Shown here one piece after another: positions 1 through 32,000 of a stretch of DNA of 32,000 nucleotides (position 1 is the first letter of the stretch; every line of letters begins with the position of its first letter). The DNA is from Phycisphaera mikurensis NBRC 102666. GTDB lineage: Bacteria; Planctomycetota; Phycisphaerae; Phycisphaerales; Phycisphaeraceae. Made by a program: the position numbers and the translations under genes. The notes under the pieces are model-generated. The model was not told the DNA's origin and did not search any database. It saw only the letters and a program-made list of their open reading frames with translations. The stretch spans positions 3,330,001 to 3,362,000 of the forward strand of contig NC_017080.1 of assembly GCF_000284115.1 (NCBI RefSeq), in the 5' to 3' direction.

Positions 1-2504
1 TCTTCCGGCCGGACCTCCTGCTGGACTACCTGCGGCACTTCATCCTGTTCGAGGGCGAAGAAGACGTCGTGAAGAAGATCGCTGGATACCACCAGTTCCA
101 CGGGGTGCGGGCGGCGGTGGAGGCGACGGTGGTCGCCGCGGACCGCGGCGTGGAAACGGCTCCGGGCGACGCGGTCCGCGAGCGGCCGGCGGCGGACTGG
201 GGGCGGCGGGTGCCGCGGGGCAGCGGGAAGGCGGGCGTCTTCTGGCACACGCAGGGCTCGGGCAAAAGCATTTCCATGGCCATGTACGCGGGCAAGCTGA
301 TGCAGCAGCCGGCGATGAACAACCCGACCCTGGTGGTGGTCACCGACCGCCTTGACCTCGACGGGCAGCTGTTCGCGCAGTTCGCGGCGGCGAAGTCGCT
401 GCTGGGCGAGAAGCCCGACCAGGCGGAGAGCCGGGAGCAGCTGCGCGACTACCTCGACGGCCGGGCCAGCGGCGGGATCGTGTTCACGACGGTGCAAAAG
501 TTCGCGCCGCTGGACGGGGAGGAGGCGCACCCGGTGCTGAGCGGGCGGAGCAACGTCGTCGTGATCAGCGACGAGGCGCACCGCAGCCAGTACGGGATCA
601 AGCCGACGCTGGACAGGAAGACCGGGCGGTACGTCTACGGCTACGCCAAGCACCTCCGCGATGCCCTTTCGGGGGCGTCGTTCATCGGGTTCACGGGGAC
701 GCCGATCAGCAGCGAGGACCGCGACACCCGCGGCGTGTTCGGCGAGTACGTGAGCGTCTACGACATCGCCGACGCCGTGGAGGACGGGGCGACGGTGCAG
801 ATCTACTACGAGAGCCGGCGGGCGAAGCTGGACCTGAACGACGCGGAGATCGAGACGCTCAACCAACAGGTGGACGAGGTCGTCGAGGACGAGGAGACCG
901 AGGACCGGGAGCGGACCAAGGGCCACTGGGCGCAGCTGGCGAAGCTGGTGGGGGCGCGGCCGCGGCTGGAGGCGATCGCGGACGACCTGCTGGCGCACTT
1001 CGACCAGCGGAAGGAGGCGATGGCGTCGCAGGTCGGGCCCGACGGCGGGAAGGCGATGATCGTCACGATGAGCCGGGACATCTGCGTCGCGCTCTTCGAC
1101 GAGATCGTCCGCCGGCGGCCGGAGATGGCGGGCAGCCGGAAGGACGACGGCACGTGGAACCCCGAGGACGGGTCGATCCGCGTGGTGATGACCGGCACGG
1201 CGACCGATCGGGTTGAGCTGCGGCACCACCAGCACGGCAAGGCCCAGCGCGAGCGGCTGGCCAAGCGGTTCAAGGACCCGGCCGACCCGCTGGAGCTGGT
1301 GATCGTGCGGGACATGTGGCTGACCGGCTTCGACGCGCCGTGCTGCCACACGATGTATGTGGACAAGCCGATGCGGGGGCATGCGCTGATGCAGGCGATC
1401 GCCCGGGTGAACCGGGTGTTCCGCGAGAAGGCGGGCGGGCTGGTGGTCGACTACATCGGGATCGCCAACGAGCTGAAGCAGGCGCTCAAGACGTACACGG
1501 AGAGCAAGGGGCGTGGCCAGCCGACGGTGCGGGCGGAGGACGGGCTTCGCATCCTGAAGGAGAAGGTGGGCGTTCTGCGGGACATGATGCGGGAGAACGG
1601 CGGCTTCGCGTACGCGGGCTTCGAGACGCAGCCGTTGGAGCTGCTGCCGGGGGTGACGAACCACCTCCTCGGGCTCGACGACGGCAAGCGGCGCTTCCTG
1701 GACGTGATGGCCTCGGTGCTGAAGGCGTTCAGCCTGTGCGCCACGCTGGACGAGGCGGCGGCGCTGCGGACGGAGATCGCGTTCTTCTCGGCCGTCCGCG
1801 GCGTGCTCGCCAAGCACGGGCAGGAAGAGCCGAAGCGTGGCGGCGCGGACAAGAGCGCATCGCTCAAGCTGATCCTGGACAACGCGGTGGTGAGCGAGGG
1901 CGTGGACGACATCTTCGCGATGGCGGGGCTGGAGCGGCCGGACATCGGGCTGCTGAGCGAGGGGTTCCTCGAGGACGTGCGGCGGATGCCGGCGAAGAAC
2001 CTCGCGGTCGAGCTGCTGGAGCGGCTGATCCGCGACGAGATCCGCGGGCGGTCGCGGAACAACGTCGTGCGTGAGAGCCGGTACGGCGAGCGGCTGGCCG
2101 AGACGCTGCGGCGGTACAACAACCGGGCGATCGAGTCGGGGGCGGTGGTGGAGGAGCTGATCGCGATGGCGAGGGACTTCGCCGAGGCGGTGCGGCGTGA
2201 CGAGGACCTGGGGCTGTCGCCAGACGAGATCGCGTTCTACGAGGCGCTCGCGGAGCGGCCGGAGGTGCTCCGGGAGATGGGAGACGAGACGCTCAAGGCG
2301 CTGGCGGTGGAGCTGACGGCGAAGCTGCGGGCGAGCACGACGGTGGACTGGCGGGTGCGCGAGAGCGTGCGGGCACGGATGCGGCTGCTGATCAAGCGCC
2401 TGCTGCGGAAGCACCGGTACCCGCCGGCGGGCCAAGAGCGGGCGGTGGACGTGGTGATCGCGCAGGCGGAGCGGCTGAGCGAGGGCTGGTCCGCGGCGGG
2501 GTGA
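1..2504 (+). CDS. hsdR: Type I restriction-modification enzyme R (restriction/translocase) subunit, 5' end upstream of window
   Basis: The frame is open from nt 3 ([33 protein letters not shown]), so the GTG at 69 is not the true start. SF2 helicase motifs are present: WHTQGSGKS (motif I), [11 protein letters not shown] (DEAH, motif II), FIGFTGTP (motif III), [12 protein letters not shown] and QAIARVNR (late motifs). A helical C-terminal domain follows. Stop TGA at 2502-2504. Confidence 0.92.
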
Positions 2505-2509
2505 CGAGG

Positions 2510-2553
2510 GCTCGGCACGCGGGGCAGCGTGGCCGGCTTCCGCCGTGTGCCGA
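2510..2553. terminator. Imperfect hairpin between convergent hsdR and sulfatase genes (possible bidirectional terminator)
   Basis: ctcggcacgcgg (2510-2521) pairs with ccgtgtgccgag (2542-2553): 11 Watson-Crick pairs plus one G-U, with a 20-nt loop. It starts 6 nt after the hsdR stop. There is no U-tract. Confidence 0.3.
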
Positions 2554-2592
2554 GGCTTCCACGTTGCGTAGGAGCTCGGGGCACGCTGCGGT

Positions 2593-4041
2593 TCAGCCGA
2601 TCCACATGGTGTCGCGGAGGGCTTGGCCGAGGTGCTCGGTGGGGCCGAGGCCGGCGCGGTCGAGGGCGCGGAGCTGGGCGGGCGTGGGGCGTTCGCGCCG
2701 CTCGTTGACGAGTGTTCCGTCCCGCAGGTGCGGGTGGTGCTCGGCGGCGAGGTGCTCGACGAAGAGGCCGCGCATCCGGTCGAGCGGCTCCCCGTGCAGC
2801 GGGTGCTCGTCGTGCGGGTCGGCGGCGGTGTCGAAGCAGAGCTCGCGGCCGTCGGCGGCGGACCAGAGGTACTTGAAGCGGCCGTCGTGGAGCATGTGCC
2901 GCTCGTCGAGCTGGCCGTGCAGGAGGTGGGGTTCCCGCGCCTCGCCGCGGAGGCTGGGCATCAGCGAGCGGCCGGTGACGCCGGCGGGCGTGCCGGCGCC
3001 GGCGGCCTCGCAGAGCGTCGGGAGCACGTCGGCCCACTCGACCAGGTCGTCGCAGACGCGGCCGGGCTCGAGCCCCCAGGATGCCGGCGGCCGCACGATC
3101 AGCGGGACCTTCGCGGAAGCCTCCAGGAAGCACCGCTTCGAGAACATGCCGGCGTCGCCGAGCATCTCGCCGTGGTCGGAGCTGTAGATGACCAGCGTGT
3201 CGTCCCACGCCCCGAGCATCTGCAGCTGGGCGATGAGCCGGCCGAGCTGGTGGTCGAGGTTGGTGACCATGCCCAGGTACACGCTGCGGATCCGGTGGAT
3301 CTCCTCGGGCGTGAAGGGCTTCTTGTTCCAGCCGACGCGTTCGGTGTAGTTGGTCAGCGGCTCGCCGTCGGTGCCGATCCAGCCCGGGACGACCGGCTCG
3401 CCGAGGTCGGCGTCGTCGTACATCGAGAAGTAGGGCTCGTGGATGACCATCGGCGGGTGCGGGTCCTGCACCGAGATCCACAGGCCAAAGGGCGTGCCCT
3501 CTTCGCGGGTCTCCAGGAACCGACAGCCCTGCTCGACGCACCAGTTGGTGGTGTGCAGGTGCGGCGGAAAGGCGGAGGGGGCGGGGTCGAACTCGTTGTA
3601 GCCCAGGCCGGCCTGCATGCCCGGGCGGCCGTCGCTGTACGCGAATTGGGCGCGGCGGAGGCCGGCCATCCAGGTGACGTGCTCGAAGCCGCCGCGGTCG
3701 CTGGGGGGCAGGAACCAGTGGGTCTTGCCGACGAGCTCGGTCTGGTAGCCGGCGGCGGTGAGCCGCGAGCCGAGCAGGTCCTCGCGGGGGACGGGCATCC
3801 GGAAGCCGGTGGAGTAGCTGCAGCAGCCGAGCTCGTGGGCGCGGCGGCCGCTGATCAGAGCGGACCGGGCCGGGATGCAGACGGGGCAGTCGACGTAGGC
3901 GTTGGAGAAGCGGACGCCCTCATAGGCGAGCCGGTCCAGGTGCGGCGTGCGCACCGCGGGGTGGCCGGCGCAGGCCATGGCGTCGGCGCGGTGCTGGTCG
4001 CTGGTGATGAGCAGGACGTTGGGGCGCTCGCGGTCGCTCAT
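2593..4041 (-). CDS. Formylglycine-type sulfatase (arylsulfatase family), no obvious signal peptide
   Basis: N-terminus is MSDRERPNVLLITSDQHRAD. The C-x-P-x-R FGly motif is in CPVCIPARSALISGRR. Further family motifs are GKTHW and LVIYSSDHGEMLGD. ATG at 4041. Confidence 0.85.
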   Translation of the reverse strand: MSDRERPNVLLITSDQHRADAMACAGHPAVRTPHLDRLAYEGVRFSNAYVDCPVCIPARSALISGRRAHELGCCSYSTGFRMPVPREDLLGSRLTAAGYQTELVGKTHWFLPPSDRGGFEHVTWMAGLRRAQFAYSDGRPGMQAGLGYNEFDPAPSAFPPHLHTTNWCVEQGCRFLETREEGTPFGLWISVQDPHPPMVIHEPYFSMYDDADLGEPVVPGWIGTDGEPLTNYTERVGWNKKPFTPEEIHRIRSVYLGMVTNLDHQLGRLIAQLQMLGAWDDTLVIYSSDHGEMLGDAGMFSKRCFLEASAKVPLIVRPPASWGLEPGRVCDDLVEWADVLPTLCEAAGAGTPAGVTGRSLMPSLRGEAREPHLLHGQLDERHMLHDGRFKYLWSAADGRELCFDTAADPHDEHPLHGEPLDRMRGLFVEHLAAEHHPHLRDGTLVNERRERPTPAQLRALDRAGLGPTEHLGQALRDTMWIG

Positions 4042-4108
4042 GGCGGGAAACTACCGAGACGGGACCCGGGGCGTCCACCCGCCTCCGCCTACTCGCGGGG
4101 CGGGTGGA

Positions 4109-6031
4109 TCACGCCGATTGCGTCGCCCGCAGCGTCTGATCGAAGGTGCTCACGGTGTGGGCGACCAGGCCGTACACGACCACGCCGTAGACCCCGGCGG
4201 CGAGCGTCGCGGCGGCGAGCAGCACGATGCGGCCGAGAGAAGGGTCGGCGGGGAAACCGGCGGCGAGGCCGTAGGGGTTCACGAGCATCGGCACGCCGGT
4301 GGCGGGGGAGAGCGCGTTGAGCATGGGGCCCAAGAGAGGCACGCGGCCGGCGACCGGGGCGCCGCACAGGCCGGTCACCAGCACGACCGGGGCGATGACG
4401 CCGAGGGTGGCGGTGACGGCGGAGAGCACGCCGCGCGAGCGCAGGCTCCAGGCCATCCCGACGGCGACGCAGAGCGCGACGAAGGGCACGAGCACCAGGG
4501 CGAGCAGGAGCGCCGCCTCGGGCAGGACGACCCAGGCCGGGGTCACCATCGCGGCGGCGCCCGAGCCGGAGACCTCCGCGACCCAGCGGTGGGGGTAGCC
4601 GCCGGCGTCGCGCGCGAGCCAGGCCACCAGGGCGTACCCGCCCGCGAGCCCCAGCGTGCCGACGGGCGCCGCGAGCAGCACCGCGAGGAAGCGGACCAGG
4701 CCGCGGAGCTTGCCCCACACGTAGTCGGCCGGCGTGATGGGGGTAGTGAGCAGCACGTCCAGCGTGCCGTCCTCACGCTCGCGCGACACGGCGCCGGCGG
4801 AGAGGTAGACGGCGACCAGCGACACCACGGCGACCTGCGCGAGCAGCAGCACGGACAAGGCGGCATGCAGCGTGCGGACCTGCTCGTCGGCGACGCCCGC
4901 CAGCGCCGCCCCGCCGGCGGGTGGCGGCAGCTCGGGCAGCACGCGGCCGTGGTAGGCGAGCAGCAGCCCGGCCGCGGCGGCGAGCGAGCCCAGCGTGAAG
5001 CCCCAGCGGGCCAGGATCCCCAAGGCCATCTTGCCGCGCGTGTTCGCTTCGGCCCAGGCCACGGGGTTGCCGGTGACCTCGCGGGCGGGCCGGTCGCGGC
5101 TTCCCCGGCCCAGCCGCAGCGCCCGCCCGAGCGGGCCGGACAGCCGCGTCGTGAGCCCGCCGAGGCCCTGGCCGAGCCGGCGGACGAGCACCGCGGAGGC
5201 GAGCACGAGGCACGCGGCGAGCCCGAGGGTCCACGCGAGGTACGCCTGCAGCGGCTCGGTGAGGAACCACCGCGCAAGCCCCGGCAGCCCCGCCACCGCG
5301 GCCGCCGGCGGCGGGCGGTAGCCCTCGCCGAGCACGCGGCTCTCCAGGACCAGCAGCGGGTGCAGCCCCGTAAGCCAGGTCGTGTACGGCGTGGGATTCA
5401 GCGGCCGCAGCAGCAGCCGGTCGAGGGCGTAGCCGCCGGCGAGCAGCGCCGCGACCGCGACGACGAAGCCGTAGACCGCGGCCCGCCCCCCGACCCGGGC
5501 CACCGACAGCGACACGGCGACGGCTCCAACCAGCGTGGCCGTGGCCGCCGCGACCGCGAAGGACTCCGCCACCGCCGCGGGCCGGACGCCGCCGAACAGC
5601 GGCAGCACCGCGACCAGCGGGAGCCACGCGGTCAGCAGCGCGAAGACGAAGAACAGCCGGCCCAGGAGCGAGCCGAGCACCACCTGAAGGTTCGACAGCG
5701 GCGTGGTGAGCAGCACGTCCCAGGTGCGGCCCTGCCGCTCGCTCGCGATCGCGCCGGCCATGAACAGCGGCGCGAGCAGGCACACGCCGAGCACCTGCGC
5801 GTACGCCAGCAGGGCGAACAGCCGCGTGCCCGCCGCGGCGAGGCTCGCCAGCTCCACGCCCGGCTCGAGCACCCCGGCGTACAGCAGCGACCCGACGGTG
5901 AGCGTGACCCCCACCAGCAGCACGCCCATCCGCACCGCGAGGTGATCCGCCCGCCGGCCGGCCCCGCCGACGATCCGCCGAGCCACCGGGTTGTCCCAGA
6001 GCCAGGACGCGACGATCCGGTAGAGCAGCAC
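4109..6031 (-). CDS. Polytopic membrane protein, internally duplicated ABC-2-type transporter permease
   Basis: 640 aa with many hydrophobic helices. The ABC-2-permease-like motif occurs twice: ERQGRTWDVLLTTPLS in the N-half and EREDGTLDVLLTTPIT in the C-half. GTG start at 6031. No ATPase gene is adjacent. Confidence 0.65.
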   Translation of the reverse strand: MLLYRIVASWLWDNPVARRIVGGAGRRADHLAVRMGVLLVGVTLTVGSLLYAGVLEPGVELASLAAAGTRLFALLAYAQVLGVCLLAPLFMAGAIASERQGRTWDVLLTTPLSNLQVVLGSLLGRLFFVFALLTAWLPLVAVLPLFGGVRPAAVAESFAVAAATATLVGAVAVSLSVARVGGRAAVYGFVVAVAALLAGGYALDRLLLRPLNPTPYTTWLTGLHPLLVLESRVLGEGYRPPPAAAVAGLPGLARWFLTEPLQAYLAWTLGLAACLVLASAVLVRRLGQGLGGLTTRLSGPLGRALRLGRGSRDRPAREVTGNPVAWAEANTRGKMALGILARWGFTLGSLAAAAGLLLAYHGRVLPELPPPAGGAALAGVADEQVRTLHAALSVLLLAQVAVVSLVAVYLSAGAVSREREDGTLDVLLTTPITPADYVWGKLRGLVRFLAVLLAAPVGTLGLAGGYALVAWLARDAGGYPHRWVAEVSGSGAAAMVTPAWVVLPEAALLLALVLVPFVALCVAVGMAWSLRSRGVLSAVTATLGVIAPVVLVTGLCGAPVAGRVPLLGPMLNALSPATGVPMLVNPYGLAAGFPADPSLGRIVLLAAATLAAGVYGVVVYGLVAHTVSTFDQTLRATQSA

Positions 6032-6199
6032 GGGCCGAGGTTACGGGGGGCTCCGGCTCCCGCGGACGGCACGGGGAGCGGGCCGCCGGCAGGGGAGCGT
6101 CGCGGAACCAACGCCGGGGCCGGGCGCTCGGCCGCCCCCGCGGCCGCCCTCCCTGCCGGGTGCCCCCGGCGGCCGGCCCGCCCCCCTTACGCTCCACCG

Positions 6200-6715
6200 A
6201 TGACCGCCGTCGACTGGGTCCGCCGGATGCACGCCCACAAGCGTTGGGCGAACCGCCGGCTGCTCGAGGCCGTGGAAGACCTGCCGGAGAAGGATCGGCA
6301 CCGCTCCTTCGGGATCGGCCACGGCTCGGCGTGGGCGACGGTCGTGCATCTCTGGGCGGTGGACGCGGCCTGGCTCGAGACGATCGGCGGCCGCGAGGAC
6401 GCTCCGGTGGTGAAGGCGGGCGCGGTCGGCTCGGTGGAGGCGCTGGAGGCGCTGTGGGACGTGGCCGACGAGCGGTGGGTCACGCTGCTCGCCGGGCTCG
6501 AACCCGAGGATCTGGACCGACCGGTTTGGCGGACCAGCGCCGCGACCGGCGGCCGCCGCCGCGGCATGCCGCTGCACGACGTGCTGATCCACGTGTGCAC
6601 GCACGCGCAGTACACCGGCTCGCAGTGCGTGAACATCCTGCGGCGGCTGCGGGTGGCGGAGCTGCCGCGGATCTCGATGACGACGCTGAGCCGGGCCGGC
6701 TTCGAGGGACGCTGA
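6200..6715 (+). CDS. DinB-family (four-helix bundle, metal-dependent) protein
   Basis: ATG at 6200 lies inside the spurious 922-aa ORF 3947..6715. Sequence MTAVDWVRRMHAHKRWANRRLLEAVEDLPEKD...VVHLWAVDAAWLE...LIHVCTHAQYTGSQ carries the DinB-like conserved His pattern. High third-position GC begins at 6200. Confidence 0.75.
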   Translation: MTAVDWVRRMHAHKRWANRRLLEAVEDLPEKDRHRSFGIGHGSAWATVVHLWAVDAAWLETIGGREDAPVVKAGAVGSVEALEALWDVADERWVTLLAGLEPEDLDRPVWRTSAATGGRRRGMPLHDVLIHVCTHAQYTGSQCVNILRRLRVAELPRISMTTLSRAGFEGR

Positions 6716-6736
6716 TGGGCGCGTCCGGCCGCCGGG

Positions 6737-8233
6737 TCAGGGCCTCCGCTGCACGGCGGCGGGAGCCGGCCGCTCGAGCAGGAGCCACAGGACGTTGTCG
6801 CTGAAGGCGGGGTCGCGCGTGAGGCCCAGGTGGTTGGTGTGCAGGAAGGTGACGCCGGCGTAGGCCAGCGGGCTTTGCAGGCGGGTCGTCCAGCCGGGTT
6901 CGCCCGGGGCGGGGCGCTCGTCGAGCAGGGCCGAGGCGCGGGTGACCGTGCCGTCGCCGGGGGCGTGGGCGTGGGGCTTGGCGCCGCCGCGGCCGGCCCG
7001 CATCGCCGACGCGGTCGCGACGGCGTCTCCGGCGACCAGGAAGATCTCGGTGCCCGCCGGCGGCGCGGCGGGCCGGTCCATCGCCGCCTGGAAGGCGCTC
7101 GCGCGGCGGAGCGCCTTCGCCTGGTGGTCCAGCGCGATCCGCCGACGCTCGGCCGGGTCGTCGACACCGGGCAGCAGCACCGCGAGCTGCCCGTCGGCGT
7201 CGGGGTCGGCGAGGCCCCAGCCGCGTGACACCCAAACCTCCGGCGACAGCGGGTCCAGGGCGGCCCCGTCCTCGTCGAGGAGGGAATCGTGCCGACCACG
7301 CGGCAGGAGCTGGTAGAGCGCGGGCATCGTCCCGAGGATCTGCGGCGCGTACGCCGGCAGGAAGGGCCCGAAGGTGGCGCCGTCGATGAGGTTGGTCAGC
7401 ACCTTCGCCGAGCCCGCGTTGGGCGTGCCGATCATCACCAGCTTCGACACCAGCGGGGCTCCCGACCACGGCACGGGCGCCGCGGGATCGGGTCCGGCCG
7501 CACCGCCCCCGTAGCGCAGCTGGTGGCGGGCGACCAGGCCGCCCATCGAGTGGGCGATGACGTCGAAGCGGACCGGATGGTCCTGGGGGGTGCCGCCGTA
7601 GCGGCGGGCCCGCTCGGCCTGCACCTCCGCCCGACGCTCGAGCATGAAGCGGTGGAGCAGCGCCGCGTTCTCGGCGTTGTCGCGTCGCCAGTCGTACGCG
7701 AACTGGAAGCAGGTGAAGTGGCCCTCCCCCCAGTCGAGCATTCCCATGGGCGTCGTGGCCGCCGCCCGGTCGGCCTCGCTGGCGTCCACCGGGGCCAGCC
7801 CGCTCGCCAGCGCCGGGTCGACGTAGCCGGCGGCGCCGAGCAGGCCGAGGATGTCCGCGTACGCCCGCTGCTGGAAAGGCAGGCCGAAGAGACTGATCCT
7901 CACGCGGTCCAGGGCACCGTTGGGCTTGACGCCGTCGACGAGGCCGGCCAGCGGCACCCCCGGCCGCATCGGCAGCGCGAGCAGCCGCGCTCCCCGGGGC
8001 TTCCTCGGGTTCTCGGAGCCGCCGCCGAAAGCTCCCCAGACCACCTCCCCCGCGGGTCCCGCGAGCTTGCTGCCGAGCACGCCGGGAATGACGATGACCG
8101 GGTTGCGCTCCGGCGCGTCGGTGCGGGCGGCGGGCCCGTAGATGTCGTCGAGCTTGGGCTGGTGCAGCGGGGCCGAGCAGGCGGAGGAAAGCATCACCGA
8201 GAGGAAGAGGCCGGCGACGAGGAGGTTCCGCAT
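6737..8233 (-). CDS. Secreted lipoprotein, LCAT/PGAP1-like alpha/beta-hydrolase (lipase/acyltransferase)
   Basis: The ATG at 8233 gives MRNLLVAGLFLSVMLSSAC, a lipobox-type signal. PVIVIPGVLGSKL is present, as is the nucleophile elbow VIAHSMGGLVARH (GxSxG). The ORF-track GTG at 8287 adds 18 codons of lower third-position GC and is probably not used. Confidence 0.7.
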   Translation of the reverse strand: MRNLLVAGLFLSVMLSSACSAPLHQPKLDDIYGPAARTDAPERNPVIVIPGVLGSKLAGPAGEVVWGAFGGGSENPRKPRGARLLALPMRPGVPLAGLVDGVKPNGALDRVRISLFGLPFQQRAYADILGLLGAAGYVDPALASGLAPVDASEADRAAATTPMGMLDWGEGHFTCFQFAYDWRRDNAENAALLHRFMLERRAEVQAERARRYGGTPQDHPVRFDVIAHSMGGLVARHQLRYGGGAAGPDPAAPVPWSGAPLVSKLVMIGTPNAGSAKVLTNLIDGATFGPFLPAYAPQILGTMPALYQLLPRGRHDSLLDEDGAALDPLSPEVWVSRGWGLADPDADGQLAVLLPGVDDPAERRRIALDHQAKALRRASAFQAAMDRPAAPPAGTEIFLVAGDAVATASAMRAGRGGAKPHAHAPGDGTVTRASALLDERPAPGEPGWTTRLQSPLAYAGVTFLHTNHLGLTRDPAFSDNVLWLLLERPAPAAVQRRP

Positions 8234-8303
8234 GGGGCGAGGGTAAGAGCGAGCGGAGAAGCGACGCCCCGGCGCCGCCGCGGGCACCCTTTACTGCAAC
8301 CCC

Positions 8304-9026
8304 TTGCCCCCCCTCCTCCACATCTCGGGCGTCACGAAGCGGTACCGGCAGGGGCGCGGCCGGTACGTGGACGCCCTGCGGGGCGTCGACCTGGAGGTGC
8401 CCCGCGGCGAGTTCCTCGCGATCATGGGCCCTTCGGGCTCGGGCAAGTCGACGCTGTTCAACCTCATCGGCGCACTGGACAAGCCCACCGCGGGCGAGGT
8501 GACGCTCGGCGGGTTGGCGCTCCCGCGGCTGCGGCCGCGGCAGCTTGCGTACGTGCGCTGCCGGCACATCGGCTACGTCTTCCAGGCGTACAACCTGGTG
8601 GCCTCGCTGTCGGCGCTCAAGAACGTGGCGCTGCCGGCGGTGTTCGGCGGAGCCGGCGTCGACGAGGCCGACGCGCTGGCGCGGGCCCAGCTCGACGCCG
8701 TCGGGCTGGGGCACCGGCTCGACCACCGCCCCGACCAGCTCTCCGGCGGGCAGCAGCAGCGGGTGGCGATCGCGCGGGCCCTCGTCAACGCCCCCGCCCT
8801 GCTGCTGGCGGACGAGCCGACGGCGAACCTCGACCACCGGACCGGGTCGGAGGTGATCGACCTCTTCCGCGAGCTCGGCGCGGCGCGGGGCATGACGGTC
8901 GTCACGACGACGCACGACCACCAGATGCTGCAGCGCAGCGACCGGGTCGTGTGGATCCGCGATGGGCAGAAGGTGCGCGAGGCGTCGTCGGCGGAGCTGG
9001 AGATCACGACCGGCGAGGTGGGCTGA
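8304..9026 (+). CDS. ABC transporter ATP-binding protein, LolD/MacB/FtsE-like
   Basis: TTG start at 8304. Walker A GPSGSGKST, signature LSGGQQQRVAIARAL, Walker B LLLADEPTANLD, H-loop TTTHD. No cognate permease gene is adjacent. Confidence 0.9.
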   Translation: MPPLLHISGVTKRYRQGRGRYVDALRGVDLEVPRGEFLAIMGPSGSGKSTLFNLIGALDKPTAGEVTLGGLALPRLRPRQLAYVRCRHIGYVFQAYNLVASLSALKNVALPAVFGGAGVDEADALARAQLDAVGLGHRLDHRPDQLSGGQQQRVAIARALVNAPALLLADEPTANLDHRTGSEVIDLFRELGAARGMTVVTTTHDHQMLQRSDRVVWIRDGQKVREASSAELEITTGEVG

Positions 9027-9034
9027 CCTCGGCG

Positions 9035-9082
9035 TCCGCGGACCGCCGGGCGGCGGGCCCGACGGGGGCGACGGTCCGCGGA
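9035..9082. repeat. REP-like palindromic hairpin, copy 1 (terminator-like, between convergent genes)
   Basis: tccgcggaccg (9035-9045) is the exact reverse complement of cggtccgcgga (9072-9082). The spacer is 26 nt. It begins 9 nt after the ABC ATPase stop and ends 11 nt before the response-regulator stop. Confidence 0.6.
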
Positions 9083-9092
9083 TTCCGCGGGT

Positions 9093-9506
9093 TCAGGCCG
9101 CGACCCCGGAAGCGGCCGGCGAGCCGAGCACCTCCTGAACGAGGGCGAGCATCTCGCGGCCGCTGAACGGCTTCCGCTTCACGGCGACGAGGCTCGGGCT
9201 GCCGAGGGCCTCCGGGGGCAGCGTGTGGCCGCGGCCGGTGAGCAGCACGACCGGGATCCCGTGCAGCGTCGGGTCGGCCTGCAGTTTGGCGACCAGGCCG
9301 GCGCCGTCGAGCACCGGCATGTTGAAGTCCGAGACGATCAGCGAGGGGTGCCGCTGGGTCGCGACGGCCAGGGCTTCGGCGCCGTTGCACGCGGTCGCGA
9401 CGGCGATGCCGGCGCCCTCCAGCTTGAGCGCCAGCAGCCGCAGGATGTGCGACTCGTCGTCGACCAGGAGCACGAGCGGCGGGGTTGCAGCGGGATCGGC
9501 CGGCAT
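9093..9506 (-). CDS. Stand-alone CheY-like receiver-domain response regulator (no output domain)
   Basis: MPADPAATPPLVLLVDDESHILRLL... has the acidic pair DD, the phospho-acceptor Asp in LIVSDFNMP, Thr in VVLLTG and Lys in RKPF. ATG at 9506 is preferred. The ORF-track TTG at 9620 adds 38 codons containing CTA, TTA and CCA with lower third-position GC. Confidence 0.8.
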   Translation of the reverse strand: MPADPAATPPLVLLVDDESHILRLLALKLEGAGIAVATACNGAEALAVATQRHPSLIVSDFNMPVLDGAGLVAKLQADPTLHGIPVVLLTGRGHTLPPEALGSPSLVAVKRKPFSGREMLALVQEVLGSPAASGVAA

Positions 9507-9616
9507 GCGGTCGGCATCGGCCCGTCGGCTTAAAGCCTTGAGCACGCGGTGCGGACGCCCCGGCGTCGCGCTTGGTAATAGCGTGGGCCGCCGCGGCCGG
9601 CCGGCCCGAGTGCCGC

Positions 9617-10561
9617 TCAAGCACCGGCGGGCCGGTCGTCGTCGGCGAGCCAGCGGAGGCTGCCGGGCAGGACCTCGGCGGCGACCGGATCGAGCACGCG
9701 GCGGAGCGAGACCGAGTCGACCTGCAGCCCCGCGGTGCCGTCACGCGTCTCCACGAAGAAGTAGCGGGAGCCGAGGGGCGGCAGCGGCGGGAGCGTGAGG
9801 TCGTCGACGATCGTCACGAACGCTCCCGCGACCGGCCCGACGACCGCCTGCTGGACCACCAGATGGAGGGCGCGGGCCTCGAGACCGACGCGGAGGTGAT
9901 CCCCACCGGAGGTCACGCGCGCCGTGGCGGCCAGCCGGAAGGTGGCATCGGTGAGCAGATCCGCGGGCATCGGCACCTCGAGGCCGTCGCTGGGCTCGTC
10001 GCGGTCGTCGAGCTCGGCGACCCGGCGGCCCCCCAGGCGGACGCGACGCAGCTCGGCGTCCTCGTCGCCGCGGCCCAAGGTGGGCGCCACGCCGTGCTCG
10101 AAGGACGGATTCGGCAGGAGCTCGGGCCCGAGCCGGGGCGGCTCGCGGAGCGTCGCGGCGAGGACGCGCACCGAGTCACCGACTTGCGCCCGAACCCGCA
10201 CGCGGTGCACGCCGGGGGAGCCGGGTTCCGGCTCGACCTTCGTGTGCAGCGAGCCCTCGCCAAGCGGCTCGGGACCCGCCCAGCCCGCGGGCGGTGCCGC
10301 CGCGAAGGCGGCGTCGCGGCCGAGACGGTTCGCCGCCGCCGCGACGCCGGCGACCGCGAGCGACTCCGCGACGGCGGCATCGGTGCCCAGGGCCGCGGTG
10401 GCGCGGACCAGCCGCGCCGCCAGCAGCCCGGAGATGCCCAGGATGGCGACCATCGCGGAGGTCCCGAGCACGAGCAGGTAGACCGAGCCGCCGCGGCGGG
10501 CGCGGCACGTGCGGCACGCGCGACGCCGCGGGGGAACGCTACGGGGCGGGCGGAGGCTCAA
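9617..10561 (-). CDS. GspK-like minor pseudopilin with C-terminal carbohydrate-binding-like beta-sandwich
   Basis: The proposed TTG start at 10561 overlaps the upstream stop (TTGA). The N-terminus ...RRGGSVYLLVLGTSAMVAILGISGLLAARL is a GspK-type hydrophobic segment lacking Glu+5. The C-terminal part LLPNPSFEHG...FRLAATARV...YFFVETRDGTAGLQVDSVSLRRV resembles CBM4/9-type jelly-roll modules. The ORF-track start at 11128 is a false extension. Confidence 0.6.
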   Translation of the reverse strand: MSLRPPRSVPPRRRACRTCRARRGGSVYLLVLGTSAMVAILGISGLLAARLVRATAALGTDAAVAESLAVAGVAAAANRLGRDAAFAAAPPAGWAGPEPLGEGSLHTKVEPEPGSPGVHRVRVRAQVGDSVRVLAATLREPPRLGPELLPNPSFEHGVAPTLGRGDEDAELRRVRLGGRRVAELDDRDEPSDGLEVPMPADLLTDATFRLAATARVTSGGDHLRVGLEARALHLVVQQAVVGPVAGAFVTIVDDLTLPPLPPLGSRYFFVETRDGTAGLQVDSVSLRRVLDPVAAEVLPGSLRWLADDDRPAGA

Positions 10562-11121
10562 CCCCCACCCCCCGCCGCGCGGCGGGTTGCCAGGCCCACG
10601 GCCTCGGCGAGCAGACGCTCGCCGCGGGTCACGCGCACGACCACCCGCTTGAGGCCCTCGTCGGCGCCGGCCTCCGTGCCCGGCGACGCCGCGGAGACGT
10701 GCCGCACCCAGGCCGCGCGGCGGAGGCCCGCGGTCCGCGGGATCTCGACGCCCTGGCGGTCGAGCAGCGGCGATCGGGACCAGCCGTCGACGTCGTCGAC
10801 GTCGTCGAAGCCGGTGCGGCCGGGCGCGGCCATCTCCTGCGCCGTCGGGCCCCACCCCGGCGCGAAGCCCGGGCGGTACGGCCCGTCCTCGGGGTCGTCG
10901 TACGCGAGCGCGAGCGCCTCGGCCACCAGGTCCTGCGCCAGCCGCGCCGCCAAGGCCCGCTCCGCCGAGCGGTGCCGCGTGCCCGCCGCCGCGGCCGAGG
11001 CGTGCAGGGCCGCCACCATGAGGCCCGCCACCAGCAGCATCGACAGCGTCGCCTCGACCAGCGAGACGCCGGCGCGGCCGCGGTCCGGCCGCGCCCGGAG
11101 GTTCGGCGGACCGGGGCTCAC
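10558..11121 (-). CDS. Minor pseudopilin (GspI/J-like), prepilin-type N-terminus
   Basis: The GTG start at 11121 overlaps the upstream stop (GTGA). The prepilin motif is RGRAG|VSLVEATLSMLLVAGLMVAAL, with Glu at +5. 187 aa. Confidence 0.7.
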   Translation of the reverse strand: MSPGPPNLRARPDRGRAGVSLVEATLSMLLVAGLMVAALHASAAAAGTRHRSAERALAARLAQDLVAEALALAYDDPEDGPYRPGFAPGWGPTAQEMAAPGRTGFDDVDDVDGWSRSPLLDRQGVEIPRTAGLRRAAWVRHVSAASPGTEAGADEGLKRVVVRVTRGERLLAEAVGLATRRAAGGGG

Positions 11122-12740
11122 GCGCCACCTCCGGCAGCGCCGCCGGTGGCGTCGAGCACGTCGAGCTCGACGCCCGTGGCGGAGGAAGCGAAGCGGAAAT
11201 CGTCGGCGTCGACGGCCGAACGCTCCACCGGGAGCGTCCCCACGGAAGCGCCGTTGACCGCCACGGACACCCGCTCGTGGTCGGGATCGAGCACCAGCGT
11301 CACGTCCGCCCAGCTCCCGCCGGGAAGGCCAACGCCGTGCCAGCCGCCGGCCGCGTCGCCGCTGCCGGGGCTGCTGAAGCGGATCCGCTGGCCCTCCGCG
11401 TCGCGGCGGACGTGGACCGCCACCCGGGCGGCTTCCGCACCGAGGCGGCCGAAGCGGACCTCCACGCCGCCGCCGCCGTCGCCGGCCGTGCGGTCGCGCA
11501 GACGCAGCCTCAGAAGGGTCGGGCCGGGCAGGCCGGCCGCCACGCCGCCGAGGCTGAAGCCCGCCCCGTCCCGCACGTCGAGCACCCCGCTGGCCACGGC
11601 GTTCGGCGGCAGGCCGCCGCCGAAGTCGGGCACGCCGTCGGCGTCGAGGTCCAGCAGGTGGGGCGCCGCGGCGAAGTCGGTGCGGCGTCGCCACCCGCTG
11701 GCGACGACACCGGGCGCCGGCGTCGCCACCGCGACCACATCCCGCGAGCCCGCGACGCCGAGCCGCAGCGTCGCCGGGCCCAGGAGAGAGCGATCGTGCG
11801 ACCAGGCCGGCCCGGGCGTCCAGGCACGGCCCCGCAGCTCGTGCCTGGCCCGCGCCGCCTGCACCCGCGTCCACGTGGAGCCGCCGTCGGTGGAGGTGAA
11901 GAGGCCGTCGGCGAAGTTCGCGTCGGCGTCGCCGGTCTCGAACACCGCGGCGTCCTCGGGCGAGACCTCCGCGGTCTGCAGCGTCGCGACCAGGCCCACG
12001 CCCGCCGGCACGCGCAGCGCCCCGCCGTCGGCGGCGAAGGCGAGCGTCTCCCACGTCATGTGGTGATCCATGTCGCTGCGCCCGAGCTGCACCCCGGCGA
12101 GCACGGGGCCCGCCGGCCGGTCCCCCGCCCAGCGGCGGATCCGCAGGTCGAGCACCCCGGTCGAGTGGATGTGCTCGAGGCGCAGCCTCAACGCGCACAG
12201 CTCCCACGCGACGGCGTCCGCGGGCAGCGTCGGGAGCAGCGGCACCGCGAAGCCCGCCACGGCCCGCACGGTCCGCTCGTCCTCTGTGTCCCCGAAGCCG
12301 CCCAGCGGCTCCTCCTCCCCCCGCTCGGGGACGCCCGGCTGCGGGAGGCTCAGCGTCCGGACGCTCGGGAGGAGCGTGAACGCGTCCAGCGGGCCGCTCG
12401 CCTCCTCGATCGGGCCGCCGTTCCAGCGGCGTTGCAGCGGCGCCCCCGGCTCATTCTCACGCCACCAGCGGACCGACTCCGGCAGACCGTCGCCGTCGCG
12501 ATCGGGCAGCGCCAGCGTGACGTCCGAGGCGCCCTGCGGGGTGACCACCAGCGCGACGGCGAGCTCGGAGGCGAGGCGGGCCGCCGCGTCGCCGGCCCGC
12601 CGCTCCGCCTCGGCGGGCCCGTCGGGCGCCGGCACGGTCCGCACCGCCACCAGCAAGGCCGAGCTCATCCCCAGGAGCAGCACCGAGCTGATGCCCAGCG
12701 CGAGCACCAGCTCCACGAGCGTCGCGCCGGCGCGCCTCAC
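11118..12740 (-). CDS. Giant (540 aa) minor pseudopilin with Asp-box, DxDxDG-like and LamG-like C-terminal segments
   Basis: The GTG start at 12740 overlaps the upstream stop (GTGA) and gives a 5-aa leader: VRRAG|ATLVELVLALGISSVLLLGM, with Glu+5. DRDGDG and DLDADGVPD are acidic Ca-binding-like motifs. STDGGSTW (nt 11871-11894) matches the BNR/Asp-box SxDxGxTW. The C-terminus WADVTLVLDPDHERVSVAVNGASVG is concanavalin/LamG-like. Confidence 0.7.
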   Translation of the reverse strand: MRRAGATLVELVLALGISSVLLLGMSSALLVAVRTVPAPDGPAEAERRAGDAAARLASELAVALVVTPQGASDVTLALPDRDGDGLPESVRWWRENEPGAPLQRRWNGGPIEEASGPLDAFTLLPSVRTLSLPQPGVPERGEEEPLGGFGDTEDERTVRAVAGFAVPLLPTLPADAVAWELCALRLRLEHIHSTGVLDLRIRRWAGDRPAGPVLAGVQLGRSDMDHHMTWETLAFAADGGALRVPAGVGLVATLQTAEVSPEDAAVFETGDADANFADGLFTSTDGGSTWTRVQAARARHELRGRAWTPGPAWSHDRSLLGPATLRLGVAGSRDVVAVATPAPGVVASGWRRRTDFAAAPHLLDLDADGVPDFGGGLPPNAVASGVLDVRDGAGFSLGGVAAGLPGPTLLRLRLRDRTAGDGGGGVEVRFGRLGAEAARVAVHVRRDAEGQRIRFSSPGSGDAAGGWHGVGLPGGSWADVTLVLDPDHERVSVAVNGASVGTLPVERSAVDADDFRFASSATGVELDVLDATGGAAGGGA

Positions 12741-13234
12741 CGCAGGATCTCCGTGGAGCCCGACCCCGCGTCGACGGTCACGCGGAGTTGCCGCGAACCG
12801 ACGCCCAGGGTGACCCAGCCGCCGCCGTCGGGCGTGCCCCACGCGTCGAAGGTCGGGCCGGGGCGGTTCCCGAACGCGACGGCGTCGATCTTCACGGCCA
12901 GCGGGTCGTCGTGGAGGCGGAGCGGGGCCGCCGGCGACCCGTTCTGCGGGTTCGCCCCGGCCGGCAGCCCGCTGGGGGTGGCCGTGCCCGCCGCCGCGTC
13001 GAAGGCGACGGTCACGGGCGAGCGGGTGGCGGCGGCCGCCGCCCGGGCGTGGTCCAGCCGGGCCGCCACCTGCCCGGCCGCCGCCCGGAGGCGTGCGTCG
13101 GCCAGCGACCGGCTGTACCGCGGGGCGGCGATCATCGCCCCCGCCCCGACCAGCGTCAGCACCAGCACCAGCTCCACCAGCGTGAAGGCGCGGACGGATC
13201 GGGCGGGGCTCGGCGTGGACGCGGCGGTCATCAC
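12737..13234 (-). CDS. GspH/FimT-like minor pseudopilin
   Basis: N-terminus is MMTAASTPSPARSVRA|FTLVELVLVLTLVGAGAMIAAP (prepilin N-methylation motif, Glu+5, Ala at -1). Start is GTG 13234 or ATG 13231. 165 aa. Confidence 0.75.
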   Translation of the reverse strand: MMTAASTPSPARSVRAFTLVELVLVLTLVGAGAMIAAPRYSRSLADARLRAAAGQVAARLDHARAAAAATRSPVTVAFDAAAGTATPSGLPAGANPQNGSPAAPLRLHDDPLAVKIDAVAFGNRPGPTFDAWGTPDGGGWVTLGVGSRQLRVTVDAGSGSTEILR

Positions 13235-13253
13235 AGCGGCGGCGTCCGCGTGC

Positions 13254-13718
13254 TCAGAAGCGGCCGGCGGCGTTGCCCCAGATGCGGCCGGACGCCTCGT
13301 GGTAGAGCCAGCCGACGCCCGCGGTGCTCGAGACCGTCGTCGGCTTGGCGGCCACGCCTTCGACGCCCGCGTTGCCCTTCGCGTCGCCCACCTTCAACTC
13401 GGGCACCGCGACCAGGTACGGCCCGTAGTCGTAGCCCGGGGCCGGCTCGGCGACGGCGCCGCCGGCCTCGTTGGTGAAGGTGGTCAGCTGATCGGTGAAG
13501 CTCGTCGCGCTGGGGAACGCTCCGTGCTCGGCGGCGTAGAGCTCGATGGCGTTGCGGAGCACGGCGAGATCGGCCACGTAGGCGTTCTCGCTGGCGTTGG
13601 CGGCGCCCTGGCTGAAGCGGGGGATGGCGATCGCCGCGAGCAGGCCGATGATCACGACCACGATGATGAGCTCCACCAGGCTGAAGGCGGCGGAGCGGCG
13701 GGGTTGACGTGTGGGCAT
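13254..13718 (-). CDS. gspG: Major pseudopilin / type IV pilin-like protein (GspG-like)
   Basis: The ATG at 13718 is preceded by AAAGAGGA (Shine-Dalgarno-like) 7 nt upstream. N-terminus is MPTRQPRRSAA|FSLVELIIVVVIIGLLAAIAIPRF (Glu+5). 154 aa. The ORF-track start at 13979 is a false extension. Confidence 0.85.
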   Translation of the reverse strand: MPTRQPRRSAAFSLVELIIVVVIIGLLAAIAIPRFSQGAANASENAYVADLAVLRNAIELYAAEHGAFPSATSFTDQLTTFTNEAGGAVAEPAPGYDYGPYLVAVPELKVGDAKGNAGVEGVAAKPTTVSSTAGVGWLYHEASGRIWGNAAGRF

Positions 13719-13802
13719 GGCGATTCCTCTTTCGTGCGGATGGGGTGGCCTCGGAAGCGTTCCGAGCCGGTTCTTCGCGATCATCGGCACGACGCGGCCC
13801 GG

Positions 13803-13832
13803 AGTGAAGAAACGTACGGGATTTCCTGTAAA
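13803..13832 (-). promoter_or_regulatory. Candidate internal promoter for the pseudopilin sub-operon (AT-richer island in the 154-bp gap)
   Basis: The minus strand reads TTTACA (13832-13827), then 18 nt, then TTCACT (13808-13803). This is the lowest-GC patch inside the locus, about 85 nt upstream of the gspG-like ATG. The match to a sigma70 -10 is weak. Confidence 0.2.
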
Positions 13833-13872
13833 TTCAGGCGGCAGCGGGTCGGGGCGGACACGCCCGGAGGCG

Positions 13873-14448
13873 TCAGGGCAGGAACAGCGGGTCCGCGCCC
13901 GCGAGCGGCGTCGCCCGCGGCGGGTCGGCGGCGCGCAGCCCGGCGCGGAAGCGGAGGCCGCGGCCCGCCCACACCGCATACCGCCCGCGGATCGACTCGA
14001 GCTTCATCCCGTCGACCGTCGCCCCCACCTGCACCACCCGGCCGGCGACCACCGCCCGCGCTTCGGGCCCCTCGCCGAGGACGGCTTCGAGCGGGTGGCG
14101 CCGCAGGAACGAGCGGACGTCGAAGGGGTCGATGGCCGCCCAACGCGCCTCGACGTCCGGCGCCGCGGCGGCGGGCGCCACGCGGAAGGGGTCCGCGGCG
14201 GGTGCGGCGCCGGCGGCCGCCGGATCGGCGCCCCCGTCGCGCCGCAGGCGCCGGTCGATGCGTCCCGCCGGCCCCGGCGGAAACGCCGCGTCGGGCGTCG
14301 CCCCCGGAGCCGCGGCGGGCGCGGCGGCCGGCGCCGCGGCGGGCGGCGACGCGGTGGCGGTGGCGGGGCTGCCCCCGATGCGATCGAGGGCGACCACGCC
14401 CGCGGCGAGGGCGGCGGCGACGGCGAGGTTCCGGGTCCGCTTGTTCAA
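13873..14448 (-). CDS. PilP/GspC-like inner-membrane-anchored protein
   Basis: The proposed TTG start at 14448 overlaps the upstream stop (TTGA). It has an N-terminal anchor LNKRTRNLAVAAALAAGVVAL, an Ala/Pro-rich linker, and a C-terminal beta domain DPFDVRSFL...AVVAGRVVQVGATVDGMKLESIRGRYAVW. An alternative GTG start lies at 14484/14487. Confidence 0.5.
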   Translation of the reverse strand: MNKRTRNLAVAAALAAGVVALDRIGGSPATATASPPAAAPAAAPAAAPGATPDAAFPPGPAGRIDRRLRRDGGADPAAAGAAPAADPFRVAPAAAAPDVEARWAAIDPFDVRSFLRRHPLEAVLGEGPEARAVVAGRVVQVGATVDGMKLESIRGRYAVWAGRGLRFRAGLRAADPPRATPLAGADPLFLP

Positions 14449-15002
14449 GGCACGCCTCCGGGTGCCTCGGGCGGGACGATCGACCACGTCAGCAGGTGGC
14501 GGCCGAGCAGCCCGCCGCCCTCGGGCCGCAGGGAAAGCGACGTCGAGCGGAGGTCGCGCGGGCCGCTCTGGATGCGGCCCAGGAAGGCCCGGTGCGCCGC
14601 GTACGAGCCGCGGGCCTCCAGCTCGATCGCCACCTCCGCCCACCCGCCCGCGCGGACCGGCTCGCCGGGATCGAGGCGGAGCACCTCCAGCCCCCCGGAG
14701 GCCGCGAGGTCGAGGAGGCCGGCCAGGCGCGCGTTGCGTTCCTCGGAGCGGCCGGCGACCACGCCGGCCGCCGCCCGCTCGGCGAGGCGGGCCTCCTCCG
14801 CGCGGGCGGCGGCCAGCTCGACCGCCACTTCGTGACGCTCCGCCTTCGCGGCGGCCAGGCGTGACGCGGCGGCCTGCGTGGAAGCCGCGGCGGCGCGGGC
14901 GGGCGCGACCAGGCCCAGCCAGGCGGCCCCGGTCGAGCCCGCCACGATGGCTCCCGCGGCGGCGGCGGTGAGCAGCAGGCTCGGCGTGGGGCGGGGCTTC
15001 AT
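14445..15002 (-). CDS. PilO/GspM-like bitopic membrane protein
   Basis: The ATG at 15002 overlaps the upstream stop (ATGA). It has a TM segment (MKPRPTPSLLLTAAAAGAIVAGSTGAAWLGLV), an Ala/Glu/Arg coiled coil, and a C-terminal domain WAEVAIELEARGSYAAHRAFLGRI. Confidence 0.6.
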   Translation of the reverse strand: MKPRPTPSLLLTAAAAGAIVAGSTGAAWLGLVAPARAAAASTQAAASRLAAAKAERHEVAVELAAARAEEARLAERAAAGVVAGRSEERNARLAGLLDLAASGGLEVLRLDPGEPVRAGGWAEVAIELEARGSYAAHRAFLGRIQSGPRDLRSTSLSLRPEGGGLLGRHLLTWSIVPPEAPGGVP

Positions 15003-16516
15003 CCGGCGGGATCCCCATCGGGCCCGGCGGGCAGCGGCATGAGCTCCAGCAGGACCTCGAAGCGGACGCCTGGGGTCTCCGCGCCCACCCGGCGGGCGCG
15101 GGCCAGCTCCACCCGCTCGAAGAGCTCGCCGGCTTCCAGCGCCAGCGCGAAGGCCCAGGCGGCGGCCGGGTCGTCGGCCTCGCCGGCCACCCGGATCCGG
15201 GCTGCCCCGCCCGCGGCAGCCGGCGCGATCGAGAGCTCGGTGAAACGCACGCGGCCGCGGGCGTCGGCCGCGAGACGGTCGAGCAGCAGCCGCCAGTCGG
15301 GCCGGTCCGCCGCTCGCTCCGAAGCGACCGCCTCCGCGGCGAGGGCTTCCAGCCGGCCGCGGACGGCCTCGAGCTCGAGCCCCGCGGCGTGGGCCGCCAC
15401 CGCCTCCGCATCCGCCTCGGCCGCCAGCGTCGAGGCGTCCACGCGGGCACCGTCCGCCTCGTCGGGCCCCGACGAGGCGAGCAGCGCGGCAATCACCGCG
15501 ACCGCGGCGGCGTAACCCGCGGCGCTGCCGAGGAGCCCGCCGCGCGCCCGAGCCTCCCGGCGGCGACGGCGGATCGCCGGGGGGAGCAGGTCCACCGCGT
15601 CGTCCGCACCCCCGCCGAGCCCCGCGGCCACCGCCGAGACGCCGGCCGCGCCGCCAATCGCGAGAAGCCGCAGGCCGAGGCGGTCCGCGAGGGCGGAGGC
15701 CCAGCGTCCGCCCGCGTCGCGGGTGCACAGCGCCGGATCCGACTCCGCCCCCAGCAGGCGCTGGGCGTGCCGCAGCCCCGGCGACAGCTCCGCCGCGAGC
15801 GCCTCGCACTCGGCCGGCGAGGCCTCCCGGCCCTCCGCAGGCGGGATGGCGTGCAGGCCCCGCAGGTAGACGCACCGGCCGCCGCACGCCACCACCAGCT
15901 GGCCGCCGAAGCCGGCCTCGCCGGGCGATTCCCACCGGTCCAGCAGCACGAGCACCTCCCCGCCGCCGGCGGCCGATCCGAGGGCCGCGGCCCGGGCCAG
16001 GGCATCGGCACGGCTCCGCACGCCGACCACGCGCAGCCCGGCCCCGGCGAGGGCGGCGCAGCCGAGCTCCAGCGGCGTGCGGCGGCAGCCGCGAACCAGG
16101 AAGCCCCGGCCGTTGCCCATCGCGGTGGCGACGCCGAGGAAGTCGTCCTCCGCCGCGCCGACGGCGGCGGCGCCGCGGCGGACCGCTTCGGCGGCGGCGG
16201 CCGCTTCGGAAGCACCCGCCGCCCGCGTGCCGCCCTCGATGCACGTCGAGAAGCAGGCTTCCTGAGGGACCGAGAGCACGACCCGGCGGCCGCGGAAGCG
16301 GCGGCGGGCGAGCACGCGGGCGAGCGCCTCGGACTCCGCCGGACCGGGCCAAGCCGCGTCCGCGGCGTCCGGCGGTCGCTCGGGGCGGGGCACCTCCACG
16401 GCATCGATCGGCGTGCCGTCGGCGGCCTGCTGCGCCGCCCGGATCGTGCGGCCGTCCACCTCGAGGCGGATCGGGCCGCAGCGCCCGGGGAGCCCTCGGA
16501 GCAGCGGCACGCTCAC
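14999..16516 (-). CDS. PilM-PilN fusion protein (GspL-like assembly platform component)
   Basis: The GTG at 16516 overlaps the gspF stop (GTGA). The N-terminal ~330 aa are actin-like PilM-type (IRLEVDGRTIRAAQ..., VVLSVPQEACFSTCIE). A PilN-type segment follows (DLLPPAIRRRRREARARGGLLGSAAGYAAAVAVIAALLA, basic stretch plus TM), then a periplasmic domain. 505 aa. Confidence 0.6.
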   Translation of the reverse strand: MSVPLLRGLPGRCGPIRLEVDGRTIRAAQQAADGTPIDAVEVPRPERPPDAADAAWPGPAESEALARVLARRRFRGRRVVLSVPQEACFSTCIEGGTRAAGASEAAAAAEAVRRGAAAVGAAEDDFLGVATAMGNGRGFLVRGCRRTPLELGCAALAGAGLRVVGVRSRADALARAAALGSAAGGGEVLVLLDRWESPGEAGFGGQLVVACGGRCVYLRGLHAIPPAEGREASPAECEALAAELSPGLRHAQRLLGAESDPALCTRDAGGRWASALADRLGLRLLAIGGAAGVSAVAAGLGGGADDAVDLLPPAIRRRRREARARGGLLGSAAGYAAAVAVIAALLASSGPDEADGARVDASTLAAEADAEAVAAHAAGLELEAVRGRLEALAAEAVASERAADRPDWRLLLDRLAADARGRVRFTELSIAPAAAGGAARIRVAGEADDPAAAWAFALALEAGELFERVELARARRVGAETPGVRFEVLLELMPLPAGPDGDPAG

Positions 16517-17652
16517 GAGCCGCCCCCGCCCGCCATCGCCGTGAGGTCGAACAGCGGCAGGAACATGCTCATCGCCAGCGCCCCCACCACGAGGCCGAGC
16601 AGCAGGAGGATCACCGGTTCGAGGGTCTTGGTCAGCAGCCGCACCAACGCGTCGTTCTCCTGCTCGAGGAACTCCGCCACCGCCACCATCGCCGGTCCGA
16701 GGCGGCCGCTGGACTCGGCGCTGCGGAAGGCCTCGTACACCGAAGGCGCAATCAGGTCCGGGTCGTCGAAGGCGGCGGAGACGCCCTCGCCGCGGTCCAC
16801 GGACGTCTCCGCCGCGTCGAGCAAAGCGCGGTAGCGGGCGTTGCCGCAGGATCCACGGACCAGCGCCAGCACCTCCATCAGCGGGAGGTGGCAGTCGGTC
16901 AGCACGCCGAAGAGCCGGACGATCTGCGCCGTGGCCAAGCCTTTGATCACCGGCCCCAAGCCCGGCACGCGGAGCAGGGTGGCGTCGAGCGCGAGCCGGC
17001 CGGCGGGGCTGCGGACCAGCAAGAAGCCGGCGGTCGCCGCGGCGGCCAGGCCGCCGCCGATCCACAAGCCCTGGTCGCGGAGGGTCTGGCTGGTCCACAC
17101 CGTGATCTGCGTGGTCGGCGGCATCGGCACGTTGAGCGTCTCGAAGAGCCCCGCGAAACGCGGCACGACGAACAGCAGCATCGAGACGCCCACCGCCGTC
17201 ACCACCGCCAAGAGCGCGAGCGGGTAGGCCAGCGCGGCGATGACCGCCGAGCGCACCTGCAGGTCCTTCTGGATCAGCCCCGCGACGCGCTCGAGCATGT
17301 CGCCCAGCCGCCCCGTCGACTCGCCCGCGGCGACCAGCCCGCGCGACACCGCCGGGAACAGCTCCGGCCGCCTGCCCATCGCCCCCGACAGCGAGCTGCC
17401 GCCCTCGATCGATTCCGCGAGCTCGGCGACGGTCCGCTCCCACAGCGGGTCGGCGGTCTGGCGGCGGAGCGCGTCGAGCGACTGCAGCAGCGGCGTGCCC
17501 GCCGAGAGCAGCAGCTGCAGCTGCCGGACGAAGAGCAGCAGCTGCCGCCGGCGGCCGAAGCGCTGCGCGGGCGTGAGGCGCCCGGCGGCGCGGGGCGGGG
17601 CGCCGGCCGGAGCGACCGGCGGCTCGAGGACGATGCCGGGGACGCCGCTCAC
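16513..17652 (-). CDS. gspF: Type II secretion / type IV pilus platform protein GspF/PilC
   Basis: The GTG at 17652 overlaps the gspE stop (GTGA). Two T2SSF repeats are present (LLFVRQLQLLLSAGTPLLQSLDAL...GESTGRLGDMLERVA and ...AESSGRLGPAMVAVAEFLE). Three TM helices. 379 aa. Confidence 0.9.
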   Translation of the reverse strand: MSGVPGIVLEPPVAPAGAPPRAAGRLTPAQRFGRRRQLLLFVRQLQLLLSAGTPLLQSLDALRRQTADPLWERTVAELAESIEGGSSLSGAMGRRPELFPAVSRGLVAAGESTGRLGDMLERVAGLIQKDLQVRSAVIAALAYPLALLAVVTAVGVSMLLFVVPRFAGLFETLNVPMPPTTQITVWTSQTLRDQGLWIGGGLAAAATAGFLLVRSPAGRLALDATLLRVPGLGPVIKGLATAQIVRLFGVLTDCHLPLMEVLALVRGSCGNARYRALLDAAETSVDRGEGVSAAFDDPDLIAPSVYEAFRSAESSGRLGPAMVAVAEFLEQENDALVRLLTKTLEPVILLLLGLVVGALAMSMFLPLFDLTAMAGGGGS

Positions 17653-19493
17653 GCCGCCACCGCCGTTCGAGCCGCGTCCTCGCCCTCGTCCGCGGGCGGC
17701 GGACCCGGCGCGGCGTCCTCGCCGAACTCGTCGCGGTGGGTGACACGCAGCGCTTCCTCGAGGTTGCAGACGCCGGCGATCGCGAGGGCGACGCCCTCGT
17801 CCCGCAGCGTCCGGCCGCCCTGGGCCGCCCAGCGGCGGCCGATCTCCTGGGCGCTCGCGCCGGTGTGGATCCCCCGGCGAAGCGGCCCGTCGACGGCCAT
17901 CACCTCGTAGACGCCGCGCCGGCCGAGCATGCCGCTGTTGTGGCACTTCTCGCACCCGGTGCCCTGGCTGAAGGCGCCCTCGTGCGCGGGATCCAGCCCG
18001 GCGTCCTCCAGCGCCTCCGCCGGCGGCCGGTAGCGCGTGCGGCAGTGCGGGCAGACGGTCCGCACGAGCCGCTGGGCCACCACGCCGTTGAGCGCGGCCG
18101 AGAGCAGGTACGTCGGCACGCCCATGTCCAGCAGCCGGGTGACGGCACCCGGGGCGTCGTTGGTGTGCAGCGTCGCGAGGACGGCGTGCCCGGTGAGCGC
18201 GGCCTGCACGGCCGTCCGCGCCGTCGCCTCGTCGCGGATCTCGCCGATCATGATGACGTCGGGGTCCTGGCGGAGGATGCTGCGCAGCGCGCGGGGGAAG
18301 GACAGGCCGACCGCCTCGCCCACCTGGATCTGGTTGATGAAGTCCAGCTGGTACTCGACGGGGTCCTCCACCGTCATCACGTTCTTCTCGGGGCTCCGCA
18401 GAAGGTCCAGCGCCGAGTACAGCGTCGTGGTCTTGCCGCTGCCGGTGGGGCCGGTCACCAGCGTCAAGCCGTGGGGTCGCTTGAGCACGCCCATCAGCGT
18501 CTCGAGCTGCTCGTGGGTCAGCCCCAGCTCCTCCATGCGGACGCGGAGGTTCCGCTTGTCGAGCACGCGGATCACCAGCTTCTCGCCGAGCAGCGTCGGC
18601 ATCGACGACACGCGCAGGTCGATGTCGCGGCCCTCCGCCTTGAGCCGCACGCGGCCCTCCTGCGGCAGCCGCTTCTCGGCGATGTCCATCTTGCCGATGA
18701 CCTTCAGCCGCGAGACGATCGCGGCGTGCATGCCCGCCGGCGGGCTCATCAGCTCGCGCAGCACGCCGTCGACGCGGTAGCGGATCCGCGTCGCACGGCC
18801 CGCGGGCTCGACGTGGACATCGCTGGCGCCGTCCTTGATCGCCGAGAGCAGCGCGACGTTCACGAGGTTGACGATGGGGCTGCCCTCGACCATCCGCTCC
18901 AGCGTGGAGCCGGCCTCGATCTCGACGGCCTCCTGGTCGACCACCTCGACGTCTTGCTGCACGTCGGTCTTGGCGAGCTGAGAGAGGAAGGCGCCCACGT
19001 CGACGCTGGTCGAGGCGTAGCGCCCGATGAACTCCTCGATCTGGCCCTCCAGCGCCAGCACCGGCCGGATGCGGCAGCCCGACATCGCGGCCAGCCGGTC
19101 GATCGTGTCCAGCGACTGCGGCTCGGCCATCGCCACCGTCAGCTCGCCGTGCACGCGGAACAGCGGCAGCGACCGCAGCTTCCGGCACGCCTCCGGGCCG
19201 AAGAGAACCAGCAGCGCCGGGTCGATCAGGCCGTGCCGCAGCGTGATGGCCGGGACCGCCAGCGCCTCGCCGAGCACGGCGAGCAGCTGGCGGCCGGTGA
19301 GGACCTCCATGTCGATGAGCACCTCGCCGAGCCGCCGCCCGCCGCTGCGCTGGCGTTGGAGCGCCGTCCGCAGCTGCTCGGGCGTGATGGCGCCGGAGTC
19401 GACGAGCAGGTCGCCGATCCGGGGGCCGCTGCCGGCGGCCGGGGCGGCGTCCGCGGCGGCCTCCGACGGGTGCCCGGGGGAGACCGCTCTCAC
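17649..19493 (-). CDS. gspE: Type II secretion / type IV pilus assembly ATPase GspE/PilB
   Basis: The GTG at 19493 overlaps the STAS stop (GTGA). It has an N-terminal T2SSE_N-type domain (IGDLLVDSGAITPEQLRTAL...). Motifs: Walker A GPTGSGKTTT, Asp box MTVEDPVEY, Walker B PDVIMIGEIRD, His box LATLHTNDA. The tetracysteine motif is CPHC...CEKC. Confidence 0.93.
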   Translation of the reverse strand: MRAVSPGHPSEAAADAAPAAGSGPRIGDLLVDSGAITPEQLRTALQRQRSGGRRLGEVLIDMEVLTGRQLLAVLGEALAVPAITLRHGLIDPALLVLFGPEACRKLRSLPLFRVHGELTVAMAEPQSLDTIDRLAAMSGCRIRPVLALEGQIEEFIGRYASTSVDVGAFLSQLAKTDVQQDVEVVDQEAVEIEAGSTLERMVEGSPIVNLVNVALLSAIKDGASDVHVEPAGRATRIRYRVDGVLRELMSPPAGMHAAIVSRLKVIGKMDIAEKRLPQEGRVRLKAEGRDIDLRVSSMPTLLGEKLVIRVLDKRNLRVRMEELGLTHEQLETLMGVLKRPHGLTLVTGPTGSGKTTTLYSALDLLRSPEKNVMTVEDPVEYQLDFINQIQVGEAVGLSFPRALRSILRQDPDVIMIGEIRDEATARTAVQAALTGHAVLATLHTNDAPGAVTRLLDMGVPTYLLSAALNGVVAQRLVRTVCPHCRTRYRPPAEALEDAGLDPAHEGAFSQGTGCEKCHNSGMLGRRGVYEVMAVDGPLRRGIHTGASAQEIGRRWAAQGGRTLRDEGVALAIAGVCNLEEALRVTHRDEFGEDAAPGPPPADEGEDAARTAVAA

Positions 19494-19858
19494 AGGAAGC
19501 TCCTCGCGGCGTCTTCCGCGTCGTCGTGGTGGTCGAAGGCCTCGTGCTGGCCCGTGATTTCCAGGATCGTGGCGATGGCGGAGGTCGCCCCGCAAAGGCG
19601 GAGGGTGAGCCCGCCGTCCTCGAGCCGGCCGGCCGCGTCGACGAGCGACTCCAGGCCGATGCTGTCCAGGGCCGCAACGCCCGAGAGATCGACGACCAGC
19701 CGCCCCAGCGTGCGGACCTCCTCCTCGGCCAGGAGCTCCGCGAAGGAGGCCGCGGCCTCCCCGGTGAGCGACCCGCGGGGGGCGAGCACGGTGACCCCGC
19801 CGATCCGCTGCACGCGGGTGCCGGCGGGGGCTTCGGGTTGCTCCGCGGGGCGGCTCAC
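19490..19858 (-). CDS. STAS-domain protein (SpoIIAA/RsbV-like anti-sigma-factor antagonist)
   Basis: GTG start at 19858, 1 nt after the kinase stop. 122 aa: VTVLAPRGSLTGEAAASFAELL...LVVDLSGVAALDSIGLESLV...LRLCGATSAIATILEITG. The conserved phosphorylatable-Ser context DSIG is present. Confidence 0.8.
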   Translation of the reverse strand: MSRPAEQPEAPAGTRVQRIGGVTVLAPRGSLTGEAAASFAELLAEEEVRTLGRLVVDLSGVAALDSIGLESLVDAAGRLEDGGLTLRLCGATSAIATILEITGQHEAFDHHDDAEDAARSFL

Positions 19859-19859
19859 C

Positions 19860-21488
19860 TCAGGCGGCCCTCCGCGGCGCCGATTCGTCCGCGGCGTCCG
19901 CGCCGATCGAGCCCGCGACGCGGTGCTCCGGCGAGCCGCCCCGCAGCGGGATCCTCAGGACGAACGCGGCGCCGACGCCGCCGTCCCCGTCGGACACGGT
20001 CAGCGTGCCCTCGTGCAGCGCCGCCACCTCGGCGGCCAGCGGCAGCCCCAGCCCGGTTCCCTCCGGCTGCGCCTCGCCGGCCGCCGCGTCGTGCGTGCCG
20101 CGGAAGAACGGCTCGAAGACCTTCTCACGCTCCTCGGCCCGCACGCCCGGCCCGTCGTCGACCACCCGGACCTCCAGCACCTCGTGCGCCACCGCCGCGT
20201 GAACAACGGTCCGCCCGCCGCGGCGGCCGTACTTCACGGCGTTGCCCACCAGGTTGTGCAGCAGCATCGAGAGCTTCTCGCGGTCGCCCTGCAGCACCGG
20301 CAGGTTCGGCTCGGCGTCGAGCGTGAGCGTCTGCTCCCGCGAGGCCGCGGCGGCCCGGTGCTCCTCGACCACCTTGGGCAGCAGCGTTGCCCAGGCCACG
20401 TCGTCCGAGGCGGCTTTGAGGCTGCCCGCTTTGATCTGCGAGACCGAGAGCACCTCGTCGATGAGGCGGGCGAGGCGGAGCACCTCGCCGTTGACGTGGT
20501 TGAGGCACTCGGCCCGCTCGGCCGCGGCCTCGGCCCCGGGGGTGGTCCCCAGGTCGATCGCCCGCTCGGCGTGCAGCTGCATGTTCTGCAGCGGTGCCCG
20601 CAGCTCGTGGCTGGCCTGCGCCACGAAGAGGTCGCGGGCCCGGTCGGCCGCCCGCTGCTGCGTGACGTCCTCGAGCAGCAGCAACGCCCCGCCGCCGGCG
20701 GCGGCCTGGCCGGCCCGCTTGCCGCCGCCCGCGGCTGCGCGCAGCGGCCGCAGCGTCACACGCAGCACCGACTCGCCCGCCGGCCCGGCGGGCACCTCTG
20801 CGCTGCCGCCCCGCCGCTCGAGCCCGGCCGCCACGGCCGACGCCCGGCCGGCGATGCCCTCCTCCGCGAAGAGCTCCTGAACCGACGCCTCCAGCAGGTC
20901 GGCCCGCGGCCGACGCAGCAGGCGCGCCGCCGCGCCGTTGGCCCGCGTGACCCGCCCGTCGCCGCCGAGCACCACCAGGCCGTGCGGCACGGCGTCGAAC
21001 GCGGCCGGGTCCTCGCCGGGCGCGGCGGACGGGGCGGCGGCCACGCCGGCCGCGCCGGCCGCGCCACCGACGCCGCCGCCGGCGGCGATGCGGGCGAGCA
21101 GGCGGTTCCAGTCGGCCGCGGGCTTGGCCGAGGTCCGGGTGATCTCCAGCAGAGCCGGGGCGACGCGGCCGTCGGCGAGGTCGGCGACGGCCCGCACGAC
21201 CAGCGTCTGCGCCCCGCTGCGCCACGCCAGCACCCCCACCGCCGCCATCAGCCCCAGCCCCCCCGCCGCGACCCCGGCCGAGGCCGCCGCCGTCGCGCCC
21301 GCCTCCGCCACCCCGCCGGGCACGAGGTAGCCCGCCGCCAGAGCCGCCCCCGAGAGCCCCGCCAGCGCCAGCGACAGCCCCCGCCCGTGGCGGCCCGCCC
21401 AGGCCGCGAAGCCCGGCATCGCGGCCGCGGCCGCCGACGCCGACGCGGAAGCGGGCGTTCTCGGCTCGGCGGTCCTCTCTTGCGGCAT
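19860..21488 (-). CDS. Membrane sensor histidine kinase (2 TM, PAS, HisKA, HATPase_c)
   Basis: ATG at 21488. TM segments are LSLALAGLSGAALAAGYLV and GLGLMAAVGVLAW. A PAS-like region is FDAVPHGLVVLGGDGRVTRANGAAARLL. Kinase boxes: H-box FVAQASHELRAPL, N-box LHNLVGNAVKYG, G1 DDGPGV, G2 GTGLGL. Confidence 0.88.
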   Translation of the reverse strand: MPQERTAEPRTPASASASAAAAAMPGFAAWAGRHGRGLSLALAGLSGAALAAGYLVPGGVAEAGATAAASAGVAAGGLGLMAAVGVLAWRSGAQTLVVRAVADLADGRVAPALLEITRTSAKPAADWNRLLARIAAGGGVGGAAGAAGVAAAPSAAPGEDPAAFDAVPHGLVVLGGDGRVTRANGAAARLLRRPRADLLEASVQELFAEEGIAGRASAVAAGLERRGGSAEVPAGPAGESVLRVTLRPLRAAAGGGKRAGQAAAGGGALLLLEDVTQQRAADRARDLFVAQASHELRAPLQNMQLHAERAIDLGTTPGAEAAAERAECLNHVNGEVLRLARLIDEVLSVSQIKAGSLKAASDDVAWATLLPKVVEEHRAAAASREQTLTLDAEPNLPVLQGDREKLSMLLHNLVGNAVKYGRRGGRTVVHAAVAHEVLEVRVVDDGPGVRAEEREKVFEPFFRGTHDAAAGEAQPEGTGLGLPLAAEVAALHEGTLTVSDGDGGVGAAFVLRIPLRGGSPEHRVAGSIGADAADESAPRRAA

Positions 21489-21657
21489 GATCGGCGGGTC
21501 CGGTTGCCCACGGAAGCAGGAACGCCGCTGCCATCGGCACGAACGCAGCCCTCCTTGACGCGCCAGGCCGCCCCATCGGCCGCGCCGTGCCGCGGATCCC
21601 GCACGCCCGCTTGCCTCGGTCGGACCCGCATCGCACCCGGGTCCGCCCCGGCGGGGG

Positions 21658-21705
21658 CCCGCGGACCGTCGGCGGCACGAGCCGCCGGCGGCCGCGGTCC
21701 GCGGG
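21658..21705. repeat. REP-like palindromic hairpin, copy 2
   Basis: cccgcggaccg (21658-21668) is the exact reverse complement of cggtccgcggg (21695-21705), with a 26-nt spacer. It lies downstream of the MFS stop and upstream of the kinase gene. Confidence 0.6.
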
Positions 21706-21723
21706 ATGGGCTCCCTGCGGCGA

Positions 21724-21741
21724 CCCCGCCCCGGGGCGGGG
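21724..21741 (-). terminator. Perfect 18-nt GC palindrome directly after the MFS gene stop (terminator-like)
   Basis: ccccgccccggggcgggg is self-complementary and lies 7 nt downstream (minus strand) of the TAA at 21748-21750. There is no U-tract. Confidence 0.35.
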
Positions 21742-21747
21742 CCTCGC

Positions 21748-23058
21748 TTAGGCGTCCTCGGCCCGCCCGCCGCCCGCCGCCGCGAGGCGTCGCTGCAGGA
21801 AGACGAAGCCCAGCCACGACAGGAACGACAGCCCCGCCGTCGCCGCGAAGAGCCACGCCCCGATCCCCCCGAAGGCCGGCAGCCCGACCCGCTCCACCGC
21901 CGGCCAGCCCGCGAACAGGGCCGTCCCGAGGAAGGGCGCGAAGGCCCCCCGCACCCCCGTCAGCGTCTGGTGGATCGCCATGTACGTCGGCACCAGCCGA
22001 CGGTCGGCGAAGTCGTTGTGGCCCAGCTGCCACGCCAGCACCCCGCCGCCGCGCATGAAGCCCCAGCCCGCCGCCGCCGCGTACATCAGCGGCAGCGAGG
22101 CGAACCACGCCGCCAGGAACATCACCGACTGGTTCAGCACCCACGTCATCGCGTGCCCGATGCGGAAGCGCGCGATGTGGTTCGCGTCGAGCCGGCGCGA
22201 CCACCAGGGCATCGACAGCGTCGCGATCAACAGCGGCACCGCCGCCGAGATCAGCATGCCCTGCGTGTTCTGCGTCCGGGGGGCGACCGCCGCCAGGTGC
22301 TCGATCACCATCAGCGTGAAGGCGGTGATCGCCATCATGTTCGCCACGCCGCCGGCGAACTGGCAAGCCAGGTAGAAGCGGTAGACGCGGTCCTGCGCCA
22401 GCACCGACCACACCGTGTGCGGCTTCCCGGAGGCCTGCCGCGGCGCGTCCGCCTCGTGCGGCCGCCGCTCGTCGCGGAGCAGCCGCCGCTCGCCCCGCAC
22501 GCGCACCCGCCAGAAGCTGCGCACGCCGAGGAATCCGATCGCCGCGGCCAGCGGGAACACCACGCGGAAGCTCCAGGGGCGCCAGTCCAGCAGCGGGCCG
22601 ACCGCGAGCGGGACCGCCATGAGGATCACCGTCGCGGTGAGCACGAACTTCGTCGTGATCGTCGCGCGCAGGCTCCTCGGGAAGTTCATCCGCCAGATCG
22701 TGCTGCGCACGTTCACGACGCCCGCCAGCACCACCCGCGCCGCGACGGCGAGCACGACGAGCAGAGAGGGCCCCGGGCCCGTCGTCGGGAGCAGCGCGAT
22801 CGCCGCAACGAGCACCAGCGACGCCGCCATCAGCCACGAGGTCACCGCCACCTTCGGCTTCCCCCGGGCGACCCGCGTCCAGACCAGCGAGGTGAGATTC
22901 GCGAACATCGGCGCCGCCACGATCGTCGCGAAGCCGAGGTTCCCGACGCCGAAGACGTTCTTCGCGACGACCGCGATGACGCCGCCCTCGAGCAGCGCGA
23001 GGGCGAAGGGCACGGTCATCGCCGCGCGGATCTCGTGGTGGTACGCCTGCCGCGTCAT
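21748..23058 (-). CDS. MFS-type transporter (about 12 TM helices)
   Basis: Hydrophobic helices run throughout (VPFALALLEGGVIAVVAKNVF, FATIVAAPMFANLTSLVW, ...). The start is uncertain: ATG 23058 (MTRQAYHHEIRAAMTVPF), or GTG 23121 / GTG 23139 upstream. Confidence 0.7.
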   Translation of the reverse strand: MTRQAYHHEIRAAMTVPFALALLEGGVIAVVAKNVFGVGNLGFATIVAAPMFANLTSLVWTRVARGKPKVAVTSWLMAASLVLVAAIALLPTTGPGPSLLVVLAVAARVVLAGVVNVRSTIWRMNFPRSLRATITTKFVLTATVILMAVPLAVGPLLDWRPWSFRVVFPLAAAIGFLGVRSFWRVRVRGERRLLRDERRPHEADAPRQASGKPHTVWSVLAQDRVYRFYLACQFAGGVANMMAITAFTLMVIEHLAAVAPRTQNTQGMLISAAVPLLIATLSMPWWSRRLDANHIARFRIGHAMTWVLNQSVMFLAAWFASLPLMYAAAAGWGFMRGGGVLAWQLGHNDFADRRLVPTYMAIHQTLTGVRGAFAPFLGTALFAGWPAVERVGLPAFGGIGAWLFAATAGLSFLSWLGFVFLQRRLAAAGGGRAEDA

Positions 23059-23165
23059 CGGCGGCTGCGCGGCCGTGCGGAAGCCGGCCAGCGGGTTGGG
23101 CAGCGTTGCGGACCGGCTCACGGCGCACCGTAGTCCCACCGTGGTCCGCGGCCGTACAAGGGGGT

Positions 23166-23765
23166 GTGCCCGATCCCGCCCTGACGCCCGAGCTGCTCCT
23201 CCGCGCCTACGCCAGCGGCGTCTTCCCGATGGCGAGCGAGACCTCGGCCGGAGCGGTCGGCTTCTACGCCGCCGACCCCCGCGCCATCCTCCCGCTCGAC
23301 GGCGGCTTCCGGGTGCGGCGCTCGCTGGCGAAGCGGGTCCGCAACGGCGGCTTCGAGGTCACGGCGGACGCCGACTTCGCGGCCGTCGTCGACGCCTGCG
23401 CCGCCCCGCGGCGCGGGTCGCCGGGGACGTGGATCAATGCGGCCATCCGCGACGCCTTCGTGGGGCTGCACCGCCTGGGCCACGCCCACAGCGTGGAGGC
23501 CCGCCGCGGCGGCGAGCTCGTCGGCGGGCTCTACGGGCTCGCGCTCGGCGGCGCGTTCTTCGGCGAGTCGATGTTCTCGCGTTGTCCCGATGCGAGCCAG
23601 GTCTGCCTGGTCCGGCTGGTCGAGCGGCTGCGGGCCGGCGGCTTCGTGCTGCTCGACTCGCAGTACCACAACCCGCACCTGATGCAGTTCGGGATGCAGG
23701 AGATCCCCGCCGCGGAATACCAGCGGCGGCTGTCCGCGGCGCTGGAGGTCGACGGACGCTGGTAG
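23166..23765 (+). CDS. aat: Leucyl/phenylalanyl-tRNA--protein transferase
   Basis: Sequence LTPELLLRAYASGVFPMA...TWINAAIRDAFVGLHRLGHAHSVE...GGLYGLALGGAFFGESMFS...LLDSQYHNPHLMQFG matches the L/F-transferase family signature. GTG at 23166 is preferred. The ORF-track TTG at 23106 is possible. Confidence 0.85.
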   Translation: MPDPALTPELLLRAYASGVFPMASETSAGAVGFYAADPRAILPLDGGFRVRRSLAKRVRNGGFEVTADADFAAVVDACAAPRRGSPGTWINAAIRDAFVGLHRLGHAHSVEARRGGELVGGLYGLALGGAFFGESMFSRCPDASQVCLVRLVERLRAGGFVLLDSQYHNPHLMQFGMQEIPAAEYQRRLSAALEVDGRW

Positions 23766-23820
23766 CCGCCGGGCGATCTCCTGAGCGGTCAACCCGGTGG
23801 GCCGGGGCGCGAGCGCACGC

Positions 23821-24195
23821 TCAGGGCAGCACGAGCGTCTGGCCGACGTTCAGCCGGCCGGGGTCGATACCGGGATTGGCCGCGGCGATGTCTCGCCACT
23901 TGGTCTCGCTGCCGTACTGGCGGCGGGCGATGCCCATGAGCGTGTCGCCCTTGGCAACCGTGTACAGCCCGCCGGCGGGGCCGACGGGGGCGGGGGCCAT
24001 GGCCTCGGGGCCGGCGAACGCCGCCGAGCCGGCACCGGCGGCGGACCGGCCGTCCTCCACGGGCGGGAGCGCCACCGACACCAGCGGCCGCGGCTGGATC
24101 GGCTCCACCGGCGCTTTCTCACGCGGCGGGGCGACGCAGCCGGCGGCGGCGGAGAAGGCGACGAGGACGGCGGGCAGCAGGCGGGAGGCGGGCAT
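23821..24195 (-). CDS. LysM-domain lipoprotein
   Basis: Signal and lipobox are MPASRLLPAVLVAFSAAAGC. The C-terminal LysM is YTVAKGDTLMGIARRQYGSETKWRDIAAANPGIDPGRLNVGQTLVLP. Confidence 0.85.
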   Translation of the reverse strand: MPASRLLPAVLVAFSAAAGCVAPPREKAPVEPIQPRPLVSVALPPVEDGRSAAGAGSAAFAGPEAMAPAPVGPAGGLYTVAKGDTLMGIARRQYGSETKWRDIAAANPGIDPGRLNVGQTLVLP

Positions 24196-24326
24196 GGGCG
24201 GGCTCGGGCAGACGGAACGCCCGTGTTTTACCCGGCGGCGGCGGCGGGTGGATCCCAGCCCCCGCGGTGCGTGGGCCCATCACGCACGGCCGGCGCCCGC
24301 CGGTGTGGCTGCGCGCGGGGGACGCG

Positions 24327-26234
24327 CTAGCTGATCGCGATGGGCGGCAGCGGGATGCCCATGGCCTCGGCGACCACCCGGAGCAGCTCGGCTTCCTGTC
24401 GATCGGTCACGCCGTCCTCCTTCACGGCGGCGGTGCAGGCGGCGAGCACGGCACGCTTGCCGCCGGGGCGGAGGCGGGCGAGCCGCTCGAGGGCGGCGCC
24501 GAAGCGCTCGCGGGTGAGCGGCTCGGCGGGCGGGGCCGGGGCGGGGCCGCCGGCCCGACGCAGCGCCTCGGCCGCGGCGGCGAAGGCCGCGGCCGGGTCG
24601 CCGGCGGCGGAGCAGAGCGCCGCGAGCACCGTGCCGGCGGCATCGGCTTCGGCCGCGAGCTTCCGCCCGCCGCCGCGGGCATCGTCCCCGCGGGCGTCGC
24701 CGCCGTGGTGCCCGCCGACCTGACGCTCCAGCACCTCCAACAGCGCCCACTCGAACCGATCCGTCCGGTCGTCGGCGGCGACCAGGGCCTCCACCAGGCC
24801 CCGCAGCTTGCGGTACTCGTACGCCGCCATGCCCGACAGCGCCGGCACGCACAGGCTCAGCACCGGAAGCCGCAGCGACCGATCCAGCCGGACCGTCGGC
24901 GGCGCCAGCCGCACGGCCTCCCGCAGCACCGCCTCGTTCAGGCCGCTCTCGAGCAGGCGGAACTGCCGCTCCCGCACCGCGTCGTCGCGGTCGAGCAGCA
25001 GGCAGAGCAGCACCGCCTGCGCGCCGACGCTGCGCCGGGCCGCGTCCCGCAGCGCCTCGGGCACGCCCGCCAGCACCCGCGGCCCCTCGTCCGCGTCGAA
25101 GGTGCCCGCCTCGCCCACGCGCGGCACGCCCGCCGCCGGGCCGCCGCCGGCGAAGCCCGCCGCCGCCGCGGACCGCCGGGTGTTTCCGCCGTCTTCCTCG
25201 GCGGTCCGCGGCGTGGCCCCGTCCCAGGAGGGGTCCAGCCGCTTGATCCGCTCCGGCAGCGGCGGGTGCGTCGCGAACGCCCCGCCGAAGCTGCTCACCG
25301 CGTTGCCGAACATCATGTGCGCCGACTCCGCCGCGTGCGGCGTCCTCAGCTTGGCGCCGTCCTCGAAGCCGCCGATCACCTTCAGCGCCCCGGCGATGCC
25401 GTCGGGGTTCCGGGTGAACTGCACCGCGCTCGCGTCGGCGAGGAACTCGCGCTGCCGCGAAACGGCCGCCTGGATCAGCCGCCCGAAGATCACGCCCACG
25501 AAGCCGATCGCCATCAGCCCGAAGGCGATGACGATGATCGCCACCTGGCCCCCGCCGCCCTCCCGGTCGTTTCCACGGCGGACACGGACGCCGCCGGAGT
25601 ACCACATGCCCCGGAGGATCGTGCCGCCGATGACCTGCAGGATCATCACCCCGAAGATGACGCCCATCAGCTTGATGTTCAGCCGCATGTCGCCGTTTAG
25701 GATGTGGCTGAACTCGTGGGCCATCACGCCCTGGAGCTCGTCGCGGCTGAGCTTCTCGATCGCCCCGCGCGTGACGCCGATCACCGCCCGCTCGGGCGTG
25801 TAGCCCGCCGCGAAGGCGTTGATGCCCGCCTCGTTCTCCATGAGAAACACCGGCGGCACCGGCAGCCCCGACGCGATGGCCATCTCCTCGACGACGTTCA
25901 TCACCTTCCGCTGGTCGGGATCGACGGTGTCGGGATCGATGCGGCGGCCGCCGAGGCTCCGGGCGACCGTCTCGCCGCCGCCGGCGCGGAGCTGGGCCAC
26001 CTTCCCCAGCGAGCCGCCGCCCACGAGCAGGCCGACGCCCGCGGCGGTGAGGCCGAGCAGCTCCAGCCAGGGGATCGAGGCCGGCAGGCCCTCACCGCCG
26101 CCGGCGGTCATCGTGAAGGCGACGATCACGAGGCCATAGACCAGCGCGGTGATGCAGATCACCGCGAGGACGAACAGGAAGATCAGCTTCGTCGTCTGGG
26201 CGCGGGCCCGGTCCTGGTGCTCGAAGAAGTCCAT
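24327..26234 (-). CDS. Membrane M48-family (HtpX/Ste24-like) zinc metallopeptidase with long C-terminal non-protease extension
   Basis: The ATG at 26234 gives MDFFEHQDRARAQTTKLIFLFVLAVICITALV. N-terminal TM helices are present, and the HExxH motif is in MAHEFSHILNGD. The ~270-aa C-terminal region ends in a TerB-like segment, DGVTDRQEAELLRVVAEAMGIPLPP. The ORF-track start at 26342 runs through a 21-bp inverted repeat and is rejected. Confidence 0.85.
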   Translation of the reverse strand: MDFFEHQDRARAQTTKLIFLFVLAVICITALVYGLVIVAFTMTAGGGEGLPASIPWLELLGLTAAGVGLLVGGGSLGKVAQLRAGGGETVARSLGGRRIDPDTVDPDQRKVMNVVEEMAIASGLPVPPVFLMENEAGINAFAAGYTPERAVIGVTRGAIEKLSRDELQGVMAHEFSHILNGDMRLNIKLMGVIFGVMILQVIGGTILRGMWYSGGVRVRRGNDREGGGGQVAIIVIAFGLMAIGFVGVIFGRLIQAAVSRQREFLADASAVQFTRNPDGIAGALKVIGGFEDGAKLRTPHAAESAHMMFGNAVSSFGGAFATHPPLPERIKRLDPSWDGATPRTAEEDGGNTRRSAAAAGFAGGGPAAGVPRVGEAGTFDADEGPRVLAGVPEALRDAARRSVGAQAVLLCLLLDRDDAVRERQFRLLESGLNEAVLREAVRLAPPTVRLDRSLRLPVLSLCVPALSGMAAYEYRKLRGLVEALVAADDRTDRFEWALLEVLERQVGGHHGGDARGDDARGGGRKLAAEADAAGTVLAALCSAAGDPAAAFAAAAEALRRAGGPAPAPPAEPLTRERFGAALERLARLRPGGKRAVLAACTAAVKEDGVTDRQEAELLRVVAEAMGIPLPPIAIS

Positions 26235-26263
26235 GGGCGTGGCATCGCTTGGCAGCGATCCGA

Positions 26264-26348
26264 GCGAAGGTGTCAGGTACCTTCGTCCCTGACGCTGCGG
26301 CCGGATCGGGAGCGGGCGGACGCGGATGAAGGTACCTGACACCTTCGC
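26264..26348. repeat. Perfect 21-bp inverted repeat (43-nt spacer) between lemA stop and M48 start
   Basis: gcgaaggtgtcaggtaccttc (26264-26284) is the exact reverse complement of gaaggtacctgacaccttcgc (26328-26348). GC content here is lower than the surroundings. It lies 15 nt after the lemA stop and 29 nt before the M48 ATG. Confidence 0.8.
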
Positions 26349-26363
26349 CGCGCCGCGGGACGA

Positions 26364-26966
26364 TCAGAACTTCACGGCCGGCGCTTCCCGCTTCACGCTC
26401 TCCTCGATCTCCAGGTACTCCGCGTCCTGGAAACCCGCCACGCCGGCGATCAGCACCGGCGGGATCGTCTTCTTGTAGGTCTGGTAGGAGTTCACCGAAT
26501 CGTTGTACGCCTGCCGGGCGAAGGCGACCTTGTTCTCGGTGCTGGTCAGCTCTTCGGTGAGCTGCATCATGTTCTGGTTCGCCTTGAGCTCGGGGTAGGC
26601 CTCGGAGACCATCATCAGCTTCCCGAGCGCCTGCGTGAGCTGGCCCTCGGCGGCGCCGAGCTCCTGCATCGCGCCGCCGTTGGTCGGATCGCCGGCGACG
26701 TGCACGCGGGCCTGGGTGGCGGACGCGCGGGCGGAGGTCACCGCGTCGAGCGTCTCCTTCTCGTGCGCCATGTAGCCCTTCGCCGTCTCCACGAGGTTGG
26801 GGATCAGGTCGTAGCGCCGCTCCAGCTGGACATCGATCTGCGCGAAGCCGTTCTTGGTCCGCTCGTAGAGCGTCGTCAGCCTGTTGTAGATGCCCATCGC
26901 CCAGAACGCGAGGATGGCCAGCAGCACGGCGGCGACGACGAGCACGATGATCAGAGTGGTTCCCAT
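26364..26966 (-). CDS. lemA: LemA-family membrane protein
   Basis: Sequence is MGTTLIIVLVVAAVLLAILAFWAMGIYNRLTTLYERTKNGFAQIDVQLERRYDLIPNLVETAKGYMAHEKETL...AFARQAYNDSVNSYQTYKKTIP, a typical LemA sequence with one N-terminal TM helix. Confidence 0.92.
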   Translation of the reverse strand: MGTTLIIVLVVAAVLLAILAFWAMGIYNRLTTLYERTKNGFAQIDVQLERRYDLIPNLVETAKGYMAHEKETLDAVTSARASATQARVHVAGDPTNGGAMQELGAAEGQLTQALGKLMMVSEAYPELKANQNMMQLTEELTSTENKVAFARQAYNDSVNSYQTYKKTIPPVLIAGVAGFQDAEYLEIEESVKREAPAVKF

Positions 26967-27029
26967 GTTCTGGAGCGTAGAGGGGGGGGGAAGCCACGGG
27001 GCGGAGCGACGCGGCGGGGGGTTCTCGAG

Positions 27030-27188
27030 CGGAGGCGCTGCAGGGTCCGCGAAGGTCGTGCGGGGCGGGTCGGACCGGGGTTGGGTGAGAGACGAAGCGA
27101 CGCAGCGGGAGGTCTTCGTACGGAGGCGCTGCAGGGTCCGCGACGGGAGTGCGCGGCGGCTTGGGCCGGCGCTGGGTGAGAGACGAAG
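27030..27188. repeat. Duplicated 68-bp block (period 91 bp) in the lemA/BaxI divergent intergenic region
   Basis: 27030-27097 versus 27121-27188 matches at 59/68 positions, ungapped. This includes the identical 23-mer cggaggcgctgcagggtccgcga and the identical 15-mer gggtgagagacgaag. The 11-mer gcggagcgacg flanks the pair (27001-27011 and 27209-27219). Confidence 0.85.
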
Positions 27189-27237
27189 TCAGCAAGAGAG
27201 ACTGCCGAGCGGAGCGACGGCGCGTCCTGTCTGTCTT

Positions 27238-27269
27238 CGTCTCTCCGTCTCTCCGTCTCTCCATCTCTT
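27238..27269. repeat. 8-bp tandem repeat (cgtctctc x3 plus one degenerate unit) within a polypyrimidine tract
   Basis: Units are cgtctctc at 27238-27245, 27246-27253 and 27254-27261, then catctctt at 27262-27269. In the surrounding 27225-27300 I count 11 purines in 76 nt on the plus strand. Confidence 0.85.
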
Positions 27270-27360
27270 CCCCGCTCCGCCCCGCCTCTGCGTCCCCTCC
27301 GGCGCGGCATACGATTCCGTGTTCTCCCCACCCCCCTGCCCCCCCAAGGACCACCCCGCC

Positions 27361-28161
27361 ATGTTCGGCAACCCTGCGCTCAACGACAACACCTTCGACC
27401 GCGACGTCGACCGCTACCGCCCCGGCGGGATCCGGGAGGAGGCCGAGGCCCAGCCGGACGCGATGACCGTGCAGGGCACCGTTTACAAGACGGCGATCCT
27501 GCTGGGCCTCGCGATCTGCACCGGCGTCTTCACGTGGAACCAGACGATGGCGGCGGGCAGCCCGCCGGCGATGTACCTGCTCGTCGGCGGCATCGGCGGC
27601 TTCATCGCGGCGCTGGTGACGATCTTCAAGCAGACCTGGGCCCCGGTCACCGCCCCGATCTACGCCCTGCTCACCGGGCTCATGCTCGGCGGCGTGTCCG
27701 CGATCTACCAGCTCAACTTCGGCGGGCAGCACGTCAACGGCTTCTCGCTGAACGGCATCGTCGGGCAGGCGATCGGCCTCACGGTGGGCGTCACCGCCGC
27801 GATGCTGATCCTCTACACCTTCCGCATCATCAAGGTGACCGAGAAGCTGCGGGCCGGGATCCTGATGGCGATCGTCGGGGCGGTGGGCTTCAACCTCGTC
27901 GCGTACCTCATCCTCCCGCTGTTCGGCGTGGACACCGCCGCCGTCACCGGCAGCGGCCCGCTGGCGATCGGCATCTCCGTGGTCATCTGCGGCGTCGCGG
28001 CCTTCAGCCTGCTGATGGACTTCGACCTCATCGAGCGCGGGGCCGCCTCGGGCGCCCCCAAGCACATGGAGTGGTACGGCGCCTTCGCCCTGATGGTCAC
28101 GCTCGTTTGGCTCTACCTCGAGCTCCTCCGCCTGCTCTCCAAGCTTCAATCCCGGGATTGA
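27361..28161 (+). CDS. Bax-inhibitor-1-like / YccA-like integral membrane protein
   Basis: The ATG at 27361 gives MFGNPALNDNTFDRDV...MTVQGTVYKTAILLGLAICTGVF. About 7 TM helices follow, ending in FDLIERGAASGAPKHMEWYGAFALMVTLVWLYLELLRLL, typical of the actinobacterial-type Bax inhibitor-like family. The upstream part of ORF 26890..28161 is non-coding repeat DNA. Confidence 0.8.
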   Translation: MFGNPALNDNTFDRDVDRYRPGGIREEAEAQPDAMTVQGTVYKTAILLGLAICTGVFTWNQTMAAGSPPAMYLLVGGIGGFIAALVTIFKQTWAPVTAPIYALLTGLMLGGVSAIYQLNFGGQHVNGFSLNGIVGQAIGLTVGVTAAMLILYTFRIIKVTEKLRAGILMAIVGAVGFNLVAYLILPLFGVDTAAVTGSGPLAIGISVVICGVAAFSLLMDFDLIERGAASGAPKHMEWYGAFALMVTLVWLYLELLRLLSKLQSRD

Positions 28162-28175
28162 ACTGCGCTGATCGA

Positions 28176-28193
28176 GGCCCGCTTCCGCGGGCC
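28176..28193 (+). terminator. GC hairpin after the BaxI-like gene
   Basis: ggcccgc ttcc gcgggcc forms a 7-bp perfect stem with a 4-nt loop, 15 nt after the stop at 28159-28161. There is no U-tract. Confidence 0.4.
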
Positions 28194-28309
28194 GGATCGC
28201 CCGGGAGCCGGAGCGGGTGCGGCACGGGCTCGATCCGGGTGGATCTCGAACCGTCGGCGAGGCTCGCACTCAATTCGACATCGATAAAGATGCCGGTTTA
28301 ACCTCCGGC

Positions 28310-31138
28310 ATGCACCTCTCCCGCTTCTGCTCGCTCGGACTCCTCGCCGCCGCCGCCTCTCCGGCCGCGGCGGCCGGGCTCGATGACCTGCTCCAGGACC
28401 TCGCCTCGGCGGGGGCGGAGGTGTCGACCCTGCCGGACCTCGGCGGGAGCGAGGCGCTGGCGGAGGCGCTCGCGGGCAAGCGGCGGCGGGCGGTGCAAAA
28501 GGTGGCCGAGGGCCTCAACGCCGCGGTGTACGCCGGCGGCGGCGAGACGCTGGTCGTGCTCGCGGTGGCGCCCGATGCGGTCGCCGGGTACCTGCTCCCC
28601 GGCGGGGAGCGGCTGGCGTTCCGATCGCTCGGCGGCGAGGCGCTCCAGCCCGGCGGCTTGCTCGACCGGCGGGTGGTCTTCGCGACGAGCCCACGCGACT
28701 GGGACGGGCTCCAGTACTACACCCAGCTCTCGCCGGCGAACCCCGAGCCCGTGGAGGTGACCGGGGCGGCGGTGGACGAGTCGGTCGCGTTCTCGGTGGT
28801 GCGGGTCTCGGCGGCGGGCGGCGCGGGCGCCGTGGCGACGCTGCGGGAGGGGCTGGAGGCGGCCGCGGATCGGCTCGCCGCCGGCGAGCACGTGCGGGTG
28901 GAGGTGTCGCCGGGCCTGTACCGCGAGGGCGGGCTCTCGCTGCCGGGCAACCTCGGCGACGACGCGGCCGGCACGCTGGTGATCGAGGGCGTCGGCCCGG
29001 GCGAGGCGGTGATCACCGGCGCCGACGTCTTCTCGGGCGGCTGGACCGAGGTGCCGGACCACCCCGGCGTGTGGTCGAAGCCGTGGCCGCACCGCTTCGG
29101 CATGGGCGGCCAGCCGTGGGCCCGCTGGGGCTACCTGCTGCCCGCGGAGGCGTGCCGGGCCGAGGTGATCACCGTCGACGGCGAGCTGTACCTGCCGGTG
29201 ATGCTCGAGAAGTTCGCGTGGTCCGACCCCGACGGGGCGGTGCCGCTGGACGGCTTCGCCGACGGCACGAACCAGCCGGGCCGGTGGGAGCCGTCCGGCG
29301 TGCGCTCGCCCGAGGACCTGCCCGAGGGCGCGTACGGCGTGGTGGAGGCGGAGGGAACCGTGTACCTGCGTCCGCCGGCGGGCACCGACCTCAACGCCGC
29401 GGCCGTGGAGTCCGGGGTCCGGCCGCGGCTGCTCTCGCTCCTGGATCGGAGGGACACGGTGCTGCGGAACCTGACCTTCCGGCACGCCGCCCACCACGTG
29501 GGTGGGGCGCCCGACGGCTCGCGCGACCGGGCGGTGGAGCTCGGCGGCCGCAATCTGGTGGTCGAGAACTGCCGCTTCGAGGAGAACGCGGCCTTCGGGC
29601 TCGCGCTCGGCCGGGCGGTGGCCGACACCACGATCCGCGGGAGCGCCTTCAACGCCAACGGCTGGAAGGGGCTCGGCGGCGGCTTCCTGCCCGAGAACGT
29701 GCTCTTCGACGGCAACGAGAGCTCGTCGAACAACTGGCGTGGGCACATGGGCGGCGAGCACAGCTGGGACGCCGCGGCCGTCAAGGTCTTCGGCGTGAAC
29801 TCCGCCCGGGGCATCGCGATCCGGGGGCACCGCAGCTTCGCGAATCTCACGCACGGGTTCTGGCTGGACCAGTCCTTCGTGCCCTACGCGCCGGTGGAGA
29901 TCTCCGACGGCCGCTTCGTGGACAACCGCTTCGGGGCGGAGCTGTACCTGGAGAAGCTGACCGGCCCGGTCGAGATCGAGCGGAACCTCGTGGACAATGC
30001 CAGCGGGCTCTACGGCGTCAACGGCACCTCGTGGAACCTGCACTTCCGCGGCAACGTGCTGGCGGCGAGCGGCGACCGGACGGTGTTCTTCCTGCACCGG
30101 CGCGGCAACGAGAGCGACTACGCCAACGCCTCCCGCGACTGGATCGTGGCGGACAACCGCATCGAGGCGGCGACGCCGGACGCGTCGGTCTACCTGCAGG
30201 GCAGCACGCCCGGCCAGTACGCCGAGTTCGTGGCGACCTACCGGGGCAGCGGCAACCTCTACGTGCGGCCCGGGGGCAGCCGGCCCTTCGTCGGGACGGA
30301 CGGCCGGCCGATCGACCTCCACGGCTGGCGGGCGCTGACCGGGCAGGAGGAGGGCTCCGCCGCGGTCGCGCCCGGCGAGGGCCCGGCCGCCCGGATCGAA
30401 CTCTCCGCGGAGGACCGGCGGCGGCTCGCGGCCGCCAACGCCCGCACCGACCGCTTCCTCGCGATCGCGGCCGCGGTGGAGGCGTCGAGCGGCCCGCCCT
30501 TCGAGCGGATCACGCGAGCGGTCGGCAACAACGTCCAGCCGGTGAGCCTCGCCGGGCGGGCGAACCGGGCGCTGCTCGGCGGGGACGCCTGGATCGGCGG
30601 CGGCATGCAGCTCAACCAGCTCGGCGGCGGCCGGAGCGTGTTCGCGGGCGTGCCGTTCGACGTCGCCGACCCGGCGGGCGGAGCGGAGGTGGCGATCGCG
30701 CTGCGCAGCGAGAAGCTGCCGGGGGTCGCTCGCGCGGTGGAGGTGCCGATCGGCGGCCGCGTCGAGGCCGTCTACGTGCTGCATGGGGCCGGCTGGGTGG
30801 ACGACGATCCGGCGCCCGTGGGCGCGTACGAGCTGATCTACGACGACGTCGACGAGGACGCGGCGGGCCTGGTGATCGGCTCGGGCGGTCCGGGCGGCCC
30901 GGCGGCGAACACGGAGCCGCTGGTGGGCGACTGGTACGGAAGCTTCCAACCCTTCGACGGGCGGAAGGTGCGGCACGCGCGCCTGCCGGCCAACGAGGCG
31001 GGCGTGGCGGCGAACCTCTACATCGTCGAGATCGTGAACCCGCGGCCGGACCGCGCGGTGCGCAGCCTCCGGCTGCGGAGCTTCGAGGGGCGGGACCCGA
31101 CGCTGGTCGTGCTGGGCGTCACGGCGCTGCGCCGGTGA
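28310..31138 (+). CDS. Secreted right-handed parallel beta-helix repeat protein (pectate-lyase-fold), 942 aa
   Basis: The ATG at 28310 gives the signal-like MHLSRFCSLGLLAAAASPAAAAG. Beta-helix repeats are NLTFRHAAHH...NLVVENCRFEENAAFGLALG...IRGSAFNANGWKGLGG...VLFDGNESSSNNW...GIAIRGHRSFANLTHGFWLD...ISDGRFVDNRFGAELYLE. A C-terminal ~200-aa domain of unknown function follows. Confidence 0.75.
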   Translation: MHLSRFCSLGLLAAAASPAAAAGLDDLLQDLASAGAEVSTLPDLGGSEALAEALAGKRRRAVQKVAEGLNAAVYAGGGETLVVLAVAPDAVAGYLLPGGERLAFRSLGGEALQPGGLLDRRVVFATSPRDWDGLQYYTQLSPANPEPVEVTGAAVDESVAFSVVRVSAAGGAGAVATLREGLEAAADRLAAGEHVRVEVSPGLYREGGLSLPGNLGDDAAGTLVIEGVGPGEAVITGADVFSGGWTEVPDHPGVWSKPWPHRFGMGGQPWARWGYLLPAEACRAEVITVDGELYLPVMLEKFAWSDPDGAVPLDGFADGTNQPGRWEPSGVRSPEDLPEGAYGVVEAEGTVYLRPPAGTDLNAAAVESGVRPRLLSLLDRRDTVLRNLTFRHAAHHVGGAPDGSRDRAVELGGRNLVVENCRFEENAAFGLALGRAVADTTIRGSAFNANGWKGLGGGFLPENVLFDGNESSSNNWRGHMGGEHSWDAAAVKVFGVNSARGIAIRGHRSFANLTHGFWLDQSFVPYAPVEISDGRFVDNRFGAELYLEKLTGPVEIERNLVDNASGLYGVNGTSWNLHFRGNVLAASGDRTVFFLHRRGNESDYANASRDWIVADNRIEAATPDASVYLQGSTPGQYAEFVATYRGSGNLYVRPGGSRPFVGTDGRPIDLHGWRALTGQEEGSAAVAPGEGPAARIELSAEDRRRLAAANARTDRFLAIAAAVEASSGPPFERITRAVGNNVQPVSLAGRANRALLGGDAWIGGGMQLNQLGGGRSVFAGVPFDVADPAGGAEVAIALRSEKLPGVARAVEVPIGGRVEAVYVLHGAGWVDDDPAPVGAYELIYDDVDEDAAGLVIGSGGPGGPAANTEPLVGDWYGSFQPFDGRKVRHARLPANEAGVAANLYIVEIVNPRPDRAVRSLRLRSFEGRDPTLVVLGVTALRR

Positions 31139-31140
31139 TC

Positions 31141-31192
31141 GATCCGCGGACCGCCGGCGATTCGGCCCCCGAGCGGCCGCGGTCCGCGGATC
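31141..31192. repeat. REP-like palindromic hairpin, copy 3 (best copy)
   Basis: gatccgcggaccg (31141-31153) is the exact reverse complement of cggtccgcggatc (31180-31192), with a 26-nt spacer. It starts 3 nt after the beta-helix gene stop, in the gap to the convergent recombinase gene. Confidence 0.65.
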
Positions 31193-31301
31193 ACCCGCCG
31201 GCGGCGCCGATCGACGTGGCCGGGGGTCGCGGGCGGCCACGGGGCGGGCGTCGCACCCGCAGCGTGATCCGCTCGCACGCCCGGTCCCCCGAGGGCCCGT
31301 G

Positions 31302-32000
31302 TCAGACCGCTCGCGGGTGGGCCTGGGCGTAGGCGGTCCGCATCCGCATGGTGGACAGGTGCGTGTAGACCTGGGTCGTCGACAGGGACTGGTGCCCGAG
31401 CAGCTCCTGCACGCTTCGGAGGTCGGCCCCGTTGTCGAGGAGGTGGGTGGCGAAGCTGTGCCGCAGGGTGTGCGGCGAGATGCCCGGGTCCATGCCGGCG
31501 CCGACGAGGTACTTGTCGAGCTTGCGGCGGACGCTGCGGCTGGACAGCCGGCCGCCGTTCTTGTTGATGAAGACCGGCACCGCGGCGGTGCGGTCGCTCT
31601 CCCGGCGGAGCTTGGCGAAGCGGGGGTCGGGCTCGAGCAGCGTCATGTAGTGGCGGATCGCGGCGAGGGCGTGGCTGCCCAGCGGCACGATCCGCTCCTT
31701 CTTGCCCTTGCCGCGGATGTGCATCGTCTGCTCCGCCATCGAGACGTCGCCGCGGTCCAGCTGCACGAGCTCGCTCACGCGGACGCCGGTGGAGTAAAGC
31801 GTCTCGAGGATCGCCCGGTCGCGGGCGCCCAGCGTCTCGCGGTTGTCGGGAGCCGCCAGCAGCGCCTCCACCTGCTCGACGTTGATGGCCTTGGGCAGCC
31901 GCTTCGCCTGCTTGGGGCTGCGGATGAGCAGCATCGGGTTGACCTGGTCGGGGTCGATGCCCGACAGCCACTTGTAGAAGCTCCGCAGCGTGGCGACCTT
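31302..32000 (-). CDS. XerC/XerD-type tyrosine site-specific recombinase, N-terminus beyond window
   Basis: The frame is open to nt 32000 (...VATLRSFYKWLSGIDPDQVNPMLLIRSPKQAKRLPKAI). The catalytic domain shows RDRAILETLYSTGVRVSEL (Arg), HIRGKGKKERIVPL (Lys), HTLRHSFATHLL (His-x-x-Arg), LLGHQSLSTTQVYTHL (His, Tyr). Confidence 0.88.
   Translation of the reverse strand, partial: KVATLRSFYKWLSGIDPDQVNPMLLIRSPKQAKRLPKAINVEQVEALLAAPDNRETLGARDRAILETLYSTGVRVSELVQLDRGDVSMAEQTMHIRGKGKKERIVPLGSHALAAIRHYMTLLEPDPRFAKLRRESDRTAAVPVFINKNGGRLSSRSVRRKLDKYLVGAGMDPGISPHTLRHSFATHLLDNGADLRSVQELLGHQSLSTTQVYTHLSTMRMRTAYAQAHPRAV

Follow-up and report, generated by a model that had tools for sequence, protein, structure and literature searches.

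The 13 tightly packed, co-oriented genes at positions 9093–21488 (minus strand, about 12.4 kb) of the window, i.e., the whole 32,000-nucleotide stretch of Phycisphaera mikurensis NBRC 102666 DNA analyzed here, are best explained as a filament machine resembling the type IVa pilus and shared throughout the class Phycisphaerae, with proposed signal-gated assembly and a putative glycan-binding tip. We give this reading slightly better than even odds (about 0.55). The locus resembles a type IVa pilus more than a type II secretion system: most relatives encode PilM and PilN separately, the ATPase groups with PilB-like, STAS-linked proteins rather than with the GspE clade, and two outgroup members of the STAS-linked clade have a secretin after the PilP-like gene, one of them with PilT.

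Organization and conservation of the locus

The arrangement in two blocks proposed by the sequence-only reading was borne out by a GC3 frame plot and a start-codon scan, and its gene inventory proved correct by Pfam and NCBIfam searches and, for the rest, through orthologues. Most gene junctions are 4-nt start/stop overlaps. The first block contains, in order, the kinase, STAS, ATPase, PilC/GspF, PilM-PilN fusion, PilO, and PilP/GspB-like genes, and the second the genes for five prepilin-like proteins and then a receiver. Profile HMMs matched the kinase, STAS, ATPase, T2SSF, and receiver proteins, and PilN and PilO weakly; PilM, the PilP-like protein, and the K-like pilin were without direct Pfam support, and all three were confirmed through orthologues. 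The features are:

21722–21743: GC-rich hairpin bounding one end of the locus
19860–21488, minus: membrane sensor histidine kinase, 542 aa; N-terminal hydrophobic region, PAS (PAS_4, 1e-8), HisKA (1e-9, containing the H-box SHELRAPL), and HATPase_c (8e-21)
19490–19858, minus: single-domain STAS protein, 122 aa; Pfam STAS 4e-15
17649–19493, minus: PilB/GspE/MshE-type assembly ATPase, 614 aa; T2SSE 2e-133, MshEN 9e-17
16513–17652, minus: PilC/GspF polytopic platform protein, 379 aa; Pfam T2SSF 3e-44, two repeats
14999–16516, minus: PilM-PilN fusion, 505 aa; weak Pfam PilN, residues 412–488
14445–15002, minus: PilO/GspM-like bitopic platform protein, 185 aa; Pfam PilO 9e-4, NCBIfam GspM 9e-4
13873–14448, minus: PilP/GspB/GspC-HR-like protein, 191 aa; Ala/Pro-rich linker, C-terminal beta domain at residues ~111–172
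13719–13872: intergenic gap of 154 bp between the blocks; the ATG at 13718 is preceded by a GAGGA ribosome-binding site
13254–13718, minus: major (pseudo)pilin, 154 aa, cysteine-free, GspG-like; N_methyl 6e-7; leader MPTRQPRRSAA / FSLVEL (Ala −1, Phe +1, Glu +5)
12737–13234, minus: GspH/FimU-family minor pilin, 165 aa; Pfam GspH 6e-6, N_methyl 1.5e-3, NCBIfam XpsH 2e-8; leader end ...SVRA / FTLVEL
11118–12740, minus: large minor pilin, 540 aa; weak N_methyl; leader MRRAG / ATLVEL (Glu +5)
10558–11121, minus: small minor pilin, 187 aa; leader end ...GRAG / VSLVEA (Glu +5)
9617–10561, minus: K-like terminal minor pilin, 314 aa; ...RRGG / SVYLLVL, without Glu +5
9093–9506, minus: stand-alone receiver, 137 aa; Response_reg 1e-16
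9035–9082: GC-rich hairpin with a 12-bp stem between the convergent receiver and ABC-ATPase genes; −48.4 kcal/mol, z −3.0

The terminator-like palindromes noticed earlier at the locus edges correspond to the two GC-rich hairpins, both without T-tracts. The 154-bp gap is a possible internal promoter; it showed no sigma-70-like site in a sequence scan, no Rfam match, and no folding excess (z 0.0). The receiver probably starts at the ATG at 9506, as in the public gene call, and not at 9620, to which the ORF remains open.

In the synteny comparison, the order kinase-STAS-ATPase-PilC-PilM-PilN-PilO-PilP-like-pilins was kept in at least 22 Phycisphaerae (Planctomycetota) loci, including independent gene calls, and it is therefore a clade-wide system rather than a one-off. 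The description of the locus as bracketed by regulators held only at its head, where kinase and STAS genes occur in all orthologous loci (the kinase directly 5' of STAS in 22/22); the co-oriented receiver at the tail is peculiar to this genome.

Assembly platform, secretin, and pilins

The ATPase has Walker A and tetracysteine motifs and scores 561 bits with the NCBIfam PilB model (cut-off 676) and 553 bits with GspE (cut-off 630). In a tree that is neighbor-joining only, with moderately supported deeper nodes, it belongs to the STAS-linked clade (bootstrap 79/100; Phycisphaerae group 100/100), whose neighbors are PilT-linked PilB clades, and lies apart from the GspE clade of loci with GspL and a secretin (GspD). 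Its closest relatives, from Phycisphaerae MAGs, are 59–67% identical. This tree places the machine with the PilMNOP/PilB kind and speaks against the GspL/GspE type II secretion side of the reading made from the sequence alone.

The PilM-PilN fusion consists of an actin-like PilM, a retained PilN N-terminal VDLLP motif (308–312), a hydrophobic stretch (residues ~327–349) interpreted as a transmembrane helix, and the periplasmic domain of PilN. The fusion is real, as had been proposed: the frame is identical in two independent assemblies, and the protein is colinear both with a 533-aa fusion (locus L003) and with the PilM (PF11104, 1e-8) and PilN (PF05137, 1e-6) that most relatives encode separately, which a GspL query did not match. 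For the PilC/GspF protein, the NCBIfam GspF score (247 bits) exceeded that of PilC (205 bits), both under cut-off, and an orthologue of the PilO-like protein (L005) matched PilO at 2e-10.

Structure prediction for the platform was run for the PilP-like protein, whose N-terminal helix is read as a membrane anchor. The AF2 model (pLDDT >90 over residues 111–170) adopts a GspB/LspC-type fold, with Dickeya GspB as the top PDB match (4wfw; prob 1.00, rmsd 1.4 Å over 56 columns, E 0.05) and LspC next. Among 68 sampled family members, 34 matched T2SSB (weakly), 23 CdsD_C, and two T2SSC, and homologues lie immediately 5' of secretin genes in five outgroup loci (L023, L025, L039, L072, and L076), all of which backs the earlier PilP/GspC-like call. 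With GspB/OutB of Dickeya dadantii and the GspC HR domain (4wfw; LspC 7oio), the protein shares a bitopic inner-membrane topology and a small beta domain that follows a long linker at the C-terminus, and GspB/OutB is its best fold and Pfam match; however, sequence identity is ~14%, there is no GspA partner, and the gene sits at the PilP position, after PilO.

A domain search detected neither Secretin nor Peptidase_A24 in the flanking genes of the window or in a further ~10 kb on each side, read from a contig of assembly GCA_014207395.1 (~52 kb in total around the locus), and a secretin HMM scan was also negative; PilT was not found in these ~52 kb either. The reported absence of both genes in cis thus extends beyond the window. 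As a distinguishing oddity, the missing secretin did not stand, since none was found near the 22/22 orthologous Phycisphaerae loci or six other Planctomycetota pilus loci (28 of 29 planctomycete loci examined). The absence of a peptidase holds for this locus and not as a general trait, as L016 and L018 have one 1.5–3 kb upstream of the kinase. The HR domain family (GspC, PilP, and GspB) is known to contact the secretin N0 domain. Because the two outgroup members of the ATPase clade, L023 (PilT, PilM, and secretin) and L025 (Planctomycetota; PilM, PilO, PilP-like gene, and secretin), both have a secretin gene immediately following the one for the PilP-like protein, and given this protein itself, a secretin encoded elsewhere is the likelier reading.

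Four of the five prepilins carry Glu5, which is missing from the K-like protein. The major pilin matched NCBIfam GspG under cut-off (2.7e-12, residues 12–81), and its orthologues (42–54% identity) occur in one to three tandem copies. Orthologues of the 540-aa pilin (350–400 aa) correspond to residues ~2–310, with matches reaching residue 316, and the remaining ~230 residues form a C-terminal extension peculiar to this genome, for which neither a PDB nor a Pfam match was found. The 187-aa pilin had no Pfam match and resembled PDB pilins only in the N-terminal helix; its orthologues are conserved (27–43% identical). Public gene calls for the K-like pilin (284 and 278 aa) cut off a conserved prepilin-like N-terminus, and the 314-aa model agrees with the orthologue alignment. 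A pilin module extends to residue ~145, followed by a beta-rich C-terminal module that aligns with the CBM4_9 module of the L003 orthologue. BLASTP against that orthologue gave 34% identity over residues 13–193 (E 2e-15). Orthologues carry CBM_4_9 in L003 (3e-14) and Laminin_G_3 in L007, L009, L018, L031, and L085; the module of this genome matched neither Pfam nor a LamG profile built from the orthologues, and an AF2 single-sequence model reached pLDDT 37, too low to be of use.

The minor pilins are thus decorated, as proposed, but this is not in itself new, as modular pilins with a grafted lectin module at the pilus tip have been described (PMC9934059). In Streptococcus sanguinis these are PilB, with a vWA module, and PilC, with a ConA-like lectin module (PMC8179133, PMC9934059). 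In both cases a minor pilin joins a short pilin moiety to a grafted carbohydrate-binding module (ConA/LamG superfamily) and is thought to lie in a tip complex. Here, in contrast, the module sits on a Glu5-less K-type subunit of a diderm PilMNOP-type machine and is exchanged between close relatives (LamG vs. CBM4_9), its glycan binding being predicted.

Signaling genes

The STAS protein has a conserved serine in DS.GLE and a C-terminal RSFL motif; D65, S66, G68, E70, S120, and F121 are invariant in the alignment. Its stop codon overlaps the ATPase start (GTGA), and the gene is directly 5' of the ATPase gene throughout the ATPase clade, also in L023, where a GGDEF gene directly precedes it, and in L025. 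All 525 close relatives have generic names. Like the STAS proteins of partner-switching modules (SpoIIAA/RsbV type), it is single-domain and conserves the phosphorylatable Ser in DS.GL; unlike them, it is translationally coupled to a pilus ATPase and accompanied by a classical HisKA kinase, and no RsbW-type serine kinase or PP2C phosphatase was found among the locus genes. In Nostoc, the STAS partner-switching system HmpU/V/W controls pilus-driven motility.

The receiver is 36–47% identical to receivers that in relatives are coupled to an HD-GYP gene, mostly as a convergent pair downstream. Eleven loci have an HD-GYP homologue within 10 kb, adjoining a receiver in every case examined; the P. 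mikurensis locus has no such neighbor.

The ATPase is predicted from its N-terminus to bind c-di-GMP. A tandem MshE-type motif spans residues 25–77 (nt 19263–19421); the motif model NF053729 matches residues 25–76 with 64.9 bits (cut-off 38). The published motif has 24 residues (PMC5013675) and matches well at 25–48 and partially at 54–77, where Glu63 replaces a conserved Gly and Ala77 a Gln. Tandem motifs at the N-terminus of a PilB/GspE-family ATPase are shared with Vibrio cholerae MshE (PMC5013675); here, however, the remaining msh genes are missing and the second motif is partly degenerate, and MSHA lacks the link to STAS, kinase, receiver, and HD-GYP.

Alternative readings and proposed mechanism

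A divergent type II secretion system is a possible but clearly less probable explanation. In it, a short GspG-like periplasmic pseudopilus with an H/I/J/K cap would drive folded exoproteins out through a secretin whose gene lies elsewhere. Candidate cargo would be the numerous Phycisphaerae glycoside hydrolases and sulfatases, with the lectin module of the K-like cap helping to recognize glycosylated cargo or polysaccharide-bound enzymes. Several components do score slightly better on type II secretion models, which we counted against the type IVa-pilus reading: GspG and GspF are the best NCBIfam matches of their proteins and GspM does as well as PilO, although every such score is far under cut-off. 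The small, cysteine-free major subunit, the GspH-family and Glu5-less K-type pilins, the GspL architecture of the fusion, the closeness of the PilP-like protein to GspB and GspC, and the lack of PilT in cis also agree with type II secretion. Against it are the position of the ATPase outside the clade of GspL and GspD loci, the separate PilM and PilN of most relatives, PilT in the nearest outgroup (L023), and the lack of a PDZ-bearing GspC. Interchangeable lectin modules are also easier to reconcile with a surface-exposed tip than with a cap in the periplasm, and classical systems almost always include GspD in a single locus (96.5% single locus; PMC4793230), whereas here none is present in cis.

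A secretin-free filament, periplasm-confined or leaving by an outer-membrane structure particular to planctomycetes (a crateriform-type complex, for example), with the HR domain docked on a non-secretin partner, appears unlikely. No secretin adjoins the orthologous loci or the six other Planctomycetota pilus loci, and planctomycetes have unusual outer-membrane complexes from which fibers emerge (PMC5394234); however, secretins do occur in Planctomycetota (L025 and Kuenenia; PMC3422733), both outgroup members of the ATPase clade retain one, the HR family typically contacts secretins, and unlinked pilQ or pilD is common in multi-locus type IV pilus systems (PMC4793230). Least probable is a DNA-uptake pilus of the ComG or type IVa kind: the resemblance of the major subunit to ComGC (9e-8) and of the ATPase to ComGA (9e-78) is generic superfamily similarity, far under cut-offs, ComEA, ComEC, and DprA genes were not found in or near the locus, and the relatives' tip modules have carbohydrate-binding rather than DNA-binding folds.

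The preferred type IVa-pilus-like machine shares with the pili of Pseudomonas aeruginosa and Myxococcus xanthus (PilB, PilC, PilMNOPQ, and FimU-PilVWX) the PilB-like ATPase, PilC, PilM/PilN/PilO, a bitopic PilP-type protein with a C-terminal beta domain, Glu5 prepilins, and four minor pilins, including a GspH/FimU-family and a Glu5-less K/X-type member. It differs in the absence of pilQ, pilD, and pilT from the locus, the fused PilM-PilN, the small, cysteine-free, GspG-like major subunit, the putative adhesin module grafted on a minor pilin in place of a separate PilY1, and the kinase and STAS genes fixed upstream of the ATPase.

By homology, the PilB-like ATPase, PilC, and a PilM/PilN/PilO/PilP-type alignment complex make up the machine, which would assemble the GspG-like major pilin into a filament primed by four minor pilins of the H/I/J/K kind. 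The prepilins would be cleaved by a PilD-type peptidase, and the filament would cross the outer membrane via a secretin to which the PilP/GspB-like protein docks with its HR-type domain; both the peptidase and the secretin are presumably encoded elsewhere in the genome. Assembly may be gated by signaling, with the PAS kinase phosphorylating the stand-alone receiver and, in relatives, a receiver-coupled HD-GYP phosphodiesterase setting the c-di-GMP level read by the MshE-type motif of the ATPase; STAS, the weakest step, may be a stoichiometric partner or regulator of the motor. Counted against this explanation were the partly degenerate second c-di-GMP half, the HD-GYP neighbor and STAS partners missing from the locus, the undetected K module, the moderate support of the deeper nodes in the neighbor-joining tree, and the missing secretin, PilD, and PilT in 52 kb.

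A literature search found no published account of this architecture or of a STAS-PilB pair. The locus represents a conserved and so far unstudied version of a familiar machine, with two possibly new elements: the pairing of STAS and ATPase, which is conserved and translationally coupled, and a tip pilin that swaps modules (LamG vs. CBM4_9) in a diderm. The Glu5-less K-like subunit would sit at the filament tip and display a glycan-binding module (CBM4_9-like in this genome, LamG or CBM4_9 in relatives), which would make the filament an adhesin or a capture fiber for polysaccharide surfaces.

Gene inventory and conservation of the filament locus

Because the window has a G+C content of about 75%, raw ORF lists were useless, and gene models were built from a codon-position GC plot and a start-codon scan. 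By doing so, 13 consecutive minus-strand genes were delimited between positions 21488 and 9093, most of them joined by 4-nt start/stop overlaps and interrupted by a single 154-bp gap (13719–13872). Pfam and NCBIfam scans matched a PAS/HisKA/HATPase_c kinase, a STAS protein, a T2SSE ATPase with MshEN, a T2SSF protein and a receiver domain; for the platform, a 505-aa protein with a weak PilN match at its C terminus and a weak PilO match; and, among the pilins, a 154-aa N_methyl pilin, a GspH-family pilin and a 540-aa protein with a weak N_methyl match. Two proteins had no match in these scans. GC-rich hairpins were found at both borders of the locus. A sigma-70-like promoter was looked for and none was found, a terminator motif search gave one chance-level match only, and an Rfam scan of the gaps detected no riboswitch or other family; in particular, the pilin gene is not preceded by a c-di-GMP riboswitch.

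Unrelated genes flank the locus. Those to one side encode a type I restriction subunit, a sulfatase, ABC-2 components and an LCAT-like protein; those to the other encode an MFS transporter, Aat, a LysM protein, an M48 peptidase, LemA, BaxI, a beta-helix protein and an integrase. The approximately 10 kb beyond each window end hold a type I restriction-modification operon with DarT/DarG, topoisomerase I, and XerC-like, TolB-like, GT2 and MMPL proteins. The gene models, domain matches, hairpins and flanks thus bear out how the sequence-only reading described the sequence, as thirteen co-oriented genes in two blocks between palindromes and unrelated genes. Within the type I operon, a DarT gene (PF14487) and a Macro-domain DarG gene are paired between hsdR and hsdS/hsdM, which makes a small defence island adjoining topoisomerase I. 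The features of the flanks are the following:

L083 14842–16544 (same contig, about 2.4–4.1 kb beyond window position 1): DarT/DarG pair
Window 69–2504: HsdR gene, C-terminal part
Window 24327–26966, minus strand: LemA gene, then a 635–671-aa M48 peptidase with a weak C-terminal TerB-like match
Window 28310–31138, plus strand: right-handed beta-helix protein, 942 aa, with a hydrophobic N terminus read as a signal peptide
Window 31302–32000, minus strand: XerC/phage-type integrase adjoining the beta-helix gene; the ORF continues past the window end

By exact match, the ATPase was located on NCBI assembly GCA_014207395.1, contig JACHEL010000009.1. A genome scan with the ATPase returned Phycisphaerae and Planctomycetota MAGs at 59–67% identity and, after a gap, other phyla at no more than 49%. 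With these planctomycete relatives, a monoderm (actinobacterial) origin, under which the lack of a secretin would have been trivial, was rejected. The loci were compared by tblastn, at the level of ORFs, and through independent gene calls with precomputed Pfam matches. The order common to the 22 orthologous Phycisphaerae loci is kinase, STAS, ATPase, PilC, PilM, PilN, PilO and PilP-like protein, then one to three major pilins, an H-like pilin, a 350–400-aa pilin, a small pilin and a K-like pilin. The system is thus conserved across the class. A literature search on this architecture, or on Phycisphaera pili or secretins, found nothing specific. The locus is composed wholly of known families and represents an unstudied variant, found clade-wide, within the type IV filament superfamily. 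Public annotation cuts short its K-like prepilin and labels everything "hypothetical" or "anti-sigma factor antagonist".

Machine type, platform and pilins

The affiliation of the machine was assessed from family models and from a neighbour-joining tree of 81 ATPase cores, with loci labelled by their gene content. The equivalog cut-offs for GspE, GspF and GspG were all missed: the ATPase scored 553 bits for GspE against a cut-off of 630, GspF reached 247 of 424 bits and GspG 47 of 89. For PilB (TIGR02538) the ATPase scored equally, at 561 bits, and again below the cut-off (676). In the tree, the Phycisphaerae ATPases were monophyletic (100/100) and formed, with L025 (Planctomycetota) and L023 (Thermodesulfobacteriota), a STAS-linked clade (79/100) that lies apart from the large clade whose loci hold GspL and a GspD-type secretin. 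The STAS-linked clade is placed next to PilB clades linked to PilT, and in L023 itself a PilT gene is located between those for the ATPase and PilC. No second T2SSE-family gene (PilT) was detected in the 52 kb read around the locus.

PilM_2, PilN and PilO Pfam matches were obtained in the orthologues; a PilM query matched Phycisphaerae loci, while a GspL query matched proteobacterial loci and no Phycisphaerae locus. PilM (PF11104) and PilN (PF05137) are separate genes in most relatives, but are fused colinearly in the window, as they are in L003, whose full-length ATPase is the most similar among the relatives. The fusion retains the PilN N-terminal "VDLLP" motif and a hydrophobic stretch read as a transmembrane helix, and it is not a sequencing artefact, as the reading frame is identical in two independent assemblies. 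This natural fusion is a present-day example of the event thought to have given GspL.

Against this placement, the major subunit is small, cysteine-free and GspG-like, and three further components have GspF, GspM and GspB as their closest named families. The GspM match of the PilO-like protein reached only 9e-4 (NCBIfam). The GspD and GspC expected together in a type II locus were not recognized: no secretin lies in the locus, and the HR-type protein lacks a PDZ domain and resembles T2SSB more than T2SSC. With the type IVa pilus the locus shares the PilM/PilN/PilO/PilP alignment subcomplex (with PilM and PilN fused in the window) and class III prepilin signals (Gly/Ala at −1, Glu at +5), but not PilQ, which was not found in the window or about 10 kb on each side of it. 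The tree and the PilT gene of L023, set against the resemblance to GspG, GspF, GspM and GspB, led us to describe the machine as PilMNOP-type (type IVa-like) with type II-like pilins; it does not belong to the classical type II secretion systems.

The PilP-like protein (13873–14448, minus strand, 191 aa) has orthologues that begin with a hydrophobic helix, taken to be a membrane anchor, and continue through a low-complexity linker into a conserved C-terminal domain. It belongs to a large family of 1406 clusters at 50% identity. An AF2 model from 16 sequences was confident (pLDDT >90) for residues 111–170 only. Its best fold match in the PDB was Dickeya GspB (4wfw; probability 1.00, rmsd 1.4 Å over 56 columns, E 0.05), with the GspC homologue LspC also among the top matches, and among 68 sampled members Pfam recognized T2SSB in 34 (weakly), CdsD_C in 23 and T2SSC in two. 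The orthologue profile matched nothing significant among PDB sequences, and the link to GspB is drawn solely from the fold search and the Pfam counts. In five outgroup loci (L023, L025, L039, L072 and L076), the family HMM matched ORFs directly upstream of secretin genes. The fold match, the Pfam counts and these secretin-adjacent homologues show the earlier PilP/GspC-like call to be right. One orthologue (L008, 15390–16118) has the C-terminal HR-type domain in duplicate (HMM domains 7–184 and 186–247).

Four of the pilins have a Glu5 prepilin signal, in which, from the sequence and the alignments, the leader ends in A before FSLVEL, A before FTLVEL, G before ATLVEL and G before VSLVEA. In the fifth, without Glu5, GG precedes SVYLLVL. 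These signals are conserved in the orthologues. Four Glu5 pilins and one without correspond, judged from sequence, to the H/I/J/K (FimU/PilV/W/X) core set. In profile searches of the PDB, matches to the J-like, I-like and K-like pilins were confined to the N-terminal helix or were weak and of LamG type. The major pilin is a single copy in the window; three tandem major-pilin paralogues with near-identical N-terminal helices (FSLIELVIVVVIIGIIGAIAVP) occur in L004 (15942–17659) and L005 (15971–17665).

In the orthologues of the K-like pilin (9617–10561, minus strand, 314 aa) the C-terminal module is Laminin_G_3 in L007, L009, L018, L031 and L085 (down to 1e-22) and CBM_4_9 in L003 (3e-14). The window protein is colinear with the L003 orthologue into the start of the CBM module and at its end ("PELLPNPSFEHG" and "LQVDSVSL"), while its own module is too diverged for a Pfam match, was not matched by a LamG profile built from the orthologues, and gave an unusable single-sequence AF2 model (pLDDT 37). 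The public gene starts (284 aa in NCBI, 278 aa in Logan) lose the "RRGGSVYLLVL" N terminus conserved in all orthologues. The concept of a grafted module is not new, since a lectin module on a tip-located minor pilin is established for PilC of Streptococcus sanguinis (PMC9934059); the swapping of modules in a diderm machine, on its K-type subunit, varies this theme.

In the large minor pilin (11118–12740, minus strand, 540 aa), residues 2–316 match the 350–400-aa orthologues, and a C-terminal extension of about 230 aa is specific to this genome. A LamG-like motif considered in this extension was dropped as unsupported because the orthologue-built LamG profile did not match the protein. Its alignment profile (positions 186–308) weakly matched the DUF4815-domain/ORF65 chain of PDB 9euf (E 2.5e-4), either by chance or perhaps through a beta-sandwich common to both. 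The orthologue is only about 165–175 aa in one subclade (L009 17063–17587, L016 17036–17551, L018 17026–17520), where the globular part would be dispensable or replaced.

Secretin and prepilin peptidase

The sequence-only reading had noted that the window contains neither a secretin nor a prepilin peptidase, and had left it between a secretin encoded elsewhere and a filament working without one. The absence holds and extends further: no prepilin peptidase was found in about 52 kb around the locus (the window and about 10 kb per side), nor did this region match a secretin HMM built from secretin homologues of outgroup loci (identified by phmmer, three of them verified by Pfam). No secretin was found within about 10 kb of any orthologous Phycisphaerae locus, 15 of which reach more than 10 kb downstream of the ATPase start, nor in the fetched DNA of six other Planctomycetota PilB/PilT-type loci. 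Of the 29 Planctomycetota loci retrieved, 28 thus lack a nearby secretin, so that an unlinked one is the norm. Six loci (L030, L060, L070, L071, L077 and L080) form a second, PilT-linked Planctomycetota PilB clade, and a PilP-like ORF lies just upstream of the ATPase in those where it was detected (all except L030).

In L025 and L023, the only members of the ATPase clade from outside the Phycisphaerae, the PilP-like gene is immediately followed by a secretin gene verified by Pfam. Other planctomycetes are known to have secretins (PMC3422733), and it is common for type IV pili to be encoded at several loci (PMC4793230). From these three points we infer, as the simplest reading, that the secretin gene is unlinked in this lineage and not lost. 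The use of a PilD-type enzyme is supported by L016 and L018, in which a prepilin peptidase (A24_N_bact 1e-30, and Peptidase_A24) is encoded 1.5–3 kb upstream of the kinase. The "missing" secretin and peptidase are best explained by a multi-locus organisation. Overall, the gene inventory of the sequence-only reading stands, and its interpretation is supported in part.

The STAS-ATPase pair, predicted c-di-GMP binding and a possible link to polysaccharide-binding fibres

The N terminus of the ATPase passed the NF053729 model of the MshE-type c-di-GMP motif (residues 25–76; 64.9 bits, cut-off 38). The published motif is a tandem of the 24-residue RLGxx(L/V/I)(L/V/I)xxG(L/V/I)(L/V/I)xxxxLxxxLxxQ with five residues between the copies (PMC5013675); compared with it, residues 25–48 fit, and residues 54–77 keep the motif except at two conserved positions, where Glu63 replaces Gly and Ala77 replaces Gln. 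The ATPase is accordingly classed by sequence as a carrier of the MshE-type motif, with c-di-GMP binding predicted.

The regulators at both ends of the locus had been described as bracketing the machine genes. An HD-GYP homologue lies within 10 kb in 11 loci, and a receiver adjoins it wherever the neighbourhood was inspected. The window receiver (ORF region 9093–9620, minus strand; the public call of 137 aa from the ATG at 9506 looks right) is 36–47% identical to these HD-GYP-coupled receivers but shares the orientation of the pilin block and lacks an HD-GYP gene beside it; the bracketing thus reflects an ancestral regulatory set rearranged in this genome. L023 has the gene order kinase, receiver, HD-GYP(GAF), GGDEF(GAF), STAS, PilB, PilT and PilC. 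This Thermodesulfobacteriota MAG locus (4133–13946), with PilM, PilO-like, PilP-like and secretin genes further downstream and a GGDEF protein also with MASE1, is the fullest version of the STAS/c-di-GMP module, outside the Planctomycetota.

The STAS protein (Pfam 4e-15) keeps the serine of DS.GLE, at the phosphorylatable position of STAS antagonists, and a C-terminal RSF(L/H) motif, D65 and S66 being invariant in nine aligned orthologues, and its 525 close relatives all have generic names. In STAS partner-switching modules the kinase is of the RsbW/SpoIIAB type, whereas the adjacent kinase here is a HisKA/HATPase_c histidine kinase, and neither an RsbW/SpoIIAB-type serine kinase nor a PP2C phosphatase was found in the window or flanks. 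The STAS gene and the ATPase start overlap by 4 nt in the window and in the gene calls inspected (L004, L005, L009, L019, L085/L086). This translational coupling suggests that STAS may act directly on the ATPase motor. No report of a STAS partner of a pilus ATPase (STAS with PilB or MshEN) was found in the literature, and as a way to regulate type IV filament motors the fixed, coupled pair within a kinase/receiver/HD-GYP/MshEN circuit is undescribed; it is present in hundreds of environmental sequences.

Two features are worthy of note, namely the STAS-ATPase pair inside a c-di-GMP circuit and the putative tip pilin with its swapped lectin modules. Through surface fibres, planctomycetes bind entire polysaccharides and apparently take them up. 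These fibres have been studied in Planctomycetia and not in Phycisphaerae (PMC5394234, PMC12673574), and a 2025 review states that the mechanisms and players are not known (PMC12673574). As a conserved filament operon with a swappable carbohydrate-binding tip module, the locus offers candidate genes for such fibres. A filament whose tip pilin has CBM or LamG modules that can be exchanged would attach to polysaccharides from algae or other sources, and PilT, if encoded elsewhere, could let the filament reel them to the cell. We give a probability of about 0.15 to the full proposal, that this STAS-coupled, c-di-GMP-gated machine builds glycan-capturing fibres of the Phycisphaerae, with STAS directly switching the pilus ATPase. 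If true, a direct switch of the ATPase would be a new output for STAS partner-switch proteins, and the locus would supply the missing molecular players of fibre-mediated polysaccharide binding and uptake in planctomycetes.

Follow-up and report, generated by a model that had tools for sequence, protein, structure and literature searches.

Gene adjacency and in-frame fusions point to a STAS protein as candidate regulatory subunit of a type IV filament assembly ATPase in Phycisphaerae

Introduction

What does a STAS protein resembling the anti-sigma-factor antagonists do when its gene sits between a histidine kinase and the assembly ATPase of a type IV filament operon? The locus that raises this question lies in the window, by which we mean the entire 32-kb stretch of GCF_000284115.1 that was analyzed, from a 75% GC genome of the Phycisphaerae (Planctomycetota). 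The original prediction was that this STAS protein may have the GspE/PilB ATPase as its direct target instead of serving a classical sigma-factor switch, and, as far as sequence evidence reaches, conserved adjacency, gene fusions and the lack of a nearby canonical module support that core idea. We estimate at about 60% the probability that the protein is a dedicated regulatory subunit or domain of the operon's MshE/PilB-type assembly ATPase, which would gate a c-di-GMP-sensing motor.

Results

A STAS gene within a type IV filament operon

The operon that holds the STAS gene also encodes a histidine kinase, GspE, GspF, PilM/N and PilO proteins, five pseudopilins and a receiver-only response regulator:

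19860..21488, minus strand: membrane-anchored PAS histidine kinase, HisKA and HATPase_c (Pfam)
19490..19858, minus strand: STAS gene, 122 aa, single domain, SpoIIAA-like
17649..19493, minus strand: GspE/PilB-type assembly ATPase, 614 aa (MshEN 9e-17, T2SSE E=2e-133)
16513..17652, minus strand: GspF/PilC platform protein (T2SSF E=4e-44), its GTG at 17652 overlapping the GspE stop
14999..16516, minus strand: PilM-PilN-like fused protein (weak PilN match)
14445..15002, minus strand: PilO-like protein (PF04350 E=1e-3; PilO match in L005)
13873..14448, minus strand: conserved protein of about 190 aa in the PilP position, no significant family match
13254..13718, minus strand: major (pseudo)pilin (N_methyl E=6e-7; GspG TIGR01710 E=3e-12)
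9617..13234, minus strand: four minor pseudopilins with GspH and N_methyl matches, their starts overlapping the preceding stops: one GspH-like (12737-13234), one large (11118-12740), and those at 10558-11121 and 9617-10561
9093..9620, minus strand: receiver-only response regulator (Response_reg E=1e-16), start uncertain (TTG 9620 or ATG 9506)

Among relatives, L003, L005 and L087 encode PilM_2 and PilN as two genes in place of the PilM-PilN-like fused protein, the ORF in the PilP position is kept in L003-L005 and L086-L088, and L003, L004 and L086 close the operon with an orthologue of the receiver.

The kinase, STAS and gspE genes follow one another in the order and at the coordinates originally predicted, all on the minus strand. 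The kinase stop (TGA 19862-19860) is followed by a single G (19859) and the STAS start (GTG 19858-19856), and the STAS stop (TGA 19492-19490) overlaps the GspE start (GTG 19493-19491) in a 4-nt GTGA. The STAS ORF is real, as judged by its in-frame GC3 of 0.90 and its Pfam matches (STAS PF01740, E=4e-15; STAS_2, 1.6e-10). While the overlap from which co-translation with GspE had been argued is thus present, the argument is weaker than was claimed: adjoining genes share such 4-nt start/stop overlaps nearly throughout the operon (GspE/GspF, GspF/PilMN, PilMN/PilO and others), so that the overlap alone does not set the STAS-GspE pair apart. The pair is distinguished by the conservation of its overlap across relatives, together with the fusions described below.

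The junction is kept as a 4-nt NTGA overlap in 25 of 28 loci, and the ribosome-binding site of GspE lies within the STAS reading frame:

19500..19504, minus strand: AGGAG Shine-Dalgarno for GspE, inside STAS codons Arg119-Ser120, 6 nt before the GspE GTG

In relatives this element reads (A/C)GGAG and is likewise formed by the STAS Arg-Ser codons. All loci but L028 have the Arg, which in these 27 is encoded by AGG (20 loci) or CGG (7 loci) and by no other Arg codon; the Ser codon that follows is AGC or AGT in 28 of 28 loci.

The STAS protein resembles anti-sigma-factor antagonists

In sequence and fold the protein is nearest to SpoIIAA, RsbV and TM1442. The AF2 model (pLDDT 90) gave as its best Foldseek matches the anti-sigma antagonists 4hyl, 1tid, 1th8 and 6m36, and TIGR00377 scored 47.8 bits against a cutoff of 53.45. 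Distant profile matches include the MlaB chains 6zy2_B and 6xbd_K (E about 0.007-0.009); membership of the MlaB family was rejected (NF033618, 16.7 bits against a cutoff of 90).

The Ser context that had been recognized as DSIG was found as an LDSIG motif:

19661..19666, minus strand: D65-S66 codons of the LDSIG motif (D65 19666-19664, S66 19663-19661)

This is where SpoIIAA and RsbV carry the Ser that becomes phosphorylated, and a profile alignment places D65-S66 on the DSSGL/DSAGL of 1th8 and 1sbo. The pair is invariant among 61 aligned family members; more widely, about 190 of 194 family proteins have DS and about 98% keep Ser66, the four exceptions comprising three with G or I for the Ser and one N-S in which it is retained. 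Because three members lack the Ser and three of the four STAS-ATPase fusions carry N-S instead of D-S, Ser phosphorylation may be non-essential.

Free-standing STAS proteins also keep a C-terminal A-V-R-S-F-L, with synonymous variation, which is absent from the fusions. Such a loss would be expected if a docking tail were made redundant by covalent linkage; for the Arg-Ser part of the conservation, the embedded Shine-Dalgarno offers an explanation that does not involve protein function.

STAS is tied to one ATPase subclade and is sometimes fused to it

That the STAS-gspE adjacency might extend to relatives had been raised as a check, and it does: STAS lies directly upstream of GspE in all 33 orthologous loci and ahead of it in 8 further, more distant metagenome loci. 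The GspE-subclade loci comprise 28 from genome_contigs and metagenome assemblies, L086-L088 and the window. In 56 loci with other PilB/GspE proteins (at most 44% identity), which include paralogues from Phycisphaerae and Planctomycetota, a search out to 6 kb yielded no STAS; the family HMM is sensitive enough to detect SpoIIAA and RsbV sequences at 1e-7 to 1e-8. Pfam searches of upstream ORFs likewise returned no STAS among the families matched in two or more members. In a neighbor-joining tree, STAS-linked ATPases (39/40) fall in one clade, whose sole other member, L134, is truncated and uninformative. Where the kinase is displaced, STAS stays with GspE (L026, with the kinase 3.6 kb away, L089, L090 and L092-L094).

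On four metagenome contigs (L090, L092, L093 and L094), STAS is in frame at the ATPase N-terminus. These ORFs of about 690 aa, each with an ATG upstream of the STAS domain, encode STAS, a linker of 20-25 aa, the c-di-GMP motif, MshEN and T2SSE. The occurrence of STAS and ATPase as one polypeptide argues, by Rosetta stone reasoning, for physical coupling, and this, with a position always directly ahead of the ATPase, is the basis for reading STAS as the motor's regulatory subunit.

c-di-GMP links of the ATPase and its neighborhood

The ATPase scores almost equally against PilB (TIGR02538, 561 bits) and GspE (TIGR02533, 553 bits), both below the respective cutoffs, and its N-terminal region carries a predicted ligand-binding site, following the published definition of the MshE-type motif (PMC5013675):

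19266..19421, minus strand: predicted tandem MshE-type c-di-GMP-binding motif, GspE residues 25-76

NF053729 scores 64.9 bits here against a cutoff of 38. The receiver-only regulator, this motif and the recurrent HD-GYP/GGDEF-EAL genes of relatives had been overlooked in the original prediction.

STAS might instead be mainly a scaffold for local c-di-GMP signalling, docking an HD-GYP/GGDEF-EAL enzyme or the receiver onto the ATPase, whose MshEN motif would see the local c-di-GMP pool. Besides the motif itself, this reading draws on gene neighborhoods: a GAF-HD-GYP or GAF-GGDEF-EAL gene lies directly upstream of STAS in L026, L089, L090, L092-L094 and L136, and L166 has such an enzyme gene in the opposite orientation, about 2.5 kb upstream and past REC and HK. 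Receiver orthologues adjoin HD-GYP genes beside the Phycisphaerae operon in L018, L025, L086 and L088, while in L028 both are present, near one another but not adjoining, and L005 has HD-GYP without REC. Pseudomonas provides precedents in HsbA, which binds the cyclase HsbD, and SiaC, which binds SiaD (PMC5085249, PMC7647112). However, no c-di-GMP enzyme was found within 10 kb in the window, L003, L004 or L087, motif 2 is partly degenerate in many orthologues (motif 1 being well preserved), and the STAS-enzyme contact is putative. We consider scaffolding unlikely as the main role, although it is compatible with STAS as a regulatory subunit.

The histidine kinase most likely signals to the receiver

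By analogy with SpoIIAA and SpoIIAB, STAS could bind the GHKL domain of the adjacent histidine kinase, as antagonist or Ser substrate, and modulate two-component output, reaching the ATPase only indirectly. In all 31 Phycisphaerae-type loci (the other two of the 33, L026 and L028, being distant), the gene immediately upstream of STAS is that of the kinase, and the predicted gap between them is -53 to +57 nt in every case but L002 (243 nt, fragmented HK). As had been predicted, Pfam finds no other GHKL domain in the neighborhood, no other kinase is in sight for the conserved Ser, and GHKL homology produces a weak HATPase_c_2 match in the window and one above cutoff in L090. Against this, 25 orthologues keep the H-box SHELRAPL, with its phospho-accepting His, and the N, G1, F and G2 boxes without change, and the operon includes a cognate receiver. 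Upon reordering, moreover, STAS goes with GspE and not with the kinase (L026, L089-L094), and the four STAS-ATPase fusions contrast with no STAS-kinase fusion among the best 150 representatives. A partnership with the kinase appears quite doubtful; judging from these sequences, the receiver and not STAS is the most likely target of the kinase.

No canonical partner-switching genes nearby

In agreement with the original prediction, none of the plausible ORFs of the window was found to contain a HATPase_c_2 (RsbW), SpoIIE/PP2C or sigma-factor domain. The surroundings of the 41 STAS-linked loci likewise yielded no RsbW-type kinase, PP2C phosphatase or sigma factor, leaving no conserved RsbW/RsbU/sigma module in the vicinity. 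A search of 168 loci, and the Pfam results for the window, L001, L003-L005, L026 and L086-L088, also gave no RsbW-like or PP2C ORF. A kinase and phosphatase for STAS are possibly encoded elsewhere in the genome. That STAS is an ordinary anti-sigma-factor antagonist whose RsbW-type kinase, PP2C and sigma factor are encoded elsewhere, placed here only for co-expression (for instance, coupling a sigma regulon to filament production), accords with its nearest relatives in sequence and fold, its conserved Ser and the fusion of the nearest outgroup STAS domains to RsbW-type kinases (HATPase_c_2), PP2C (SpoIIE) or Ser/Thr kinases, but is very improbable given the sub-cutoff TIGR00377 score, the absence of these genes from all neighborhoods examined, and a strict, long-lived adjacency to one ATPase subclade with in-frame fusions that would be unexpected for a hitch-hiking sigma regulator.

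Discussion

The STAS protein is translated from the ATPase's transcript, just ahead of the ATPase itself. If it is a regulatory subunit of the motor, it may bind the ATPase N-terminal region, where it would switch the motor on or off (in either direction) or recruit its signalling partners, with the conserved Ser66 as a putative phospho- or conformational switch. The PAS histidine kinase, receiver-only response regulator, STAS protein and c-di-GMP-binding ATPase would together form a conserved signalling module, in which the ATPase drives type IV filament assembly, joined in many relatives by a GAF-HD-GYP or GAF-GGDEF-EAL c-di-GMP enzyme.

Compared with SpoIIAA/RsbV of Bacillus (1th8, 1tid, 6m36), the protein shares the single-domain STAS fold (TM-score 0.74-0.79), profile matches of 1e-8 to 1e-12 and the D-S motif at the phosphorylation site. 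It differs in having no RsbW/SpoIIAB kinase, PP2C or sigma factor nearby, in its TIGR00377 score, in being tied and sometimes fused to a type IV filament ATPase, and in its family-specific AVRSFL C-terminus. The STAS protein BtrV of Bordetella controls type III secretion post-transcriptionally, not through a sigma factor (PMC7498569), and offers a parallel for the putative link between STAS and a secretion machine. The Bordetella machine, however, is a T3SS, its locus contains the BtrW kinase and BtrU phosphatase, neither of which occurs here, and the target of BtrV is unknown, whereas here fusion to the PilB/GspE ATPase indicates the partner. In Pseudomonas, the HptB-HsbR-HsbA-HsbD and SiaABCD systems contain STAS-type switch proteins that connect phosphorelay input with c-di-GMP enzymes (PMC5085249, PMC6482189, PMC7647112); the present module likewise combines a STAS protein with a two-component system and c-di-GMP enzymes. 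Unlike it, the Hsb and Sia systems have a kinase/phosphatase dedicated to the switch (HsbR, or SiaB/SiaA) and FlgM, RpoS or a cyclase as targets, and neither is attached to a filament ATPase.

A precedent for a small STAS protein as stoichiometric accessory subunit of an ATPase is MlaB-MlaF, where the ATPase is of the ABC class, unrelated to the PilT/GspE-type hexamer considered here. We found no published description of the arrangement proposed here, and a 2024 review of PilB cofactors makes no mention of STAS, anti-sigma or partner-switching proteins (PMC11656802). Known cofactors of PilB/MshE are c-di-GMP acting via MshEN, PilZ-FimX, CpiA and TfpB; the proposed STAS subunit would resemble them in exerting post-translational control via the N-terminal region of an extension ATPase, one that carries the same MshEN c-di-GMP motif (PMC5013675). 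If this is correct, STAS would represent a new class of PilB cofactor.

A STAS gene within a type IV filament operon

The STAS gene is part of a minus-strand type IV filament operon, where it lies between the genes for a PAS histidine kinase and a GspE/PilB ATPase.

Genes of the operon (window coordinates; domains from Pfam where named)
21488-19860, minus: histidine kinase, PAS-HisKA-HATPase_c (Pfam)
19858-19490, minus: STAS (Pfam STAS, STAS_2)
19493-17649, minus: GspE/PilB ATPase, MshEN+T2SSE (Pfam)
17652-16513, minus: GspF
16516-14999, minus: PilM/N-like, fused
15002-14445, minus: PilO-like
14448-13873, minus: unknown
13718-13254, minus: major pseudopilin
13234-12737, minus: GspH-like pseudopilin
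12740-9617, minus: three further pseudopilins
9620-9093, minus: receiver-only response regulator

The kinase stop (TGA, 19862-19860) is followed by a single G and then by the STAS GTG at 19858, and the STAS stop (TGA, 19492-19490) overlaps the GspE GTG (19493-19491), in both cases at the positions given in the original prediction. That prediction also took stoichiometric co-translation with GspE to suggest that STAS may bind or gate the ATPase directly. The overlap is present but is not specific to this pair: start/stop overlaps of 4 nt (GTGA, ATGA or TTGA) occur at almost all gene junctions between 9617 and 21488 on the minus strand, and we therefore consider it typical of the operon and reject it as special evidence. 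Judged from its junctions, the genes of the operon are translationally coupled one to the next. The window has a GC content of 75%, and GC3 in the STAS frame is 0.90.

Several features of the filament genes vary among homologous loci on other contigs (L numbers). The PilM-like and PilN-like parts are joined in an ORF of ~505 aa in the window (14999-16516, minus) and in its closest relative (L001, 13370-14959), and are separate genes of ~340 and ~195 aa in L003, L005, L087 and L088. In relatives, the last pilin-like gene carries a CBM_4_9 (carbohydrate-binding) or Laminin_G_3 domain (L001, from 19712; L086, 19041-20003; L087, 18839-19978), which suggests a sugar-binding tip protein; the window copy (9617-10561, minus) had no Pfam match. 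Neither a retraction ATPase nor a secretin is encoded in the window operon. A second, PilT-like ATPase directly follows GspE in a distant STAS-linked locus (L026, 7718-8779).

The window also encodes a type I restriction enzyme R subunit (3-2504, plus, cut by the window start), a small LysM-domain ORF (23821-24195, minus) between a Leu/Phe-tRNA protein transferase (22980-23765, plus) and an M48 peptidase (24327-26342, minus) that weakly matches TerB at its C-terminus, LemA (26364-27188, minus), and a Bax-inhibitor-like membrane protein (26890-28161, plus) whose long ORF overlaps the 5' extension of the LemA ORF, so that starts here are provisional. A phage-type integrase (31302-32000, minus) is cut by the window end, and in L087 an integrase directly follows the operon as well. 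No Rfam match to a c-di-GMP riboswitch or other RNA was found in the window, and there was no tRNA.

A SpoIIAA-like fold with a conserved serine

The 122-aa STAS protein matches Pfam PF01740 at 55.8 bits (gathering cutoff 22.6, E = 4e-15) as well as STAS_2, and scores 47.8 bits against the anti-sigma-factor antagonist model TIGR00377, below its cutoff of 53.45. Its AF2 model (pLDDT 90.2) has the SpoIIAA fold, with a four-stranded beta-sheet and four helices, and superposes on the anti-sigma antagonists 4hyl, SpoIIAA (1tid, 1th8), RsbV (6m36) and RsbS (6jhk), with Foldseek probabilities of 1.00 and TM scores of 0.74-0.79 for 4hyl, 1tid, 1th8 and 6m36; a profile search of PDB sequences agrees with these structural matches. 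An MlaB-type accessory subunit was ruled out by a score of 16.7 bits against NF033618, far below the cutoff of 90, together with the absence of mla genes (MlaF/E/D) from the window.

The DSIG serine context that had been noted in the protein is borne out by profile alignment, in which the LDSIG motif matches DSSGL of 1th8 and Ser66 falls at the phosphorylated serine of SpoIIAA and RsbV. D65-S66 is invariant in 61 of 61 aligned family members, and across a broader set the pair is kept in ~190 of 194, three natural members having Gly or Ile in place of the serine. The family, most members of which are 111 aa long, comprises at least 474 clusters at 90% identity, and 36 representatives were recovered at E <= 1e-30 among 1.84 billion proteins. 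Outside the family, the closest STAS domains occur in fusion with HATPase_c_2, SpoIIE, Ser/Thr kinase or TIR domains, from which we infer that the family is descended from classical phosphorylatable switch proteins. The nearest outgroup proteins include unusual fusions (P0301, P0330), namely a 1206-aa protein that combines three STAS domains, a Ser/Thr protein kinase and ankyrin repeats, and a TIR-STAS protein of 443 aa.

STAS is adjacent to a single ATPase subclade

The ATPase has its closest homologues in Phycisphaerae (Planctomycetota), among them the cultured Algisphaera agarilytica (L003), and contigs encoding three STAS and six ATPase homologues all carry HK-STAS-GspE-GspF followed by pilin genes. 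A scan with the GspE query across genomes, one for each species, gave 80 GspE/PilB loci. A family-type STAS lay directly upstream of the ATPase in all 22 loci with at least 59% ATPase identity and also in the distant L026 and L028 (47-49% identity), so the predicted STAS-gspE adjacency is conserved, whereas none of the 56 loci at or below 44% identity, which include Phycisphaerae, Sedimentisphaerales and Pirellulales paralogues, had a STAS within 6 kb by a family HMM that detects SpoIIAA and RsbV sequences at 1e-7 to 1e-8. A Pfam scan of the upstream ORFs of those 56 loci likewise found no STAS among the families matched more than once. In an approximate neighbour-joining tree of 167 ATPases, 39 of the 40 STAS-linked sequences fall in one clade, whose sole other member is on a 5'-truncated contig; the taxon labels of MAG contigs, such as 'Anaerolineales' for L027 and 'Thermodesulfobacteriota' for L026, are approximate too. 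The module is widespread in Phycisphaerae, is represented by hundreds of proteins in MAGs of soil, marine and wastewater origin, and occurs in at least one other lineage.

The junction itself is also conserved: 25 of 28 loci have an NTGA overlap. The Arg-Ser codons of the AVRSFL tail of STAS are always (A/C)GG-AG(C/T), giving a GGAG Shine-Dalgarno sequence for the ATPase, and because synonymous changes are seen in the Ala, Val, Phe and Leu codons on either side, the tail is under protein-level selection as well. Mirror-tree comparison of STAS with kinase and ATPase sub-domains gave rate correlations of 0.72-0.92 throughout and partial correlations near zero, so that it does not discriminate between them.

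STAS and ATPase are fused in some lineages

A metagenome scan with the L026 GspE as single query returned no loci, and one with an ATPase alignment led by it (A5) returned 80. In eight of these 80 a STAS of the family type immediately precedes the ATPase, and in four of the eight both domains lie in a single ORF of ~690 aa.

STAS-linker-c-di-GMP motif-MshEN-T2SSE fusion ORFs (locus coordinates)
L090, 7608-9674
L092, 7587-9668
L093, 4103-6190
L094, 5091-7193

All four share an ATG upstream of STAS and a linker of 20-25 aa leading into the RLGD c-di-GMP motif. Pfam recognizes STAS, MshEN and T2SSE in three, and the STAS of the fourth is detected by the family HMM. The AVRSFL tail is missing from the fusions; each retains the serine, which follows Asn (N-S) in three of them and Asp (D-S) in the other. 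The 150 best STAS representatives of 1.84 billion proteins included none fused to T2SSE or HisKA, the fusion partners being only RsbW-type kinases, PP2C, Ser/Thr kinase, TIR and tandem STAS; the ATPase fusions were found through locus scanning only. In the fusion and distant lineages the gene order is PAS-HK, REC, GAF-HD-GYP or GAF-GGDEF-EAL, STAS(-)GspE, GspF.

Strict adjacency to one ATPase subclade, persistence when the kinase moves, a conserved coupled junction and in-frame fusions together argue that STAS works directly with the ATPase, probably in physical contact with it, a reading to which we assign a probability of roughly 0.6 on evidence that is comparative throughout. STAS would then act as a phospho-switch at Ser66, as a conformational gate or by recruiting signalling partners.

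A probable link of the module to c-di-GMP signaling

The ATPase matches PF00437 (T2SSE) at 445 bits and PF05157 (MshEN) at 61 bits, and scores nearly equally against PilB (TIGR02538, 561 bits, cutoff 676) and GspE (TIGR02533, 553 bits, cutoff 630). Residues 25-76 (19266-19421, minus) form a putative MshE-type tandem c-di-GMP site (NF053729, 64.9 bits against a cutoff of 38), a motif defined as tandem 24-residue repeats of RLGxx(L/V/I)(L/V/I)xxG(L/V/I)(L/V/I)xxxxLxxxLxxQ (PMC5013675). In the window ATPase, motif 1 is intact and motif 2 lacks a G and the final Q; orthologues keep motif 1 well, and their motif 2 often lacks the leading Arg, the Gly or the final Gln.

Genes for GAF-HD-GYP or GAF-GGDEF-EAL proteins recur beside the HK-STAS-GspE module, usually paired with a receiver-only response regulator (loci L018, L025, L026, L028, L086, L088, L089, L090, L092-L094, L136 and L166). 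REC/HD-GYP pairs flank the Phycisphaerae operons of L018, L025, L086 and L088; in L028 both are present and not adjacent, and L005 has HD-GYP without REC. This recurrence would suit a STAS that serves as a scaffold for local c-di-GMP enzymes, and such a role is compatible with an ATPase partnership; the window encodes no c-di-GMP enzyme and has only the receiver (9093-9620), and we consider the scaffold reading unlikely.

The operon kinase as a possible STAS partner

The kinase is, by its sequence, a bona fide histidine kinase: its H-box His and its N, G1, F and G2 boxes are canonical and invariant in 25 orthologues. The receiver matches Response_reg (E = 1e-16), and on inspection has the Asp in SDFNMP, the T of LLTG and the K of KPF. 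The most likely targets of the kinase are the receiver and, in loci that have them, the c-di-GMP enzymes, and the MshEN motif of the ATPase would read the output of this signaling. The GHKL domain of the kinase could also have STAS as its partner or substrate, given that the kinase lies directly upstream of STAS in all Phycisphaerae-type loci; STAS stays with the ATPase when the kinase moves, and we regard such an interaction as distinctly improbable.

Equally doubtful is a hybrid of two-component signaling and partner switching, in which Ser66 is phosphorylated by the operon kinase through its GHKL domain, proposed because no RsbW-type kinase is present, or is toggled by the receiver, with STAS alternating between the kinase and the ATPase N-terminus. 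If true, the type IV filament motor would have a post-translational on/off gate with local c-di-GMP as a further input.

The ancestry and serine of the family would also suit a conventional anti-sigma antagonist whose partners lie elsewhere in the genome, a reading that is very unlikely given the neighbourhoods. The 32-kb window, as the original prediction held, encodes no RsbW/SpoIIAB-type kinase (HATPase_c_2), PP2C phosphatase (SpoIIE/RsbU) or sigma factor; Pfam tables of L001, L003-L005, L026 and L086-L088 contain no RsbW-type kinase; and phmmer found no RsbW-like or PP2C ORF in the neighbourhoods of 168 loci. Nor did the STAS loci searched have a PP2C phosphatase and target sigma factor nearby, so that no canonical RsbW/RsbU/sigma module emerged as a conserved neighbour.

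Comparison with known systems

Full-text searches found no literature in which PilB, GspE, MshE, T2SSE or planctomycete pili are tied to STAS proteins or anti-sigma antagonists, in line with the earlier remark that no STAS control of a GspE/PilB ATPase was known. Known motor-ATPase cofactors are c-di-GMP, PilZ/FimX and a few inhibitors. STAS and anti-sigma antagonists go unmentioned in a 2024 review of PilB cofactors (PMC11656802). What appears to be new here is the coupling, and in some loci the fusion, of a STAS switch domain to the motor of a type IV filament within a two-component/c-di-GMP module. If the partnership with the ATPase is real, a STAS subunit or STAS-ATPase fusion would be a new class of motor cofactor and the first link of the partner-switching domain family to type IV filament motors, in a module whose sensor kinase, receiver protein and c-di-GMP enzymes are defined. 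The logic is shared with BtrV of the Bordetella T3SS (PMC7498569), with HsbA/HsbD and SiaC/SiaD of Pseudomonas and with MlaB-MlaF, whereas the target and composition of each differ from those of the STAS-ATPase module.
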